Assembly: GCA_965116175.1 (NCBI GenBank)
Contig: OZ220490.1
Coordinates: forward strand, 129,643-193,642
DNA: 64,000 bases
Source: Bdellovibrionales bacterium
GTDB lineage: Bacteria; Bdellovibrionota; Bdellovibrionia; Bdellovibrionales; UBA1609
Direction of reading: 5' to 3'
Part shown: positions 1 to 64,000 of the stretch, piece by piece
Numbering within the stretch: position 1 is the first letter of the stretch
Layout of the letters: each line of letters begins with the position of its first letter
Notes under the pieces: generated by a model
The model's database searches: none
Told to the model about the DNA's origin: nothing
The model's input: the letters and a program-made list of their open reading frames with translations, nothing else
Made by a program: the position numbers and the translations under genes

Positions 1-369
1 GGTGGTTTTTGTTTGAGTTGTTTGAAAAAAGCTATTCAGGCCAGCCGCCCTTCCTTTGGACAACAGTTAGGCAATGTTCTTAAAATAGCTACAGGGCTTG
101 GAACAAGCGCGATCATGTATAATGTAGGCCAACGGGCTCAAATAGATGCAAATATGCTAAGAATGCAGGATGCCTATCCTCCTCAATCTGATTACTATGC
201 TTTAACGGGCGCTCGAGCAGGGTTTCCTTTTGTGTCTAGAGGTCTTTATGACATGATAAGAACTAACACTCCTGTGGGAGGCTGGGTTTGCACTCCTACA
301 GTGGATCCTTACGGTCGTGTATTTAGCAGTTATCAGCAGGGGCAGGGTTTTAAAATGAGGTATTACTGA
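1..369 (+). CDS. 3' end of a CDS entering from the left edge; C-terminal module is paralogous to the central part of the next gene
   Basis: Frame 1 is open from nt 1 (GGFCLSCLKKAIQ...). The GGxCxxCL motif plus the following G/A-rich stretch mirrors GGPCWECLDQL...GSVGAFLGGAAL in 531..2612. Stop at 367-369. Confidence 0.5.
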   Translation, partial: GGFCLSCLKKAIQASRPSFGQQLGNVLKIATGLGTSAIMYNVGQRAQIDANMLRMQDAYPPQSDYYALTGARAGFPFVSRGLYDMIRTNTPVGGWVCTPTVDPYGRVFSSYQQGQGFKMRYY

Positions 370-530
370 TAAAATATAATTTTTGTAAATGTTTATGTGT
401 TAGACATTTAAGGAAAAACAAAAAATATCAAAACAAGGCTTTATGATGTTAAAATTGTATATAAGCAAGGATAACAGAAAATTTAAGTTGTAACATAAAA
501 GCATTGGAATAAAATTATAAACAGAGGGGT

Positions 531-2612
531 TTGTCTTTTTTATTTTGGAGATTTTATCCGAATAAGATTTTAACTGACAATTTAAAAATTATTTACAGGA
601 GTTTGGATTTGAATATTTTACAAAAAACCTTTTTACTTTTTTCTTTTTTAATGATGAGTTTGTTGTCATCTGAAACCTATGCTTCGTTTATGCCGGTTAA
701 TGATGTTTGTTTGCATCCTATGGAAGAGTTGGCTTTATTTGGTTCTCAAAAGAGGTCTGTTGAAGATGAGATTAAAGCCTTGGAAGAGCAGCAGAAGGCA
801 GTGGATGAGAGTATTAAATATGTGAAAGGGAAAAAATACGAGAACGAAAACAAAGATTTGGACAGTCTTCTCACTAAACTTGAAAATTCACTTGTTCCAA
901 TCAGCCAACAAAATAATAGTATTGATCAAGAGGATATAACAAGTATCGTTTCTGAATATATAGAAGGACGATACAGCTCTTTGGATGAAATTGATGGAGA
1001 AGATTCTGATGAGGATGATAACGATTGGGCTGTTGATGACGATCTCATTGAAAAAGCGAGACTGTATGAAGAGGATCCTCTCTTGGATGAAAAACTCTTT
1101 AAAAAAGAGGGTAATATTGATCAAAGAAAATTTTGTGAGAAGTATGCTTCCGAAAAAAAGGAAAGGCGCTGCAGAAATGCTATTAATGATCTTGAAGAAT
1201 TATACGATGAATTGGATGAATACAAAATTCAGAGGGCGGAAATAACCAATAAGATTAATGAATTAGAAGCGGTTGAATGGCGTATAAAAGCTGGTTTGCC
1301 TGTAGATGAAGAGTATGCGCAGTATTTGGAAGCAGGAGGCCCCTGTTGGGAATGTTTGGATCAGTTAAGAGAGCTGGATAAACCTACAGCAAGTCAGGCA
1401 ATCGGAAGTGTTGGGGCTTTTCTTGGCGGCGCCGCGCTTTCTTATTATGGCTACCGGGCTGGAAAGCGTGCAGCGCCGAAAATTGATAAATTAAGATTGA
1501 GACAGGGGTTTGATCCTTTAGGTCATGCTCATATGTCCTGGGCTGGTGCCACTCTTGGACTGCCTTTTATGTCCCTTGGGGTTCATGGCTTGGCTGGAGG
1601 AAATTCCGTATTTGGCAGTCATAACTGTAGCCCTGGTTTTGCCACTGGGTCAGGTATTTACGGTCCTTTTTCCCATTACAATATGAATCCAGCGGCTATA
1701 CTTCAGGCTCAGGCCATGTATGGTCAAAATCCGGTTTTTAATGCGGGTTTACAGTTAGGAGGTTCTCCCTATGCGATGTTGAATCCGTTTGGCATGGGGG
1801 GTCTTGGCGCTAGCGGAGGCTTTCAGTTGGGTGGAATGCCGTTTGGCATGGGGGGTCTTGGCGCTAGCGGAGGCTTTCAGTTAGGTGGAATGCCGTTTGG
1901 CATGGGGGGTCTTGGCGCTAGCGGAGGCTTTCAGTTAGGCGGAATGCCGTTTGGCATGGGAGGTCTTGGCGCTGGTGGAGGCTTTCAGTTGGGCGGAATG
2001 CCGTTTGGCATGGGAGGTCTTGGTGCTGGTGGAGGCTTTCAGTTGGGCGGAATGCCATTTGGCATGGGAGGTCTTGGCGTTGGTGGAGGCTTTCAGTTAG
2101 GCGGAATGCCGTTTGGCATGGGAGGTCTTGGTGCTGGTGGAGGCTTTCAGTTGGGCGGAATGCCATTTGGCATGGGAGGAGGTCTTGGCGGCTTTGGCGG
2201 CGGCTTTCCTGGAATGATGAATCCAGCGATGATGCAGCTTCAGATGCAACAACAGCAGTATACCCAATACTTGCAGATGCAACAACAGCAGATACAATTT
2301 CGTTTACAAGCCCAACAGGCTTGGCTGAAACAACAACAGTCTATTCAACAAGATAGAATGCGCAGGCAGGAAGTTATTGGCGGTCTTGTTCAAGAAATGG
2401 GCAGGATACAACAACAGATACAGCTTGTGGCTTCAGGAGGTATAAATAATTCTGCTTTAGGAACATTTAACACCAATTTCAATACCGGTTGGAATGTAGG
2501 GGAAAATCTGGTTAATAATCAGGTCCCTGGCACTTCTACTGGCCCTAGCCATCAACCGGCAGTTACAAATAAAGGGACTTCTTCAGGTGACTATAAGGTT
2601 ATTAGAGAATAA
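531..2612 (+). CDS. Secreted low-complexity protein: signal peptide, acidic coiled-coil region, Gly-rich 18-aa tandem repeats, Q-rich tail
   Basis: 693-aa ORF. The likely true start is TTG near 609, just after AGGAG, giving MNILQKTFLLFSFLMMSLLSSETYA. Contains PFGMGGLGASGGFQLGGM x7-8 and then a poly-Q-rich segment (QMQQQQYTQYLQMQQQQ). Confidence 0.75.
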   Translation: MSFLFWRFYPNKILTDNLKIIYRSLDLNILQKTFLLFSFLMMSLLSSETYASFMPVNDVCLHPMEELALFGSQKRSVEDEIKALEEQQKAVDESIKYVKGKKYENENKDLDSLLTKLENSLVPISQQNNSIDQEDITSIVSEYIEGRYSSLDEIDGEDSDEDDNDWAVDDDLIEKARLYEEDPLLDEKLFKKEGNIDQRKFCEKYASEKKERRCRNAINDLEELYDELDEYKIQRAEITNKINELEAVEWRIKAGLPVDEEYAQYLEAGGPCWECLDQLRELDKPTASQAIGSVGAFLGGAALSYYGYRAGKRAAPKIDKLRLRQGFDPLGHAHMSWAGATLGLPFMSLGVHGLAGGNSVFGSHNCSPGFATGSGIYGPFSHYNMNPAAILQAQAMYGQNPVFNAGLQLGGSPYAMLNPFGMGGLGASGGFQLGGMPFGMGGLGASGGFQLGGMPFGMGGLGASGGFQLGGMPFGMGGLGAGGGFQLGGMPFGMGGLGAGGGFQLGGMPFGMGGLGVGGGFQLGGMPFGMGGLGAGGGFQLGGMPFGMGGGLGGFGGGFPGMMNPAMMQLQMQQQQYTQYLQMQQQQIQFRLQAQQAWLKQQQSIQQDRMRRQEVIGGLVQEMGRIQQQIQLVASGGINNSALGTFNTNFNTGWNVGENLVNNQVPGTSTGPSHQPAVTNKGTSSGDYKVIRE
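1785..2200 (+). repeat. 54-bp (18-codon) tandem repeat, about 7.5 copies, inside the CDS
   Basis: The unit ccgtttggcatggggggtcttggcgctagcggaggctttcagttgggtggaatg recurs head-to-tail with a few substitutions. Confidence 0.9.
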
Positions 2613-2620
2613 AAATTTTA

Positions 2621-2656
2621 GGTTCATGATGACTTAAGAGGATTATTTCTAAAAAG
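2621..2656 (+). repeat. Solo IS1595-like terminal sequence
   Basis: ggttcatgatgacttaagaggattatttctaaaaag resembles the IS left inverted repeat at 16247 (ggttcatgatactttaag) and the copy at 12995..13027. Confidence 0.35.
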
Positions 2657-2689
2657 TTCTGAATTTTCAAACAGGATTGGTATAAATGC

Positions 2690-3904
2690 TTAATAGGTAT
2701 AAATGCCTGTTGCTGGACTTCCTTGTTCTTGATTCATTGAAATAATAAGGATCACTGTAAGAGCTCCTGCGCCCACTATAAGCCAGGGTGGAACATTGGA
2801 AAGCCAATGCTGATTTTTTGAATCAGGGTCTTCAAAGTTGTTTGATAAATCATCTGAATTTAGGAGAGAGGAATCTGATGGAGAAAACAAATCCGCTTCT
2901 AAGCGGCTATTTGCTGTTTGATAAGCCAAAGAAGCCAAAGAATGAGAGCTTTCTGTATTTTTTATCTTGTTTGGACTATCACTTTTTGTCTCAAATTTTT
3001 TGGCAGAAGGATTTTTTCCATAAGATGAATTAGTTTTAAGATGTGAAATGATGGATGTTGGACATGGAGAAGGATTAAGGATTTGGGTATTTTTATTTTT
3101 CCAATCCGCTTTGATTTGCAGATTTTCACAGGAGCCTTTTGTCAACCTGTCTGTTTTTATTTTTTGAGACAGCAATTCAGAAAGATTTAATTTTTTTGAC
3201 CAGGATAAATGAGAAGAGCTGAAAGCGCTTATACGATAAAAAGACTGGGGAATTTTTAATTTTTCGTTCTTTTTTATTTGTATTCCATTGATTAAAATAA
3301 TTTGGTGATCAGGAAAAATATTTTTCCAATTCATAGAGAGAAAATTTACCTTTCTCTGAATAAGCTTTAATTCCTCCATAAGAGGCGGGGGAAAAAGCTC
3401 ATAGTCAGGATAGTTTGTGCTGTTGATTTCAAATACAGTGAAATTGCTGGTTGAAAGCAAAAGAGCTTTTCTTTTTTCCAGGTCCTTTTCAATTTGAGCC
3501 TGTCTTAAAAAGGAGTATAAAATAATCCGCCGCTCTTCCTCATCCCAGTCTGCTGAAAGGGCTAAGTCTGTAATTTGTTTAAAAGCTTTTATAGCCTTGG
3601 CCTCTTCCCCGGACAGATAAAACTCCTGAGCAAGTACAAGCTTTTTTTTAAGTTGAAAAGCTTTAATCTGCTCTCTTGTTTTGGAAAGTTTGTTTTGGGC
3701 ATAACTTATGTGAGAGGGGCCGAGAGCCTGGACAGAGGCTTTAAATTCCTGAAGAGACATTTGAGGGGATTTGATCCAGATATTCTTTTGTTTGAATAAA
3801 AACTGTGCTGACAAAAGCTGTGGAAATATCAAATAATTTATAAAAACAAAAAGCTTAAAAAGACATTTAAAAAAAATTGGGTTTGTATTTTTATTGTTTG
3901 TCAA
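2690..3904 (-). CDS. Hypothetical signal-peptide protein with a C-terminal TM anchor; last gene of the Flp-pilin operon
   Basis: 404-aa ORF with TTG start preceded by GGGAGG. N-terminal hydrophobic leader and C-terminal WLIVGAGALTVILIISM helix. No family recognised. Confidence 0.6.
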   Translation of the reverse strand: MTNNKNTNPIFFKCLFKLFVFINYLIFPQLLSAQFLFKQKNIWIKSPQMSLQEFKASVQALGPSHISYAQNKLSKTREQIKAFQLKKKLVLAQEFYLSGEEAKAIKAFKQITDLALSADWDEEERRIILYSFLRQAQIEKDLEKRKALLLSTSNFTVFEINSTNYPDYELFPPPLMEELKLIQRKVNFLSMNWKNIFPDHQIILINGIQIKKNEKLKIPQSFYRISAFSSSHLSWSKKLNLSELLSQKIKTDRLTKGSCENLQIKADWKNKNTQILNPSPCPTSIISHLKTNSSYGKNPSAKKFETKSDSPNKIKNTESSHSLASLAYQTANSRLEADLFSPSDSSLLNSDDLSNNFEDPDSKNQHWLSNVPPWLIVGAGALTVILIISMNQEQGSPATGIYTY

Positions 3905-3980
3905 ATTTACCTCCCTTTACCTGCTGTATAAAATTTCAAGTTGTAAAGCTCAGTAAGTTCAAACAAAAAGGGTATACATA

Positions 3981-4544
3981 TTAAAACTTTTCTTCAATAA
4001 TAATAAGTGATTTTTTTACCCGCTTTTTATATACTTTTGAGCCTTTTTTATTTGGATTTTGAACAACTGCATAAAAGGGATCAGAGTGTTTAAAAAGATA
4101 GGGGGCTTCTTTTTCCGGGATAAGAGCTGCAAAACGGCCTTCTTCTGTGTCGGGAGGGAGAATTTTAATGGCTCCAGCGGCTTGTTTTTCAGGGAGTCCT
4201 GTTTGTTCTGAATAAGTGTAAAGATCAACCACTCCATAAGCCCCTATAATGTTTACAATGTCTCTGCCATTAGCAATCTCTATAGGCAATAAAACAAAAT
4301 CTTTTGGAACTAGGGAATCTAAAGAGATAGCTTTTGTTTTTTCTTTCCGCAGTAGAGGCAAAAATTCAGAAATAAAAGAAAGAAAAATGAGTCCTAAAAT
4401 GATGAGAAAGTGAGAGCGGTATTTTTTAAAAAGTTGTTCTAAAGTACTGTTTTGAAATAAAGGTTTATCTTTAAAGAATCTCTTTTGGATTTCCTCCTGA
4501 AAAAAAAGAAGATGTTGGAACAGCTTTTTTATAATTTTTTGCAT
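3981..4544 (-). CDS. Hypothetical membrane-anchored protein (possibly CpaB/RcpC-like pilus assembly)
   Basis: 187-aa ORF with one TM (FLIILGLIFLSFISEFL) inside the Flp/TadE gene string. The family call is weak. Confidence 0.5.
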   Translation of the reverse strand: MQKIIKKLFQHLLFFQEEIQKRFFKDKPLFQNSTLEQLFKKYRSHFLIILGLIFLSFISEFLPLLRKEKTKAISLDSLVPKDFVLLPIEIANGRDIVNIIGAYGVVDLYTYSEQTGLPEKQAAGAIKILPPDTEEGRFAALIPEKEAPYLFKHSDPFYAVVQNPNKKGSKVYKKRVKKSLIIIEEKF

Positions 4545-4546
4545 AT

Positions 4547-4837
4547 CTAATGCTCTCCTTGGACTGGTTTATACCAGGGCGCTTTGGTTTTTTTTGTTTC
4601 ATAATTTTTTTGTTTTGTAAGCCTTTCTTTTTGTATTTCTTTTCTGGTCAAGGATTGAAAAAACTGAATGAACGATAAAAAAGACAAAAGACAAATAATG
4701 ACAAACAAACCCTCCATTAAAATTTGCCCTTTATTTGAAAAATAAAGAATTCCTATTCTCTTTAGAAAAAGGGAGTATCCTTTTGTTTTTCCCTTTTGGT
4801 TTTTAAAAAGTTTTAGTGATAAAGAACACTTGTCCAT
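4547..4837 (-). CDS. Small TadE-like pseudopilin candidate
   Basis: NKGQILMEGLFVIICLLSFLSF resembles the TadE/TadG N-terminal GQxxxE plus hydrophobic-helix motif. Ends 3 nt upstream of the next gene. Confidence 0.45.
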   Translation of the reverse strand: MDKCSLSLKLFKNQKGKTKGYSLFLKRIGILYFSNKGQILMEGLFVIICLLSFLSFIQFFQSLTRKEIQKERLTKQKNYETKKTKAPWYKPVQGEH

Positions 4838-5724
4838 GTTCCCCCTTTTTGTTTTAAAGAAGCTGTGCAGCTGTATCTTGAAGAAGGTTTATGTTTTGAT
4901 TGAAAGGGCATCTTCCCATTTTTATCCAAAGGAGAGAAAAGTTGAATTGTCCATGAAAACCGGCTCTTTTGATGATTTATAAAGTCTGGAATAGGTTTGT
5001 ATGTGTAGGCCTTATCACCTTTTTTTTGCCTCTTAATGGCAAGGGCTTTTTTATAAAAACTTTCTTCATGGATATGAGAGACATTAAGTTTTTCAAGGAT
5101 TTTCCTCATCTGTTTGAAAGTTCTTCTTTTGATAAGGGAGCTTTTTGCCAAAAGATATTTTTGTCTCATAATCACAGCTTTTTGCATCTGTTTGACAACC
5201 TCCAGCTTTTTTTTCAAAAGAGGAATTAAAGGAACCATGCCTGAGGCTTTGGCCATCATAAGACTTGTGGAAAGGGCTTTTCTGGTTTTATGCAGGAATA
5301 AAACCTTATCATTAAGATTAATGATTTTGTTTAGCACCAATCCAAGCTCCTTCTGCCCTTTAAGATTAATCTGTATACAGTGAGATTGGACTGTTGTGAT
5401 ATTTTTAATTCCTATGCTTAAAAGAGAAAATCCTATGATTCCTGTCATCATTAAAGTTGTCCAGGCCAGTAACAAAACGCTTATAAATCCTGCCTGGGCT
5501 TTATGGGGAGTTTCTCTGTTTGAAAGCCTGCCAGTTTGAAATGACTGGCAATCAGACTGTTTTATTGAGGCAGGTTTAAAGTTTGTCTGATAAAAAAATC
5601 TTTTTTGTAGAAATGCCATTGAACATATCCTTTCCATTCGTTTTGAAAATTTTTGATATTTAAAGATTTGATTGTCCCTAAGGGAGTTAATTTTTGAATT
5701 TGTTTTAAAGTGTTTTGTTTGCAT
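4813..5724 (-). CDS. TadG-like / hypothetical membrane protein (start uncertain)
   Basis: The 303-aa ORF overlaps the upstream ORF by about 160 nt, so the real start is probably internal. AQAGFISVLLLAWTTLMMTGIIGF is a TadG-like N-terminal helix. Confidence 0.5.
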   Translation of the reverse strand: MQTKHFKTNSKINSLRDNQIFKYQKFSKRMERICSMAFLQKRFFYQTNFKPASIKQSDCQSFQTGRLSNRETPHKAQAGFISVLLLAWTTLMMTGIIGFSLLSIGIKNITTVQSHCIQINLKGQKELGLVLNKIINLNDKVLFLHKTRKALSTSLMMAKASGMVPLIPLLKKKLEVVKQMQKAVIMRQKYLLAKSSLIKRRTFKQMRKILEKLNVSHIHEESFYKKALAIKRQKKGDKAYTYKPIPDFINHQKSRFSWTIQLFSPLDKNGKMPFQSKHKPSSRYSCTASLKQKGGTWTSVLYH

Positions 5725-5903
5725 TGGTTAGCCTCCTTTTGCTGAGCCATACATACAATCCCTTGATAAAGCTGATGCTCTATCCATAGAACACTTGTCC
5801 AAATCCAAAAAAGCAGAAGTATGAGTTTAATAAGCATTATTAAAGTCAGGGAGAAGATAAGTGCCTCAACAAAGCTTTGGCCTGTTTGCTCACTTATTGT
5901 CAT
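5562..5903 (-). CDS. TadE-like pilus assembly protein
   Basis: N-terminus MTISEQTGQSFVEALIFSLTLIMLIKLILLLF matches the TadE-like GQxxVExAL plus hydrophobic-helix signature. Overlaps the flp stop by 4 nt. Confidence 0.6.
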   Translation of the reverse strand: MTISEQTGQSFVEALIFSLTLIMLIKLILLLFWIWTSVLWIEHQLYQGIVCMAQQKEANQCKQNTLKQIQKLTPLGTIKSLNIKNFQNEWKGYVQWHFYKKDFFIRQTLNLPQ

Positions 5904-6355
5904 TTTCTCTTTTTTGTTTTTTTATCTGTGCTGGCAGAGCCTGACATAAAATCACTTAAATCACTTCTTTTGTATTCTTCTTTTTTCATAGTATGGGTTT
6001 TTGCTTTTTGATTTTTGCCTTGTAAAGCATAAATAGCATTTGCAAAACGGGATTTAACAGTTTGATTAAGAGTTCTGATTATACCAATAGTGGCCACCCC
6101 CATTAGGGCAATGAGTATTAAATATTCAATCAATCCCTGACCTTTTTTATTAAGCAGAAGGGGTTTTATCTTTAATACCCTTGGGGTTTGTTTTATATGA
6201 CTCTTTTTTGTAAAGAGGCCATTGCGGCTTAAGGGAAACCCCATTTTGATTTTTTGAACATTATTCTTCTTTAAAAAACAGCTCCAAAACGATTGTTTTT
6301 TTTTGGCTGGCTGCTTGTTGTTTTTTAGATTCATAATAACCCCCTTTTTTATCAT
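5900..6355 (-). CDS. flp: Flp-family pilin with a long basic leader and a charged C-terminal extension
   Basis: KGQGLIEYLILIALMGVATIGII is the Flp G/xxxxEY motif. The probable true start is ATG at 6334, preceded by GGGGG. Confidence 0.7.
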   Translation of the reverse strand: MIKKGVIMNLKNNKQPAKKKQSFWSCFLKKNNVQKIKMGFPLSRNGLFTKKSHIKQTPRVLKIKPLLLNKKGQGLIEYLILIALMGVATIGIIRTLNQTVKSRFANAIYALQGKNQKAKTHTMKKEEYKRSDLSDFMSGSASTDKKTKKRK

Positions 6356-6376
6356 TTGTATTTATCCGGTTTGAAA
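6354..6376 (-). promoter_or_regulatory. Copy of the recurrent TTCAAAC..GAT..GTATA motif, oriented toward flp
   Basis: The minus strand reads TTTCAAACCGGATAAATACAAAT, about 20 nt upstream of the RBS and ATG at 6334. Confidence 0.35.
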
Positions 6377-6602
6377 ACACTTAACCGTGTGTTTACTTCT
6401 TTCTGATGAAGTTTCAGCTTTTAGGACTGGAGCCTCAAACAGGATAGCCATCTTTATAAAGGAGCAAAAAATTTTCTATAAATAAGGAGCTTTTTTTGAG
6501 GAGTTGAGTGATTTTTTTACCGGGTGCGCCGGTATCCGGCAGATTTTTCTATATTTTTTATATCACATCAATTTGGTTTGAACTTTGGAATCTTTCAAAA
6601 GT

Positions 6603-6744
6603 AAAGAATGTGCCGCTCTCTCCATGAGAGTAAGAGGGTCAAAAGTGAGTTTGGCTTTGAGCACAAAGCGGCTAAGAGGCGCTTTGAAACTTATGTCTGA
6701 ATTTTTGACCCCCTTACTCTCATGGAGGCAATGATATATTCTTT
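6603..6744. ncRNA. Candidate structured RNA / conserved long-hairpin element, copy 1
   Basis: A 25-bp stem (6620-6645 with 6703-6727, one mismatch) lies inside an outer AAAGAAT/ATTCTTT stem. The apical core AAAAGTGAGTTTGGCTTTGAGCACAAAGCGGCTAAGAGGCGCTTTG...ATGTCTGAATTTTTG is shared with 49321..49465. Confidence 0.4.
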
Positions 6745-6825
6745 CATTTTTAAAAACCCTCAAATTTCAAAAAAGATCGGTCTAGCAATATGTGATTACA
6801 AAAATCAAACGAGATTGATATAGAA

Positions 6826-8826
6826 TTAATGAAGAATGACATTTTTGCACTTTGATCCTTTTCTTTTGCCATTAAGATAATTGCTCAAATAGGCAAAACC
6901 CATGTGTTTTGTATAGTCAATCAGATCCATTTTCCATAGACTTTGATTACTGACTATCATCATCTCTTCTGATTCCATATCTATGTTGTAAAGGGCTACA
7001 AATCCTGTGGTAGCTGTAGCGAAATTGACTATCGTCTCTTCTGATTCCATATCTGTGTTATAATCAGTCAACTCAAGTGTTTCAGGTTGATCTTTAGCAA
7101 TGATGGCTTCTGGGAGTGTAAAACCTTTGTCTTCATGCAGAAATCTTACTTCATCCAATAAACCTAAAAGAATAGCCCATGTAACAGGACTGAAGTTTAA
7201 GGGAGAGTTGTGCGCAGGCTCAATATGTCCCAAGGTTATATGATGGGCCACAATTTCTATTATTTGCCTGGCCTCTTTTTTGTGAGGGTGCCCCTTTTCT
7301 AAAGAAGCATAAGTTAAGATAGCTAGAGAGAGAAGATCAGGATTGAAAGGGCGATGGCTTCTATAAAAAGGGGCAATTTCAATCCTATTGTCCAATATAT
7401 ACTCTACAGCTGGTAAAAGGCTATGCCTTATAGCTTCAAGCAGAAAATTTGTTACAAAAAATCTCTGCTGTTGATTTGTGTTAAAAAAACCGTTTTCCAG
7501 TCTGTTTTTTTTCTCTTTAGGAAAATTTCTAAAAAAATGTTCTGATCTATTGATAATAGCTTTTAAAATAGGAATATCCTTTGAAAAGCCCATATCATTA
7601 GAATTAATGATATAGCTTAATACCCTTAGCCTTAGTTCTTCAAAATTTTGCACCTCTTTTTTTAAATGATAAAATTTTTTTCCATTTCTGGAAAAGAAAA
7701 GAGGATTTGTTAAACGGATTGTAGAAATAAGGTGATTCATAAAAGGCTCAAAATCAAGAGAGACAAGTTCAAAATCCCCTTGCTTTTTATGAGATTGAAT
7801 ATAAATAGCAGGTTTTTCTGGGAGTTTATCCTGTAAATAAAAAGGTATAGCTTCATGAGCCAGCTCTCTTAAACCTTTGCCTAAAATATTTGTTGCTGTG
7901 AAATTTGTAGGAAGTTGCCTATCCATTAAAACTTCAACAGCGGTTTTGTCACCTATATCAAGAGCTGAAGCTAAAGGGATAAATCCTAAAATATCCTGAT
8001 CATTTGTTAACTCTGGGGAATGCTCTGCTAGAAGGCTAAGAGCTTTCTTATATTGTAGGGTATTCTGAGAAGCATTGACGGCATTGAAATTCATATTTCT
8101 TAAGCGGATAAATGAGTGAATAATATTTTCCTGAAGATAGTTTGTCTTATGAGGATCATACCCTGGTGTATTCAATAACCTTGTGAGCATAACAGGATCA
8201 CCTGTGCCAGCTAAATGATGAGATAAGACTGTGATTACACGGTCAGAATTGTTAAATTCATTTTTGATGAAAGGGCTGTTTATATCTTGATAATTTAAAG
8301 TGTCGTTTACAGACAAACCCAGGGAATCTATGAGGTTAAAAATATGATCACTCTGCCATCCATTAAAAATTATAACCAGCATGATGATCACTTTGTCTGA
8401 TTTTGTAAATCCATATTTTTCCATAAAGGCTTTAATTTTTTCAGCAGATTCATTTTGTAGAGCATCAAAAAATTCTGTATTTATCCGAATAATCTCTATT
8501 TCGTCTATGCGATGAGATGTAGGATGAACTGCATGTTTTGAAAATTTATTGAAGAAGTGATCGTGATACATTTTTTGTTTTAAAAATAAATGAAGAATTT
8601 TATAATTTTCAGACATATTTGCAGTATATCGATCATATCGCTGAATTTGTGATATGAGTTTTGTCTCTCTTATATTTTTCCAGAAATTATTTTCCAGTAT
8701 AGATAACTCCTGGGAATACAGGTATAAAGGGAAAAAAGAACCAAAAGGTATGAGAGAAAAAACAAACCCTAAGGAAAGAGCAGCTATCTTTATCAAAAGC
8801 TGGGATTTTTGTAAGGTATCTTTCAT
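6826..8826 (-). CDS. Hypothetical 666-aa protein with an N-terminal TM/signal
   Basis: Long uninterrupted ORF. C-terminal internal duplication (N[IT]DMESEE). No family confidently recognised. Confidence 0.65.
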   Translation of the reverse strand: MKDTLQKSQLLIKIAALSLGFVFSLIPFGSFFPLYLYSQELSILENNFWKNIRETKLISQIQRYDRYTANMSENYKILHLFLKQKMYHDHFFNKFSKHAVHPTSHRIDEIEIIRINTEFFDALQNESAEKIKAFMEKYGFTKSDKVIIMLVIIFNGWQSDHIFNLIDSLGLSVNDTLNYQDINSPFIKNEFNNSDRVITVLSHHLAGTGDPVMLTRLLNTPGYDPHKTNYLQENIIHSFIRLRNMNFNAVNASQNTLQYKKALSLLAEHSPELTNDQDILGFIPLASALDIGDKTAVEVLMDRQLPTNFTATNILGKGLRELAHEAIPFYLQDKLPEKPAIYIQSHKKQGDFELVSLDFEPFMNHLISTIRLTNPLFFSRNGKKFYHLKKEVQNFEELRLRVLSYIINSNDMGFSKDIPILKAIINRSEHFFRNFPKEKKNRLENGFFNTNQQQRFFVTNFLLEAIRHSLLPAVEYILDNRIEIAPFYRSHRPFNPDLLSLAILTYASLEKGHPHKKEARQIIEIVAHHITLGHIEPAHNSPLNFSPVTWAILLGLLDEVRFLHEDKGFTLPEAIIAKDQPETLELTDYNTDMESEETIVNFATATTGFVALYNIDMESEEMMIVSNQSLWKMDLIDYTKHMGFAYLSNYLNGKRKGSKCKNVILH

Positions 8827-8880
8827 AGAGGATGATTTCTAACAAAATAATCCGTTTAAAACAAGAAATAAAAAATTAAA

Positions 8881-9339
8881 TTATCTTTTTCTTTCTTTCT
8901 TTAAAGCTCTTTCCATCTGTCTTTTAGCCTGTTGTTTTTTAAGAGATTGCCTTTTATCTCCTTTGGTTTTTCCTATTCCCAGGGCAATTTCCACTTTAGC
9001 CAGCCCTTTTGTGAAATAGATTTTAAGAGGAATGCAGGTCATCCGTTTTTGCTCCACCAACCCCCGTATTCTTTTAATTTCCTCTTGTTTTAAAAGAAGT
9101 TTACGGTTTCGCTCCGGTTTATGCCCTCCATAAAGGGCCTTTTTATAAGGGCTGATATGAGCTTTTTGCAGAAAAGCTTCTCCAGCAATAAAAGAGATAT
9201 AGGAATCTTTAAGCTGGCAGCGGCCTTCACGAAGAGATTTTACTTCACTGCCTAAAAGCACAAGGCCAGCAGAAAATTTTTCTTTAAGCTCATATAGAAA
9301 ATGAGCTTTTTTATTAATCACAACAACTTTAATAGACAT
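8881..9339 (-). CDS. smpB: SsrA-binding protein SmpB
   Basis: 152 aa. KKAHFLYELKEKFSAGLVLLGSEVKSLREG...RNRKLLLKQEEI...IPLKIYF..GLAKVEIALGIGK is a full-length SmpB signature. Confidence 0.95.
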   Translation of the reverse strand: MSIKVVVINKKAHFLYELKEKFSAGLVLLGSEVKSLREGRCQLKDSYISFIAGEAFLQKAHISPYKKALYGGHKPERNRKLLLKQEEIKRIRGLVEQKRMTCIPLKIYFTKGLAKVEIALGIGKTKGDKRQSLKKQQAKRQMERALKKERKR

Positions 9340-9400
9340 AGTTTTAAAAAAAGTTTGTCAAAGAGTTCAACAGTGTTCTCATAATATTTAAATCCACTAA

Positions 9401-9421
9401 GTTGTACTAATTCTGTTTGAA
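9401..9421 (-). promoter_or_regulatory. Recurrent motif copy oriented toward smpB
   Basis: The minus strand reads TTCAAACAGAATTAGTACAAC, about 60 nt upstream of the smpB start. Confidence 0.35.
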
Positions 9422-9638
9422 TTTTAAGGGATTGGACAGAAGTAAAACGAACTAAAAACTCAAACAGAATCAGTATCATTTTATATTTGAAAAGTGATGA
9501 AATCCTTAAATTCTGTTTTTTTGTATCAGGATTTTTGATGTTTTAAAAGGTTTTATGCAGAGGCAATATTGTAAATTTTACAAAATTAGGCAACATCTCA
9601 TACTTCTTTGGGATTTGATAAAGATGGGAGCTTGAACT

Positions 9639-9659
9639 TTCAAACAAAATCAGTATACA
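9639..9659 (+). promoter_or_regulatory. Recurrent motif copy / promoter candidate for 9672..10625
   Basis: TTGAAC-N16/18-TATACAAT with the motif TTCAAACAAAATCAGTATACA embedded. It ends 12 nt before the ATG. Confidence 0.4.
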
Positions 9660-9671
9660 ATCTGAAGGCCT

Positions 9672-10625
9672 ATGTTTTTGAATAAAATCAGTTATATCTT
9701 TTATTTATTTGCTTTTTGTCTTTTTATAGCAAGTTGTTCATCTACAAATAAGACAGGAGCTTCCCTCAGCCAAAATCAGATAGATCAAATGGATCAGGCG
9801 CTTTTACTTATGCAGGATAGGGAATTTTTAAAAGGAGCTGTGATCTATGATAAGTTGTATCAGTCTTTAAATGATGAGTCTTCTAAAGTTCTTATGCTTT
9901 TCAATGCCGGGGTGGCTTACAAAGAAGCTGGTCAATGTGAAAAAGCCCTTCTTCGTTATCGTAAATTATTGGACCTATCGCTAAAGCAGAAATCTTTTAA
10001 AGCCAGGGGGCTAATGGAGATCAGTTATGTGTATGAATGTTTGGGAAAAGCGGAATTGGCTTTTTTATCTTTAAAGGATGCAGAAAAACTTCTTTCCTCT
10101 TTGCCTTGGGTTTTAAGTCAGATTGTTTATCCCGCAAGACTGGCTATTGCTCATGCACGCTTGGGACAAGTGCCTAAGGCTGAACACTATAGGTCCCTTT
10201 CCTTAACAAGAGTTCTTCAGTCAAAAAAAGCTTTTTCCTCAGAGAAGGAGCTTAATGAACGGGTCAGTCGTATGTTTTATCTGATGGGAAAATCCTATGT
10301 AAAAAAAGAGCACATTAAATCTTCAGCTTTTCTTAAGGCTTTTTCCTACTATCAGCTTTATCTTTTGCAATCTTTGTTTTTAAAAGATAAAACATGGTCA
10401 AAGCTGGCTGAACAGGAATTGAATCATTTATTTGAAAAATTGCTTTTTACTCTTTCGAATTCAAAGGATAGACTACAGCATAAAAAGCTCATCACTCAGG
10501 CCATAGAGGAGGCGAATGCTTTAATTGCAGAAGAGAAATCCAGGAGCTGGAGGAGATTTTACGCTAAAAAATCTGCTTCTGTTTTAAAACTTTTATCAAA
10601 GTCAAATGAACAAATGAACAAATAA
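9672..10625 (+). CDS. TPR-like lipoprotein
   Basis: Signal peptide with lipobox (LFIASC). Helical repeat content with TPR-like A/Y/L spacing. Confidence 0.7.
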   Translation: MFLNKISYIFYLFAFCLFIASCSSTNKTGASLSQNQIDQMDQALLLMQDREFLKGAVIYDKLYQSLNDESSKVLMLFNAGVAYKEAGQCEKALLRYRKLLDLSLKQKSFKARGLMEISYVYECLGKAELAFLSLKDAEKLLSSLPWVLSQIVYPARLAIAHARLGQVPKAEHYRSLSLTRVLQSKKAFSSEKELNERVSRMFYLMGKSYVKKEHIKSSAFLKAFSYYQLYLLQSLFLKDKTWSKLAEQELNHLFEKLLFTLSNSKDRLQHKKLITQAIEEANALIAEEKSRSWRRFYAKKSASVLKLLSKSNEQMNK

Positions 10626-10629
10626 ACAA

Positions 10630-11835
10630 ATGAACAGCTCATCCTTTCGCAGTTCTATTCACCAGAAAATTCTTAATAATCTCCAAGAGGTTGAGCATTG
10701 GTTTGCTGAAAAAACAAAAGGCAGAACTTCGCCATTTTATTCCAGTTTTGATATTAGGGATTCTAGTTTTAAAATAGCCTGTGTGGATGCCAATGTATTT
10801 CCAGCGGGATTTAATAATATTTGTGAAGAGGATCAGGAAAGAGCCAGTTCTCTTATTAAGGGTTATTTAACTGAAATTCATCCTTCAGCAGAGCAAATTC
10901 TTCTTTTGTCTGAAGAACATACCAGAAACTTTTATTATTGGGATAATGTGTTTGTTATTAAATCTCTTATTGAGAAGGCTGGTTATACTGTTACTGTTTG
11001 TGTGCCGGGAAGAAATATCAATGCCTCCCAAAAGATTGAAACAGCAAGCGGCAGGGAGATTTTTGTTCAGCTTTTGAATGAAGTGGATGGAGATCTCATT
11101 ATTAGCAATAATGATTTTTCTGTAAAATATGATTTGCCATCTGGTATAAACTGTAATCCTCCTTTTGAAATGGGTTGGTTTGTCCGAAAAAAACATAATT
11201 TTTTTGAAACATATAATTTATTGGCTGAAGAGTTTGCTTCTTTATTAAAAATAGATTCTTGGCATTTAACAGTGGAGACAGAACTCTTTTCCCCCTTTGA
11301 TGTGGAATCAAAAGAAAATGTGTTACAACTGAAGTCTCGTGCCGGTTTAATGTTGCAATCTTTAAAGAAACAACACAAAAATCCTTCAGAGGAGGAGCCG
11401 TATCTTTTTTTAAAAAATAATTCAGGGACTTATGGGTTGGGAATAATGAATATTTACAAAGCTGAGGATCTTGATCAGTTTGGATATAAATCCCGTAAAA
11501 AAATGAAAGCCACAAAAAGAGAAACAAAGGTTTCTGAAATTATCATTCAAGAAGGGATTCCAACGGCGCTCCACAGTCCCGATAAGCAAAGCGCTGAACC
11601 TGTTGTTTATATGATTGGCTGTCAGGTGGCAGGGGGGTTTTTAAGAACCCATAAGAAGAAAGATCATAAAACAAATTTAAACAGCCCAGGCGCTGTATTC
11701 CGCCGGCTGTGCATGAGTGACTTGGAAATTAAAATCCAGGGGCTTGTAATGGAAAATGTTTATAGCTGGCTTGCCAGATTGGGGGCTTTGGCTCTTTCTC
11801 AGGAAATGGAAAATAAATCTTTTAAACTGACTTAA
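10630..11835 (+). CDS. gshA: Glutamate-cysteine ligase, GshA (Pfam GshA/PF08886-type) family
   Basis: 401 aa. PFYSSFDIRDSSFKIACVDANVFPAGFNN matches this family as I recall it; not searched. Confidence 0.55.
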   Translation: MNSSSFRSSIHQKILNNLQEVEHWFAEKTKGRTSPFYSSFDIRDSSFKIACVDANVFPAGFNNICEEDQERASSLIKGYLTEIHPSAEQILLLSEEHTRNFYYWDNVFVIKSLIEKAGYTVTVCVPGRNINASQKIETASGREIFVQLLNEVDGDLIISNNDFSVKYDLPSGINCNPPFEMGWFVRKKHNFFETYNLLAEEFASLLKIDSWHLTVETELFSPFDVESKENVLQLKSRAGLMLQSLKKQHKNPSEEEPYLFLKNNSGTYGLGIMNIYKAEDLDQFGYKSRKKMKATKRETKVSEIIIQEGIPTALHSPDKQSAEPVVYMIGCQVAGGFLRTHKKKDHKTNLNSPGAVFRRLCMSDLEIKIQGLVMENVYSWLARLGALALSQEMENKSFKLT

Positions 11836-11841
11836 GGATTT

Positions 11842-12003
11842 TGGTTCATGACAACTGAAGCCTATTATAATAGGTGTTAAGTTACTGAAATGACTGGAAA
11901 GACAAGTATTGTCTCCATTAAAAAGTTTCTGGGGCTAAATTCAGGGAGATTGTTAAGTTGTTTCCAACGGATCTGACAGCTTAAAGAAGTATCATGAACT
12001 TTA
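11842..12003 (+). mobile_element. MITE-like internally deleted IS1595 derivative (about 160 bp)
   Basis: Starts GGTTCATGACAACTGAAG and ends CTTAAAGAAGTATCATGAACT, i.e. IS-type inverted ends. The interior aligns to the first 150 bp of the IS at 16247 (e.g. aagtatt..ggctaaatt..gttatttgcaggagatttaacagctt). Confidence 0.65.
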
Positions 12004-12046
12004 ATAAATAAGAGTTTTTGGAAATTTTGTAAAAGTAAAAAATGCG

Positions 12047-12970
12047 TTATGGACGCTCAACATTGGTGCTAATCCAACTGGGAGCTTTTTCTATTTCTTT
12101 AAATAATATCTGAGCTTTTTTTATTATTTGTTCTATTTTTTTCTGATGCGGTTCACATTGATCTAAACTCACTTTACAGTTATTTCCTATTTGTATTCTT
12201 TCATCTTCTAAAGGATAGGCTGCCTCTACAAAATTCAAGAAAGCCTGGCATTCCATTTGCTGCGCTTTATATACTAATTCTTTTTTGTCTTCCCAAGCAG
12301 AAAGAGCGGGTCTTTTTAAACAACGGATTGCCGCATCTTCTAGCTTTTGTAATATATCTATAGTATCAGCATGAAAAGCGCTATTTTCCATAATTTCTTG
12401 CAAAACTTTGCTATATACATCGAAATAAAGAGCAGGTAATTTAGCAAATACTCTATAACTAATCATACTTCTATATTCATGAAGGCTTAAAGTCTCTATA
12501 GGGCTGCCTTCAGGATAGGGAGATATGGCTTCAATTTGATCTGCGGCTTTTTCATAGTAAGCAATAGATTTATAGGTAATTTCCAAATTAGTGCTTTGAT
12601 TGATGTCAAAAGTTTGATTATTATCATAATATTGTCCTAATATTGCAGTAGCAACTGCATGTCCTTCTTCAGAAGCAATCCGCATGTGGTTTAACCCTTC
12701 ATTATATCTGCCTATACATATAGCAGTAATTCCTAATGCATATCTAAGCGCAGGTTTTAAGTTATTTTTTTGTAATGCCAGTACTGTGTTATAATTTTCT
12801 AAGGTATGTGTATCTGAACACTGAATTGTATTTACTATTCCATAGCTGTTTAAAGAAAGAAGAAAGCTTAAAATTAAAATTCCGACTGTTGCTATTTTCT
12901 TTATTATCATCCCTCTTTCTGAATAGAAATGAGAACAGCTTTGTTTTCTTAAATCTTTTTCTTTTTCCAT
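12047..12970 (-). CDS. Secreted helical-repeat (Sel1-like?) protein; distant paralog of the 41.7-45.7 kb trio
   Basis: Likely start M21 at 12910 (MIIKKIATVGILILSFLLSLNSYG). Shares architecture and a Cys-containing C-terminal region with the three tandem paralogs. Confidence 0.6.
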   Translation of the reverse strand: MEKEKDLRKQSCSHFYSERGMIIKKIATVGILILSFLLSLNSYGIVNTIQCSDTHTLENYNTVLALQKNNLKPALRYALGITAICIGRYNEGLNHMRIASEEGHAVATAILGQYYDNNQTFDINQSTNLEITYKSIAYYEKAADQIEAISPYPEGSPIETLSLHEYRSMISYRVFAKLPALYFDVYSKVLQEIMENSAFHADTIDILQKLEDAAIRCLKRPALSAWEDKKELVYKAQQMECQAFLNFVEAAYPLEDERIQIGNNCKVSLDQCEPHQKKIEQIIKKAQILFKEIEKAPSWISTNVERP

Positions 12971-12994
12971 TTTTATTCTCCCCCTTATTTTTAA

Positions 12995-13027
12995 TTCATG
13001 GTGACTTAAGAGATTTATTTCTAATAA
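12995..13027 (+). repeat. Solo IS1595-like terminal sequence
   Basis: ttcatggtgacttaagagatttatttctaataa is near-identical to 2623..2656. Confidence 0.35.
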
Positions 13028-13182
13028 TTTTTAACAACAATATACACAAGTCACTATTTCTACTGCATCCACTGAAGATACTACTGTTTTTAGCTCTTTC
13101 CAAAGCTTTTTTTTGTGAACAAGGAGATACTCTAGGCCATTTAAGTGGGAATAAGTTTCAGCTATTTTCATAAGCTCATCCT

Positions 13183-14151
13183 TTAATAAAAATCTAATTC
13201 AGCCTCTTTAAATAAACTTGTTTGGTCAAGCTGATTATCATTTTTACGACTTACACTTTCGGCCCATTTTTTTGGATCTTTTGGATCATAAACAGGAGTG
13301 TTCATTGGGCGAGTTTTTAAAGCTCCTTTTTCAAGTTGTTCAATTCTATCACAGGTAATTTTGATATATTTTTTATTTATTTCAGTGCCTGCTCCTTTTC
13401 TTCCATGTCTGATAGCAGAGATAATGCTAGTGCCTGAGCCTAAGAAGGGATCCAAAACCCAATCCTTTTTATTTTTCATGGAAAGAACAAGACGATCTAT
13501 AAGCTCAACAGGAAATTGACAAGGATGATTTGTTTTTTCTACATGATTGTTTTTTACATTAGGTATTGCCCATAAGTCCCCTGGATTTTTTCCTAAAGGA
13601 TTGCAGGAGTATTGACCAGCCTTTGGGCCTTTAAAATATTTTTTCCCTGGGTATTTTTGAGGAACTCTAACAGGATCTAAATTAAATATATAATCATCCG
13701 ATTTTGTGAACCAAACAATAGTTTCATATTGTCCTGAAAATCTTTTTGTGCAATGAAGACCATGTTCAAAGTGCCATATAATTCTATTTCTCATTTTTAA
13801 ATTAAGAGAAGTGAATACAGGAGTTAAAGCTGTATCCAGTGGTATAATAGAGCTATTATTTACATAATTTTCTACCTGCCAGCATAAACTCCCTTTTTTA
13901 GATAAAACACGAACACACTCTTTAATAACTTTAGTTTGTTGTTTAATATAAGTATCTAATTTGAGTTTATTCTCATATTCTTTTCCGATGTTATAAGGAG
14001 GTGAAGTCACTATAAGTTGTATGGACTCATTAGGTATCTGCTTAAGAAGGTTTAAACAATCCCCAGGATAAACTACTACCTTGAAGTTTTTACGAAATGT
14101 AGAATGAATATTCAGACTTTTAAATTTCTTTTGTATGTTAGGGGTTAACAC
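13183..14151 (-). CDS. Beta-class N4/N6 DNA methyltransferase (SPPY type), apparently orphan
   Basis: Motif IV IVTSPPYNIG lies N-terminal to motif I LDPFLGSGTS. No nuclease partner is adjacent. Confidence 0.85.
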   Translation of the reverse strand: MLTPNIQKKFKSLNIHSTFRKNFKVVVYPGDCLNLLKQIPNESIQLIVTSPPYNIGKEYENKLKLDTYIKQQTKVIKECVRVLSKKGSLCWQVENYVNNSSIIPLDTALTPVFTSLNLKMRNRIIWHFEHGLHCTKRFSGQYETIVWFTKSDDYIFNLDPVRVPQKYPGKKYFKGPKAGQYSCNPLGKNPGDLWAIPNVKNNHVEKTNHPCQFPVELIDRLVLSMKNKKDWVLDPFLGSGTSIISAIRHGRKGAGTEINKKYIKITCDRIEQLEKGALKTRPMNTPVYDPKDPKKWAESVSRKNDNQLDQTSLFKEAELDFY

Positions 14152-14400
14152 TCTAAATACCTGCCATATTTCTGAAGATGTTTGTTTCCATTTATGTTTA
14201 TCTTATTTTGTAATGCTTAAACAAGTAAAAAAATCTTATGAAATATTTGTATATCCTTATAAAAATAGCCTTCAATAGTGTATAAGCAAAAAACATTCCA
14301 GAATCTAAAAAATCCACATTTTTCAGAAAAAATGTATCAAAATCTTCCTTAATAAACATAGCTCAAAGCATTAAAAAATTTTCCTTCAAAGTTGTTAAAT

Positions 14401-14621
14401 TTCTCACCAACCAAAGAAGCCCCTGACCAAGTTAAAAACTCATGTAGATTTTTATGTAGCCCCATGTAGCCAAAGATTGAAATATTAGAAAATACTCAGG
14501 TATAAACGCAGTGAAATGGCAGTTGCTTGATTAACCAGGGGGTTTGAAATATCCCAACATTTCCTGAAATGTCCTGAAACGGATAAACACAGAATCAAAA
14601 AACACAGTAAAATCAAATGGT
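14401..14621 (+). repeat. att-arm repeat copy A plus degenerate tRNA-end core
   Basis: About 185 bp is homologous to 15889.. and 25993.., including 3 ATGTAG sites. Ends AAATCAAATGGT, keeping only 4 nt of the tRNA-Pro 3' end. Confidence 0.7.
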
Positions 14622-14721
14622 GTTTGCGATTGATTTAGAAAATATCAACTTAAATCTTCATTATATTTTTTAAGCTTTGTTTCAATTTGATCTATTTTTT
14701 CTTTGGAAAATTTATTTATCC

Positions 14722-15765
14722 TTATTTTTCATTTTTTTTCTTTAAATGTTGTTCCAGTTTTTTAGCTTCTTTATCAAAATCAGATTCAAATAGCCGGTCT
14801 TGAATGATACGATATTTTTCAAATTCACTTTCAGCAAAATCTTTGGCAATAGCATTGCTGATTGTTCCTGCATTGTCTAAGATTTCCCGTTCATCAAATT
14901 TTAGAAATTGATCTAATCGCTTTGCCCAGTCCTCCATAGTCATGGGGATTTTTCGTTTTGCTCTATCTTCTGCAAGATCAAGGTAAGCGCTTACAATTCT
15001 TCCCAGTGATTCTAACTCTTCCGGTGTTAAGTAGTTTTTTGCGACTAGTATATCTGTCTTTAATATTTTCCCTTTTGGACTGTTTTCCCAACTGGTAAGT
15101 CCCATATTTTTTTTACTACTATCTGCTCTTTCCTTTATAAGTTCTGCTGCTGTCTGGCCGTGAACAGCATAATGAAGTTTATTTTGTGCTTTTGCAAAAA
15201 AATCGCGAGTTGTTGGAGCATCTTTATTATAATCTACACTTGTCGCATAAATATCAGTGATTTTTTGATAGAAGCGTCTTTCACTCAATCGGATTTCCCG
15301 AACTTCGGCAAGTAAATGCTCAAAATAGTCTTCTCCAAGAAAAGAGCCGTTTTCCAGCCTTTTCTTGTCCAAGATATATCCTTTAATGGAAAACTCTCTT
15401 AAAACATGAGTTGCCCACTGGCGAAATTGTGTAGCTCGCTTTGAATTCACTCTATAACCAACAGAAATAATAGCATCTAAGTTATAAAATAAGGTGTTGT
15501 ATTTTTTGCCATCTGGGGCAGTATGTGCAAAATTTGCACATACTGAATCTTTATCTAATTCCTTTTCATTAAATATATTTTGTAAGTGCTTTGTGATAAC
15601 AGAACGATCTACAGAAAACAGCTCAGCTATGAGTTTTTGTGTGAGCCAGATAGTGTTATCTTCATAGCGTACCTCGATCTGATTTTTACCTTCCTGAATG
15701 GTGAAAATTAAAAACTCTGCTGTGCTGTTTCTAATAATCAACTTTTTAGAATTTTTCTTTTTCAT
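14722..15765 (-). CDS. rhuM: RhuM-family protein
   Basis: 347 aa. IRNSTAEFLIFT...IWLTQKLIAELFSVDRSVITKHL...ISVGYRVNSKRATQFRQWAT is typical of the RhuM virulence family. Confidence 0.8.
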   Translation of the reverse strand: MKKKNSKKLIIRNSTAEFLIFTIQEGKNQIEVRYEDNTIWLTQKLIAELFSVDRSVITKHLQNIFNEKELDKDSVCANFAHTAPDGKKYNTLFYNLDAIISVGYRVNSKRATQFRQWATHVLREFSIKGYILDKKRLENGSFLGEDYFEHLLAEVREIRLSERRFYQKITDIYATSVDYNKDAPTTRDFFAKAQNKLHYAVHGQTAAELIKERADSSKKNMGLTSWENSPKGKILKTDILVAKNYLTPEELESLGRIVSAYLDLAEDRAKRKIPMTMEDWAKRLDQFLKFDEREILDNAGTISNAIAKDFAESEFEKYRIIQDRLFESDFDKEAKKLEQHLKKKNEK

Positions 15766-15888
15766 TCCATAACTTTAGTCTGATTTAATAAGGACTTAAT
15801 TATTTAGATATTTAAAGCTAATTTAAACTTGATTTCAATTAAAAAGCGTTAATTTTTTGTTATAGAAACTTCTAATTTTTCAATAATC

Positions 15889-16158
15889 TTTCATCCACCA
15901 GAGAAGCCTCTGACCAAGCTAAAAATTCATGTAGATTTTTATGTAGCCCCATGTAGCTAAAGATTGAAATATTAGAAAATACTCAGATATAAACACAGTG
16001 AAATGCAAATTGCCTGATTAGCCAGGGGGTTTGAAATATCCCGACATTTCCTGAAATGTCCTGAAACGGATAAACACAGAATAGACCGGACCCTTTTGGG
16101 ATAGAAAAAGTGTAAAGTATGTCTCCAGAATAGACCATAGACCGAAATCAATGGTCGG
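15889..16158 (+). repeat. att-arm repeat copy B plus degenerate tRNA-end core
   Basis: Homologous to copies A and C. Ends GAAATCAATGGTCGG, keeping 7 nt of the tRNA-Pro 3' end. Confidence 0.7.
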
Positions 16159-16244
16159 GGAGATTATTTCTCCTTTAAACCATTGAAAACACAAAACTTT
16201 TAAATCCCATGTAGCTCTATGTAGCCACTTACCTTTTATTTTTA

Positions 16245-16997
16245 ATGGTTCATGATACTTTAAGTTGCCTTAAAAATTGGTTAACCTATTGTATTTACAT
16301 GAAAAATAAGTATTTTATTCGTTCAAGGATTTCGGAGGCTAAATTTAGAGAAATTATCAAGTTATTTGCAGGAGATTTAACAGCTTGTCAGATAGCTTTA
16401 TTTTCTGGTGTCAGCAGAATATGTGTGAATAGAATTTTAAAACAAGTGAGAATAAGGATCACTGAATTTTGTGAACAGGAAAGTATTTTTGAAGAGGGAG
16501 AAGTGGAAATGGATGAGAGTTATTTTGGAGCTCGTCGTATTCGTGGAAGAAGAGGAAGAGGGTCTTATGGAAAAACCATTGTATTTGGACTCAAGCAAAG
16601 AAAAGGTAAAGTTTATACTCAAGTTATTAGGAATTGCTCTAAAAAAGTCATTATTCCCCTTATAAATCAAAGAATATCTAAGTCTGCTATTGTTTATACA
16701 GATGGATTTAAGACTTATGATGGTTTAGTAGATTTAGGTTATAAAAAGCATTATAGAGTTCATCATGGAAACAATGAATTTGCTAAAAAGGAAAAAAAGA
16801 AGATTAGAAATCATATCAACGGAATTGAAAATTTCTGGGGTTTAGCTAAAGTTAGATTATCAAAGTTTAGAGGAATGGATAAAAAAACTTTTTACTTGCA
16901 TCTTAAAGAATGTGAGTTTAGATTTAATCACAGAAAAGAAAACTTATATAAATTGATATTAAAATTAGTAAAAAATAATCCTCTTAAAGTATCATGA
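16245..16997 (+). CDS. IS1595-family DDE transposase
   Basis: VEMDESYFG...GKTIVFGL...VYTDGFKTYDGL...HINGIENFW is an ISXO2/IS1595-type DDE domain. Probable start is M19 at 16299. Confidence 0.9.
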   Translation: MVHDTLSCLKNWLTYCIYMKNKYFIRSRISEAKFREIIKLFAGDLTACQIALFSGVSRICVNRILKQVRIRITEFCEQESIFEEGEVEMDESYFGARRIRGRRGRGSYGKTIVFGLKQRKGKVYTQVIRNCSKKVIIPLINQRISKSAIVYTDGFKTYDGLVDLGYKKHYRVHHGNNEFAKKEKKKIRNHINGIENFWGLAKVRLSKFRGMDKKTFYLHLKECEFRFNHRKENLYKLILKLVKNNPLKVS

Positions 16998-17000
16998 ACC
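16247..17000 (+). mobile_element. IS1595-family insertion sequence, intact
   Basis: Perfect 18-bp terminal inverted repeats (GGTTCATGATACTTTAAG / CTTAAAGTATCATGAACC). Flanked by an 8-bp direct duplication TTTTTAAT (16239-16246 and 17001-17008). Confidence 0.9.
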
Positions 17001-18174
17001 TTTTTAATAAAGGGAATAACCACATTGTTGGAATGAGCCTGAAAATGCAAACCATAACTAAGTTTGTTCGTGCTTCCTTTTACTCCAACACCTGCCAAGC
17101 GATTATAAACATCTGTCGTGGCTATTTTCCTATGTCCCACAATGGACATTACAACATTTAAAGCCACACCTTTGGACAACATATTGGTAATAAAGGTCCT
17201 CTCAAATCATGGAATTTCACTTCAGGGATATAACTCCCTTTACAAAAATCCCTTAAAATTTCTGATTGCATTCCCGCTCTCCACTCTCTTAATCTTGGAA
17301 GAAGTAAATTGTCCCATACAAAAAACACCTTCTCTTGTTTAGCCTCATTCTTCCACTTCCAAAGTGTTTCCCTATGATCGCCTTTAGCCATAAGCCACTT
17401 TAAAAGAGATTTTAATTCATCGGCTATAGGAATAACACGGCTGAGACTTGTCTTTGTTTCGTGAAGTCCGTCTCTCGAGGTGAATTGTCTTTTGATATGG
17501 ATAATCCCTGCGGACATATCCACATCAGACACCCTAAGAGCGTATATCTCGCCGTTTCTCATCCCTGTAAATAAGGCTACAGCCCAATGAGAATAAAACC
17601 TGTGATCGCAGATTTTCCCTTCACTTAGAAGTTTATCTGCCTCCTCAGAAGTTAAAACCTTTTGTTTTGGAGCGGGTATTGTAACTTTAATACCCCTTGC
17701 CGGATTTCTGTTAATTGCGCCCTCTTCAACCGCCATCTCAAAAACTCTTCTCAAAGCTTTATGAAGATTCTTTTTTTGATAAGGGGTGGCAGAAAACATA
17801 TTCTCAAAAATGAGTTTATGTATATCAGCTCTTGTAAAAGTTTGTAACTCTTCCTCATTCCAAACTCTTGGAGTCCATTTGCCGAGAATTTTCTCGTAAT
17901 TAAGGACTGTAGAATATTTTAAGGAAAACTGCATTCTCCTTAAACATTCCTCCAGCCAGTTCTTCCATTTCCATATAGGCTGACCTTCTTTTTGAGCAAT
18001 AAGCTCTCGCTTTAACTCAAATTCAACCTTTTTGGCCGCTGGAATAGAAGAGATAAAGTTTCCTTGAAAATCCTTTCTTCTTCTCGTTTGTAATCTCTTA
18101 CCTCTGGCTTTAATACCGACATATACCTCATACAATTTTTTACCTTCTTTTGATTTATAAGTTGTTATTGACAT
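17001..18174 (-). pseudogene. int: Tyrosine recombinase/integrase, disrupted by a frameshift and by IS insertion in its last codons
   Basis: Likely start is ATG at 18174, after GGAGG. HDLR (HxxR) at about 17200 is followed by a 1-nt frame break. The C-terminal LSKGVALNVVMSIVGHRKIATTDVYNRL (catalytic Tyr) continues in ORF 16928..17182. Removing the IS restores ...PFIKNKR-stop. Confidence 0.85.
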
Positions 18175-18177
18175 AAT

Positions 18178-18363
18178 TATACCTCCTTTTTTTGGAGGCA
18201 ATTTGCCAAATCATTTAACTTAAACTTTAATCTACTGCCTAACTTGTAGGCTTTTACTTTTCTACGGCACACTAAAATACTGAGAGCGTTTTCACTCAAC
18301 CCCAGAAGACCAGAGGCTTCTTTGGTGGATAAAAGTTTGTTTATTCGGTTTTCAAAGAACAGT
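18178..18363 (-). CDS. xis: Excisionase/AlpA-like HTH protein (start codon unclear)
   Basis: My own translation gives ...NKLLSTKEASGLLGLSENALSILVCRRKVKAYKLGSRLKFKLNDL, an Xis-type HTH pattern. The stop lies 4 nt from the int start. No ATG/GTG/TTG is in frame; CTG at 18363 is possible. Confidence 0.5.
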
Positions 18364-18375
18364 TCTTTCTTTGAA

Positions 18376-18591
18376 CTATGCGCATCTGGAGGAGTGTTTT
18401 TCTCTGTTTCTGCTCCCTCCCAAAGAAAGAGTTTTTAAGTTAGACTCTTTCTCTTCTTTTTGCAACAGCTCTTTTATAAGCTGTTTTGGCTCTTCCTGTT
18501 TTTTACCGGAAAGATGTTTTTTCCCTGATGCCCTGTTCTTCAATGTTCCAGCAGAAAAACTGTCAAGCCCTAAACTTAATTGTTTTTCCAT
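18376..18591 (-). CDS. Small Lys/Glu-rich hypothetical protein
   Basis: 71-aa ORF preceded by AAAGGAG. It lies next to the xis reading frame and could be one gene with xis if a frameshift is present. Confidence 0.35.
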   Translation of the reverse strand: MEKQLSLGLDSFSAGTLKNRASGKKHLSGKKQEEPKQLIKELLQKEEKESNLKTLSLGGSRNREKHSSRCA

Positions 18592-19150
18592 TGGCTTATA
18601 CTCCTTTGGGGGCAGGGGGTTGATTGTTTAACATCCTCCCATAGAATGCTTTTTTAAAAAGGGTTATCCCTGTCCTTATATTTTTTTAGCCTCCGCTCAC
18701 TTGAAGTAAAGGGGCGAGCTCACCGGTGGCGATGGCCTGCGGCCACCCTTGACTTGCAAGTTCGCTCCGGCTGATAAGCCAACCAAAAAATATAAACCTA
18801 TCCTGACCAGTCTTGCTGAATGAACAGAAGACCTGAGCTTCCAAAACCTAAAAATGGAATTTTTATTTTTTTGTTTGATGAAATTAAAGTTTGCTTTTCG
18901 CTATCCTGATTTTGATAAACCAAAAAGTAGCAATAGAAATAGAGAGTGCGACACCTAGACAAAAAAAACCTGACCATTGATTTTTACAAGCTCAAGAACC
19001 AATCCTCAAAAATCCAAAAGAGCTATCAATCAAAATCAACACTCTTAAAAATCATTAAAAACTTCACAGCCTGTAAAAATCACCTTCTTCCTTTTCCTAA
19101 ATTTCCCTTTCCTCACCAGACCCAGACCTCCCTTAAATAAAATACATACA

Positions 19151-19217
19151 CAAACCGGACGCTGACCACCCTCCACGAAACCAAAGGATGAGGGGGGGGT
19201 GGTCAGCGTCTGGTTTG
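19151..19217 (+). other. 21-bp GC-rich stem with a 25-nt loop
   Basis: CAAACCGGACGCTGACCACCC ... GGGTGGTCAGCGTCTGGTTTG. The only non-Watson-Crick position is G:T on the plus strand (G-U in RNA) and C:A on the minus strand. Confidence 0.6.
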
Positions 19218-20036
19218 TGAAAACTCCTTTGTTTTTAAGGGTTTGAAAGGAATCAAAAAAAAGATACTTAACACCTCTTTAATGCCCTCTTTCCCCAGTA
19301 ATTACAAGCTTTTTTAAAGGCGCTCACACTTTAGCTTCAGCTGAAAATTTATACACCTAACAGTCAATTTTAGGGTCATTTATAAAAATCATAAAATATA
19401 CCTACTTTGCGATGGTGTTTGCGATTGATTTTGAGCTATGAGCTTGTCTTACATGCTTGCTCACACCCTCCTTTCATGTTCAGGAGCAAGCCCTTACCTG
19501 ATTCTGAGCTATGACTTACCGGCTATTCACAAGCGACCTACCGTAAAAATTTTTTAGCTAAGAGACAAAGAAATTCATATTAAGAAGACCAGTGAAGTAG
19601 GCTTACCTCACTCTCTGGTAGGGCTTTCATACATGACAGAGCCTGCTTTCCACCCTCATAGGTCTAAGATACTCGCTCACCAGGAGGGCTTATCTCTCCT
19701 GAAGACTGCTTCTTACCTACCAGTTCATCAGTCCCTTTCATCAAAAAAATATCGGCTTATAAAGAAAAAATTTCTGCTTAAAGAGCCTTATAAAACCGAT
19801 TTACTAACCCCATTTACAGGATTTTGGAGCAACAACTATGCTCTTACCCGCTCTTCAAATTCCTGTAAGCTTGCTTCACAGGGGGTCTTATCAACCAAAA
19901 TAAGGTGATAAAAAAAACAAAAGAGTCTCCTATATGAAGATTGAGAAATTGTTTTATATGTTGAAGTTTAAGAATCCTCCTCCCTCAAGCCCTCAACAAA
20001 GGATGACGGGCTGTTCGAGAGGGCAGATTTTTATAT

Positions 20037-21950
20037 TTAGTTTTCTAAGAAATAAGAAGAAATACCCTTGAATAATTTCTCATATTCTTTATCAATATTT
20101 TCATTTTTTAAGTTCTCAAAAATGAAATTTTTAGTTTTTTTTATTATATCTTCCTGTTCTTCTCCAAGAATATTGTTTGTTTGTAGCCATGATCTAATTT
20201 GTTTAAGTTTATCTACTTTTTTCTTTAAGAAGCTTTCATCAAATATGAGTGCTTTTTCCATAATAGATAAAACTTTATTTACATTCTTTACAATACAATC
20301 ATTTTTTATGAAATCTTCTCCAGTACTTGCTTCAATTGTTGGATCGATATTTTTATAGGTTTTCCAATCACCAAAGTTTCTTTCTTTTTGATATGATTCT
20401 TGAGATCTAATTGCGATCTGATCACTATCACTCAAAATCAAACATTTTCGTTTTGCCAATTCAATCATTGGGGTAATCGTTTTGATTGTAGGAACACCTT
20501 TAGCGTGACAAACTCCTATATCTTTACAAACAGCTTTTAATTCTTTTTTAGGAAGCTTTTGTATATATACTTGAAACAGATGTTTATCTCGCCAACCTTC
20601 AAAAATAATATTTTTTTCTTTTAAAATTTCAAACACAGAAAAGCCCAGTGCATTATAAAGCACTTCCTCATCTACTATATTTGAATCTATTGCTTGATTA
20701 ATTGTAGTAATTTCATCTTCTTTTTTTACTATATAATGTTGGCCAATATTCCCAGAGTTGATCATAAAAATTGAATGTGTACTATAAACAATATAGTTTT
20801 TATTTGAAATTTTGATAAGCTCATCCCGTAAATAGCGAGCTCCACTAGGATGTAAGCTTATATCTGCTTCATCTACTAATAACAATGTATTCATTAATTC
20901 ATTAGTTTTTACACGAACAGAAATTAATAAAAGAAAAGTAACAAACCTTTTAAACCCATCACTCCGACGTGCAAAATCATAAGTATTTTTTTCTTTTATT
21001 CCTGGAACAATTTGATTGGCATTTACCTTTAAAGAAAATTCTATATTTTTATAATCTTTCCATACTTTACGAAAGTGATTTGTAGTTTTTTTTGCAATGC
21101 TGTTGAGATAATTTTGAAATTGATTAGAAGTTCCTCTTCTCTTTTCTTGAAGAGAATGTTGAATATCTTCAACCCTAGCAAGAGTGAACATATTTTTTAA
21201 AGGAATATAGGAATCCGGGTTTCTTATAAAATCATCAATATTTATGATATCTGGTAAAAGGTTTTCTTCACTATAATTCCAAAATAAAACGTCTGGAATA
21301 TTTTCTTCTAGTATTTTTGAAACAGACTCATCGATCAGTTCTTCAAGGCTTTTAATATCAGCCTCTTCTAAATAATCATCCGGTATTTCATTAAAATTGC
21401 TTACTTGAAGGAATTTATGTTCAAGTAAATTATATTGTTGTCCTTCTACTTCTATATTAAAATCTTGAGGGCAGGTGTTTGTTGGTTTTTTCCACTTACC
21501 AAGGAGATTATATTCATCAGATAATGCATAATAACCAAAACTGCTTTTATTTTCTTCAAGAATATTAACTTCATATACCACTTCATTTTGTTTATAGCAC
21601 AAATCCTTTATACTTTGTTTTTTCCCTTTTTGAGATGCTATATCTGGATTTTTCTTATTTGCTATAACTTTTTCAGATACAAGTTCAAATAGTTTATTCA
21701 ACTCTTTAGTTTCAAGCTTAAAAATGAATTGAACATATGCTTCAGTAACAGTTTCTTCATCAGGTAGAGCTTCTCGTAAATCTCTATTCTTTTGTGGATT
21801 ATATTCCTTTTTCAACAATGTTAGAGCATTTAGAATATTTGACTTACCAGATTCATTTATACCTACAAGTACACGACAAGGGTGAGAGAAATCAAGAGCA
21901 ATTTCTTTAATAGAACGAAAGTTTTTTATTTCCACACGATCAAGTTTCAT
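20037..21950 (-). CDS. OLD-family ATPase plus Toprim nuclease
   Basis: MKLDRVEIKNFRSI...GINESGKSN (Walker A), LLLVDEADISLHP (Walker B), and a C-terminal Toprim-like IIFEGWRD ... LILSDSD. Confidence 0.85.
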   Translation of the reverse strand: MKLDRVEIKNFRSIKEIALDFSHPCRVLVGINESGKSNILNALTLLKKEYNPQKNRDLREALPDEETVTEAYVQFIFKLETKELNKLFELVSEKVIANKKNPDIASQKGKKQSIKDLCYKQNEVVYEVNILEENKSSFGYYALSDEYNLLGKWKKPTNTCPQDFNIEVEGQQYNLLEHKFLQVSNFNEIPDDYLEEADIKSLEELIDESVSKILEENIPDVLFWNYSEENLLPDIINIDDFIRNPDSYIPLKNMFTLARVEDIQHSLQEKRRGTSNQFQNYLNSIAKKTTNHFRKVWKDYKNIEFSLKVNANQIVPGIKEKNTYDFARRSDGFKRFVTFLLLISVRVKTNELMNTLLLVDEADISLHPSGARYLRDELIKISNKNYIVYSTHSIFMINSGNIGQHYIVKKEDEITTINQAIDSNIVDEEVLYNALGFSVFEILKEKNIIFEGWRDKHLFQVYIQKLPKKELKAVCKDIGVCHAKGVPTIKTITPMIELAKRKCLILSDSDQIAIRSQESYQKERNFGDWKTYKNIDPTIEASTGEDFIKNDCIVKNVNKVLSIMEKALIFDESFLKKKVDKLKQIRSWLQTNNILGEEQEDIIKKTKNFIFENLKNENIDKEYEKLFKGISSYFLEN

Positions 21951-22001
21951 ATTAAATTCACCCTCCTTTATAATTTAGATTATCTATAACAGAATAAATG
22001 G

Positions 22002-22958
22002 TTACTTATAAAAATTCACAAAAGCATTATTACCTAATTTGCTGAAAAGATCTTTTATATTTATATTTTTCAATATTTCAAAATCACAAGGTAATCCAAT
22101 CCTTCCAACATTTTGCATATGTTTATCTAAGTATTGTTTAGATTTTGGGTCATTGTCCACAAGGATGCTATTTCTTCCTTCCTCAATACAAACCCTTCCA
22201 GTCGTTCCTGATCCAGAGAAAAAGTCTAAAACTAGAGAGTTTGGATAAGAAAGTGACTTTACAAACCTTCTTATTATTTCCAAAGGTTTTTGTGTTGGAT
22301 GTCCTACTCTTTCTTTTGAGTTTGCATTTAATCTTGGAATCTCCCATACATTCGTAGGATTTTTCCCTTTTTCAATATTATGAGGATTTAACCTTTTATC
22401 TCTTAAGGCAATTTGTTTTGCTACTAAATCATATGGAACTCGAACAGAATCAAGGTCAAAATAATATTGTTTTGTCTTTGAGAGCCAAATAATTTCTTCA
22501 TATCTATTAGCGAAAAAACGATGTGCAGACATTCCGTTTTTATAATGCCAAACTATTAAATTAACAAAGCGCAGTTTAGTATTATGTCTTGTATAGTGTA
22601 AAATTTCTAAAAGATCCCCCTTCTTTAAATCTTGATATTGAAAACCTCCAAAAATCACACAGTTGCCTGAATCACTTAAAATCCTATAAATTTCATCCAA
22701 CCATTGTTTAGCCCAATCCAAATAATTTTCAAATTTATCCCATATATCTAATTCAAGATTATATGGAGGATCGACAAGTATTAACTGGATTGATGAGTCT
22801 GGCAATTTTTTTAAAAAATTAACAGCATCTTCAATATACAGGACATGCTTAGTTTTTTTTGGTAGTTTACTTGTAATAAAAGAACTGTGTTTCTTACCTT
22901 TTTTATTGATAGAATTCATTGCTTGATGTCCTGAATTATAATGTGATCTATTTGCCAT
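22002..22958 (-). CDS. Beta-class N6/N4 DNA methyltransferase (DPPY type)
   Basis: LILVDPPYN (motif IV) precedes DFFSGSGTTG (motif I). Its start overlaps the upstream helicase gene by 11 nt. Confidence 0.9.
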   Translation of the reverse strand: MANRSHYNSGHQAMNSINKKGKKHSSFITSKLPKKTKHVLYIEDAVNFLKKLPDSSIQLILVDPPYNLELDIWDKFENYLDWAKQWLDEIYRILSDSGNCVIFGGFQYQDLKKGDLLEILHYTRHNTKLRFVNLIVWHYKNGMSAHRFFANRYEEIIWLSKTKQYYFDLDSVRVPYDLVAKQIALRDKRLNPHNIEKGKNPTNVWEIPRLNANSKERVGHPTQKPLEIIRRFVKSLSYPNSLVLDFFSGSGTTGRVCIEEGRNSILVDNDPKSKQYLDKHMQNVGRIGLPCDFEILKNINIKDLFSKLGNNAFVNFYK

Positions 22959-25683
22959 TGATAAACTCCATTCTGTTTAAAAAGTATTTAGATGTGAGAA
23001 AATTCTTACCAAATAATTCTTTTAATATGGACAATTCTTTTCTTGGTAGTTCAATGCTCTTTTTTAAATAATATTTTTTAATTGCATCAAATCGCATTTT
23101 CAACAATGTATCTGGTTCTTTAGATTCAGAAATTAATAATTTTGGTGAAACTAAAAATAATTTTAACTCTATGTTGTTTCTACTATTTTCTAACACTCCT
23201 ATAGCTTCTAATATATTGAGAAGGAAAGGACATCGATGTTTCGCTCCCTCCTCAGTAGCAACATCAATACCATTTTGGTCACAGTATTTTGAAACTTCTT
23301 GAGAATTAAAAAAGCCATTATAAATATTTGATTTTGGTATAATCATTTTTCTCTCTACTCTATAAAGATAATTAAGCATAAGTCTAACTGCTTGCATATC
23401 TAAAAACATATCCCTAATTTTATCTTTTTTATTTTTGGATTTTTTTATAAAGTTCCGAGTAACTAAATTGAACTTTGCCACTGGAGTATTCATATCCCAT
23501 GAGGGAATATTTTGTTTTTTACTTCCAAATGATAAATTCACTTTTTCAATGACAGGTTTTAAAATTCTATAAAAATCATATCCTTTTGGATTTAGTTTTA
23601 ATTCAAATGTTTCATTTTCTTCTAATGTTCTGTCATCTACTATTAATCCAAGCTCCATTAAACCTTGTAATTTATATTTAGTTTGTCTTTGAAAAGTTCC
23701 AAGCCTTCCAGTATCAAATTTACCTCTCATTCTTACAAATTTTTGATTGAGATGACTTTTTTTAAACTGACCAGAGTGTATAGTCTTAATAATATAATAT
23801 AAATGTCCTAAATGAAGACCTTGTGGAAAATGATAACTTGCTTCGGTGAACTCACCAATTTCTCTAAGGAACTTTACCCACGATTTAAAAACTGAAAGAT
23901 AACGAGCAACTTTAAATTCTCCTTGTTTGTTTATATCTTCTTGTGTTGGTTTTCTGTGTAGAGATTCAGAAAGATCGTAATATGCTCCAATCAGATCCTC
24001 TTTTGTTATTTCTCTATCTTGTTTATCTTGTGTATCAAGAATTTGTTCTACCTCACTGTCAAAATACACATTACATTTTGGAGAGTATTTATATTCAATT
24101 TTTTCAATTCTACCGGTTTTTGGATTTTTAATCTCTTCCGAAGATTGTGAAATATACTTCCTTATTTTATTGGCCTTTTTATAATTACTGATAAAGTCTA
24201 AGACTATAACATTAGATTTACCACCACAGAGACGCAAACCTCTTCCAAGTTGTTGCATAAAAATTGTTTTAGATTCAGTAGGACGTAAAAACATCAAAAC
24301 TTGCACATTTGGAAAATCTACACCTTCATTGAAAATATCCACAGTAAAAGCAACTGCAACCTCATTATTTTTAAACTTGTCTGTCAACTCAGCCCTCTGA
24401 TCAGCTAAAGAGGTTATTGCAACAGAAGGAATTCCATGAAGATTAAAAAATCTTGACATTCTGTTAGCATGTTTTATTGAACAACAAAAACCTATTGCTT
24501 TATTTCCGTGTCCTTTTTTTAAGTATTCTTCAAGAATCTGCTTATTTCTTTTTTCTATGATTAGATGACGATCAAGGTCTTGAATATTATATTTTGTCCC
24601 TTTGTAGCGGATATTTGAATAATTGATATTATCTTTTAATCCATAGTAATTAAATGGAACTAAAAAACCATTTTCTATAGCTTCAATCAGTGAATATTCA
24701 AATACTTTATTATAGTCAAAAAGTTCAAAAATATCCTTACGATCCATTCTATCAGGTGTAGCTGTTAAACCTAACATGAAAAAAGTAGGATTAAAGTATT
24801 CTATTATTGATTTATATGTGGGGGCTTGGCCATGATGGACTTCATCAACAATAATATAAGCAAATTCATTTTTTTTAAATATCTTTAAATTGGAGACATT
24901 TTTTAATGAATCTTTAGAAGCAAAAAGTGTTTTAGAGTCCTTTAAATGCTCTCTAACATCTCCTGTAAGTAAACCCAATTTTTCTTTTGGATATACTTTT
25001 TCAAACGCTTTTTTTGACTGACTGAGAATATCCAACCTGTGGACAATAAATAAAACTCTCCCATCTGTTTTTAAAGTATCAAATGCAGACAAATAAGTTT
25101 TACCTGTTCCTGTAGGTAAAACAACGATTCCTTTTTTCCAACCCCTTTCTCTATACAAATGAAGAGCTTTTAATACTTCTTCTTGTAAATAATTAGGTTT
25201 AACAATAGTTTCAGAAATAAGTTCAGGGAAATTTTCTTGTATCAGCTTTCTAAGGTCTTCAAAAACTCGTTGTCTCCATGCTGATGATTGAAGTTGATTA
25301 TATGAAAAACGAAGTAATTTATAACCGGAATTTAAAATTTCATTTTGACGATAAAGATTATCATCAAACATTTCATTAGGAATAACCCCTTCTGCATGAT
25401 AAAGTTCTCCATTTACTTCAAGGGCTATCTTCTTACTATTTTTTAAAATTACAAAATCAATTCTTCTATTTTTACCTTCTGAATCAATAAAAGGGTATTG
25501 AGGAATAACATATTTAATATTTTTCTTTCCAAGTATGGGATATAAAAATTCTGAAACAAACAATTTTTCGCTATTTTGTGTTATTCTTTTTTTATAACTG
25601 CTTAAATATTCTGAAAGTTCAACTATTTCCTTTTTTTCAAAAAGATTTTTCCAAAGATTTCTTGATAATATTTGGTCTGACAT
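22948..25683 (-). CDS. DUF559/Vsr-like nuclease plus SF2 (ResIII-type) helicase with an unassigned 350-aa C-terminal region
   Basis: RIDFVIL..IALEVNGELYH..GYKLLRFSYNQL, then LPTGTGKT, IIVDEVHH, GLTATP and QQLGRGLR. Residues about 560-911 are unrecognised. Confidence 0.9.
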   Translation of the reverse strand: MSDQILSRNLWKNLFEKKEIVELSEYLSSYKKRITQNSEKLFVSEFLYPILGKKNIKYVIPQYPFIDSEGKNRRIDFVILKNSKKIALEVNGELYHAEGVIPNEMFDDNLYRQNEILNSGYKLLRFSYNQLQSSAWRQRVFEDLRKLIQENFPELISETIVKPNYLQEEVLKALHLYRERGWKKGIVVLPTGTGKTYLSAFDTLKTDGRVLFIVHRLDILSQSKKAFEKVYPKEKLGLLTGDVREHLKDSKTLFASKDSLKNVSNLKIFKKNEFAYIIVDEVHHGQAPTYKSIIEYFNPTFFMLGLTATPDRMDRKDIFELFDYNKVFEYSLIEAIENGFLVPFNYYGLKDNINYSNIRYKGTKYNIQDLDRHLIIEKRNKQILEEYLKKGHGNKAIGFCCSIKHANRMSRFFNLHGIPSVAITSLADQRAELTDKFKNNEVAVAFTVDIFNEGVDFPNVQVLMFLRPTESKTIFMQQLGRGLRLCGGKSNVIVLDFISNYKKANKIRKYISQSSEEIKNPKTGRIEKIEYKYSPKCNVYFDSEVEQILDTQDKQDREITKEDLIGAYYDLSESLHRKPTQEDINKQGEFKVARYLSVFKSWVKFLREIGEFTEASYHFPQGLHLGHLYYIIKTIHSGQFKKSHLNQKFVRMRGKFDTGRLGTFQRQTKYKLQGLMELGLIVDDRTLEENETFELKLNPKGYDFYRILKPVIEKVNLSFGSKKQNIPSWDMNTPVAKFNLVTRNFIKKSKNKKDKIRDMFLDMQAVRLMLNYLYRVERKMIIPKSNIYNGFFNSQEVSKYCDQNGIDVATEEGAKHRCPFLLNILEAIGVLENSRNNIELKLFLVSPKLLISESKEPDTLLKMRFDAIKKYYLKKSIELPRKELSILKELFGKNFLTSKYFLNRMEFINGK

Positions 25684-25688
25684 AATGT

Positions 25689-25907
25689 TTATTCCATTAA
25701 ATTATCAATAGTGACGTCCAAAGCAACAGCAATCTTCTTTACGGTTTCAATAGTTGGATTTGGAGTATCACCTGCTTCAATTTTTGTAATTGTATTAAAT
25801 GATACCTCTGCAAGTTTAGATAACTTATCTTGAGAAATACCTTTTTCATTCCTATACTTTCTTATATTTTGTGCTATTACTGACAAATGTTTTTTTGATC
25901 GGCTCAT
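25689..25907 (-). CDS. XRE-family HTH regulator (controller-protein candidate)
   Basis: 72 aa. IRKYRNEKGISQDKLSKLAEVSFNTITKIEAG is a canonical HTH_3 pattern. Stop lies 5 nt before the helicase start. Confidence 0.85.
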   Translation of the reverse strand: MSRSKKHLSVIAQNIRKYRNEKGISQDKLSKLAEVSFNTITKIEAGDTPNPTIETVKKIAVALDVTIDNLME

Positions 25908-25992
25908 AGTATAACTTTACTAATATAGGGTTATATATGACAGCTATCACATAATGAATACTATGATCAAGCTGTTTCAGTGCATCATTTTT

Positions 25993-26205
25993 TTTCATCC
26001 ACCAGAGAAGCCTCTGACCAAGCTAAAAATTCATGTAGATTTTTATGTAGCCCCATGTAGCCAAAGATTGAAATATTAGAAAATACTCAGGTATAAACAC
26101 AGTGAAATGGCAGTTGCCTGATTAACCAGGGGGTTTGAAATATCCCGACATTTCCTGAAATGTTAAAAAATAGAATCTGTAAAGTTTATGAAATCAAATG
26201 GTCGG
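25993..26205 (+). repeat. att-arm repeat copy C abutting the tRNA-Pro 3' end
   Basis: Homologous to copies A and B. ATGTAG at 26033, 26045 and 26055. Runs into GAAATCAAATGGTCGG, which is the tRNA 3' terminus. Confidence 0.7.
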
Positions 26206-26275
26206 ACCGACAGGATTTGAACCTGCGACTTCCACCGCCCCATGGTGGCGCGCTACCGGGCTGCGCTACGGTCCG
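26199..26275 (-). tRNA. tRNA-Pro (anticodon GGG)
   Basis: Hand-folded: acceptor CGGACCG/CGGTCCG, D arm GCGC-AGCCCGGTA-GCGC, anticodon arm CCACC-AUGGGGC-GGUGG, T arm GCAGG-TTCAAAT-CCTGT, discriminator A, encoded CCA. Confidence 0.95.
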
Positions 26276-26340
26276 ACAATTTTTTAAATAGATACATTTT
26301 TTTCACAAGAACGAATCAAAGAAAAATTTAAAAATCAAAA

Positions 26341-26430
26341 TCAGTTTTTTTGTAATTTAAACTTTTTAAACAGAGCGCCCTCCACATAAAAGCAGATGCA
26401 AAACAAGAAAGCCAAAAACACACTCCACAT
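26341..26430 (-). CDS. 29-aa hydrophobic mini-ORF 3 (identical to mini-ORF 2)
   Basis: Its ATG overlaps the TGA of mini-ORF 2 (TGATG). The frame is intact. Confidence 0.3.
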   Translation of the reverse strand: MWSVFLAFLFCICFYVEGALFKKFKLQKN

Positions 26431-26519
26431 CAGTTTTTTTGTAATTTAAACTTTTTAAACAGAGCGCCCTCCACATAAAAGCAGATGCAAAACAAGAAAG
26501 CCAAAAACACACTCCACAT
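26430..26519 (-). CDS. 29-aa hydrophobic mini-ORF 2 (MWSVFLAFLFCICFYVEGALFKKFKLQKN)
   Basis: Its ATG overlaps the TGA of mini-ORF 1 (TGATG). The frame is intact. Confidence 0.3.
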   Translation of the reverse strand: MWSVFLAFLFCICFYVEGALFKKFKLQKN

Positions 26520-26608
26520 CAGTTTTTTTGTAATTTAAACTTTTTAAACAGAGCACCCCCCACATAAAAGCAGATGCAAAACAAGAAAACCAAAAACACA
26601 CTCCACAT
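26519..26608 (-). CDS. 29-aa hydrophobic mini-ORF 1 (MWSVFLVFLFCICFYVGGALFKKFKLQKN)
   Basis: Its ATG overlaps the ccsBA TGA by 1 nt (TGATG). The frame is intact. It is derived from the ccsBA C-terminal coding DNA. Confidence 0.3.
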   Translation of the reverse strand: MWSVFLVFLFCICFYVGGALFKKFKLQKN

Positions 26609-28356
26609 CAGTTTTTTTGTAATTTAAACTTTTTAAATAAAGCTCCCCCACATAAAAGCAGATGCAAAATAAGAAAGCCAAAAACATACTCCACTCCTCC
26701 TGAGCCAAAACCGTAAGAATGCAGTCCTGTTCCTAAAACAAAATTGACTCCATACCAGGCCATGATAATTGAAAAAAACATCATCACTGAGCCTATAGCC
26801 ATGCCAAAGGGTTGAATCCAGCCAACAAGTTTTCCATGAAGCAAAGCCAAGTAAGCCAAAAGGCTCACCAAGGCCCAAGACTCCTTAGGGTCCCATCCCC
26901 AAAAGCGCCCCCAGGAGTAATCGGCCCAAACTCCTCCCAAAATAGTTCCTCCTGCCAGAAAAACAACCCCCCATTGAATAGTTCGGTAAATAGGCGTATA
27001 CATTTTTTTGATTAAAGTCATAGGTTGGGATTTATTTGTAAGATAAGAAATCAAAGCTATATCTCCCAAAACGAAAGCCAGAAAAAAGAAGGAATAGCTC
27101 ATAGTGATAACAAGCACATGAGTTGTCAGCCAAAAAGAGGAATTTAGGACAGCTTCAAGAGGCTGTAGGCTTCCATCCAAAATATCTGGAGCCAGATTTG
27201 TGAGAAGCAGACAGAAAAAAGATAACAGAACACCAGCGATAAAAGGCAATTTGGAGCCTCTCAAATAAAAAACAAAGCCAGCAATAAGGGCCACCCAGGG
27301 AACCCAAACCACAGTTTCATACATATTGGAAACAGGAGGACGAGACATAATATATGAGCGGAGAAGCATCCCTAAACTATGACAGGCAAAACCAATGAAT
27401 ACAAAAGGAACAAACCATTTAAAAAAATGAAGTTGTTTTAAAGCATAGAGGCCAAGCACTGCCATTAAAAAGAGTAGGTAAAAAATCCAGGCCTTTTGAA
27501 AAGGTTTAAAACCATTATAAAAAACCTCTGTCTGAATCTTAAAAGATGGAAAGCTTAGTTGTGTTTTGTTTTTAAAAACAAAAGTTTGAAATTCCTCCAT
27601 TTGTTTTTTGAATTTTAATAAATGATCTGAAGCATGGATGCTTTGTGAGGGATCAACTTTTCCTAAAGAGTTTTTAAGCTGTTCAACACTTTCTTTATAA
27701 GGCTGTTCAGATTCTTTATTTTGTGTCACAGCGCTTTTGTTATGTAAAGGAAAAATATTTTTTGAAATTAACTGAACATAACTTGCAATGATTTGTTTAA
27801 ATTTTTTCTCAGCAGGTTTGGTCATCTCTGGGAGGGAAAGCCATGTTGTCTTATTTTCCTGAGGCTCAACTCGTATCAGCAAACCTGTTTTTAAAGCCAT
27901 GTAGAGAATCAGCCTTGTTTCCAGTTTTTCAAGATCTTGAAAATAGGAATCCAATCTCTCTTTTCTTTGCTTTAGAGATTTAAGCTCCACCATTTGTAAA
28001 GCCAGCTTTTTGTTGTTCTTTAATTCAGAGGGTTTAAAGTGTTTTTCTTTTACAGGCAAATCAAGAGACTTCTTAATGTCTTTTTGATCGATTAAAATTA
28101 ATTCTGTATTTTCCCAAAAGTCAGGAATAATAAGCCATGATAAAATCACATCTACAGCGGCTCGTTTTTTATAAGTCTCCCTGCCGTAGACTGTTCTTAA
28201 AACCTCACGGGAAAAGGTATCAAAAGGTTTAATTCTTCCTTGATACTGAACAGGCAAGGATTTCCAAATATTCTGCGCTTTAGGAATTTCCCCTTTTGAA
28301 CAGGAAATAAATCCAAATAAAAATAAAAGAATAAAGCTGTAAAAAATTCTATACAT
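26608..28356 (-). CDS. ccsBA: Cytochrome c biogenesis protein, fused CcsB/CcsA (System II)
   Basis: 582 aa. N-terminal ResB-like periplasmic region plus a polytopic C-terminus with the WWD motif VWADYSWGRFWGWDPKESW. Confidence 0.85.
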   Translation of the reverse strand: MYRIFYSFILLFLFGFISCSKGEIPKAQNIWKSLPVQYQGRIKPFDTFSREVLRTVYGRETYKKRAAVDVILSWLIIPDFWENTELILIDQKDIKKSLDLPVKEKHFKPSELKNNKKLALQMVELKSLKQRKERLDSYFQDLEKLETRLILYMALKTGLLIRVEPQENKTTWLSLPEMTKPAEKKFKQIIASYVQLISKNIFPLHNKSAVTQNKESEQPYKESVEQLKNSLGKVDPSQSIHASDHLLKFKKQMEEFQTFVFKNKTQLSFPSFKIQTEVFYNGFKPFQKAWIFYLLFLMAVLGLYALKQLHFFKWFVPFVFIGFACHSLGMLLRSYIMSRPPVSNMYETVVWVPWVALIAGFVFYLRGSKLPFIAGVLLSFFCLLLTNLAPDILDGSLQPLEAVLNSSFWLTTHVLVITMSYSFFFLAFVLGDIALISYLTNKSQPMTLIKKMYTPIYRTIQWGVVFLAGGTILGGVWADYSWGRFWGWDPKESWALVSLLAYLALLHGKLVGWIQPFGMAIGSVMMFFSIIMAWYGVNFVLGTGLHSYGFGSGGVEYVFGFLILHLLLCGGALFKKFKLQKN

Positions 28357-28453
28357 AGTTTATTTTTATACCATTTATTTTTAGATTCATTTTGTTTAGA
28401 CCTTCATATTTTCAGGATATGTATTTGTCAATAATGAATGGTGTATCAATGGG

Positions 28454-29047
28454 TTATCTCTTTTTTACAAGACCCCTTGTTTTTTTTAAAACTTGTATGC
28501 TTTTTGTTACAGGATCCAAATAAAGAGTCCAACGACCCTGGTTATCGGGTCTTAAAAACTGAAGCGCTGTTTCTTGAGCAAGTCCTTTGGGATAATAGTA
28601 AATATAGGCCAATCCTTCTGTTTTGTCTTCTTTCCACGGGGAGCTTTCCACTTTAGTAATACTCAAAAAGGGGAGGATGACTTGAGGCTCATCATAAAAA
28701 GAGCTGTCTATGATAAATCCAGAAATTTCTTCTTTACCTGTATCATCTTGTCTTTCTATTGTGGAAGAGGCATCATCCTTATCTTTTTTTGCTTGTTTTT
28801 TTTCCACCCAATATTTTTCCGGGCCATCAGCATCCAGCTGTATAACTAAACGATAAGTTTCATTATAAAACTTTGACAGCATAACCAATCTGCGATTTAA
28901 ACGAATGATTCTGTCAAAAGTGTTATTTATTTTTTGATCTCTCCTTGAAAATTTTTGTGCTGCAAGACCAAATAAAAAAGCAATTATAAAAAGAACAATA
29001 AGGACTTCAATAAGAGAAAAAGCTTTTGAAGATTTTAGAAAAACCAT
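28454..29047 (-). CDS. Type II secretion minor pseudopilin (GspH-like)
   Basis: N-terminal prepilin-type segment KAFSLIEVLIVLFIIAFLFGLAA. 197 aa, downstream of gspG. Confidence 0.65.
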   Translation of the reverse strand: MVFLKSSKAFSLIEVLIVLFIIAFLFGLAAQKFSRRDQKINNTFDRIIRLNRRLVMLSKFYNETYRLVIQLDADGPEKYWVEKKQAKKDKDDASSTIERQDDTGKEEISGFIIDSSFYDEPQVILPFLSITKVESSPWKEDKTEGLAYIYYYPKGLAQETALQFLRPDNQGRWTLYLDPVTKSIQVLKKTRGLVKKR

Positions 29048-29157
29048 ATTTTTAAAATCATTTAAATATTTCTAAAACCATCCCATCTGATTAATTAGTT
29101 CAAACAAATTGATTATTTGATCATTTTGAATGGATTGGGAAAAACAGGCTGAATAAA

Positions 29158-29622
29158 CTAATCTAAGGAGGATATGTCTTTATTAAAACGGCCACTTCCA
29201 CCGGGTTTTCTATCAGCCCCCCAACTGGTAATTGCATAATTGCCACTTTCTTCATCATATTCGTAAATAAAGTCTTTTCCCCAAGGATCTTTTGGTATTT
29301 TCCCATTTTTTAAATAAGGCTGTGGTCCCCATTCTTCGCAGTCAGAAGGCGCTGAGACCAAGTTCTCTAAGGCTTCCGGATAATAGCCACAGTCTAAGTT
29401 AAACTCCTCCATGGCTTGTTCAATAAGGCCAATTAAAATCTTTGTTTGATTGATTTGGCTTTTTTTCTTATTTTGATTAAAAGAGCGGGCTATCACAGAC
29501 ATAATGAAGGCTAAAATACTTACAACGATAAGCATCTCAATAAGGCTTAAACCTTTTTTACTAAATAAACCTTGAAATTTTCTTATTCTCATTTTCTTCT
29601 CCAGATAAAAAAAATTGACCAT
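29158..29622 (-). CDS. gspG: Type II secretion major pseudopilin GspG
   Basis: KKGLSLIEMLIVVSILAFIMSV ... IPKDPWGKDFIYEY ... SWGADRKPGG. Probable start is M11 at 29592. Confidence 0.85.
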   Translation of the reverse strand: MVNFFYLEKKMRIRKFQGLFSKKGLSLIEMLIVVSILAFIMSVIARSFNQNKKKSQINQTKILIGLIEQAMEEFNLDCGYYPEALENLVSAPSDCEEWGPQPYLKNGKIPKDPWGKDFIYEYDEESGNYAITSWGADRKPGGSGRFNKDISSLD

Positions 29623-29856
29623 TTGTGAAACATTGTAAGGGTATTTTTTTGCTTAAATTCATCTCCCAGTTTTTAGCCTTATAACCTTTAATCGTGGGCC
29701 ATTTCACAATTAGCGCAACCTATTTTATAGGACTATTCATGCTCATAGTCAAGGTAAGTTTTGCGATGCATTTTATTAAAAATAATTTTATAGTAATGAG
29801 GGGAATTTAACAAAGCAAATAATCATTGTGTATTAAATAAAGGTTATTATTTAAAC

Positions 29857-30213
29857 TTACAAACACTGTTCATCTATCCATTTTAAAAACTCTGTATGAG
29901 CATAAGAAAAAGAAATGGCGCAAAACCCAGGACATTCATAAGGATGTTTTTTTATCAGCTCTTCTGACATTTTTTTATAGAGGTGTTTTTTTGTTTTGCA
30001 AATCAGCGCCAGCTCAGGATTCTTTTGAAATTCTCCCTTCCAGTTGTAAAAGGATTTTCCTTGAGGAAAAACATTAGCGCAAGCGATGAGTTTTAAGGAC
30101 AAAAGATGACGACTGATGCTTTCCGCTGTCTCCTCATCAGGGACCATACAATAAATCAGTAAAAAGTCTCCTGGATTTATGCTGGCTTTGTCTGAATTTT
30201 CAGACCGTTTCAA
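29857..30213 (-). CDS. cutA: Divalent-cation tolerance protein CutA
   Basis: 118 aa. LIACANVFPQGKSFYNWKGEF...ALICKT...HPYECPGFCAI matches the CutA1 family. Confidence 0.85.
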   Translation of the reverse strand: MKRSENSDKASINPGDFLLIYCMVPDEETAESISRHLLSLKLIACANVFPQGKSFYNWKGEFQKNPELALICKTKKHLYKKMSEELIKKHPYECPGFCAISFSYAHTEFLKWIDEQCL

Positions 30214-30272
30214 TTTTAAGCTCCTTTTTTATTTTAGAATGTTTAATGTATTTGAAAAACTCATCTCCCAGT

Positions 30273-30292
30273 TATACTCATCCTGTTTGAAA
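30273..30292 (-). promoter_or_regulatory. Recurrent motif copy oriented toward cutA
   Basis: The minus strand reads TTTCAAACAGGATGAGTATA, about 60 nt upstream of the cutA start. Confidence 0.35.
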
Positions 30293-30385
30293 ATTCATGT
30301 TTTTTAGAAGAGAATGCATATAAAAACTCAACCCCGATCAGTATAAAATGATAACAGCTCAAAAATCAAACAGAATGGGTGTTTT

Positions 30386-30826
30386 TCAGGCAGAACAAAA
30401 ATGGGTGTCCTTTTTTAAAAATTCAAGGATTTTGTCTTTTCCAACAACAGCTTTATTTTTACCTTTTATTTTTAGACTGGGAGTGGCTAAAAGTTTATAG
30501 GTTTCGTAAAACTCATTAGGGGAACCAGAAAACATCTGATAGCCTGATTCAAAATCCTTCAACTTTTTTTGCATGGCAGGGATACTTTGTCCTGTGGCAA
30601 AAAAACCAATTTTAGAAGGAGAGGGTTTCTTGCCAGAGCAAAATTTTGTTAATTCAGTTAAAACTTCTGAACAGGAATGACAGCCTTGTGAAACGAGAAG
30701 CCAGTGTTTGTTTTCAGCATTTGCAGGCAATTCCTCCTTTTTTGTTTTTAAATTATAAATGGCTTCACTGGGGAAAGGAAGGATGAAAAAACACCAGACA
30801 AGCAAAAAGCGAAAAAGATAAAACAT
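30386..30826 (-). CDS. Secreted thioredoxin-fold-like protein (CHSC motif)
   Basis: Signal peptide followed by a CxxC (QGCHSCSEV). 146 aa. Family assignment is tentative. Confidence 0.5.
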   Translation of the reverse strand: MFYLFRFLLVWCFFILPFPSEAIYNLKTKKEELPANAENKHWLLVSQGCHSCSEVLTELTKFCSGKKPSPSKIGFFATGQSIPAMQKKLKDFESGYQMFSGSPNEFYETYKLLATPSLKIKGKNKAVVGKDKILEFLKKDTHFCSA

Positions 30827-30963
30827 ATAATTTTGTCTCCTTATAAAAAATATATATCAATTCTAGTGACATTTTAAGTTAAATTTAATAAAAAATAAAG
30901 TTAAAAAAGTAAAGCCTTTTAAATACCAGCGCTTTTCAAAAAATTGAGAAAGATATTAAGAAT

Positions 30964-31959
30964 ATGGATTCAGATAATCTGAAGGTCACAGTGGCCTTGG
31001 TTTGCTATCAGGAAAAAGAGAAGCTGGCTTATGTTTTGGAAGATATAAGAAGTCAATCTGCTTTTGAAAAAATAGGGGAAGTCCTAATTTTTCAAAATGG
31101 GACTTGCAAGCAAACATTGAGGACTGCTGAGAGTTTTCTGGATAAATTGCCACTTAAAATCTTTTCGTCATCTTCAAATAATCTTGGCCTTGCAAGAGCT
31201 GTTCTTGTCAATAAGGCTCTTTATGAGTTGATTGCTTGGACAGACAGTGATTGCGGTTTACCTAAAATCTGGCTGGAAAAACTGCTTTTTCATTGGAGGA
31301 GTGAACAAGCCAATAATATCATGGCTATAGGTGGGCCCAATATTTTGCCGGCTAAAAAACTCTGGCAAAAAACTCTCAATTTAAGTCTTTCTCACCCTTT
31401 AGGACATGGTTGGTCACCTCAAGCTTGGAAGGTGACAAAAAAAACACAGGTTTCTCATATTCCTACCACCAATGGCCTGTTTTTAAAAAAGGCAGTCTTA
31501 TCAGCTGGGAATTTTGCCAAGAAGCATCAAAGAGCAGGGGAGGACTTGGATTTAGGGCTTCGTTTAAAACAGAAAGGCCAGCTTATTTTATTTCCCAGTC
31601 CTGTTGTCATAAACAATTATGCCAAAAATTACTTTGAAAGTTTAAAAAGGTTATTTATTTTTGGTGAAACAAGGAGAACTTATATTAACCTTTTATTTTA
31701 TCCCAGTTTTTTGTTTTTCCCTTTATTTGTAAGCTGTTTGATTTTGGCTTTTTTTTACATTTATTTTCTGTTATTACCGGCTCTTTACTTCCTGTTTTTA
31801 ATTTTAGTGAGTTTGTTTATAGGAGTAAAAAGCGGAAAAAGGATAAGCCTGTTTCTTCCTGCGTTTTGGTTTCTTCAGCACCTGTTTTACTCTATGGGGA
31901 CAGTTTTTGGAGTGTTTTTAAAAATTTTTAGTCAATTGTCTAAAACCATGAAGAAATAA
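30964..31959 (+). CDS. Family-2 glycosyltransferase with a C-terminal TM region
   Basis: VALVCYQEKE...WTDSDC... is a GT2-like N-terminal domain, followed by 3-4 hydrophobic helices. Confidence 0.7.
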   Translation: MDSDNLKVTVALVCYQEKEKLAYVLEDIRSQSAFEKIGEVLIFQNGTCKQTLRTAESFLDKLPLKIFSSSSNNLGLARAVLVNKALYELIAWTDSDCGLPKIWLEKLLFHWRSEQANNIMAIGGPNILPAKKLWQKTLNLSLSHPLGHGWSPQAWKVTKKTQVSHIPTTNGLFLKKAVLSAGNFAKKHQRAGEDLDLGLRLKQKGQLILFPSPVVINNYAKNYFESLKRLFIFGETRRTYINLLFYPSFLFFPLFVSCLILAFFYIYFLLLPALYFLFLILVSLFIGVKSGKRISLFLPAFWFLQHLFYSMGTVFGVFLKIFSQLSKTMKK

Positions 31960-32191
31960 AGCTGTTTACTGGCAGCATAAAAATAATTTTACAAAACAGT
32001 ATATTTCATCTATAATTTAAAGAAGTTTAGGTTTTTATCTTTTGGATTGTAATTGTATTAAGTCAATAAAGAGATTCAAAAAAAAAATAGCTCATTCATC
32101 TGATATATCCTTTACTCAATAAAAGGGTCATTGTTTTTCTCAAATGAAATTTTAAAATAAAAAACTATGGTTAATTTCAGGATCAAACAGA

Positions 32192-33124
32192 ATGCACATT
32201 ACAAAGACTTTAAAACATTTTCTTGATAGAAAAACTATTCTTAAAAACAGATATGTTTTTCATATTTCCCTTCTTGTAATTCTTATTGTTTTGGATCAAT
32301 TCAGTAAATATCTTGCCTTACAGTATTTATCCTTTTCTGAAGGGAGTTTTCTTGGTTTTTCTCTGAATGTTATAGAAAATTACAGTTTTATTTTTGGCTT
32401 TTTGAATATTGGTTCAGGGAATATAGTTTTTAGCACAGTTATTACAGCTATTTTTTGTCTTTTTCTTTTTTACTACATTATTTCATTAATTTTTATTCCT
32501 AGATATTTTTATTATTTACAGATAGGTGTAACGGTTTTATTTGCCGGATTTGCAGGAAATGCATTGAATAAAATCATAAACGGTTATGTTATTGATTTTT
32601 TAAGATGGTCCCCCTATAGGACTTTAAACATTCATTTTAATTTGGCTGATATTTTTCAAACAGTGGCCTGGTTATTTATTTTGTCACAAATTCTTGTTTT
32701 TAGGAAGCATATCTGGAGAGAAAACGAGAAAAGAAAACAGCTGATTATTATAAAATCCTATCAGCTTCAGTTTATTGGCTACTCTGTGTTAGGCTTTATT
32801 TGTTTATCTGTTTTTTTTCTTCTTCTCAACTACCAGTTTCTAGAATTTATTAAGATTGAAAGTTTTACTAATATCAATCAAATTGATGCTTCTTTTTTAA
32901 AGTATTCTCTTTTCATGCTGTTCTTGTTTTGTTTACTTATTGCTTTTTTCTTTCTTTATCTTTCAAACAAAATTTATGGCCCTCTTTATGCATTTCAAAG
33001 ATATATAGAAGCCTTGCTTAATGGGGAAAAACCGGAGGATTTAAAAGTTAGAAAAGATGATCAACTCAAACATTTAGAGGATTTAGCCAGGGATATAAAA
33101 AAGAGCTTGGAAAAATCAAATTAA
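32192..33124 (+). CDS. LspA (signal peptidase II)-like domain fused to 2 TM plus a HAMP-like tail
   Basis: LspA blocks are present: VLDQFSKY, AGNALNKIINGYVIDF, HFNLADIF. The C-terminus PLYAFQRYIEALLNGEKPEDLKVRKDDQLKHLEDLARDI is HAMP-like. Confidence 0.6.
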   Translation: MHITKTLKHFLDRKTILKNRYVFHISLLVILIVLDQFSKYLALQYLSFSEGSFLGFSLNVIENYSFIFGFLNIGSGNIVFSTVITAIFCLFLFYYIISLIFIPRYFYYLQIGVTVLFAGFAGNALNKIINGYVIDFLRWSPYRTLNIHFNLADIFQTVAWLFILSQILVFRKHIWRENEKRKQLIIIKSYQLQFIGYSVLGFICLSVFFLLLNYQFLEFIKIESFTNINQIDASFLKYSLFMLFLFCLLIAFFFLYLSNKIYGPLYAFQRYIEALLNGEKPEDLKVRKDDQLKHLEDLARDIKKSLEKSN

Positions 33125-33151
33125 ATAAAATCAGTATATTTTTTAAACCTT

Positions 33152-33958
33152 TTAAGGGAGGCTGATGATTTGTTGAACAAGATTTTCTTCCGACCATTTT
33201 CTGGCTCCCAGCTCTTTTATTTTTAAAATGCCTTGTTTATTGAAAATATAAGTGACCGGAAGGGAATCTTCCGGGAAGAGTTGTTGTTTATCTTTTTCAT
33301 CCACTTGAGCTATTTTAAGATGGGGGCTGAGATCAGAAAAAGATTGAGCTAAAAAATTTTTGATGGTTTGTGTGGGTTCAGCACTTATGGCCACAACAAA
33401 AATTTTATCTTTGTTATTTTCAGCCAAAAGAGAAAGAGAGGGCAGCTCTTCTATACAAGGGGGACACCAGCTCGCCCAAAAGTTGATGACAAGGATTTTT
33501 TCCCCTCTCAAACAATAAAGATCAATTATATTGTTCTCAATATCTTTAAACAACCAGTCTATAGGGGTATTCATAAGCTGTGTAATTTTATAGATTCTTT
33601 TTGAAGCTTTCACATTTTTGAAGTTTGCTTGATTATTAACAGATACTTCCCTACAAGAGCTTTTTATGGTCTTAACACCCTGGGTTCTTTTGAACATGTT
33701 TTCTTTTTCAGAAAATAAAAGAAATATAGACACTAAACCAAAAAATAGGATAGTGAGTAGAAGAATTGTTAACAAAGCCGCTTGGTTTTTTTTTGAAAGA
33801 TATTTCATTGAGTATACACTATAACAAATGTATACAGCAAAGAAATGGCAGTATGTCAATTTTATAGAGAAAGGTTTATAGGCAGCAGCTGTTTTCTTTT
33901 CTCTCCGTAGACAATTTATAAAAATAAGAGTTAAAGTATGAAAACCCTCTTTTGGCAT
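33152..33958 (-). CDS. TlpA/ResA-like thiol:disulfide oxidoreductase
   Basis: VINFWASWCPPCIEELP is the thioredoxin active site, after one TM. Probable start is M51 at 33808. Confidence 0.8.
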   Translation of the reverse strand: MPKEGFHTLTLIFINCLRREKKTAAAYKPFSIKLTYCHFFAVYICYSVYSMKYLSKKNQAALLTILLLTILFFGLVSIFLLFSEKENMFKRTQGVKTIKSSCREVSVNNQANFKNVKASKRIYKITQLMNTPIDWLFKDIENNIIDLYCLRGEKILVINFWASWCPPCIEELPSLSLLAENNKDKIFVVAISAEPTQTIKNFLAQSFSDLSPHLKIAQVDEKDKQQLFPEDSLPVTYIFNKQGILKIKELGARKWSEENLVQQIISLP

Positions 33959-34056
33959 GAGGTTTTTTCTTTAAACACTTTGTTCATTTGCCTTATTGAT
34001 ATAACGCTATGTTCAGATTGGCGGATTTCTAAAAAAGCTGATATGAAGTTTATATC

Positions 34057-34076
34057 TATACTGATCGGGTTTGATT
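34057..34076 (-). promoter_or_regulatory. Recurrent motif copy oriented toward 33152..33958
   Basis: The minus strand reads AATCAAACCCGATCAGTATA. It is divergent from the copy at 34111. Confidence 0.35.
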
Positions 34077-34110
34077 TTTATATGTATTTTCTTGTATAAA
34101 AGCATGGATT

Positions 34111-34130
34111 TTCAAACAGGGTGAGTATAT
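34111..34130 (+). promoter_or_regulatory. Recurrent motif copy oriented toward the 34158 methyltransferase
   Basis: TTCAAACAGGGTGAGTATAT, about 30 nt upstream of the ORF start. Confidence 0.35.
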
Positions 34131-34157
34131 TTTAAAAACCTCCTGTGTAGGTGAAAA

Positions 34158-35033
34158 TTGGAAATTCAATCTGTGAATAAACAGCAAACAAAAAAACAAA
34201 AAAACAGTCACAATGCTAAAAAAGAGGCTTATTTAAGGAGAAGCGCTGGGGGGAAATGTTATTTTCATCATGACGATCTTCTTATATACAAGGATGACTT
34301 TCTTAAAATAAAGAAAATTCAAAAATCATCAGTAGATCTTATTGTAACCTCACCTCCCTATAATGTTGATATTCACTACAATTCCCATAGAGATACTTTG
34401 TCTTATAAAGAATATCTGGAGTTTACTGAAAAGTGGATTTCACAATGCTATAACCTTGCTAAGGATGATGGAAGGTTTTGTCTGAATATTCCTCTTGATA
34501 AAAACAAAGGGGGGCAGCAGTCCGTTTGCGCAGACATTACAACTCTAGCTAAAAAAGCAGGATGGAAATACCATTCCACCATTATCTGGAATGAAGGCAA
34601 TATTTCTCGCCGGACAGCTTGGGGTTCTTGGATGTCAGCCTCTGCCCCTTATGTTATTGCTCCTATTGAAGTTATTGTTGTTTTCTATAAAAAACAATGG
34701 AAGAAAATGGCCAGCAAAAAAACAAATGATATTACAAGGCAGGAATTTATGGATTGGACTAACGGTGTTTGGACTTTCTCCGGACAAAATAAAAAAGGGG
34801 CTGGAGGCCACCCTGCTCCTTTTCCTGTTGAATTGGCAAGACGGTGTATAAAACTGTTCAGCTTTGTAGGTGACACTGTTTTTGATCCTTTTCTTGGGAG
34901 TGGCTCAACATTAATTGCTTCCTATTTAAACCAAAGAAAAGGAATTGGAGTGGATATTGATAAATCGTATTGTGATATTGCTGTTAAACGTTTAGAAAAA
35001 GAAAAAGGTGTTTATAAAATAAGGGCGATTTAA
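34158..35033 (+). CDS. Beta-class N4/N6 DNA methyltransferase (SPPY type), orphan in a core context
   Basis: IVTSPPYNVD precedes FDPFLGSGST. No nuclease is adjacent. Confidence 0.85.
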   Translation: MEIQSVNKQQTKKQKNSHNAKKEAYLRRSAGGKCYFHHDDLLIYKDDFLKIKKIQKSSVDLIVTSPPYNVDIHYNSHRDTLSYKEYLEFTEKWISQCYNLAKDDGRFCLNIPLDKNKGGQQSVCADITTLAKKAGWKYHSTIIWNEGNISRRTAWGSWMSASAPYVIAPIEVIVVFYKKQWKKMASKKTNDITRQEFMDWTNGVWTFSGQNKKGAGGHPAPFPVELARRCIKLFSFVGDTVFDPFLGSGSTLIASYLNQRKGIGVDIDKSYCDIAVKRLEKEKGVYKIRAI

Positions 35034-35104
35034 AATGTAAAATAACAACTATAACCCCACTGAGTAAAACATTAGTAAAATTAAGGAAAAATAATTAAAA
35101 CATC

Positions 35105-36781
35105 ATGAATTTACGATATTGGCTGAACTTTTTTATTCCTGTTTTAATTTGTTTGCTAACAGTCTTTTTTACTGGCTTTTTTCTGACGAAAATTCAGTCA
35201 ATAAGATTTGAACAGTCTTCAATAAAAAAATCCATCAATCTGGAAGGCTTGTTGTATTTGGAGCATATTAATAAAAAACTGGATTTTTTAATTAAGGAGG
35301 GGGAGGACATTCAAAATGAAGGGCGGATATCTTCTGACAGCCCATTTTCTGCTCTTGTTGTTTTTAGACCGTCCCAGAGAGAGAAAGTGTATCTTTCTGA
35401 AGACAGCCTTCTTTTAAGTGTTATTCAAGATCAGGTCAAATCCTCCGTTATGGGGCAGGCTGAAACGGAATCCACTTCTCAATCCAAAAAAGAAGTTGAA
35501 GCTATAAAAAAACATTCCTCCTCTGAATTAAAGGAGGAAAAAAATCTTGTTAAGGCTATCCCTTCTTTTGAGTTGGAAAGAAAAGCTCTTATTTATCTTT
35601 CCCGGAAAGTTATTGCAGAATCTTCTGTTAAGGATTTTATGTTTAAAGAGTTTAAGGTTGCCGGGAAAAAACAAAATTTTATTATTTTTATTAAATCTTT
35701 GGTTGAGGGAGGGCAATGGCTGGCTTTTTTGAAAAAAGATACAAGTTTTTTTAAGATCGAATCTGTTTTTTTAAATACTCAAGAACGCGACAACAGGGAT
35801 GTTTTTGTTGTAAACAGCCAGGGACGGCTTTTTTTTCATAATAAAACCTCAGGTCTATTTAAGGTTCTTGCGAAAAAATCCCCGGTTAGGAAGTTTTTAA
35901 AAGATATTACAATAAAAAGCAAAAATAGCAGTTATTTGAAGTCATATAAGAAAAAGGGCAATCAAAGGATATATTTTCTTCATAAATGGAGTGAAGGGGA
36001 TTTATTTTTAATTTTTAAGTCAGATTATTCTAATCTTTTTTTTAACTTGGAAGATTTTTATTTTCCAATTTTAATGGCTTGTCTCCTGGTTTTTTGTTTT
36101 GTTTTTGCTTTCTTTTGTTTGAACTTTTTTCGCCTTGCTTTCGCTTATCGGTTTTTAAAGCAGGCTATTTTATCTTTTGATAAGACAGATTTATTTCCTG
36201 TTACAGATGTTCCTAAAAATCCTCTTCTTTATTTTTATAGCAATCGCCGGCTGTTTTTAAATAAAAGAAAAGAGGATAAACAAGATGAGAAGGATGAATC
36301 AGCAAGTCTTAATCTTCAATCAGTTGTAAGACAGGAGGTGGAAAAATTAAAACATAGATTCCCAAGTTTAAAGGTCAATGAAAACTTTAATTTTGATGTC
36401 AAATTGTTTGGTTTTGAGAGGTTTTTCCGGGCGGTGATTTATGAGGTTTTGGTGAATGCTTTGGAAGCTATGGGTGGTTTAAAAGAGCCAAAATTGGATT
36501 TATCTATTAAGGAGGAAAAGGGAAATCTTATTTTCTCTGTCAGAGATTATGGGATAGGACTTAGTGATGAGGATTATGAAAAATGTTTTCAAATGTATTA
36601 CTCTACAAAATCTCAAATGGGTGTTGGTTTGAATTTGGTTCAGTCTATTATTCAGTCCAATGAGGGGAGTATTGAATTTTCTTCTCCTGAAGGAGGGGGG
36701 TTGGAGCTGCGTATTTGTCTGCCTTTGAAATGCTTTTTAAAGAATCACTTTAAAAAAGATGGAGAGCGTTTGATCAAATGA
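35105..36781 (+). CDS. Membrane sensor kinase-like protein (GHKL ATPase domain)
   Basis: Two TM segments flank a periplasmic region. C-terminal N/G1/G2 boxes (VLVNALEAM, RDYGIGL, GVGLNLV). I did not find a clear HExxxP H-box. Confidence 0.7.
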   Translation: MNLRYWLNFFIPVLICLLTVFFTGFFLTKIQSIRFEQSSIKKSINLEGLLYLEHINKKLDFLIKEGEDIQNEGRISSDSPFSALVVFRPSQREKVYLSEDSLLLSVIQDQVKSSVMGQAETESTSQSKKEVEAIKKHSSSELKEEKNLVKAIPSFELERKALIYLSRKVIAESSVKDFMFKEFKVAGKKQNFIIFIKSLVEGGQWLAFLKKDTSFFKIESVFLNTQERDNRDVFVVNSQGRLFFHNKTSGLFKVLAKKSPVRKFLKDITIKSKNSSYLKSYKKKGNQRIYFLHKWSEGDLFLIFKSDYSNLFFNLEDFYFPILMACLLVFCFVFAFFCLNFFRLAFAYRFLKQAILSFDKTDLFPVTDVPKNPLLYFYSNRRLFLNKRKEDKQDEKDESASLNLQSVVRQEVEKLKHRFPSLKVNENFNFDVKLFGFERFFRAVIYEVLVNALEAMGGLKEPKLDLSIKEEKGNLIFSVRDYGIGLSDEDYEKCFQMYYSTKSQMGVGLNLVQSIIQSNEGSIEFSSPEGGGLELRICLPLKCFLKNHFKKDGERLIK

Positions 36782-37920
36782 AAAACCGTGCTGTTTTAGA
36801 AGTGGATTTAAACCTTTTAAAACAAAATTGTTTGACATTAAAAAGTTTAGCGAAAAACTTGTTTTTTTGTCCTATGGTGAAAGCTGATGCCTATGGCCAT
36901 GGGGCTATTCCTGTAACAAAAACTTTGCTTTCAATAGGAGTCAAACAGGTTGGTGTGATAAGTGTTGGTGAAGCCTGGGCTGTCAGAGAGTTAGTGGAAG
37001 ATATAGATATTTTGATTTTTGGACCTGTGTTGAATAAGGAAGACTTATCCTGGGCCGTAGAGGAAAAGCTTATTTTAGTATGCAGCAACTGGCTGGATTT
37101 GGAAAGCTTATCTCAATATGGTAAACCTTGCCGTATTCATTTAAAATTTAATACTGGATTTTCCCGTTTGGGTTTTGATTTAAGTTCTGTTGAAAAACTG
37201 GACATTTTTTTAAAAGACAATCCTCAAATTCAATTAGAGGGTTTGGCAACCCAACTTGTTTCCGGTGAGGAGCTGGGAGATAAAGAGAGCTTTTCCTTCT
37301 GTCAAACAGAGGAGCTGTCTAAACTCCACAAAGTCTTTTCCTGTTCTAACTTTCATGCTTTAAATACATCAGCTTTGATTGCTGATTTTGTTCATGGAGG
37401 GAATGTTCACTTTGGCGCAAGGCCGGGTATAGGGCTGTATGGAATAAAGCCAGAGGTGTTTTTAAAGAATGAAAAGGCTAAACCAAAATGGGAGAATCTG
37501 TTTTTGGCTCCTGTTTCCTGTTTAAAAAGCTATATTGTGGGCATGCATGAGCTTAACAAGGGCGATCCTGTTTCCTATGGAGCTTGCTGGAAGGCTTCCC
37601 GCCCTTCCCAGATTGCCACAGTATCCTTGGGTTATGGGGACGGTTTTCTGCGAAACTCTAATTCTATCAGGGAGGTGTTGTTTAGAGGGAAAAGGAGTCC
37701 AGTGGTGGGAGCTGTTTGTATGGATTTTTTTATGATAGATGTAACAGATTTTGCTAACAAAAGAGAAAAACCTGTTCAAATTGGTGAAGAAGTGGTTATT
37801 TTTGGCAGGCAAGGGCAAACTTTTTTATGTCCACAGGATCAGGCTTTCAAATCAGGCAGTATTGTCTATGAGTTTTTCTGCCGGTTGGGACCCAGAGTGG
37901 AACGGGTTTATAAAAATTAG
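36778..37920 (+). CDS. alr: Alanine racemase
   Basis: The PLP-lysine motif MVKADAYGHGA and overall length fit Alr. The ATGA start overlaps the preceding gene. Confidence 0.9.
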   Translation: MKNRAVLEVDLNLLKQNCLTLKSLAKNLFFCPMVKADAYGHGAIPVTKTLLSIGVKQVGVISVGEAWAVRELVEDIDILIFGPVLNKEDLSWAVEEKLILVCSNWLDLESLSQYGKPCRIHLKFNTGFSRLGFDLSSVEKLDIFLKDNPQIQLEGLATQLVSGEELGDKESFSFCQTEELSKLHKVFSCSNFHALNTSALIADFVHGGNVHFGARPGIGLYGIKPEVFLKNEKAKPKWENLFLAPVSCLKSYIVGMHELNKGDPVSYGACWKASRPSQIATVSLGYGDGFLRNSNSIREVLFRGKRSPVVGAVCMDFFMIDVTDFANKREKPVQIGEEVVIFGRQGQTFLCPQDQAFKSGSIVYEFFCRLGPRVERVYKN

Positions 37921-37932
37921 CATAAGGTTATT

Positions 37933-39522
37933 ATGTATAAAAGAGCTTTAATTAGTGTTTCAGATAAAAGAGGCTTGGAGGGGTTTTTAAAACCTTTGGT
38001 TAAACAGGGTTTGAGTCTGGTTTCAACAGGTGGTACAGGGGAGTTTTTAAAATCAAAAGGGTTTAAAGTTGTAGATGTTAAAGATATTACAGGTTTTCCT
38101 GAAGTTCTTTCGGGCAGAGTAAAGACGCTCCACCCTCACATTCATATAGCTCTTTTAGCTCGTCAGTGGGTGTTAAATGATAAAGAGATTTTAAAACAGT
38201 ATGGACTTGAGCCTTTTGATCTTGTTGTAGGAAATCTTTACCCTTTTGAACAACAGGAAGAGCATTTGAATGGAAAAGAATTAGTGGAATGGATTGATGT
38301 GGGAGGGCCTAGTTTTTTGAGAGCCTCAGCAAAAAATTATTTTAGTATTACTACAGTTTGTGATCCTGAAGATTACAGTAAAATTCAAAATGGAGCTGAT
38401 CTTAAACAAAGACAGCAGTTGGCAGTTAAGGTCTTTGAAACACTTTCTCATTATGATTCCTGTATTGCCAAGAGGTTAAAAGAACAAAGTGAAGGAAATG
38501 TAAGTCATACAAGATTAAATAAACAGATTGGAAAAGATGTGAATCATCCAAAAAAACAAAGTGAGGAAAATATAAAACAGGATTTTTTTCTTGAAGGAAA
38601 ATTTTTTAAAAAGCTTCGTTATGGGGAAAATCCTCATCAGGAGGCAAGTTGGCACAGTGGTATGGCAACAGGTTTGCATGAGGCAGAGCAACTCCAAGGG
38701 AAAACACTTTCTTATAATAATATTTTGGATTTTTATTCAGCCCTTCTTGTTGTGAGAGATTTTGATGCGCCTTGCGCTGTAGCTGTTAAACATAATAACC
38801 CTTGTGGTGTAGCCATAGCGAATCAGATATCATCAGCAGTGGAAAGAGCTTTAAAAGCTGATCCTCTAAGTGTTTTTGGGGCCTTGTTAGCCTTTAACCG
38901 TCCTGTTGATAAATTGGCGGCAGAACAGTTAAATGATGTTTTTCTTGAAGGGCTTATAGCCCCGGATTTTTCTCCAGAAGCTTTAAAAATTTTAAGCAAA
39001 AAAAAGAATCTAAGAATTATAAAATGGCCTGAAATGCTTTCTTTTGAGCTTTCCTTAAATTCCGTTCGTGAAACTATAGGAGGTTTTCTTATCCAAACAA
39101 GGGATCAGGTGGCAAAAAACTGGTCTCAAGACTGGAAAATTGTTGGTTCTTCTCCTTCAGAGGATGTTAAAAAGGATTTGATCTTTGCCTGGAAGGTTTG
39201 CGCTCACTTAAAAAGCAATGCCATTGCTATTGTTCAGAAAGGCCAATCTCTAGGTTTGGGTATGGGACAGGTTAGTCGTGTAGATGCTGTTCAACTGGCT
39301 CTGGATCGGGTGAAAAGACTCCATCCCTTAAAAAAGAAAGATATGATTTTAGCTAGTGATGCCTTTTTTCCCTTTGCTGATTCCATAGAATTGGCCGCAA
39401 GAGGAGGAATTTCATGGATTATTCAGCCTGGAGGTTCTATTAGGGATGATCAGATATTGGAGAAAACTTTAAAATTAGGTTTAAATATGATTTTAACAGG
39501 TCAAAGACATTTTAAACATTAG
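37933..39522 (+). CDS. purH: Bifunctional AICAR transformylase / IMP cyclohydrolase PurH
   Basis: RALISVSDKRGL, KTLHPHIH, GENPHQ, HNNPCG, SDAFFPF and IIQPGGSIRD are all PurH blocks. Confidence 0.95.
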   Translation: MYKRALISVSDKRGLEGFLKPLVKQGLSLVSTGGTGEFLKSKGFKVVDVKDITGFPEVLSGRVKTLHPHIHIALLARQWVLNDKEILKQYGLEPFDLVVGNLYPFEQQEEHLNGKELVEWIDVGGPSFLRASAKNYFSITTVCDPEDYSKIQNGADLKQRQQLAVKVFETLSHYDSCIAKRLKEQSEGNVSHTRLNKQIGKDVNHPKKQSEENIKQDFFLEGKFFKKLRYGENPHQEASWHSGMATGLHEAEQLQGKTLSYNNILDFYSALLVVRDFDAPCAVAVKHNNPCGVAIANQISSAVERALKADPLSVFGALLAFNRPVDKLAAEQLNDVFLEGLIAPDFSPEALKILSKKKNLRIIKWPEMLSFELSLNSVRETIGGFLIQTRDQVAKNWSQDWKIVGSSPSEDVKKDLIFAWKVCAHLKSNAIAIVQKGQSLGLGMGQVSRVDAVQLALDRVKRLHPLKKKDMILASDAFFPFADSIELAARGGISWIIQPGGSIRDDQILEKTLKLGLNMILTGQRHFKH

Positions 39523-39572
39523 TCCTGATAGATGACAAAGTGTTATTTTTTTTGCATTATTAAAAAGACAAC

Positions 39573-41315
39573 ATGTCTGACATAGAAAAAAAATTCCTCA
39601 TCCGCTCTTCAGGGCAAATCCTTGGGCCATTTGATAAAAACGAGGTTATCGATCTTATCAAACGAGGCAATATTTCCATTTTTGATGAAGTGGCAGAGCC
39701 GTTTAATATCTGGTGGTATTTACAGGATCATCAGGATTTTAAAGAGGCTGTTCAATCTATGGATTTTCAAGCTCGTTTGACCAATTTTATCACTCAATTT
39801 AGTGATAAATTTTCTACTATCTCCCGGGCCAAAAAAACACTGGATAAAACTGTAACTCATACAGAGACACAGAGCTTGGATCAAAAGTCACAGAATATAG
39901 ACTCTTATGAAAAACAATCTGCTCAGGAAGTAAAATTCAAAGTTGTGGATCAACCAAAAGTTGTTAAATCCAAAGCTTATGAGAAATACACATCTCAGAA
40001 AGACAGTGAGGAAATTGTCAGAAAAAAAGTTGGTTTAATTGTTAAAATCAGTTGGCAGGTTATTGTAGTTTTTGCTTTGTTAGTGGGAGGCTACATTGTT
40101 TATAAAGAAATTGTTGCACCTATTCAGAAAAAACAAGAACTTATTTATGCATTGAGAACAGATGGTTTGAGATTTTACAAAGCGGGCAATTATAAAAAGG
40201 CCTTGTTTTATTTTGAAGAGGCTTATTCAAAAGATCTTTTAAAACCTGAAGAAAAACTTTTACTGGCCAGTCTTTTTATTCAGGAGGATAAACTGCAAAA
40301 AGCAGAGTTGATTGTTAATGAGCTTCCCCGTGATTCTTTATTAAAGGATAAAAATTGGTTTTTATTAAATGGTTTAATATCTTTTTTTCAAAAAGACTTC
40401 ACAGGTGCTGAGGCGAACTTTAATCGAGCCTTAAACCAAAGAGAAAAACTCTCTTTGGTTAATCTTTCCATATTGAAATGGAAAACAAAAAATCATCAAA
40501 AATCTCTTGCTTATTTAGACCAGCTGATAAAAATGGCATACGACAGAGATATTGTTTCTTATTTAAAAGCTCTTAATTTTCTATCTCAGAATCAAACAGG
40601 AGTTTTAATAGATTACATCAGTCGTGAACTGGCTTTTGATCAAAATCACCCTCTTATTAAAGAATACCAACAGGAGTTTTATTTTATGTTGGCTTACTCT
40701 TATATGAAAGAACAAAAGTTAGAGGAGTTTAAGCAGGCTGTTTATAACCTTTTAAATACAGACCCCTTTTTTTACAAAGAATATCATTATAGCTCTTTTA
40801 CGGTTGTTAAGGCTTTGAACTGGAATTATTTTTACCCTTACTGTAAAAGTATTTTTGAGTCTGATCCACAAAGCAATTTACTGAATGCCTTGTATGGTTT
40901 TTGTTATCTTAAAACAGGGAATTTTAAACAGGGTACTAGATATATTGAACAGGCTAGAAACAGAGAACCTGATGATGCCTTTTTTCTTTCTTTATATGCT
41001 TATTTGTTAATGTTAAAAGCTGATATTGTTGAAATGGATCAGGTTCTTGATTTGATAGATTATAGTAATTTAAAATCAGAGCAAACTTTACCGCTTATTT
41101 TAAAAGCCTATTTTTTTGAGCAAAAACAAGATTGGGTTAGAGCTCTATCAGCTTGGGAGGAATTGCTTTCTCTTTCTTCTGAGCATTTGTCTGGGATTGC
41201 TGGAGTGGCTTTTACAAGTCAACAATTGGGTGATTATTCAAAATCAGATATTTATAGAAAAAGAGGTCTTGATAAATATCCTTATTATGTTCGCCTCCTT
41301 TCCTATGAAAGATAA
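39573..41315 (+). CDS. GYF_2-like N-terminal domain plus TM plus TPR-repeat protein
   Basis: SSGQILGPFDKNEVIDLIKRGNISIFDEV is GYF_2/DUF4339-like. One TM and multiple TPR-like repeats follow. Confidence 0.65.
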   Translation: MSDIEKKFLIRSSGQILGPFDKNEVIDLIKRGNISIFDEVAEPFNIWWYLQDHQDFKEAVQSMDFQARLTNFITQFSDKFSTISRAKKTLDKTVTHTETQSLDQKSQNIDSYEKQSAQEVKFKVVDQPKVVKSKAYEKYTSQKDSEEIVRKKVGLIVKISWQVIVVFALLVGGYIVYKEIVAPIQKKQELIYALRTDGLRFYKAGNYKKALFYFEEAYSKDLLKPEEKLLLASLFIQEDKLQKAELIVNELPRDSLLKDKNWFLLNGLISFFQKDFTGAEANFNRALNQREKLSLVNLSILKWKTKNHQKSLAYLDQLIKMAYDRDIVSYLKALNFLSQNQTGVLIDYISRELAFDQNHPLIKEYQQEFYFMLAYSYMKEQKLEEFKQAVYNLLNTDPFFYKEYHYSSFTVVKALNWNYFYPYCKSIFESDPQSNLLNALYGFCYLKTGNFKQGTRYIEQARNREPDDAFFLSLYAYLLMLKADIVEMDQVLDLIDYSNLKSEQTLPLILKAYFFEQKQDWVRALSAWEELLSLSSEHLSGIAGVAFTSQQLGDYSKSDIYRKRGLDKYPYYVRLLSYER

Positions 41316-41344
41316 AAAGGTTTAAGCAAGATAAGGGGATGAAA

Positions 41345-41734
41345 ATATTTTTGAAAAGTTAGTTGAATTGAGAAGTTGTTACTGCTTATATATTTGGGAT
41401 GTTGTCACTAGCTATTAGAGAGTACTTTTTCCTGTCGCAATAAAGAAGGTTTAGCAGGGCATCTGTCATCACACGGTAAATTAAAAAATCTTACTGATGT
41501 GAAGCTAAATCTAAAATCCTACTGTGGTAGGAGTTAATAAGTTGAAATGACTGGGAAAAACAAAAGAGGAAAAAAAATGAGATGTTTAAACTTTTCAAGA
41601 TAGTTTAAGAAAGAGCTGTTTTAGACAAAGATTTAGTTTAGATAAAAAAAGAGAGTTAAACTTTTAAGCGGGAAAGAAAAACAAAGAAACTTAAGGTTTA
41701 CTGAGTGCTGGCTTGAACTGTAGAATTAAAAATC
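41345..41734. repeat. Conserved 3'-flank module of the tandem paralog array (copy 1)
   Basis: Near-identical to 42801-43185 and to parts of 44262-44876. Contains pseudo-3'-end fragments and ATGAGATGTTTAAAC micro-ORF motifs. Confidence 0.85.
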
Positions 41735-42649
41735 TTACTGTTGTGAAGCTAAAGCTTTCACACCAAAAATATCACGCCGATCAGATTTAGCTTGTCTCAT
41801 AATAGCCACCATCTCATCTTTAACTTCAATATACCCATCACAATTGGATGAATTAGCCTTACAGGAGGGATACTGAGCAAGATAAAATAATCTTTTATCT
41901 TCAAGAGGCAAAAGAGCCTCAGCCTCCTCTTTTAAAACCTGACAGGCCGATCTGATCTGTTTGTATAAAACAGGGTCAAAGTGGGGTTTTTTAGGAAGAG
42001 CTAAACATCTTTCCGCATAATGAAGCGTTTGTTTAAGGCTGTCCGTTGTATAGCGGCTATATTCAGGATAAGTTCTTTTTGAATGGCTAAGGCCCATGTA
42101 TTCATTGTCTGAACCACCGGCTCCATACATAAATTTTGCACTATATCTCAAAGCCACACGATAATGAGAGTTTAACTCCATTTGAACGCTATTTTCAGTA
42201 TGCCAGAAGCCATTATGGGGGTAATTAGGAGACACCTCAATAAATGTTAAAACCTGTAGGTAAGCTGCTATCGCCTCATCAATTGTGTCTTCATCTATAG
42301 AGCTGTCAAGCCTTCCATCGGTTCCTATATACTGCGCTAGCATGAAAGCAGCGCTTACATCATTATGTTTTCTTATTATGGCCTGAAGTATACTGAAGCC
42401 TTTTGCACCCTCTCCCTTTGCAATAAGGCACTCTGCATAGGCTTTTTTTGCATAATTATCATCCGGCTCATTTCTATACCACTCCTTCATTTCAGCAAAG
42501 TCATCACATGTAAAATTTCCTCTAGTATAACTTTGTCCAAAAGTTAAAGAGGGTAGAATAAAGATTAAAGGTATACCAAAATATTTAAACATAAAACCCT
42601 CCTCTCTTTGTGTCTTACAAATTATGTCTTTATTACTAGCCGAAATCAC
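41735..42649 (-). CDS. Secreted helical-repeat (Sel1-like?) protein, tandem paralog 1
   Basis: Probable start is M20 at 42592 (MFKYFGIPLIFILPSLTFGQ). About 90% identical to paralog 2 over most of its length. Confidence 0.75.
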   Translation of the reverse strand: MISASNKDIICKTQREEGFMFKYFGIPLIFILPSLTFGQSYTRGNFTCDDFAEMKEWYRNEPDDNYAKKAYAECLIAKGEGAKGFSILQAIIRKHNDVSAAFMLAQYIGTDGRLDSSIDEDTIDEAIAAYLQVLTFIEVSPNYPHNGFWHTENSVQMELNSHYRVALRYSAKFMYGAGGSDNEYMGLSHSKRTYPEYSRYTTDSLKQTLHYAERCLALPKKPHFDPVLYKQIRSACQVLKEEAEALLPLEDKRLFYLAQYPSCKANSSNCDGYIEVKDEMVAIMRQAKSDRRDIFGVKALASQQ

Positions 42650-43185
42650 TTAAAAAAGCAATAGCAAACTCTCTATTTTAAAGGAAATTTTATAGAAAGT
42701 TGCAAAATATATAAAAACCGCAAAAAATGAGATGTTTAAACTTCTAAGTGGATTGAATAAAAGCTGATTTTATAAAGAGAAAATCTAAGGACAAAAATAA
42801 ACATTTGAAAAGTTAATTGAATTGGGAAGTTGTTACTGCTTATATATTTGGGATGTTGTCACTAGCTATTAGAGAGTACTTTTTCCTGTCGCAATTAAAG
42901 AAGGTTTAGCAGGGCATCTGTCATCACATCCGGTGAATTAAAAAATCTTACTGCTGTGAGGCTAAATTTAAAACCCTGCTGTGATAGGAGTTAATTGATG
43001 ACTGGGAAAAACAAAAGAGGAAAAAAAATGAGATGTTTAAACTTTTCAAGATAGTTTAAGAAAGAGCTGTTTTAGACAAAGATTTAGTTTAGATAAAAAA
43101 AGAGAGTTAAACTTTTAAGTGGGAAGGAAAAACAAAAAAACTTAAGATTTACTGAGCACTGGCTTGAACTGTAGAATTAAAAATC
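42650..43185. repeat. Conserved inter-paralog spacer (5' flank of paralog 1 plus 3' flank of paralog 2)
   Basis: Aligns along its length with 44035-44876 and in part with 41345-41734 and 45732-45870. Confidence 0.85.
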
Positions 43186-44034
43186 TTACTGTTGTGAAGC
43201 TAAATTTAAAATACTGCTTTGCTCAGAATTAGACCACTTAATAATAGCCACCATCTCATCTTTAACTTCAATATACCCATCACAATTGGATGAATTAGCC
43301 TTACAGGAAGGATACTGAGCAAGATAAAATAATCTTTTATCTTCAAGAGGCAAAAGAGCCTCAGCCTCCTCTTTTAACACCTGACAGGCCGATCTGATCT
43401 GTTTGTATAAAACAGGGTCAAAGTGGGGTTTTTTAGGAAGAGCCAAGCATCTTTCCGCATAATGAATTGTTTGTTCAAGGCTGTCCGTTGTATAGCGGCT
43501 ATGTTCAGGATAAGTTCTTTTTGAATGGCTAAGGCCCATGTATTCATTGTCTGAACCAGCGGCTCCATACATAAATTTTTCACTATACCTCACAGCCACA
43601 CGATAATGAGACCTTAATTCCATTTGAACGCTATTTTCAGTATGCCAGAAGCCATTATAAGGATAATTAGGAGAAACCTCAATAAAGGTTAAAACCTGTA
43701 AGTAAGCTGCTATCGCCTCATCAATTGTGTCTTCATCTATAGAGTTGTCAAGCCTTCCATTGGTTCCTATATACTCTGCTAGCATATGAGCAGCGCTTAC
43801 ATCATTATGTTTTCTTATTATGGCCTGAAGTATACTGATGCCTTTTGCATCCTCCCCCTTTGCAATAAGGCACTCTGCATAAGCTTTTTTTGCATAATTA
43901 TTATCCGGCTCATTTCTATACCACTCCTTCATTTCAGCAAAGTCATCACATATAAAGTGGCCCTTGCGGTAAACTTGAGAAAAACTTAAAGAGGGCAAGA
44001 TAAAGATTAAAAGAATACCAAAATATTTAAACAT
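43186..44034 (-). CDS. Secreted helical-repeat protein, tandem paralog 2
   Basis: 282 aa. Signal peptide MFKYFGILLIFILPSLSFSQ. Confidence 0.75.
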   Translation of the reverse strand: MFKYFGILLIFILPSLSFSQVYRKGHFICDDFAEMKEWYRNEPDNNYAKKAYAECLIAKGEDAKGISILQAIIRKHNDVSAAHMLAEYIGTNGRLDNSIDEDTIDEAIAAYLQVLTFIEVSPNYPYNGFWHTENSVQMELRSHYRVAVRYSEKFMYGAAGSDNEYMGLSHSKRTYPEHSRYTTDSLEQTIHYAERCLALPKKPHFDPVLYKQIRSACQVLKEEAEALLPLEDKRLFYLAQYPSCKANSSNCDGYIEVKDEMVAIIKWSNSEQSSILNLASQQ

Positions 44035-44876
44035 AAAACCCTCCTCTCTTTGTGTCTTACAAATTATGTTTTTATTACTACTTGAAATGCTCTAAAAAAG
44101 CAATAGCAAAACCCTCTATTTAAAGGAAATTTTATAAAAAGTTACAAAGAGGTATAAAAACCGCAAAAAATGAGATGTTTAAACTTTTAAGTGGATTGAA
44201 TAAAAGCTGATTTTATAAAAAGGAAATTTAAGGACAAAAAAATAAATATTTTTAAAAGTTAATTGAATTGAGAAGTTGTTACTGCTTATATATTTGGGAT
44301 GTTGTCACTAGCTATTAGAGAGTACTTTTTCCTGTCGCAATAAAGAAGGTTTAGCAGGCATCTGTGCGTCATCACATCCGGCGAATTAAAAATCTTACTG
44401 ATTTGAGGCCAAATTTAAAATCCTGCTGTGGTAGGAGTTAAGTTAGTTGAAATGACTGGAAAAAACAAAAGAGAGGAAAAATTTGAAGATTTACTGAGCA
44501 CTGGCTTGAGCTGTAGAATTAAAATACTTACTGTTGTGAGGCTAAATTTAAAATCCTACGTGATAGGAGTTTGGGAAAAACAAGAGGGTTAAACTTTTAA
44601 GCGGGAAGGAAAAATAAAAAAAACTGGAGATTTACTGAATTCTGGTTGAACTATAGAATTAAAAAATCTTACTGTTGTGAGGCTAAATTTAAAATCCTGC
44701 TGTGATAGGAGTTAAGTTAGTTGAAATGACTAGGAAAAACAAAAGAGGAAAAAAAGTGAGATGTTTAAACTTTTCAAGATAGTTTAAGGAAGAGCTGTTT
44801 TAGACAAAGATTTAGTTTAGATAAAAAAAGAGAGTTAAACTTTTAAGCGGGAAGGAAAAGCAAAAAAACTTAAGAT
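44035..44876. repeat. Conserved inter-paralog spacer, expanded with extra pseudo-3'-end fragments
   Basis: Three copies of aattaaaaatcttactg[at]t[gt]tgaggc[ct]aaatttaaaatcct.. at about 44385, 44515 and 44655. Confidence 0.85.
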
Positions 44877-45731
44877 TTACTGAGCACTGGCATGAGATGT
44901 AGAATTAAAAATTTTCCTTAATTCAGCAATAGCTTGTCCTATCACAAAATCTATTTCATCTTCAACTTTACTGTATCCATCACAATTGGATGAATTAGTC
45001 CTACAGGAGTACTGACCAAGATAAAATAATCTTTTATCTTCAAGGGGCAAAAGCTCATGAGTTGCGTCTTTTAACACCTGACAGGCTGCTCTGGTCCTTT
45101 TGTATTTTTCTGGCTTAAAGTGAGCTTTAAGAGGCAATGTTAAACATCTTTCCGCATAATGAAGCATTTTTTCAAGGCTGTCCTTTGTATGGCGGCTATG
45201 TTCAGGATAAGCATCTGCTGAACGGCCCATATACTCATTGCTTGAGCTTTTAAACCCTGTTTTATATTTAACACCATATATTGCAGCCACACTATAATGA
45301 GAGCTTAACTCCATTTGACGGCCCTTTTCAGTATGCCAGAAGCCATTATAAGGATAATCACGAGACACCTCAATAAAGGTTAAAACCTGTAAGAAAGCTG
45401 CTATTGCCTCATCAATTGTGTCTTTATCTATAGAGCCGTCAAACCTTCCATTGGTTTCTATATAATGCGCTAGTGTGAAAGCGGCATATACATCATTATG
45501 TTTTCTTATTATTGCCTGAAGTATACTGAAACCTTTTGCACCCTCTCCCTTTGCAATAAGGCACTCTGCATAAGCTTTTTTTGCATAATTATTATCCGGT
45601 TCATTTATATACCATTCTTTTGCTTCTTTAAAGTCCCCCATATCACATATAAGGCTACCTCTGCGGTAAACTTGAGAAAAACTTAAAGAGGGCAAAACAA
45701 AAATTAAAAATATAATAAGAAACTTAAACAT
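44877..45731 (-). CDS. Secreted helical-repeat protein, tandem paralog 3 (more diverged, different C-terminal tail)
   Basis: 284 aa. Signal peptide MFKFLIIFLIFVLPSLSFSQ. The tail is ...KIFNSTSHASAQ. Confidence 0.75.
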   Translation of the reverse strand: MFKFLIIFLIFVLPSLSFSQVYRRGSLICDMGDFKEAKEWYINEPDNNYAKKAYAECLIAKGEGAKGFSILQAIIRKHNDVYAAFTLAHYIETNGRFDGSIDKDTIDEAIAAFLQVLTFIEVSRDYPYNGFWHTEKGRQMELSSHYSVAAIYGVKYKTGFKSSSNEYMGRSADAYPEHSRHTKDSLEKMLHYAERCLTLPLKAHFKPEKYKRTRAACQVLKDATHELLPLEDKRLFYLGQYSCRTNSSNCDGYSKVEDEIDFVIGQAIAELRKIFNSTSHASAQ

Positions 45732-45983
45732 AAAAACCCTCCTCTCTTTATATCTTACAAATTATGTTTTTATTACTAGCCGAAATCACTTAAAAAAGCA
45801 ATAGCAAAGCCTGCTATTTAAAAGAATTTTTATAAAAAGTTACAAAGAGGTATAAAAACTGCAATAAAACCGGACAGTTTTCTTTCAAAAAACTATAAAA
45901 AAGTTTGAGAAAAAACAAAACATGCTTTAAGCTTTAATAATTGATTAAAAAATTTAAGAAGGCTTTAAAAAAGGGGGTATTTT

Positions 45984-48164
45984 GTGAATCTGTATCAAAA
46001 ACTTATTAAAAATGCTGCTTTAACTTTGGTGATTGCTTTTTCTTTTTGTAGTTATGCTTTTCAAGAAGAGGATAGCCCAGAGCGAAAAGATCAAACAACT
46101 GACACATTTGGAGAAAGCCTAAAGTCCCACTACACAAGAGAGGAGATTTATAGGGGTATGTATGGCGGTAATGAAGTTTTTTATCGTTTTGACCACGGAC
46201 AATCAATCAGCCAAGCTTTTTTAAAAGAATGCCCTAATCAATATGATTCCTTTACAAGAGCTGTGGAGGGGTATTTTAACAAAGCCTCTTATGGTCAAAA
46301 CATGAATAGTATTCAAGGCTTGCAGATAAGATGTAAAAGCCTTTTAAAAAGAGATTACTTGGATTTACATAAGGCCATAAATAAGTTTCTCTCTAGGGCT
46401 CCCGGTTTAAAGGATAGCTTTCAAAATGCAGGCTATCACGAGGAGTGGCCTAATATGATAACAGGGATGAAGGAGTTTTTTGATGAATTTGCCGATTTTG
46501 AAAGCTGTGTAAAAACAGTGTTTGCCTCTTATGGTGATCACAATATACAGGGAAAGCCCCTTGAGCCTTTACTGAAAGGTTTGGCAGAATATAGCAGCGA
46601 TTGTGACAAGAAGGAGTTTGTTAAGGGTTTCTTTGAGGACAATCAAGAGATTTTTAATCATATTGCAAGTCTGCCTCAGATTTGCTCTATGTCTACAGAA
46701 TGTGTTGCGGAGTTAAAAATGAAGCTTCCTGCTGTCCGAAACATATCTCAGGAGGAGCTTTCGCAAAGTCTTTTTGGGATATGCTCTGCGGAAGAGAAAA
46801 AAACAGCAGTCTGCTGCAATGATGTTGAAAGCTGTGAATACTTAGACGGGAATGAGAAAGCCCAATACAAAAGCCAGATTCAATCTTATGTCAGTGATGC
46901 GGGAAGCGGTGGTGATGTCTGCGCCCCAGGAAGCCCTAATCTTCAGTCTATGGAGACAGGGATTTTAGAGGAGAGGAGAAACATCTGCGAGCAGTCTGTA
47001 AAAAGGTGTGAAAGCTCAGATTGTAAAGATGAGCTGCGATATTTTAAAAGCAAGTTTTTAAAGTGTTTTGTTGTTCCAAAGATTTTAGTTGATGCTCATA
47101 TTCCCTCCTGCCTAAACCATATAAAAGCTATTCAAACAGCTTACAGGGAATACAGCAGAAGAAGAAACAAGCAGGTTAGTCTCAGTCTGGATTCCACAAC
47201 AGAAGAGATAGCCCGCTGTTCAGACCCTTTAGAGGCATTGAAGAGGAATGCAGGTCAAAGGCAGGCCAGCGCCAGGGCTAAAGCTCAAAAGTTATGTTAT
47301 CAAGCTCAGGAGCAAAGATCTGCTCAGCAGCAGGGTAAAATAGCCAGTCTTTCTCCCCCTAACACTTATGGTTCTGGTGATCCCAGTTTAAGGAGGGGAT
47401 CAAGGCCAAGCTCTGTGAATAATAATCTTCCTTTGCCTGGTGTTGCAAAGGAGGAGGAGTATGGCATTAAAGACTTTGATGATGCATCTGTTAATAAGAA
47501 TGTAGGGGATTCTAAAAGAGAGTATGAGGCTCCTCCTGAGTATGCTTCTGATGATGATAAGAGAGCTAAAGCCTCCCCCCAAGAGGAGGGAGAGGGTGGT
47601 GATAAGAAGTCTGCCGAGCTTCCCCCCTGTATGGGTATATGCCCTGAGGGGAGTCCTTTTCCGGAGCCAAAGGATTATAACAAGTGGATGAATGTGGGGG
47701 ATTGGTATGAGGGAAAGCACAGTGATGACTTAAAGCGGAAGGAGATGGAAAGGGAGCTGGCTAAAGAGGCTGAGGAGCAGAAGAGAAGAGCTAGGGAGGA
47801 TGCAGAGGCTGGTTCTGGTTTGTCGGGTTTTTTTAAGAGGTCTAAACTGAAGGCGGAGAGGGCTTATAGGGATACTGGCAAAAAAGCAAGAAAACTTTTG
47901 CGAAAGGCTTATAGGGCTGTTGCTGGAGAGAAGGAAAAACCTCCTTCAATAGCGGACTTAATTCCTATTATGCATGATAGTAGTGTGGACCTTATAAAAA
48001 GGCAATTTGAGCTGGGTTATATATTTTGCAGTGAGGATGAAACTAAGTGTGGTATGAGTCCTGAGGAGTTGGAGGAGCTTAGGATAAAGGCTGGTCTTCC
48101 TGAGCCAGGGAGTGATGAATACATGAGGATAAAAGCTGGTTTGCCTCCTAAGCCAGAGAAGTGA
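45984..48164 (+). CDS. Secreted Cys-rich 726-aa protein with a charged C-terminal half and terminal RIKAGLP repeats
   Basis: GTG start after GGGGG. Signal peptide present. More than 25 Cys in the first 400 aa. Ends ELRIKAGLPEPGSDEYMRIKAGLPPKPEK. Confidence 0.75.
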   Translation: MNLYQKLIKNAALTLVIAFSFCSYAFQEEDSPERKDQTTDTFGESLKSHYTREEIYRGMYGGNEVFYRFDHGQSISQAFLKECPNQYDSFTRAVEGYFNKASYGQNMNSIQGLQIRCKSLLKRDYLDLHKAINKFLSRAPGLKDSFQNAGYHEEWPNMITGMKEFFDEFADFESCVKTVFASYGDHNIQGKPLEPLLKGLAEYSSDCDKKEFVKGFFEDNQEIFNHIASLPQICSMSTECVAELKMKLPAVRNISQEELSQSLFGICSAEEKKTAVCCNDVESCEYLDGNEKAQYKSQIQSYVSDAGSGGDVCAPGSPNLQSMETGILEERRNICEQSVKRCESSDCKDELRYFKSKFLKCFVVPKILVDAHIPSCLNHIKAIQTAYREYSRRRNKQVSLSLDSTTEEIARCSDPLEALKRNAGQRQASARAKAQKLCYQAQEQRSAQQQGKIASLSPPNTYGSGDPSLRRGSRPSSVNNNLPLPGVAKEEEYGIKDFDDASVNKNVGDSKREYEAPPEYASDDDKRAKASPQEEGEGGDKKSAELPPCMGICPEGSPFPEPKDYNKWMNVGDWYEGKHSDDLKRKEMERELAKEAEEQKRRAREDAEAGSGLSGFFKRSKLKAERAYRDTGKKARKLLRKAYRAVAGEKEKPPSIADLIPIMHDSSVDLIKRQFELGYIFCSEDETKCGMSPEELEELRIKAGLPEPGSDEYMRIKAGLPPKPEK

Positions 48165-48590
48165 TAAGGATAAGAAAACAAAAGCAGATTTGCCTAAGCC
48201 AAAGTGAGAGGACATGAAATAAACGCAGGTTAATCTAAGTCAAAGTGATGAGGATTTAAAGGGTATGAGGATAAATGCAGATCAATAAAAAGATATGCTT
48301 GTAAGTTATTAAAATTCAAACCAATTTGGTGTCATTTAAAATCAAAGAGGATTTTTGAAAGATAAATTAAAAAATTTATTGCTATTTACTCTATGCGGCT
48401 GTCAGGGGCTTGCTCCAGAGGAAACACAAAAGCCTTAAAATATGCCTTATTTCTCTTTACTAAAGATCAGTTTTCTTTTTATTCTTTTATTCAGCTGCCC
48501 GAGGCAGGGTCAGGCTAGAAAACTCTTTGAAAACTCAGAGCCCAAAACAGACCCCCTTAAGTGAAAGCTAAATTAAATAACTTGATTATC

Positions 48591-49220
48591 TTATAATTTG
48601 ATAAGAGGAAAAGTTTCCACATAAGCTAAAGCCAGATTGTCTATAAGACAGGCTGTTCCAAGAGCTGTTTTGTTGGTTGTTTTTAAATGAGATTTAAAAA
48701 GATAAATATCCTGTATTGGTGTTTTTTTCCAATGGGAGATTAGGCAATGGCTTAATAAAAATTGATCTTGATTACCAGAAAAACATTTAAAACTGGCCTC
48801 CTTGGCAACCCATAAAATAGAAGGTGAAGGGGATTGTTTAATTTCTGTTTTTAATGATATGCGGTTAACAAGTTTATCTGTAATTCTATTTTTTTGCTCT
48901 ATATCAAAACCTATGGAAAGTTTTTTATCAAAAACAAATAAAAAAGCTCCTAAAAAATTACAATGAGAAATAGATATGGAAACAAAGGGACAATTAGGTT
49001 TTCCACCGGGTTGTAAAAGTTTTTTCCAATTAAAATCTTCTTCATGTTTTTTAAAGTCTTTATGGGTCTTTATCTGATTGACCATTTTTTGTCTAAGCTC
49101 TTTTCTTTCTTTTAATCCAATTTTATTTGGGAATGAACTAATATGGAAATATATGTTTTTTCGGTTCAAACATTCTAGCATCTTGTTTATTTTTAAAGGG
49201 ATAGCTTCTAAATTGTTCAT
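48591..49220 (-). CDS. 4'-phosphopantetheinyl transferase (Sfp-type)
   Basis: IGFDIEQ and WVAKEASFKCF match the PPTase GxD(I/V)E and WxxKEAxxK motifs. Confidence 0.7.
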   Translation of the reverse strand: MNNLEAIPLKINKMLECLNRKNIYFHISSFPNKIGLKERKELRQKMVNQIKTHKDFKKHEEDFNWKKLLQPGGKPNCPFVSISISHCNFLGAFLFVFDKKLSIGFDIEQKNRITDKLVNRISLKTEIKQSPSPSILWVAKEASFKCFSGNQDQFLLSHCLISHWKKTPIQDIYLFKSHLKTTNKTALGTACLIDNLALAYVETFPLIKL

Positions 49221-49278
49221 AAATTTGTTTTTAAAATCATAGCAAAAAGAATCACTATGACAAGCTTATGTTCTTATG

Positions 49279-49299
49279 CTATACCCTCTCTGTTTGATT
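49279..49299 (-). promoter_or_regulatory. Recurrent motif copy oriented toward the PPTase gene
   Basis: The minus strand reads AATCAAACAGAGAGGGTATAG, about 60 nt upstream of the ATG at 49220. Confidence 0.35.
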
Positions 49300-49320
49300 C
49301 CAAGGATTTTATTAGAGGTA

Positions 49321-49465
49321 AAAATGCATATCTTCATTGGAAAGGAGGAGTAAAAGTGAGTTCGGCTTGGAGCGCAAAGCCGGCTAAGAGGCGCTTTGTG
49401 GCAAAATGCATGTCTGAACTTTTGCTTTCCCCTTACCTCCAATGGCGGCGGTTATATACTTTTTT
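49321..49465. ncRNA. Candidate structured RNA / conserved long-hairpin element, copy 2
   Basis: Core AAAAGTGAGTTCGGCTTGGAGCGCAAAGCCGGCTAAGAGGCGCTTTG...ATGTCTGAACTTTTG. Closing stem CATTGG/CCAATG (49335-40 with 49439-44). Same architecture as 6603..6744. Confidence 0.4.
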
Positions 49466-49546
49466 CATCTGGAAGTCCTTAGAATTAAACAGGGTTGATG
49501 TATTTCTCATATAAAGCAATAATGTGCTTTGAGAAACATTTAATAG

Positions 49547-49566
49547 CATACTGATCTTGTTTGAAA
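49547..49566 (-). promoter_or_regulatory. Recurrent motif copy oriented toward hairpin element copy 2
   Basis: The minus strand reads TTTCAAACAAGATCAGTATG, about 80 nt upstream of the element if it is transcribed on the minus strand. Confidence 0.3.
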
Positions 49567-49579
49567 TTTTGAACCCATT

Positions 49580-50536
49580 TTGACTTGGAGAATTTTCATT
49601 TATCAAGTAAAAATACAGAATATAGAAACTTCAAACGGATCGGTATATATGCAAATTAAAAAAAATGAGTCATTAAAAAATTGGAGTTGGTGGAAGGTTG
49701 GGGGAACGGCTGATTACTTCTGTCAGCCGGAAAACCCTGAACAGCTTAAAGAGGCTCTTCAATGGGCTGAGAAAAATAAACAGCCTTTTACAGTGTTGGG
49801 TGGAGGAACAAATGTTCTTATAAGTGATCAGGGAATTGCAGGACTGGTGATTTCCACAGTAAAGCTCAATCATTACTCTTTTGAAAAAACAAATAAAAGC
49901 CTTTTAATTCATTGTGGTGCAGGATTTTTAAAATCCCAGCTGATGAAAATTTTTAAAAGTCATAAACTGGCGCCAGCTCTTTTTTTGTCAGGACTGCCAG
50001 GGGATGTTGGAGGAGGTGTTGTTATGAATGCCGGGGTGGGGCGGCCTTTTAAACCTTCTGAATTTTCTGAAATAGTTAAATCTTTTAATGTTATGACAGC
50101 TAGAGATACAAACTTTTATAAAAAAGAGGATATTAAATGGACTTATCGTAAAAGCTCAAAATGGAAAAAAGGAGTTATTTATGAAGTTCAATTTGAATGG
50201 CCTATAGAGGAAGTAAAGCATCTTAATGAACAAATTAAAGTGGAAATGAAGAGAAGGCGATCCACCCAACCTTTAGAACAGGCCAGTTGCGGCTCTGTTT
50301 TTAAAAATCCTTATCCTCAATTTGCCGGAGAATTGATAGAAAAGAGCAGGCTAAAAGGTTTGAGAGTAGGCTCTGCAGAAGTTTCTGCAAAACATGGAAA
50401 TTTTATTGTTAATTTGGGTTCAGCTACAGCACAGGATATTGAAAGTTTGATACAAAAAGTTCGTAAAACGGTTTATGATAAATTTGCTGTAACTTTGGAA
50501 CCAGAAGTTCATTATATGGGAAGATGGGAGAAATGA
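49580..50536 (+). CDS. murB: UDP-N-acetylenolpyruvoylglucosamine reductase MurB
   Basis: WKVGGTADYF, LGGGTNVL and ASCGSVFKNP are MurB blocks. Probable start is M24 at 49649. Confidence 0.9.
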   Translation: MTWRIFIYQVKIQNIETSNGSVYMQIKKNESLKNWSWWKVGGTADYFCQPENPEQLKEALQWAEKNKQPFTVLGGGTNVLISDQGIAGLVISTVKLNHYSFEKTNKSLLIHCGAGFLKSQLMKIFKSHKLAPALFLSGLPGDVGGGVVMNAGVGRPFKPSEFSEIVKSFNVMTARDTNFYKKEDIKWTYRKSSKWKKGVIYEVQFEWPIEEVKHLNEQIKVEMKRRRSTQPLEQASCGSVFKNPYPQFAGELIEKSRLKGLRVGSAEVSAKHGNFIVNLGSATAQDIESLIQKVRKTVYDKFAVTLEPEVHYMGRWEK

Positions 50537-50630
50537 TAATTTTCAGGAAAAATCGGCATATAGTTTTCCAGTTGTTTTGAATTAAAGAATTCTATATTTT
50601 AAATAGAGTGTATAGAACAGTGAAATAATT

Positions 50631-51542
50631 ATGAGAAGTAAAAATATAGCTCTAGTTCAAGGGGGACAAGGTCCGGAAGCTGATGTGAGCCTCATTAGCG
50701 CAAAAGCAGTAGCCAAGGCTTTAGACCAGTTGGGTTACAAATATTTTACAGCCTTGGCAAATGAAAAACTGCCCCAGGCTTTAATCTCAAAAAAACCTGA
50801 TCTGGTTTTCTTGGCTGTACACGGTGTTTATGCTGAAGATGGTCTGATCCAATCTCTTTGCGAGTATTTGAAAATCCCTTATACAGGCAGTGGTGTCTTA
50901 ACCAGCAGTCTTTGTATGGATAAAATTTTTTTAAAGCAATTTGTTTTAAAACATAAAATTTCTATTCCTGATTTCCATGTCCTGGATGCCAAATGGAATT
51001 TTAAGAAAACACTTTCTTATCCTGTGGTTGTGAAATCTTCTCATGGTGGCTCTTCTATAGGAACAAGTATTGTTAAAGAGGAAAAAGAACTTATGCCTGC
51101 TGTTAAAAAGGCCAAACAGCTTGGAGCCAAGGTATTTATTGAAGAATATATGGATGATTGTAAAGAGATTGCTGTTTCTTTTTTAGATGGTCAGATTCTG
51201 ACTCCTATAGAAATTCAACCGAAAGGGGGCTTTTATGATTATAAAAGAAAATATGTCAAGGGTGAGTCGGCTTATTTTGTTCCTCCAAGAGCAGCCCCTT
51301 TTGTTATGGAAAAAATAAAATCCATGGCTCAGAAAGTTTTTCAAATTACAAATGTTAGAGCTTACGCAAGGGCTGATTTTTTATTGCAGAAAGATAACAC
51401 TCCCTGGCTTCTTGAAGTTAACACTCTACCGGGACTGACAGAAAGCTCTCTTTTGCCTAAATCTGCTCATTATGATGGTATAACATTTCCCCGGTTAATT
51501 CAAAAAATTATTCAAATGGCTGATACAGATTACGACACTTGA
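50631..51542 (+). CDS. ddl: D-alanine--D-alanine ligase
   Basis: LAVHGVYAEDGLIQSLCEYLKIPYTGSG, VVVKSSHGGSSIG and LLEVNTLPGLT are Ddl blocks. Confidence 0.9.
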   Translation: MRSKNIALVQGGQGPEADVSLISAKAVAKALDQLGYKYFTALANEKLPQALISKKPDLVFLAVHGVYAEDGLIQSLCEYLKIPYTGSGVLTSSLCMDKIFLKQFVLKHKISIPDFHVLDAKWNFKKTLSYPVVVKSSHGGSSIGTSIVKEEKELMPAVKKAKQLGAKVFIEEYMDDCKEIAVSFLDGQILTPIEIQPKGGFYDYKRKYVKGESAYFVPPRAAPFVMEKIKSMAQKVFQITNVRAYARADFLLQKDNTPWLLEVNTLPGLTESSLLPKSAHYDGITFPRLIQKIIQMADTDYDT

Positions 51543-51579
51543 CAATGTTTTATAGAATTTCATTGGAATAAAATAGATT

Positions 51580-52311
51580 ATGGAAAAAACAAAACTTTTT
51601 TTTTTAATTTGTGTTTCTGTTATTTTATTGTTTCTTCTTTTTTGCGCTTTAGGCCCATTTTCCAAAATTTCTGTGGTTGAGTTAAATGTTGATAGAGAAC
51701 TTAAAAAAGTTGATTCTTACATAAAAAAAGAAGAGAAAATTTTATCTCATTTGAACAGTTATAAAGGCCAATTTCTTTGGCAAGTGGACTTAAAAGATTT
51801 TGTTAAAGAAGCCAACGATTTTTATTCTGGTTCTGAGGTTTATGCTGTCAGGAAATTTCCTGGTCGTTTAATTGTTTTTTTCAGAAAAAAAGATACAGCT
51901 CTTCTTTTACTGAAAGATGAAGGGATGTTTTATTCTGTTTCTCATGAAGGGGACATAGGTAAAAAAAGGGAGTTAGGGGAATCTTTTGATTTTCCTATAT
52001 TGAGAGGAAAAGTATTTTGGCTTGATTCCCATCTGAGAAAAAAAACGCTTTCTATTTTTTCTTCTATTCCTAAAACCGGCCGCTTTTTTTCCGCTAAAAA
52101 CATTTCTGAGATATCTTACAATAAATCCAATAACAGTTTGATTTTTTATCTCCTTTCTGGATACTTTATTGTGGAATTAAAAAATGGACTTCATCAGAAA
52201 AAAATACAAAATATCAATTTTGTATTAAACTATTTAAATCAAAAAGGGTATCAAAAAGGGTATATTGATGCTCGCCTTGGTAAAAAAATTATTGTCAAAT
52301 ATTTAAATTAG
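51580..52311 (+). CDS. ftsQ: Cell division protein FtsQ/DivIB-like
   Basis: N-terminal TM plus POTRA-like region. Sits between ddl and ftsA. Confidence 0.7.
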   Translation: MEKTKLFFLICVSVILLFLLFCALGPFSKISVVELNVDRELKKVDSYIKKEEKILSHLNSYKGQFLWQVDLKDFVKEANDFYSGSEVYAVRKFPGRLIVFFRKKDTALLLLKDEGMFYSVSHEGDIGKKRELGESFDFPILRGKVFWLDSHLRKKTLSIFSSIPKTGRFFSAKNISEISYNKSNNSLIFYLLSGYFIVELKNGLHQKKIQNINFVLNYLNQKGYQKGYIDARLGKKIIVKYLN

Positions 52312-52385
52312 GTTTAACCTCAATTTGAGATCAAAATAACATAATTTTGTGATATTTTAGATTAACAACAGGAGAGAGACATAAG

Positions 52386-53564
52386 ATGGGCTTATTTAAA
52401 TTTAATGATGATAGCCTATTAGTTAGCATGGATGTTGGTTCTTATGCTGTTCGTTGTGCTGTTTTTCAAAAGAGTGAACAGTTTCCTTTAGAGCTTCTGG
52501 CCTTTACTGAAAAAAAAATCTCTGGGATAAAAGATTCCCGAATCATTAATTTTGAAAATATCAGTCTGGCCTTTAGTGAAGTTTTAAAATCTGCTGAAGA
52601 GCTTTCCAGAAGCTCCTTTTCTGAATTATGGCTGGGCTTTAGTCCCCCTTTTTATTCTTTTTGCTCTCAGGGTATGGTGGCCTTGTTTTCCAGGGAGGTC
52701 ACTCAAAAGGATTTGGATTTGGCTGTTGAAACAGCTTGTGCTGTTCCTCTCCCTGATGGTCATATTTGTTTGCACAGCAATCCTGAATCCTTTTCTGTTG
52801 ATTCCCAATCTAAAGTTTTAAATCCTTTAGGGCTTTCAGGTCTGCGTTTGGAAACAGAAGTCCGGCTTGTAACCACTCCTCAATCTTACTGTCGTGATAT
52901 AATAAAAGCTTTAAAAGAATTGGGATATACCCCAAAAGCTTTTTTCCATAACCTTGTAGCTTTTGGTAACAATTTCACAAGTTTTCAGGATAAAAAAAGT
53001 GGAATTTGTTTTTGTGATATAGGTCATAAAAGCACCAGAGTGATTGTGTATCATAATGGCCAAACAGAAAAAATGTTTTATATTCCTATGGGTGGAGATC
53101 ATTTTACTAATGCTCTTGCCTCTCAATTTAATATTTCTTTAGAAGAGGCTGAAGCTTTAAAAGAGGAAAAAGGCAAACTTCTTTTTGAGTTTTATGAGGA
53201 AGATGATTCTGTAGAAGTGGTTAATACCTCTTTGTATTTTTCAAGGAAGCTTTTTGTCCAGGTTTTGGAAAAGACTGCGGAACAGCTTTTAGAAAAAATA
53301 AAATCTGTGCTTGTTCAACAAAATCTGATGGATAAAATACCTTCAGGTTTTATTTTTGCCGGAGGGATAACTAATCTTCCGGGGTTTGCAGAGTTTGCTT
53401 CTTTTTATCTGGGTGGGAATGTATCTCATCCAAAAAATTTATATGAGAATTTTAAACAGACAAATAATTTTACTTTGATTCAACAGGCTTATTTGGAAAA
53501 TAAATTAAAAGTTCAAAAACACACTTTCCCTTCAGGGCGGTTTACCTGGAAGGAGCTGTTTTAA
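52386..53564 (+). CDS. ftsA: Cell division protein FtsA
   Basis: Actin-fold blocks (MDVGSYAVRCAVF, CDIGHKSTRV, FAGGITNLPGF). Sits immediately upstream of ftsZ. Confidence 0.85.
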   Translation: MGLFKFNDDSLLVSMDVGSYAVRCAVFQKSEQFPLELLAFTEKKISGIKDSRIINFENISLAFSEVLKSAEELSRSSFSELWLGFSPPFYSFCSQGMVALFSREVTQKDLDLAVETACAVPLPDGHICLHSNPESFSVDSQSKVLNPLGLSGLRLETEVRLVTTPQSYCRDIIKALKELGYTPKAFFHNLVAFGNNFTSFQDKKSGICFCDIGHKSTRVIVYHNGQTEKMFYIPMGGDHFTNALASQFNISLEEAEALKEEKGKLLFEFYEEDDSVEVVNTSLYFSRKLFVQVLEKTAEQLLEKIKSVLVQQNLMDKIPSGFIFAGGITNLPGFAEFASFYLGGNVSHPKNLYENFKQTNNFTLIQQAYLENKLKVQKHTFPSGRFTWKELF

Positions 53565-53581
53565 ATTTTTAGGAGGTTTTT

Positions 53582-55333
53582 ATGTTTATCATGGAAGAAG
53601 CGCAAAACATAACAAAAGCAGATATTCGTATTATTGGTATTGGAGGCGGTGGCAATAATGCTGTAGAGACAATGATCAGGGAAGGAATTAAAGGAGTCAA
53701 ATTTATAGCTGTTAACACAGACAATCAGGCTTTGGAAAGCTCTTCCGCAGAGGTGAAGATCCAGATGGGATCTAAACTGACTAAAGGTTTAGGCGCTGGC
53801 GCTAATCCAGAAGTGGGGCGAAGGGCAGCTGTTGAATCCTATGAGGAAATTGTTAAAGCTCTCCGAGGCGCAGATATGGTCTTTGTTACTGCTGGCATGG
53901 GAGGCGGAACAGGAACAGGAGGAGCTCCCCTTATTGCCCAGGCTGCTGAAGAATTGGATATTTTGACCGTTGGTATTGTTACCAAACCTTTCCTCTTTGA
54001 AGGTAGAAAAAGAATGCAACAGGCGGAAAAAGGAATTAGGGAGCTTAGGAATTATGTGGATACCTTAATTGTGATACCTAATGAAAAATTATTGCAGATT
54101 TCTGAAAAAAGCACTCCTTTATTGGAGACTTTTAAAATTGCGGACAATGTTTTGTTAAAAGCTGTTAAAGGGATAGCTGATCTTGTGAGCGTTCCTGGTT
54201 TAATCAATCTGGATTTTGCTGATATAAAAACTGTTATGATGAATAAAGGCATGGCTTTTATGGGAAGAGGTATGGCTGAAGGAGTGGATCGGGCTAAAAA
54301 AGCTGTTTATTCAGCTATTTCTTCCCCTCTTTTGGATGGTGTGTCTATTGAAGGGGCAACAGGGATGATAGTTAATATTACGGCTGATTCAAGTTTATCT
54401 TTAGCAGAAGTCAATGAGGCCAGCTCTATTTTGACTCAAGTTACAGATGATGAAGCTGATGTCGTAGTGGGGGCTGTGATTGATGAAAATATGGGAGGGA
54501 AAATGTCTATCACAGTTATAGCAACAGGCTTTAAGGGAGGATCTCCGGAAAAATTGAATAATATTCTTTTGCCTTTAAAACAGGATGTTGTATCTCATTC
54601 CTCTCAAGTTAAAGAGCTTTCGGAAAAGGCTGAAGCTCATCAATCCCTGCAAGTTAAAGAGCTTTCGGAAAAGGCTGAAGCTCATCAATCCCTGCAAGTT
54701 AAAGAGCTTTCGGAAAAGGCTGAAGCTCATGAACTACTGCAAGTTAAAGAGCTTTCGGAAAAGGCTGAAGCTCATCAATCCCTGCAAGTTAAAGAGCTTT
54801 CGGAAAAGGCTGAAGCTCATCAATCCCTGCAAGTTAAAGAGTGTTCGGAAAAAGCTGAAGCTCATAAATCACCTCAAGAAGAATCCTTTCAAGCTGAGGA
54901 GTCTGATCTCTCTAAAGGGGAGAAGCATCAGATTGTGGAAAAGACAGATGAGGATTCTTTTGTTCCAGGGAATGAATCTGAGCCTTCATTTTTAACAAAA
55001 AAGACAAATGATAATTCTAATTCTGAAAAAAGCGAAAACAATCCTTTACTGACTGCTGATCAAAAGCCGGTAGATAATAAGGAGGAAAACAAAGATAAAG
55101 AATCCTTGGGGCAAGAGGAGATTACTGTTCCCCCTGAGGTTGATAAAAATCTTTCTACAAAGGAAATGCTTCTTTCAAAAGCAAAAGAATATGCAGAGAA
55201 CCAGAAGGAAAAAGATAAAGCTGTCAAACCAGAAAATCAAATGAGTATGGATTGGGAAAAAGAGCAATTAGAGAAAAACCTTTCCTCCCCTTTTGACTCC
55301 TCTGTGGATTTTTCTGAAGAGGATATGCTTTGA
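53582..55333 (+). CDS. ftsZ: Cell division GTPase FtsZ with an unusually long repeat-containing C-terminal linker
   Basis: [17 protein letters not shown] and [12 protein letters not shown] are FtsZ blocks. The core ends near residue 320 and is followed by about 260 aa of acidic low-complexity sequence. Confidence 0.95.
54605..54874 (+). repeat. 45-bp (15-codon) tandem repeat x6 in the FtsZ linker
   Basis: The unit caagttaaagagctttcggaaaaggctgaagctcatcaatccctg ([15 protein letters not shown]) repeats head-to-tail. Confidence 0.9.
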
Positions 55334-55337
55334 TATT

Positions 55338-56036
55338 TTACTGTGTGCCGTCTAGCTCATGTGTTACAGTTTGTAATTGATCAATGGACCAAACATCAGT
55401 GCCTTTTAAATTGCCAACAGCTATAGCTGTAAATGCATCTTTACCAGCGCCTTTATTAAGGTTAGTAATGCCGGAATTGGCGTAATCTTTTAAACAGGTT
55501 GGGTTTGGTCCTGTTGCTGTACACCCAGTGACCTGGCAATTAGCGCTTTTTGAATATTGGGCATAAGCCGGAACAGCAGTTTCTGTTGCTGATTTACAAT
55601 TGGTGGTTGCTTCGCAAATCTCATAAATATTAGTACATTCTCCTATATTTAAACCTGTTGTTGTAAGGGGGTGATCAGATAAATAAGTATCAGTATCAGT
55701 TAAATCAGCACCTTTTCCAAAGCCAACATCATAATAATAGGCTCCTGAAGGGACAGCTCCTATTGCAATAAGATTTTCATGGTAAGTGTTCCAAGTGTCA
55801 TGAAAAGATTGCTCAGCTGTGTAGACAGAGGATAAGGAGCTTTTAGCTTCTGCGCTTCTGGTTTTGTTGGTTTGGGATTGGTATGATCTTACTCCCACTG
55901 TCGTTAAAACCCCGGCAACAGTAATTGTTGTTAAAAGCTCAACCAGGTTAAAACCTTGTTTTTTTAATAAAATACAAAAGATCCTTTGTTTTAGAAAGGG
56001 AAAAATCTTGTCAATCACCTCATACAAATTATACAA
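55338..56036 (-). CDS. Type IV pilin-like protein
   Basis: KKQGFNLVELLTTITVAGVLTTVGV has the prepilin cleavage/methylation motif with Glu at +5. The C-terminal region contains Cys pairs. Confidence 0.75.
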   Translation of the reverse strand: MYNLYEVIDKIFPFLKQRIFCILLKKQGFNLVELLTTITVAGVLTTVGVRSYQSQTNKTRSAEAKSSLSSVYTAEQSFHDTWNTYHENLIAIGAVPSGAYYYDVGFGKGADLTDTDTYLSDHPLTTTGLNIGECTNIYEICEATTNCKSATETAVPAYAQYSKSANCQVTGCTATGPNPTCLKDYANSGITNLNKGAGKDAFTAIAVGNLKGTDVWSIDQLQTVTHELDGTQ

Positions 56037-56113
56037 TATAATTTTAATTTTTCAAATAAAAAAAGTGATAATTTTCAGCTTTTATTAAAAATCATCAGAA
56101 TTTACAGCAAAAA

Positions 56114-56812
56114 ATGACTAAAATTCTTGTTTTTTTAAGCTTATGTTTCGCTTTGGCTTTCCTTGTTTTAGGACAACTGAGTTTAAAAAATGAGGAAAAA
56201 AGGGTTTTTTATTTTGCCCCTCCTGAAGTGATCCATCACTTTTCTTTAGGTTTTTCTGATCTCTATGCTGATATTTTATGGATGAGATTGATTCAGGATA
56301 TTGATTTTTGCAGTTCTAAAAAGGGAATGCCTGTTTATGATGGAAAAACAAAATATCAATGTAAAAAAGGCTGGTCTTATAAAATGACAGAAGCTATTAC
56401 AAACCTGGCGCCCTTCTTTTTAAATCCTTATGAGATTTCCGGAACTATTATGAGTGTCATTATGGGGGATAAACAGGGAGCTAAAAAAATCTATGATAAA
56501 GGAGTAAAAAATTTTCCCCACAATTGGAAGATTCATTTTAGTGCGGGCTACCACTATCTTTTAGAACTTGAGGAAAAAGAAAAGGCTGCAAAGCTTTTAT
56601 TAAAGGCGGCAAAATTGGGCGGCCCCTATTGGCTTTATGCTTTGGCCGCTAAAACTTATGGAAATTTGGGAAAGCTTTTATTATCCAGAGAAATTCTTAT
56701 ATCAGCTATTAAGAATGATATTACAGGGCAATACAAAGAGGCTTTGGAATTGAGATTGAAGAAAGTTGAACAAAGGATAAAAGAGATAAAAGAATCAGAA
56801 GGACCCCTTTAA
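56114..56812 (+). CDS. Hypothetical secreted/membrane helical-repeat protein
   Basis: 232-aa ORF with an N-terminal hydrophobic leader. TPR-like C-terminal half. Confidence 0.55.
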   Translation: MTKILVFLSLCFALAFLVLGQLSLKNEEKRVFYFAPPEVIHHFSLGFSDLYADILWMRLIQDIDFCSSKKGMPVYDGKTKYQCKKGWSYKMTEAITNLAPFFLNPYEISGTIMSVIMGDKQGAKKIYDKGVKNFPHNWKIHFSAGYHYLLELEEKEKAAKLLLKAAKLGGPYWLYALAAKTYGNLGKLLLSREILISAIKNDITGQYKEALELRLKKVEQRIKEIKESEGPL

Positions 56813-59800
56813 CCAGGCGCTTAGTTTAAAATCTTTTATTTTAGGGTTTGAAAGATTAAAAACATACTCTCCTGAAAAACCAGCTTTAAATAATATTATT
56901 GTTTCATGTAATATGTTTATATCTGATTCTATGCCTGCAAAAGGAACAAAAAAGTAATTGTATTTTTTGTTTTCTTTTTCTTTAATTGATAGAAAAGATA
57001 AACCTGCTAAAGGGGCTAGTTGTCTTAAAGCCAATGGCAATTTTAGAGGATAATAAGACCAGTTTAATGCCTTGAGGATTTGAAAGTCTAATTCATACAA
57101 ATGCTGGACATTTTGTTTAAAGCTATTGTAATGCAGAACCATAGTATCTTTATTTCTCAGTAAAAGCCTTTCCAGGTTTTGATTCTGTAAATTTCTTCTT
57201 ATAGCCCCATTGAGACTCACAAACCATTCTTCTCCTATTTCTTCAGTAAAATAGGCTTCCATTTGTCCGGACAAATGGGTTTTATAGGCTCTTGGTTTTT
57301 CTTCTATATGTCTTACACTGTAGGATAGTTTTAAGGCTCTTTTTTTATAAAAAGAATAAGCATGTTTATATTTTCTTTTAAAACTGTAATTGATTCCAGC
57401 TCCGTGTTGAATGTAATTTTTATGGGCTTTTTTAGACATATTATTAAAAAAAACAGGAAAATCTTTATTAGAATGTTTTTCATTTTGTCTTTCTTGCCCT
57501 AATTGAACATTTTTTGTAAGTGACAAGGTCCATTGATTCTTAATGATCAAGGGATAAATAAGGGCTGCTTTGAGCCTTATATCTTCTTGAAGAGCCAAAG
57601 AACTTTTACTTTTTTGTTTTTGGTTATAGGCGAAAGAAAAATCCAAAGAAGGGCGGTATTTCATATAAGTATAAGACATTTGAAATGAAAAATATTTTTG
57701 AGGTATAAAAACATTATTCAAAGAGAATTGATTAAATCTGAGTGGATCCATAAATTGAACTTTAGACAAAAAATGAAGATTGTAATTTTTGTTTAAAGGC
57801 CAAATCCAAGCATAAAAAGTTATAGGTTGTAGAGAAAGATTACTTAAGGAGTTATAAGTGTTATGCTTCCATTGTTTTTGGAAATGTTCTTTTTCTATAA
57901 TTTGAAAAAGCTCTTCTTCTGGCGAAGCGCTGTTTTGCGCCATTGCAGTGTTTGCTTCAGAATAATTTTCTTCAGTTGTCTGTGTTGTGTTTTCGAGTTC
58001 AATTTGCTGTTCATCTAATGCATTTAAAAGCGCTAACTCAAATTCAGAATCTTCCTCTGTGTCTTCAAAATTAGGGATATTTTGCTCTTCATCATTTAAA
58101 GCTGTGGGTTTTAAAGTGTTTTCCTGTTCTTGTTCCAGGTTTACAGGTAAAACCTTTGCTTTTTCTTCAAAGAGATTGTCCTTTTCAAAGGAGTAAGTGT
58201 AAAGAAAGGGCTGTTCTGGAGTCTTTTGTGTTTGAATGATTTTGTATTCATGGTGTGTAGGTCCGATTTCAGACACCATAAACTCATTGTTTTTAATTTT
58301 TCTGGCATAGCTGATGGTATCAGACTCGCTAAGACGGGAAACACCAAAATCCTCCTCATAAATGAAAAGGCTGGAGCCATATTCAGTAGCTCCTATAAAA
58401 TACAAACCCTCTTCATCAGCTTCCACAGGGTAGGAGAAATAGGATTTAAAACTAAAGAGTGGGACTTTGTCTCTGTAAAGTGTCCTTATACCTTTGTTTT
58501 GTTTGAAGTAATAAACTCTGCCCAGATGATCCATAATGGCTGAGGAAGCAGTTGTGTCATAAAAGGCTCCATTGACCAAAAGAGAGTTTTGACTGTGGCT
58601 TTGTCTTGTATCCAAAGAGATGTATTTGTTTCCATAAAAGTCCATAATGTGTTGAGAGTTGTATTTTTTAACCGGTTTGAAACCCGTTTTAAATAAGGAA
58701 TATTCAGTGGAGAAACTTCCCGTTTTTCCATATCCTGAAGAATAATATTCACCCTTTCTATAAAAGACTTTTCCATGGGGAAATTTTTTTTTTCGCTTCT
58801 GTATATTTTTTGTTTCCTTGTCAAAAAGAATAAGATAGGGCGGGGATTTTTCATCATAGGTCAAAAAGTAAATTTTATCTTTATTGCTGTTTATAGGCGC
58901 ATACACTTTGCTTTTAAGAAGAGTTTTTTCTGAAGAGGAAATTTGTTTTTCCGCCAGAGGAGCATAATGTTGTTTATAATCCTCAAACAGGGATTCAATG
59001 CCTTTTCCAAAAGCTTTTTTTGAGGATAAGTCTAAACCATAAAAGTCCCAAGGGAAGGAATGACCACTTTTAGAAAAAAAATGATTGGATTTTTTTTCCT
59101 TGTATTTGGAATGAAGGTAAGCAAAAAAATACCCTCCATGAAGATATTTTTCTATAATAGAATATGAATCATTATAAGGTCTTAAAAGCCGCTTTAAGGA
59201 AAAACCTTGTTTAAGTTGTGAGAGAACAAAAGCCCTGACCCAGCCGCTAAAAAGCCGCCCGCCAGAGCCATAGATGGATTCATTTAAAATGGCGCTTCCT
59301 TCCAGAACGAAGCGACTCAACATGATATTTCTATGAGAAAAAATATCAAATAACATGGCCCACCAAAGTCCACGATCCCATGTTGAATTTTGTGAGAACT
59401 GGTAAAGGTGAGTCATTTCATGGATCAGTGAATCCTGAGACCAATGGAAAACAGACCATTGATCCATGAAATAAGCTCCAAAAGAGGGGTGCATAACAAT
59501 ATTAAAAGGGCGTATACCAAGGGAGGGAAACATGGTAGTATAAGCCATAGGGGTTTGTGTTTGAGAAGATAAAAAAACAATGGATCGTTGTTTAAAATAG
59601 GGTCGGTTTTGGAAAACTTTTGAAAACCTAATATCTATTTGCTTTATATAATCTGATAAAAAGGGAGCAAACTCTTTAAAATCTTCACTATAAATGAGAC
59701 TTAAATTTTTAAAAACAGGAGTGTTGTAATAGAATGTATCTTTTTTTAAAAAACCAAGACTTTTCAGCCTGTTGCTTTTATATGGAAAAGCTTCATCTTC

Positions 59801-59866
59801 GGTTTTAGCTTTCAAAGGGAAAAGGGTTATACAAAAAATAAGAAGACAGCTTTTAAGAAATGCCAT
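56795..59866 (-). CDS. Large (1023-aa) secreted protein with an HExxH motif and an OMP-like C-terminus
   Basis: Signal peptide. SLIHEMTHLYQF is a possible zincin motif. The C-terminal third has alternating beta-strand-like sequence and ends in ...KLSAWLKGSF (terminal aromatic). Confidence 0.65.
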   Translation of the reverse strand: MAFLKSCLLIFCITLFPLKAKTEDEAFPYKSNRLKSLGFLKKDTFYYNTPVFKNLSLIYSEDFKEFAPFLSDYIKQIDIRFSKVFQNRPYFKQRSIVFLSSQTQTPMAYTTMFPSLGIRPFNIVMHPSFGAYFMDQWSVFHWSQDSLIHEMTHLYQFSQNSTWDRGLWWAMLFDIFSHRNIMLSRFVLEGSAILNESIYGSGGRLFSGWVRAFVLSQLKQGFSLKRLLRPYNDSYSIIEKYLHGGYFFAYLHSKYKEKKSNHFFSKSGHSFPWDFYGLDLSSKKAFGKGIESLFEDYKQHYAPLAEKQISSSEKTLLKSKVYAPINSNKDKIYFLTYDEKSPPYLILFDKETKNIQKRKKKFPHGKVFYRKGEYYSSGYGKTGSFSTEYSLFKTGFKPVKKYNSQHIMDFYGNKYISLDTRQSHSQNSLLVNGAFYDTTASSAIMDHLGRVYYFKQNKGIRTLYRDKVPLFSFKSYFSYPVEADEEGLYFIGATEYGSSLFIYEEDFGVSRLSESDTISYARKIKNNEFMVSEIGPTHHEYKIIQTQKTPEQPFLYTYSFEKDNLFEEKAKVLPVNLEQEQENTLKPTALNDEEQNIPNFEDTEEDSEFELALLNALDEQQIELENTTQTTEENYSEANTAMAQNSASPEEELFQIIEKEHFQKQWKHNTYNSLSNLSLQPITFYAWIWPLNKNYNLHFLSKVQFMDPLRFNQFSLNNVFIPQKYFSFQMSYTYMKYRPSLDFSFAYNQKQKSKSSLALQEDIRLKAALIYPLIIKNQWTLSLTKNVQLGQERQNEKHSNKDFPVFFNNMSKKAHKNYIQHGAGINYSFKRKYKHAYSFYKKRALKLSYSVRHIEEKPRAYKTHLSGQMEAYFTEEIGEEWFVSLNGAIRRNLQNQNLERLLLRNKDTMVLHYNSFKQNVQHLYELDFQILKALNWSYYPLKLPLALRQLAPLAGLSFLSIKEKENKKYNYFFVPFAGIESDINILHETIILFKAGFSGEYVFNLSNPKIKDFKLSAWLKGSF

Positions 59867-59991
59867 TGTTCATTCAAAGTTGTTGTATTTTACAATTTTC
59901 AAAAATTTAAGCTCTTTTTGCATAAGTAAAATTCTATGGATTGAAAGTGCTATTTTAGCCCTGCGAATTATGGCCTATTTTTCAAATGCAT

Positions 59992-61338
59992 TTAATAAGG
60001 ATTATTTTTCATATAAGTCCTAATGTCTACATTTTCTTTTTTACTCAAATAAAGTGTGGCAATGGAATCTCCTGTCACATTGACAACAGTTCGCCCCATG
60101 TCCATAAGGCGATCCACTCCAAGGATAATAGCAATCCCTTCAGCAGGAATACCAAGAACCACTATGGATGACATGAGTATAGGAATTGAACCGCCTGGCA
60201 CCCCTGCCACACCAACAGAAGTGATAAAAACAATGGCGACTAACAGTATAAGACTTGTTATATTTAGGGGCACACCAAAAATCTGAGCTATAAATAAAGC
60301 CGCCGCTACTTCAAATAGAGCTGTTCCGTCCATATTTACAGTAACACCAATGGGAATGGAAAAGCTGACTATTCTTCTTGGAGCGCCAAATCTTTTTTCC
60401 AAAGTGTCCATAGTTACAGGCATAGTAGCGCTGCTGGAACTTGTACTGAAAGCTGTTGAAAACACAGGAATCATTCTTGCAAAAAATGATATGATAGGTA
60501 TTTTGACAAGAAATTTTAAAAAGAGACTATAAGTCCCAAACATATGCAACAGCATTCCTGATGTCATAACAAGCATATAAGCGAGCATACTTTTCATTAA
60601 GTCCAGTCCAAATTCTGAAAATGAAATAGCCAGAAGGGCGGCTACAGCAAAGGGAGCTGTTTTCATAATCCATTTGATAATCAAAACACACAGGCTGGAT
60701 AAGGTAGACATAAAACCAATGAAGGATTCTTTGGGCGGCGCATTGGGCAGATAAAGAAGAGCCAGACCAAATAAGAGGGAGACAAAAATTACAGCAAGGA
60801 TGTTGTTTCTGCCAAATTGATCAATAATATTTCTTGGAACAATTTTTGTTAAAATTCCCGGCCAAAGCGAATTGCCCACCATGGAGCTTTTTTCCTTCAT
60901 GGAGGACATTTTTTCCTTCATACTTATAGCCGCTTGTTCAGCCTTGGCTTTGGAGATGTTTTCCCCTGGTTTGATTGTTCCCATAAGTACCTGACCTATA
61001 AAAATAGCAATAAAGGTGCTGACAGAATAAAATACAATAAGTCTTGTACTTAAACGGCCTACAGAGGCTGGATTGCTCATATCAGCAATACCCACAATCA
61101 AGGAGCTGAAAACCAGGGGTACAATAATCATAAATAGGGATTGGAGAAAAACATTGCCCACCGGATAAAAAATATTATCTATAATTTGTTCAGCAACAGG
61201 GCCATAAGCAGGATGAGTTTTAAAATAATTAAATAACAAACCGATAAAACTTCCTACAATCAAGCCAATAAAAATCCCCCAGCCTTGTAATATTCTTGAT
61301 GACGGCATTATGCCCCCCTTTCTTTTATTGTGAGTCAC
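59992..61338 (-). CDS. Dicarboxylate/amino acid:cation symporter (DAACS family)
   Basis: TAFSTSSSSATMPV, VNMDGTAL and GVPGGS are blocks typical of GltP/SstT-type carriers. Confidence 0.85.
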   Translation of the reverse strand: MTHNKRKGGIMPSSRILQGWGIFIGLIVGSFIGLLFNYFKTHPAYGPVAEQIIDNIFYPVGNVFLQSLFMIIVPLVFSSLIVGIADMSNPASVGRLSTRLIVFYSVSTFIAIFIGQVLMGTIKPGENISKAKAEQAAISMKEKMSSMKEKSSMVGNSLWPGILTKIVPRNIIDQFGRNNILAVIFVSLLFGLALLYLPNAPPKESFIGFMSTLSSLCVLIIKWIMKTAPFAVAALLAISFSEFGLDLMKSMLAYMLVMTSGMLLHMFGTYSLFLKFLVKIPIISFFARMIPVFSTAFSTSSSSATMPVTMDTLEKRFGAPRRIVSFSIPIGVTVNMDGTALFEVAAALFIAQIFGVPLNITSLILLVAIVFITSVGVAGVPGGSIPILMSSIVVLGIPAEGIAIILGVDRLMDMGRTVVNVTGDSIATLYLSKKENVDIRTYMKNNPY

Positions 61339-61872
61339 AAAAATTTATCTGCCAAAAAGTAAAATTGGTTTTTTGTCAAAACACATGAAACAAGCTTATC
61401 ATAGCGACTTGTTTGCAATTGTAAGTTTTTAGCAGACTTCACTTATAAAGTGTCTTTGAATTTTTTATTTGTTTCAAGCTTAAAATTCTCTTTAATTGAT
61501 AGATCGGGCTTCTTCATCCCGACATCATATCATTTTTATCTATCTGCTTGCGCAGATTCAGGGGGACCTATTTTTGAGAAAGAGGAGCCGTATTTGCAAA
61601 AATGGAAACATTTCAAATTTATAAATTTTGGCCTGTAGCTTATTATTCTTAATGAAATTTGAGTTAAACAGGAATTGAGCAATTTTTTTCAGTTAAAGAT
61701 CAATACCAATCATTTATTGGCGTAAGTTTGTAATTTTTACACAAAATTTCATAAATTTGACATATTGGAAAAAGTTTTGTAATGTTTCTTAACAGGTTAG
61801 CGGTTAGCCTATTGGCTTGGTTAAAAGTTTAAAACCTAAAAAATTAATATTTAAAGAAAGGATTTAGCCACT

Positions 61873-62331
61873 ATGAGTGAAAATCTGACAGGGAAATCTG
61901 CAGAGCAGCCCTATGCAGCTATTTTTCCTATAAATAAGTATGAATCTGTTATGGAGGAAGAGGATATGGTGAATCTCAACAGTATGAAAAATATACTGGA
62001 TGCAGAAGAATCACAATATCCTGACTTTGCTCTTGCTAAAAACAAGGCCAGATTTAAAAAGAAGCTTGTTTGGTATAAAAGTAAGAAAGACTGGCTGGAT
62101 ATAGCCCCTATTCAAAAGATAAACAAATTATTTAAACAACAGACAAGAGAGCTTGAATCCATCCGGGCCAGTAAAATGGATTATGAAATGGAGCTGGAAA
62201 CAGCTTCTTTAACTCCAAGTCAGAGGTCTTATCGTAAGGATGAGCTTAAAATGTGCCGTGCTCATGAAAAAATGGCCATACAGCTTATTAGCAAAATGCA
62301 GCTTAAATTTAAGTCTCAGTCCAGAAAGTAG
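61873..62331 (+). CDS. Hypothetical protein
   Basis: 152-aa charged ORF preceded by AAGGA. No family recognised. Confidence 0.45.
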   Translation: MSENLTGKSAEQPYAAIFPINKYESVMEEEDMVNLNSMKNILDAEESQYPDFALAKNKARFKKKLVWYKSKKDWLDIAPIQKINKLFKQQTRELESIRASKMDYEMELETASLTPSQRSYRKDELKMCRAHEKMAIQLISKMQLKFKSQSRK

Positions 62332-62603
62332 TTTTTTTTAAAGTTATTGCTTAAATTCCAGCAAAAACTATAAAAATTTAAGGCTCTGTTGTAAACCAAA
62401 AGCATTGCCAATTTGAGATATTTTGAGGCTTTAAAATAGTCCAGCCAAACATGGCTAGCCAGTCATCTTTATATTTGCCTATATTTAAGTTAGTTTTTAC
62501 ATATAAATTTGATGACATAATTTTTTAAGATTCAATCTTCATTTTTTTGAGGAAGCGTCCGATAGGTTAGGCATACTACATAAATGCAAATAAGGAGTAA
62601 TAT

Positions 62604-63056
62604 ATGTCTAAAATCCAGGGCAATGAAATTCAAGTTCATAATAGCAAGGAGCTAATTACTAAACCCAAAATTGCTTTTATAGGGAAAAATAAAATTCTTA
62701 ATAAAAAAGTGCGGAAATTTGCCAAGGACAATAACCTTAGGTATTTTCACTATTCTGAGGAGGAATGGGTTACTTTAGAGGAGATTGATCAATACATTCA
62801 GGAAGAAGAGCTTTCAAAACAGATTGTTGATCTTCCTTTTGGGAAAAGGACAGTCTCTTCATTGAGTGAAATGGAAGCTAAAACAATTAAAAAAGTTGTT
62901 GAAAGTTCTGGAGGCAATATGAAGAAAGCCGCCCGCGTCTTAAAGATAGCAAGAGCTACACTTTACAGAAAAATTGAAAAATACGGCCTGAATTTAAAGA
63001 AACGCAAAGAAAAGCAATTTAAACAACAGGAAAAAGACTTTAAAAAAGCGGCTTAA
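62604..63056 (+). CDS. Small DNA-binding protein with a C-terminal Fis-type HTH
   Basis: GGNMKKAARVLKIARATLYRKIEKYGL is a Fis/NtrC-type HTH_8. AAGGAG RBS. Confidence 0.65.
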   Translation: MSKIQGNEIQVHNSKELITKPKIAFIGKNKILNKKVRKFAKDNNLRYFHYSEEEWVTLEEIDQYIQEEELSKQIVDLPFGKRTVSSLSEMEAKTIKKVVESSGGNMKKAARVLKIARATLYRKIEKYGLNLKKRKEKQFKQQEKDFKKAA

Positions 63057-64000
63057 AATTGTTTTTTTTGGGAATGTTTCTTTTTAGCTGATAAAAAGCA
63101 TTGATCAATTCCTTTTTGAAAAGTCACAATAAGATCCGGCATGTTTTTCTTTCGGAGTTGTCTTTTGGCTATCCTGAACTTTCTTAAATAATTTCCATCA
63201 GTAAGTTGGCAGGCATTTAAAAAATGTGTGTATGATTTTTCCTCTTCTCCATTATCAAAAAGGAATTGGGCCATAATTTGATTAAGTGTTATATTTTCAG
63301 GCTGAAGAATATAGGCAGAATTAAAATAGGTTGTAGCTACTTTGGGGTCTTTATCCATAAAAAAAAGCGCTGTTTTATATTGAACAAGAAAAGATTCTTT
63401 GAATTTTTTAGCTACTGCCAAAAGCTCTTTATTTGTTCTTTTAATGTTTTTTCTGCTGAGAGCCAGTATTAATGGGCTTATGGGGTCATTTGGGTTTTTT
63501 TGAACAGACTTTGTACAGGCTTTTCGGCTTTGTTTTATGAAGTTATTATCATAATAGGCTTTACACAACTGAATGTAGTATTTGTTTTTTTTGAATGTCC
63601 TTAGCATATCCATTGCTACAGATAAAGATTCTTTTGTATGAATTTTCTCTTTTGTTTTTGGATTTTCAGTCATAAGTATATCCATTAAGCTCTCATAGGC
63701 TAAAGTGTGTTTTGGATTTATTTTTAAAGCCTGGTTAAAATTTGTAATGGATTTTTCTTTGTTTTCCTTTTTATCTTCTTCTTCATTTAGATAAAGATGT
63801 TTATGAGCCATTCCAAGAAGATAAAAGGCTTCTGGATTATTTGAATAATTGACAGAAAGAATATTTAAAACTTTTGTTTGATTTATAAAATCTTTTTTTT
63901 CTTTATAGACTGTTGCAAGAAGCTTTAAGGTTTCAAAATTAGCTTCACTATAGAGAGAATTTTCCAAAAATCGGACAGCTTTTGCATATTCTTTGGAGTT
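63053..64000 (-). CDS. TPR-repeat protein, 5' end beyond the right edge
   Basis: The frame stays open to nt 64000 (...NSKEYAKAVRFLENSLY...). The track's M at 63967 is an internal TTG. Confidence 0.7.
   Translation of the reverse strand, partial: NSKEYAKAVRFLENSLYSEANFETLKLLATVYKEKKDFINQTKVLNILSVNYSNNPEAFYLLGMAHKHLYLNEEEDKKENKEKSITNFNQALKINPKHTLAYESLMDILMTENPKTKEKIHTKESLSVAMDMLRTFKKNKYYIQLCKAYYDNNFIKQSRKACTKSVQKNPNDPISPLILALSRKNIKRTNKELLAVAKKFKESFLVQYKTALFFMDKDPKVATTYFNSAYILQPENITLNQIMAQFLFDNGEEEKSYTHFLNACQLTDGNYLRKFRIAKRQLRKKNMPDLIVTFQKGIDQCFLSAKKKHSQKKQF

Follow-up and report, generated by a model that had tools for sequence, protein, structure and literature searches.

The whole stretch of DNA analysed here (64,000 nucleotides of a Bdellovibrionales genome), which we call the window, carries between about 12.0 and 26.2 kb a series of mostly minus-strand genes and direct repeats that ends at a gene for tRNA-Pro(GGG) (Table 1). 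The repeats divide this region into three units, to which we refer as the oldest, the middle and the youngest (the last also as element 3), in anticipation of the order of insertion proposed below.

Table 1. Features of the tRNA-Pro(GGG) region (window positions)
Feature	Position	Strand	Basis
MITE-like deletion derivative of an IS1595-family element	11843..11999	.	same termini as the IS
Oldest-unit cargo remnant	12047..14151	-	Pfam, PADLOC, comparison with L022
307-aa ORF, oldest unit, no family match	12047-12970	-	Pfam, PADLOC
N6/N4 methyltransferase, oldest unit	13183-14151	-	91% identical to the arm-adjacent cargo gene of L022
Arm copy A, P' arm of oldest unit	14398..14616	-	repeat search, alignment
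Junction A, ATGGTGTTTGCGATTGATTTAGA (reverse complement ...AAATCAATCGCAAACACCAT)	14617..14639	-	repeat search
rhuM, 347 aa, intact, sole gene of middle unit	14722..15765	-	Pfam 7e-110; PADLOC 1e-155
Arm copy B, displaced P' arm of middle unit	15885..16151	-	repeat search, alignment
Junction core B, TGGTCGGGGAGAT (reverse complement ATCTCCCCGACCA)	16152..16164	-	sequence comparison
Last int codons and stop (16229-16231), then P arm	16165..16246	-	block conserved beside int in L020-L025
IS1595-family insertion sequence, 250-aa transposase	16247..17000	+	Pfam DDE_Tnp_IS1595; NCBIfam IS1595
Tyrosine integrase gene, main part	17009..18174	-	Pfam, six-frame translation, homologue alignment
xis (HTH_17 excisionase-like)	18177..18591	-	tblastn, six-frame translation
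ORF-free region upstream of xis	18592..20036	-	repeat search, cross-element comparison
Element 3 cargo, overall	20037..25907	-	Pfam; PADLOC; NCBIfam
OLD-family ATPase-TOPRIM nuclease	20037-21950	-	Pfam, PADLOC, NCBIfam
N6/N4 type II methyltransferase	22002-22958	-	Pfam, PADLOC, NCBIfam
ResIII helicase-type restriction enzyme	22948-25683	-	Pfam, PADLOC, NCBIfam
XRE/C-protein-like HTH	25689-25907	-	Pfam, PADLOC, NCBIfam
Arm copy C, P' arm of youngest element	25989..26198	-	repeat search, alignment
tRNA-Pro(GGG), integration target (attB-derived)	26199..26275	-	ARAGORN; Rfam tRNA, 61 bits

Cargo genes and the left edge of the region

The rhuM gene corresponds to the PADLOC candidate defence gene PDC-S05, and the 307-aa ORF of the oldest unit may encode the cognate endonuclease of the methyltransferase in that unit. 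Although the left boundary had been given as unlocatable in the initial annotation, it can be placed: the present left edge coincides with the IS-derived MITE-like element, which has neither a transposase nor a target duplication and lies directly after the stop codon of gshA (11835).

Upstream of xis, the part from 18592 to 19260 is ∼80% conserved across all related elements, and a hairpin with 26-bp arms followed by a T-run (19149-19219) is maintained through compensatory changes. The ORF-free 18.6- to 20.0-kb segment was also considered as a decayed version of a gene present in relatives, either a 238-aa unannotated or a 373-aa Replic_Relax-like one, and this was rejected after tblastn gave no match for them.

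Three arm repeats with clustered ATGTAG sites

The repeat search of the window returned three direct copies of a 198-nt family (A, 14398-14595; B, 15885-16082; C, 25989-26186), which alignment extended up to the junctions at 14621, 16158 and 26205. The threefold direct segment noted in the initial annotation is thus real, with pairwise identities of 91% (A-B), 89% (B-C) and 87% (A-C) and a sharp left edge at TTCATCCACCAGAGAAGCC common to the copies. An 8-nt deletion is shared by all three and is not seen in the aligned arms of other genomes, a pattern also compatible with local duplication or gene conversion. From the tRNA inward, copy C consists of a spacer of ∼35 nt, the palindrome ACATTTCCTGAAATGT (26148), a degenerate hairpin and three ATGTAG sites, and its inner end (25993-26016) is an inverted copy of a segment of xis. 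Copy B has an insertion of ∼55 to 60 nt near its core end (16083-16140).

The ATGTAG triplet described earlier is found in all three arms with spacings of 12 and 10 nt (14442/14454/14464 in A, 15929/15941/15951 in B and 26033/26045/26055 in C). Over the whole window the motif is not enriched (24 observed versus 18.9 expected), so that a function is suggested by how the sites cluster and are conserved across genomes rather than by their number; it occurs on both arms and is kept in the 15 P' arms and 8 P arms compared. We predict that these ATGTAG/CTACAT sequences, three in P' and two in P, are arm-type sites bound by Int. A search of genome contigs with the triplet pattern gave 6 matches, of which those in two Bdellovibrionales MAGs are real. 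The 12 matches in viral contigs showed no likeness past the pattern and were all due to chance, a further pattern scan of viral contigs gave no match, and scanning metagenome contigs gave a single chance match and nothing real.

The arm was also considered as a structured RNA. This candidate was rejected, with an RNAalifold energy of -12.6 kcal/mol, a covariation term of -1.2 and no Rfam match; only a local terminator-like hairpin is supported. At the gathering score, Rfam recognised only the tRNA in the whole window, and two sub-threshold matches at E ≤ 1 between 14.0 and 20.2 kb were taken as chance.

Junction cores and the tRNA 3' end

Each of the three arms terminates at a junction ending in ACCA. 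The junction strings, AAATCAAATGGT (A), AAATCAATGGTCGG (B) and AAATCAAATGGTCGGACC..., the tRNA itself (C), are as described in the initial annotation, but their reading as a progressively decaying end of tRNA-Pro(GGG) does not hold, since cores B and A have other origins. Core B matches the resident tRNA only at 16152-16158 (CCGACCA), that is, over the terminal 7 nt, which correspond to 26199-26205 of the tRNA (TGGTCGG on the plus strand) and probably represent the crossover region. By its sequence, core B is a 12- to 13-nt piece of a different Pro-type tRNA than the resident tRNA-Pro(GGG), comprising the 3' strand of the acceptor stem and ACCA. The same 13-mer is found in L018, one of the related loci described below, and ATCTCCCCGAC is found in another, L024; we predict that a tRNA-Pro isoacceptor ending in ...TCTCCCCGACCA exists in the source genome or in a donor. 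Junction A has only ACCA in common with the tRNA. It reads TGGTGTTTGCGATTGATTT, and the identical motif lies inside element 3 (19412-19434) and inside the L022 element. Core A is a motif recurring within elements and does not resemble a tRNA-Pro core.

The youngest unit thus has an intact tRNA-Pro(GGG) at one end and a 7-nt CCGACCA repeat at the other. This repeat alone is too short for significance and is recognised as a core because it lies directly after the conserved P arm. The corresponding tRNA-end repeats in relatives measure 46 nt (exact) in L021, 16 nt in L022 and 12 nt in L020, where identity runs on into the arm. Two junctions are hybrid, agreeing with the resident tRNA over no more than its terminal 7 nt: one in the window (CCGACCA) and one in L025 (CGCCCCA).

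The youngest element is decaying

According to the initial annotation, the innermost element keeps int and xis. Both genes are present but, as sequenced, only as pseudogenes: both are frameshifted, and int is additionally interrupted by the IS. The -1 frameshift of int, at about 17197-17202, is part of the deposited assembly, as protein P0005 (338 aa, 100% identical) shows, and as sequenced the gene is a pseudogene; it has a match to Pfam PF00589. The frameshift-repaired Int has 394 aa, is 73 to 84% identical to full-length homologues of 392 to 394 aa, can be aligned end to end with six homologues and has the R..HxxR..H..Y residues of tyrosine recombinases, the invariant positions including R206, H322, R325, H348 and Y357. 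In all, the homologue search gave more than 30 full-length integrases. The IS, which has terminal inverted repeats GGTTCATGATACTTTAAG and is flanked by an 8-bp target duplication TTTTTAAT (16239-16246 and 17001-17008), interrupts int within its final four codons. Every related locus has an HTH_17 gene immediately upstream of int, encoding an Xis of 140 to 147 aa; its window homologue is frameshifted near 18400, with tblastn matches to the Xis proteins of L020 to L022 falling into two frames. On this sequence, the youngest element is itself decaying.

Beyond the int stop codon, the P arm contains two ATGTAG sites (16209 and 16219), a conserved block GGGATTTAAAAGTTTTGTGTTTTCAA (16183-16208) and a short inverted repeat GGAGAAATAATCTCC that extends into the core. 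The proposal that this ATGTAG pair belongs to a second att arm is borne out by relatives, in which int is followed by the same P arm (L020 to L025).

The same element family at several tRNA genes

The comparison set comprised eight related loci from Bdellovibrionales metagenome-assembled genomes (MAGs). The same arm and integrase family occurs at tRNA-Ala (L020 and L021), tRNA-Gly (L022) and tRNA-His (L025) as well as at tRNA-Pro, and in an alignment of the window Int with six homologues the integrase subclades track the tRNA type. P and P' site variants agree within an element (TTATACAT in L020, TTCTACA in L025 and GGCTACAT in the window). In L021, a single insertion, the full arm is present only beside tRNA-Ala and the distal junction has just its first 34 nt, which identifies the arm as element DNA rather than chromosomal DNA; behind this distal junction lies a rhuM fragment. 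An extra arm or arm remnant distal to int is present in L020, L022, L023, L024 and L025. Tandem arrays with int-less remnants are thus found at five of the six related int-bearing loci, indicating that accretion is usual for the family. As in the window with its three direct arms, int and xis are confined to the tRNA-proximal unit in L020, L023 and L024. A derivation of the older units from elements of a related family is supported by the oldest methyltransferase, which is 91% identical to the arm-adjacent cargo gene of L022, and by homology between the flank of arm A and positions 12729-12850 of that locus.

Members of the int family are accompanied by conjugation genes in L023 and by a Replic_Relax-like gene in L025. 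Arms also occur in int-less contexts (L016 and L018); the ORF adjoining the L018 arm was considered as an integrase and rejected, being a serpin gene.

The fetched loci of gshA and ccsA orthologues (64 to 79% amino acid identity) offered no tRNA-Pro(GGG) site that was empty or had another occupant: within 10 kb of the gshA orthologues (79% in L026 and 73% in L027) and of the ccsA orthologues (71% in L028 and 64% in L029) there was neither a tRNA-Pro nor an arm. Synteny at gshA...ccsA is not conserved in the nearest database relatives, which makes this comparison uninformative on the empty site. Exact-protein look-ups of ccsA and rhuM and the pattern scans found no genome of the same species, and a search of genome contigs with ccsA gave no confirmed relative.

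Discussion

These observations most likely describe a small anti-phage defence island at a proline tRNA gene of a Bdellovibrio-like bacterium, resulting from three related insertions. We consider it probable that the island, from about 12.0 to 26.2 kb and anchored at tRNA-Pro(GGG), was built by repeated site-specific integration of one Bdellovibrionales element family, and the central claim of the initial annotation, successive insertions of related elements with a common att arm, is supported by the arms, the tRNA loci and the tandem arrays in relatives. From the tRNA inward, such an element would comprise a P' arm of ∼200 nt, cargo, the conserved non-coding region, xis, int, a P arm of ∼70 nt and the core. 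Strand exchange by Int would take place inside the terminal 7 nt of the tRNA gene (NNN-N-CCA; CCGACCA at this locus), and integration would restore the tRNA and place the newcomer between it and the previous resident, whose P' arm and short core would be displaced outward. The older units would then have lost int and xis through deletion while retaining their defence genes, rhuM in the middle unit and an R-M pair in the oldest, and the newest unit, with its HTH protein, helicase-type restriction enzyme, methyltransferase and OLD nuclease, would now be undergoing inactivation; with int and xis frameshifted, its excision would be expected only if another member of the family supplied Int in trans. 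Since the P arm and any remnant of int are missing from the middle unit, this history requires an additional deletion step.

The repeat could also be a tRNA-linked chromosomal module, for example a 3'-trailer small RNA with a terminator or a REP-like sequence, that was duplicated by unequal recombination. Such a module would explain the position of the segment, immediately 3' of tRNA genes in all genomes, and its terminator-like hairpin with G-U-compatible variation on the tRNA-sense strand, and it would accommodate the derived indels common to the three window copies as well as the int-less contexts of L016 and L018. However, in the single insertion L021 the segment lies within the element and not on the chromosomal side, its CTACAT sites match and co-vary with those beside int, the segments between the copies differ in gene content, and the junction cores are unlike each other. 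We therefore regard this explanation as largely refuted and as having only a very slight chance of being correct.

Repeated integration need not have taken place at this tRNA gene. The three-unit array, or two of its units, might have arrived in one event as a CIME-IME tandem excised at the outermost att sites of the donor, a type of transfer documented for accreted elements (PMC5704250), and the association of the int family with conjugation and Replic_Relax-like genes would be in line with such mobility. Core B belongs to another Pro-type tRNA, so that at least the P side of that junction was formed with sequence from elsewhere; yet a hybrid core is equally expected from simple integration with a crossover in the common 7 nt. 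The sequence does not separate these two histories, whose end state and mechanism are identical, and we consider composite arrival rather improbable.

The targets seen (Ala, Gly, His and two Pro types) lead us to suggest, tentatively and as the less likely outcome, a modular and retargetable attP system, combined with a coupling through the xis copy. In this system, a constant scaffold (P' arm, P arm and five arm-type sites) would carry an exchangeable cassette of 11 to 13 nt copying the acceptor 3' strand of the targeted tRNA; the core cassette often follows its own inverted complement. Identity in the last 7 nt alone would be required for strand exchange, and if this suffices, elements could hop among isoacceptors and hosts, leaving hybrid cores such as that at junction B. 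The inverted copy at the inner end of the arm corresponds to the most conserved stretch of xis and could tie the integration state to the control of excision, for instance through antisense pairing that involves transcripts reading through from the promoter of the tRNA gene. The hybrid cores provide a natural data set on the minimal core identity for a tRNA-targeting tyrosine integrase.

Tandem accretion, decay and IS hits are already well described, and the island is a further instance of a known process. It shows the growth of a defence island by accretion at tRNA genes in a poorly studied, uncultured lineage of predatory bacteria with small genomes, and it defines a recognisable element family with integrase, Xis, P and P' arms and cargo such as CBASS, SIR2, AbiE, R-M, OLD and RhuM.

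Sublocation classes of integration within tRNA genes were reportedly defined by Williams in 2002. In lambda-type attP sites, arm-type and core-type sites are bound by a heterobivalent Int together with Xis. The present elements share with this system a short putative arm-type motif in direct repeats on both arms (two in P and three in P'), an excisionase gene that immediately precedes int and an identity of ∼7 bp at the probable crossover. They differ in the P' arm, which also has conserved palindromes and a terminator-like hairpin and at whose inner end part of xis recurs in inverted form, and their Int sites are predicted ones.

Tandem accretion of ICEs, IMEs and CIMEs of the ICESt1/ICESt3 type (Pavlovic et al. 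2004) is treated in a review (PMC5704250). There, as here, the resident decays to an int-less remnant retaining att-flanking sequences, and the newest, int-bearing unit adjoins the target gene. In contrast, the present elements come from uncultured Bdellovibrionales MAGs and target the extreme 3' end of tRNA genes, their remnants consist of only the P'-side arm and a core of 4 to 13 nt and are not clearly complete two-att CIMEs, and their cis-mobilisation is putative. The tycheposons of Prochlorococcus (Hackl et al., bioRxiv 10.1101/2020.12.28.424599) likewise involve one tyrosine-recombinase family that uses several tRNA genes, with successive integrations driving older elements inward and islands containing degenerate integrases, partial tRNAs and defence or adaptive cargo. 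Their attachment sites typically measure ∼40 nt, compared with displaced tRNA fragments of 7 to 13 nt here, and the present family is marked by its conserved P' arm of ∼200 nt. The Islander catalogue (PMC4383910) lists 125 tandems of at least two islands and 4 of at least three, in which, similarly, a tRNA gene is split and restored by the island and the displaced 3' fragment lies at the far end. Islander demands an integrase and a detectable tDNA fragment for each tandem member, whereas the array described here has one integrase, a pseudogene, and fragments of 4 to 13 nt, which are probably too short for a search of this type. With displaced tRNA fragments of just 7 to 13 nt, the family is thus probably missed by island finders based on tDNA fragments, and the conserved arm is the better marker.

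Island structure and arm repeats

A repeat search of the window returned a single repeat family with three direct copies of 198 nt (arms A, B and C), whose pairwise identities were 91% (A-B), 89% (B-C) and 87% (A-C). When aligned, the copies shared a sharp left edge at TTCATCCACCAGAGAAGCC, their right ends reached ...AAATCA(A)ATGG, and each contained ATGTAG three times at spacings of 12 and 10 nt, as the initial annotation had described. Arm C abuts the 3' end of tRNA-Pro(GGG), the sole tRNA in the window, and all element genes run in the same direction as this tRNA. Over the whole window ATGTAG is not enriched (24 occurrences versus 18.9 expected), and its significance therefore rests on its clustering and its conservation in other genomes.

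Arm B differs from arms A and C by an insertion of ∼55 to 60 nt near its core end, flanked by an 11-nt direct repeat (minus strand, GGTCTATTCTG; plus strand, CAGAATAGACC). Between the 5' side of the tRNA and a ccsA-like gene, a unit of 88 to 89 bp occurs four times in tandem (78 to 100% identical), the last copy overlapping the 3' end of ccsA; homologues of ccsA range from 547 to 637 aa.

Features of the island, in window coordinates
Feature	Position	Location or remark
smpB, TPR gene, gshA	gshA end 11835	left of island
MITE-like element, 157 bp	11843-11999	
307-aa ORF		between MITE-like element and methyltransferase; without family match
N6/N4 methyltransferase	13183-14151	
Arm A	14398-14595	between methyltransferase and rhuM
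Inverted xis copy, arm A	14401-14425	
Junction A motif	14617-14636	
rhuM	14722-15765	intact
Inverted xis copy, arm B	15882-15912	
Arm B	15885-16082	with junction B, between rhuM and IS
Insertion in arm B	16083-16140	
Two extra ATGTAG sites	16209 and 16219	
IS target duplication	16239-16246 and 17001-17008	8 bp
IS1595-family IS	16247-17000	250-aa transposase, intact
int	up to 18174	
xis	up to 18591	
xis segment matching arms	18311-18341	
ORF-free region	1.4 kb	upstream of xis
Conserved part of ORF-free region	18592-19260	
Hairpin	19149-19219	
Internal junction A motif	19412-19434	element 3
OLD-family nuclease, type II methyltransferase, ResIII helicase-type restriction enzyme, small HTH protein		in this order from ORF-free region to arm C
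Arm C	25989-26186	then tRNA; island right end
Inverted xis copy, arm C	25993-26016	
tRNA-Pro(GGG)	26199-26275	minus strand
Tandem 88- to 89-bp units	26346-26694	

Related elements in other genomes

Scanning one genome per species for the ATGTAG triplet pattern, we detected the arm in two Bdellovibrionales MAGs, with two copies in each. The copies in one of them (L016) lie directly 3' of tRNA-Gly(GCC) and tRNA-Trp(CCA), and those in the other (L018) end in TGGTCGGGGAGAT, a 13-mer identical to junction B of the window, and in an 18-nt tRNA-Pro-like fragment. The tRNA-Trp(CCA) island of L016 (4214-7275) is a 3-kb, integrase-less element with the family P' arm (the tRNA-side att arm) and without a P arm (the int-side att arm); 19 nt of the tRNA end (TGGCAGGGCAGACAGGACT) recur as a direct repeat at its bounds, and its cargo is an AAA_16/STAND-like ATPase.

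The repaired window integrase had more than 30 full-length homologues at 73 to 84% identity, and six of their loci (L020 to L025) were taken with 10-kb flanks. Read in tRNA sense, their layout is the tRNA (where within the locus), arm, variable cargo, conserved noncoding region, xis, int, P arm and core, the P arm having two (C/A)TACAT sites and, after them, GGGATTTAAAAGTTTTGTGTTTTCAA. L020 and L021 are located at tRNA-Ala(UGC), L022 at tRNA-Gly(GCC) and L025 at tRNA-His(GUG). Among the cargo of these loci are CBASS, SIR2, AbiE, R-M systems, OLD and AAA_15 ATPases, and in L023 the cargo is a conjugation module (TraG/TrwB-like). The same integrase family is there carried by a conjugative element (253-11179) with TraG P-loop and TrwB/TraG-D-like genes. 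Integrases cluster by tRNA type (the window and P0007 with Pro, P0002 and P0003 with Ala, P0014 and P0016 with Gly), and differences between types fall mostly at residues ∼100 to 180.

In L021, a full arm is present solely between tRNA-Ala and the cargo, and the repeat at the distal junction is only 46 nt long, made up of the tRNA end and the arm's first 34 nt, before a rhuM pseudogene fragment. Since the full arm occurs on the tRNA side only, we conclude that the arm is element DNA rather than chromosomal flank. Its CTACAT motif is nearly invariant among 15 aligned arms, and the bases flanking the motif agree between P and P' of one element (TTATACAT in L020, TTCTACA in L025, GGCTACAT in the window). 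Such within-element matching of site variants would be expected of co-evolving, putative arm-type integrase sites, the role suggested earlier for ATGTAG on both att arms.

Probable tandem accretion, and decay

Tandem arrays are usual for this element family: an extra arm or arm remnant is present beyond int in five of six related loci that carry int. L020 has a full second arm and then a methyltransferase; L022 has two arm remnants; L023 has a full arm, then R-M and CBASS genes plus another xis-int pair, which an IS200-type (Y1_Tnp) element has truncated; L024 has three or more units, of which one is a C-terminal remnant of int; and L025 has a decayed arm plus an older tRNA-His fragment of ∼20 nt. 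The methyltransferase of the oldest window unit (behind arm A) shares 91% identity with the cargo gene that comes first after the L022 arm, and the arm A flank is homologous to an L022 remnant. We thus conclude that the older window units are truncated members of the same family. Together, the arrays and the L022 homologies support the proposal of successive insertions of related elements sharing one att arm. A search for a tRNA-Pro(GGG) site that was empty or had another occupant was negative; in the nearest relatives available, the gshA and ccsA orthologues (64 to 79% aa identity) adjoin neither a tRNA-Pro nor an arm.

The youngest, tRNA-proximal element had been described as keeping int and xis, and both genes are indeed recognizable, but neither is intact. 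The integrase ORF ends early, with the catalytic C terminus (HDLR-RTFIT...GHRKIATTDVY) resuming in another frame, and xis is split over two frames relative to its 140- to 147-aa homologues. The deposited 338-aa product is 100% identical to the truncated integrase ORF, and the int frameshift is therefore present in the deposited assembly; the frameshifts in int and xis might be assembly errors. In addition, the IS1595-family IS, with 18-bp terminal inverted repeats and target duplication TTTTTAAT, has inserted into the last four codons of int. Its removal restores the integrase end (...VVIPFIKNKR, then stop), with 5 nt between the stop codon and the closer ATGTAG site (16219-16224). The MITE-like element derives from the same IS, having the same termini without transposase or target duplication. 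It immediately follows the stop codon of gshA at the island's left edge and could have eliminated the left boundary of the oldest unit via IS-mediated deletion.

Conserved noncoding sequences

Besides the three putative arm-type sites, the arm contains an invariant palindrome (ACATTTCAGGAAATGT), a CGGGG...CCCCG hairpin with a T-run behind it, and a second hairpin/palindrome that is degenerate in the window. In L021 the CGGGG...CCCCG hairpin was classed as terminator-like, and variation in it is compatible with G-U pairing on the tRNA-sense strand; 8 nt of it are missing from all three window arms. The arm's inner end is an inverted copy of the xis segment for KLLSTKEASG, matching it at 22 to 25 of 29 nt. 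That segment is identical at 29/29 nt among six elements and lies within ∼75 nt in which even the third codon positions are conserved. A structured RNA spanning the whole arm was not supported, RNAalifold giving only -12.6 kcal/mol with little covariation and Rfam giving no match.

Upstream of xis, ∼650 nt of ORF-free sequence is ∼80% conserved in all related elements, on par with coding DNA, and conservation extends to 20036 when compared with L022. Just upstream of this region, several relatives have a 238-aa gene without family annotation and L025 instead has one of 373 aa that matches Replic_Relax weakly; neither is present in the window. A perfect or near-perfect hairpin of 22 to 26 bp (about -50 kcal/mol, with a T-rich tail), ∼450 to 560 nt upstream of xis and also found in L020 to L024, has been kept in the six elements through many compensatory changes and could be a strong terminator, an insulator or an oriT-like inverted repeat.

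Cores and probable crossover region

Each P-side core corresponds to the 3' acceptor strand and discriminator (plus CCA) of some tRNA. In tRNA sense, the junctions read ...ATCACCTCCACCA in L020, ...TGTCACCTCCA in L021, ...TCACCCGCTCCA in L022 and L024, ...GTCGGTCCGACCA (the end of the window tRNA-Pro(GGG)) in L023, ...ATCTCCCCGAC(CA) in window junction B and L024, and ...TCACCCGCCCCA in L025. A short imperfect inverted complement usually precedes the core, e.g., GGAGGTGAAAATGTCACCTCC in L021. Two cassettes are unlike the resident tRNA except for the final 7 nt: that of the window, with attP-side TCTCCCCGACCA versus tRNA GTCGGTCCGACCA (common CCGACCA), and that of L025, with TCACCCGCCCCA versus CGATCGCCCCA (common CGCCCCA). 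TGGTCGG at core B, initially taken for a shrinking piece of tRNA-Pro(GGG), is accordingly not a decayed end of this tRNA.

Judged from these sequences, the simplest reading would place the crossover in the 7 nt at the extreme tRNA 3' end. What the distal junction keeps in its left part would then be the attP of the incoming element, adapted to another tRNA-Pro isoacceptor (window) or to another host's tRNA-His (L025). Bacterial tRNA-Pro isoacceptors have the C1:G72 pair and A73 discriminator in common and would end in CCGACCA. A modular attP that can be retargeted and has an overlap of 7 nt, possibly plus arm-xis coupling, is proposed here tentatively and seems on balance rather doubtful.

The junction A motif (reverse complement AAATCAATCGCAAACACCAT, 20 to 23 nt) recurs identically within element 3, the youngest, and L022 (8822-8841), in both ∼800 nt upstream of xis. 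Junction A is possibly the product of a deletion that joined such an internal pseudo-core (...ACCAT) to the true distal core and would have taken xis, int and the P arm out of the middle (rhuM) unit; alternatively, it may be an att type of some other kind.

Relation to published systems

In mechanism and evolutionary pattern, the island agrees with three descriptions in the literature: the tandem accretion of ICE, IME and CIME elements through site-specific recombination (PMC5704250), the tycheposon model, in which repeated integration at a tRNA displaces older, degenerating elements into the island (10.1101/2020.12.28.424599), and the Islander tandem arrays, 125 with at least two and 4 with at least three members among 3919 islands (PMC4383910). 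Compared with these systems, specific to the window family are its lineage of Bdellovibrionales MAGs, its displaced tRNA fragments, which are very short, a long conserved P' arm common to at least four tRNA targets, and the two hybrid cores in the window and L025.

Follow-up and report, generated by a model that had tools for sequence, protein, structure and literature searches.

In a Bdellovibrionales bacterium, an 89-period repeat array lies between a ccsBA-like gene and tRNA-Pro. Sequence comparison indicates that this array is most probably (at roughly 80%) a young, lineage-specific, minisatellite-like tandem duplication of the terminal 88 bp of the gene, and the three 29-codon open reading frames inside it (mini-ORFs) look like by-products of that recent duplication and not like a conserved micropeptide gene family. 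A first-pass annotation had raised both plain replication slippage and a co-expressed peptide family; the slippage or tandem duplication reading was supported by every test run. The window analysed is the whole stretch of 64,000 nt taken from contig OZ220490.1 (GCA_965116175.1), and all coordinates are window positions.

Array anatomy and the parent gene

Tandem Repeats Finder (TRF) placed an array of period 89 at 26340-26694, with 4.0 copies, 96% matches and a score of 647. The units follow one another head to tail with a copy-to-copy spacing of 89/89/88, and their identity exceeds chance: two pieces of the unit, of 47 nt and 37 nt, are each found four times in the window and always within the array, against 0 expected from shuffled sequences. 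The array and its layout toward tRNA-Pro are confirmed as first described. Read on the minus strand, which gene and tRNA share, the order is the 582-aa gene, units 1-4, a 64-nt spacer and tRNA-Pro(GGG):

26608-28356, minus strand: parent ccsBA-like gene for a short System II cytochrome c synthase, 582 aa (ORF, Pfam and 7S9Y match)
26607-26694, minus strand: unit 1, 88 nt, the gene's true 3' end and the ancestral form
26518-26606, minus strand: unit 2, 89 nt, with a +1 insertion and Y->C in the CcsBA frame
26429-26517, minus strand: unit 3, 89 nt, identical to unit 4
26340-26428, minus strand: unit 4, 89 nt, the distal copy, after which the original 3' flank TTTGATTTTTAAATT... follows
26519-26608, minus strand: mini-ORF 1, 29 aa, MWSVFLVFLFCICFYVGGALFKKFKLQKN, its ATG overlapping the ccsBA TGA (TGATG)
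26430-26519, minus strand: mini-ORF 2, 29 aa, MWSVFLAFLFCICFYVEGALFKKFKLQKN
26341-26430, minus strand: mini-ORF 3, 29 aa, identical to mini-ORF 2
26276-26339, minus strand: AT-rich spacer, 64 nt, from array to tRNA-Pro
26199-26275, minus strand: tRNA-Pro, anticodon GGG (ARAGORN; Rfam tRNA, 61 bits)

Unit 1 consists of the gene's final 28 codons plus the TGA and the base after it, and encodes the last transmembrane (TM) helix and a basic tail, VEYVFGFLILHLLLCGGALFKKFKLQKN. It differs from the copies by six substitutions and a 1-nt indel (~7%). Units 2-4 are mutually 96-100% identical: three substitutions (A/V, E/G and a silent GGC/GGT; 3.4%) separate unit 2 from units 3/4, and there are no differences between units 3 and 4. 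Unit comparison and alignment thus agree with the initial account of two identical distal units, a proximal one with three substitutions (two of them amino-acid changing), a 1-nt indel relative to the parent gene and a shared ALFKKFKLQKN tail. That account also had the last 89 bp of the gene repeated three more times; the three extra copies stand, while the parental segment measures 88 nt and only the copies 89. The ~7% gap between unit 1 and the copies implies that the first duplicate has survived for some time and was not removed by recombination, a persistence that would fit some benefit but is no evidence of one.

The name ccsBA, given to the parent gene at first, holds in part. The protein carries Pfam Cytochrom_C_asm (PF01578; 2.3e-24, residues 343-541) with the Trp-rich WWD region of CcsA-type domains, in which the WGRFWGWDPKE stretch is invariant across 38 homologues. 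It is also homologous to the solved fused CcsBA 7S9Y (E 1.3e-53), including part of the CcsB region, with query residues 35-169 aligned to chain residues 409-544 and 252-553 to 597-904. The full CcsB/ResB module, with its N-terminal TM helices and ResB domain, is lacking: no ResB Pfam domain was found at E <= 0.01, the protein has 582 aa against 942 aa in 7S9Y, whose first ~400 residues are unmatched, and NCBIfam TIGR03144 scored 129 bits, below its cut-off of 187.6. Because of the absent ResB hit, the short length and this sub-threshold score, "short CcsBA-like" or "CcsA-family" is the safer name, and the architecture, as judged from these matches, combines a CcsA domain with a CcsB-like periplasmic segment.

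Homologues of the parent protein number 6005 and are named CcsA in Bdellovibrionales. Their C-termini retain ..VEYV..LH..LC.LALFK+F+L.., and E556, Y557 and V558 are almost invariant; by this comparison, unit 1 remains under selection within the gene. The possibility that the copies represent the ancestral C-terminus and unit 1 a derived one was rejected, as homologue C-termini match unit 1 and not the copies. We likewise rejected a reading of TGA as a sense codon that would extend CcsBA through the array: TGA terminates 9 of the 45 long ORFs, long ORFs under table 11 cover ~80% of the window, and an orthologue stops at the identical AAC TGA.

Origin, relatives and genomic setting

Bacterial minisatellite or VNTR duplications arise by slipped-strand mispairing or unequal recombination, and their hallmark is copy-number polymorphism. 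The array resembles them in its head-to-tail order, constant period, very high identity, younger copies at one end and restriction to one lineage, and also in that the genome contains further young arrays, two of which lie in this window (54 bp x 7.4 and 45 bp x 6.1; identity 93-95%). Unlike them, the unit starts inside a gene, includes its stop codon and has a period that is not a multiple of three, and for these reasons the copies lie outside the gene and carry out-of-frame ORFs.

We infer slippage or unequal crossing-over; which of these acted is unproven, because the breakpoints of the duplication show no microhomology. Three or more rounds of unequal recombination or slipped-strand replication would have built the array, and the first round would have taken in the stop codon plus one base. 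Because that duplication spanned the stop and one base, unit 1 would have kept the gene whole, and the copies would have come to rest in untranslated DNA before tRNA-Pro. The copy lineage, free of selection on CcsBA, would have gained the +1 insertion and, at a residue that hardly varies among homologues, the Y->C change, and re-duplication of the altered copy would have produced unit 2 and then units 3/4. Reading the TM-helix codons in the +1 frame gives a hydrophobic, stop-free stretch, and the +1 insertion brings this reading back onto the gene's own tail and TGA. The array itself is probably neutral.

Neither the six nearest relatives (67-72% aa identity) nor 80 Bdellovibrionales loci from GTDB showed an array. 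At the 85 ccsBA loci of relatives with an identifiable stop codon, none has the array, a homologous peptide or a downstream tRNA-Pro, and the comparison of relatives proposed earlier, namely whether ORFs stay intact as the repeats diverge, found no relative that carries repeats. Just one of the 85 loci has a short hydrophobic ORF where ccsBA stops, and this ORF is unrelated in sequence to the mini-ORFs, which thus lack the conserved presence of a small TM subunit beside its partner gene. In one relative (L002) the gene ends in the same AAAAAAACTGAT without any repeat, and each near relative has a different gene downstream of ccsBA. The source CcsBA forms a cluster of one member on one contig, the next relative being 70-72% identical; a protein-pattern scan of GTDB genomes returned no strain-level match to the array, and a junction 33-mer plus an invariant 22-mer were absent from JGI metagenomes, where the single match (L087) was an unrelated chance hit. 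A frameshifted C-terminus in another relative (P0011) was considered as a parallel event and rejected, being a 1-nt error on a contig of 3x coverage with no repeat.

Could the repeat act in cis, as a 3' UTR or spacer that affects ccsBA mRNA stability or transcriptional read-through into tRNA-Pro, or as a recombination or att-like site tied to the mobile island at the tRNA? The setting invites the question, since synteny breaks at the 3' end of ccsBA, next to a tRNA with this island beside it, a 172-nt flanking repeat that forms the near boundary of the 10-kb, integrase-bearing defence island lies ~180 bp from the array, and no terminator was detected between ccsBA and tRNA-Pro on their common strand. 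Scans revealed no terminator or promoter within the array on the minus strand, and no terminator or consensus promoter in the 64-nt spacer. Against a cis role, the whole array folds no better than expected (z = -0.2) and matches no Rfam family besides the tRNA, on which grounds an RNA element was rejected; the unit has no further copy in the 64-kb window, island ends included, which led us to reject a dispersed repeat or island att site; the repeat that flanks the island lies across the tRNA from the array and differs from the unit in sequence; and no relative has a comparable element. A duplication of the tRNA-Pro 3' end was also not found. We consider a cis role very unlikely.

The mini-ORFs: by-products or newborn genes

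The TGATG junctions and the three uninterrupted 29-aa ORFs were described correctly at the outset. AACTGATGTGG is present at all three junctions, giving co-directional stop/start overlaps, and the meeting of ..ACTGAT with GTGGAG.. generates the mini-ORF ATG. The +1 insertion makes each ORF end exactly at the TGA that overlaps the next ATG, an observation that counts against the by-product reading. The first 18 residues are hydrophobic (KD 1.9-2.2, by hydropathy only), with a Glu within the stretch in units 3/4, and are followed by a Lys-rich tail.

These features would suit newborn genes, in which serial reinitiation after ccsBA would make as many as three copies of a single-TM peptide, to be inserted beside CcsBA and to modulate it or the membrane. 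Stop/start overlaps often give termination-reinitiation with a variable contribution of the Shine-Dalgarno (SD) sequence (PMC6728339), and coupling across TGATG overlaps proved strict for 13 of the 14 pairs tested (Huber et al. 2019, PMC6728339). Upstream, the sequence is rich in A and lacks structure, and random hydrophobic peptides can show membrane phenotypes (PMC6550523). Since the TGATG overlap can drive bacterial reinitiation (PMC6728339), the mini-ORFs may be translated at a low level in this manner.

The remaining evidence argues against newborn genes. None of the three mini-ORF ATGs is preceded by an SD core, compared with 16 of 43 long ORFs of the window that have one; the mini-ORFs have no Pfam match, and they are absent from a collection of 15 billion proteins, whose gene callers left them uncalled even in the source genome. 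The junction accounts for the ATG, and the frame-shifted TM codons account for the hydrophobicity: when TM-like windows of the parent gene are translated in the +1 frame, the mean Kyte-Doolittle value is 1.30, versus -0.23 in hydrophilic windows. Nor is the openness of the frame distinctive, as roughly the first 65 nt of each unit can be read in any of the three sense frames without a stop, and the open alternative frames yield 48-aa ORFs that exceed the mini-ORFs in length. Three intact copies are the expected outcome, because merely 6% of the possible substitutions in a mini-ORF create a stop, and the mini-ORFs look "preserved" because the copies are 96-100% identical by descent. The coupling geometry, too, is inherited through the copying of one junction and not independently conserved.

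The differences among the copies comprise two non-synonymous changes (including Gly/Glu in the TM core) and one synonymous change in the mini-ORF frame, and two synonymous and one non-synonymous in the defunct CcsBA frame. They give no signal of purifying selection on the mini-ORF frame, although three informative substitutions are too few for a statistical exclusion. The mini-ORFs are neither conserved nor detectably constrained, as a genuine downstream gene would be. With a junction-made ATG, equally open frames, no constraint and no counterpart in any relative, the proposed family of co-expressed single-TM micropeptides is unsupported, and translated newborn genes are extremely unlikely. 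A related reading, early gene birth, in which out-of-frame duplication plus the insertion created three serially reinitiated cistrons whose new single-TM peptide is just starting to be selected, we regard as having only the slightest probability.

Known systems and the soundness of the assembly

CydX, like CcmD a small single-TM subunit, belongs to cytochrome bd and is encoded beside its partner gene on the same strand. The mini-ORFs share this arrangement, as they share with CcmD of System I (CcmABCD, PMC9616876) that of a short hydrophobic peptide ORF beside a cytochrome-related membrane gene on the same strand. Unlike CcmD and CydX, which are conserved beside their partner genes in many species, the mini-ORFs occur in one genome and match no family; moreover, purified System II CcsBA was active alone in vitro, with no need of a small subunit (PMC8112865). 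TGATG/ATGA coupled gene pairs (PMC6728339) have the same co-directional geometry, here at three successive junctions, but such pairs are conserved genes that often encode subunits of one complex, whereas the mini-ORFs are 29-codon duplicates without homologues, constraint signal or SD. Overprinted or de novo proto-genes (reviewed in PMC12315717) also arise as ORFs in an alternative frame of coding DNA in a single lineage; the mini-ORFs differ in showing no selection signal and would, at best, be raw material for gene birth.

As it stands, the array matters little, being one more lineage-specific tandem duplication in a genome with several. Its lesson is one of caution for small-ORF hunting, in that no selection is needed for a stop-spanning duplication to produce hydrophobic ORFs, their start codons and a textbook geometry of coupling. 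If the peptides were translated and important, they would represent a rare, datable case in bacteria of a micropeptide born de novo by overprinting, and System II cytochrome c synthases would have their first small partner.

An assembly artefact, with the repeat or its copy number expanded or collapsed, draws some plausibility from the identity of units 3 and 4, which leaves copy number not fixed by sequence differences, and from low-coverage indel errors in related long-read MAG contigs such as the P0011 C-terminus noted above, yet its probability is next to negligible, given three distinct unit types (1, 2 and 3/4) that differ by substitutions and an indel, the position of the indel in units 3/4 outside a simple homopolymer context, differences that assemblers do not invent, and the placement of a 355-bp array on a 1.89-Mb contig, well inside single long reads.

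A tandem array at the end of a ccsBA-like gene

The repeat at the gene's 3' end is real and far exceeds chance. It is recognised by Tandem Repeats Finder as one array at 26340-26694 (period 89, 4.0 copies, 96% matches, score 647), and two long sub-patterns of its unit occur four times each in the 64-kb window, every time within the array and never in shuffled sequence.

Features of the array and its neighbours (window positions)
26608-28356, minus: ccsBA-like gene, 582 aa
26694-26607, minus: unit 1, 88 nt (last 28 codons, TGA and one base)
26606-26518, minus: unit 2, 89 nt
26517-26429, minus: unit 3, 89 nt
26428-26340, minus: unit 4, 89 nt
26519-26608, minus: mini-ORF 1, 29 aa
26430-26519, minus: mini-ORF 2, 29 aa
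26341-26430, minus: mini-ORF 3, 29 aa
between unit 4 and tRNA-Pro, minus: AT-rich spacer, 64 nt
26275-26199, minus: tRNA-Pro(GGG)

The three 29-aa ORFs opened at TGATG junctions were found as the first-pass annotation had described them, as were the three substitutions separating unit 2 from units 3 and 4, the 1-nt indel and the common ALFKKFKLQKN tail; the parent copy, put at 89 nt there, actually measures 88 nt. Unit 1 differs from the copies (units 2-4) by six substitutions and the indel.

The 582-aa parent protein has a Cytochrom_C_asm (CcsA) domain and aligns to the solved fused CcsBA structure 7S9Y (E 1.3e-53) over both the CcsB-side periplasmic segment and the CcsA part. Because it has no ResB-domain match, is ~360 residues shorter than 7S9Y and scores under the NCBIfam cut-off, we call it a short CcsBA-like synthase. 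Its homologues carry CcsA annotation in Bdellovibrionales; an identical protein occurs in one 1.89-Mb contig only, and the nearest relative shares 70-72% identity. The duplicated segment begins right after the invariant HSYGFGSGG and codes for the final TM helix and basic tail.

A probable staged duplication and the origin of the mini-ORFs

The best explanation, at a probability of roughly 0.8, is that the gene's last 88 bp were tandemly duplicated in stages, in one lineage and probably neutrally, the breakpoint positions and one insertion automatically yielding the mini-ORFs, their ATGs, their hydrophobicity and the coupling geometry. The event itself is a fresh instance of a well-known kind. 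Since a 69%-identical relative has the same AAAAAAACTGAT ending followed by unrelated sequence, the pre-duplication state was gene, TGA, T and flank. Unit-to-unit divergence (~7% between unit 1 and the copies, 3.4% between unit 2 and units 3/4, 0% between units 3 and 4) suggests a staged history. No microhomology was seen at the duplication breakpoints, and we infer slippage or unequal crossing-over as the molecular mechanism.

The C-termini of 38 homologues follow ..GG(V/L)EYV.GFL.LH..LC.LA.FK+..., with E556, Y557 and V558 nearly invariant, and unit 1 retains this type of ending. With respect to CcsBA, the copies are decaying fragments, because in that frame Y557 has changed to C and the +1 insertion cuts the frame short at ..LLLCGG(R/C)SV*.

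Each junction runs ..ACTGAT and then GTGGAG.., so that the AT at the stop codon and the unit's first G form the ATG; all three junctions are copies of this one event. Reading from this ATG follows the TM-helix codons in their +1 frame until the insertion restores the frame of the original tail with its TGA. Nothing sets the mini-ORF frame apart: each of the three sense frames is open over about the first 65 nt of every unit, with stops concentrated in the A-rich tail, so that other frames contain 48-aa ORFs, longer than the mini-ORFs. Nor is their hydrophobicity special, as +1-frame translations across the parent gene average a KD of 1.30 in TM-like windows versus -0.23 in hydrophilic ones, and one third of the TM-like windows exceed 1.6.

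Identity by descent of 96-100% among the three copies explains why the mini-ORFs are intact in all of them. In the mini-ORF frame a stop would arise from only 6% of possible substitutions, and the frame is therefore expected to stay open ~83% of the time after three substitutions. Those observed are A/V, E/G (placing a charge in the hydrophobic stretch) and one that is silent; read in the dead CcsBA frame, the same three comprise two silent changes and one replacement. These copy-to-copy substitutions, tiny in number, give no pointer to purifying selection on the peptide.

Alternative readings, expression signals and relatives

A role in cis for the array's DNA or RNA is very unlikely. Within the array we found no terminator, consensus promoter or Rfam family, and no stable RNA fold (z = -0.2).

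The first-pass annotation had favoured functional micropeptides coupled to the synthase. Overlaps of the TGATG type have been proven to support reinitiation: coupling was strict in 13 of 14 tested pairs, and the contribution of an SD sequence varied (PMC6728339). At least the first mini-ORF may undergo some translation. However, a GGAG/GAGG/AGGA core at -20 to -5 precedes none of the three mini-ORF ATGs, versus 16 of 43 long ORFs in the window, and purified CcsBA is active alone in vitro (PMC8112865), so a small subunit is not expected. The peptides have no Pfam match, array ORFs (29, 31, 48 and 54 aa) return no hit in a 15-billion-protein collection that includes the CcsBA of the same contig, and annotators left them uncalled. 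TGA acts as an ordinary stop in the source genome. With no signal of purifying selection, no SD core and no related ORF at the ccsBA stops of 85 relatives, this proposal is now very improbable. That a single-TM peptide with serial coupling is being born de novo retains a small probability because random hydrophobic peptides can have membrane effects (PMC6550523). An assembly artefact is also very improbable, being disfavoured by the three distinct unit types.

Six of the closest homologues (67-72% identity; loci L001, L002, L083-L086) show neither a tandem repeat where the gene ends nor a downstream tRNA, and each has a different downstream neighbour: transposases, a multihaem cytochrome, an AbiE toxin-antitoxin pair, a hypothetical gene, a signal peptidase and a pseudopilin. 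An array across the 3' end is likewise absent from 80 GTDB Bdellovibrionales loci (38-60% identity; L003-L082), tRNA-Pro lies downstream of ccsBA at none of the sampled relative loci, and the collections searched contained no conspecific sequence. Across these loci, the ccsBA 3' end is a synteny breakpoint in the clade. At 85 loci where the ccsBA stop could be placed, a hydrophobic ORF of 20-60 aa starting at -10 to +15 of it was present at one only, with unrelated sequence. Several near relatives share the upstream genes, which are a T2SS GspG-like pseudopilin and a pseudopilin-like gene of ~200 aa. A C-terminal frameshift in P0011, the homologue at L001 (..GGCRVCFWLSPLAFAFVRLGFI, 4750-4830), was rejected as a parallel event; this 1-nt indel in a 3x-coverage contig is most likely a sequencing error.

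Genomic surroundings

The source genome evidently duplicates short segments readily, because two further young in-frame arrays share the window: 54 bp x 7.4 (95% identity, 1781-2179) and 45 bp x 6.1 (93% identity, 54605-54878), the latter in the FtsZ C-terminal linker. A low-GC (0.28-0.30) island of ~10 kb (15889-26163) starts 36 nt past the tRNA-Pro 3' end, bounded by 172-nt direct repeats (~15889-16059 and ~25993-26163; ~96% identity, 10,104 bp apart) of which the array unit is no part. It resembles a mobile defence island and may belong to a tandem pair, RhuM and a second methyltransferase lying beyond its left repeat.

Other features of the window
531-2612, plus: 693-aa Gly/Met/Gln-rich ORF with the 54-bp repeat, units GMPFGMGGLGA(S/G)GGFQLG
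53582-55333, plus: FtsZ homologue, 583 aa, six copies of a 15-residue unit from the 45-bp repeat
25689-25907: Cro/C1 controller HTH, island
22948-25683: helicase-type restriction enzyme, 911 aa, island
22002-22958: DNA methyltransferase, island
20037-21950: OLD-family ATPase/TOPRIM nuclease, island
17158-18201: tyrosine integrase, island
16245-16997: IS1595 transposase, island
14722-15765: RhuM, beyond left island repeat
13183-14151: second methyltransferase, beyond left island repeat

A sub-threshold match to the Rfam antisense RNA HPnc0260 (26072-26237, plus; 45 bits, gathering score 59, E 0.002) is probably spurious; it overlaps both the 3' half of tRNA-Pro and the island's right repeat. 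Three minus-strand ORFs of 283-286 aa share the near-identical upstream sequence aagagaggagggtttt(t)ATG, which points to a paralogue family that duplicated recently and whose ribosome-binding sites are conserved.
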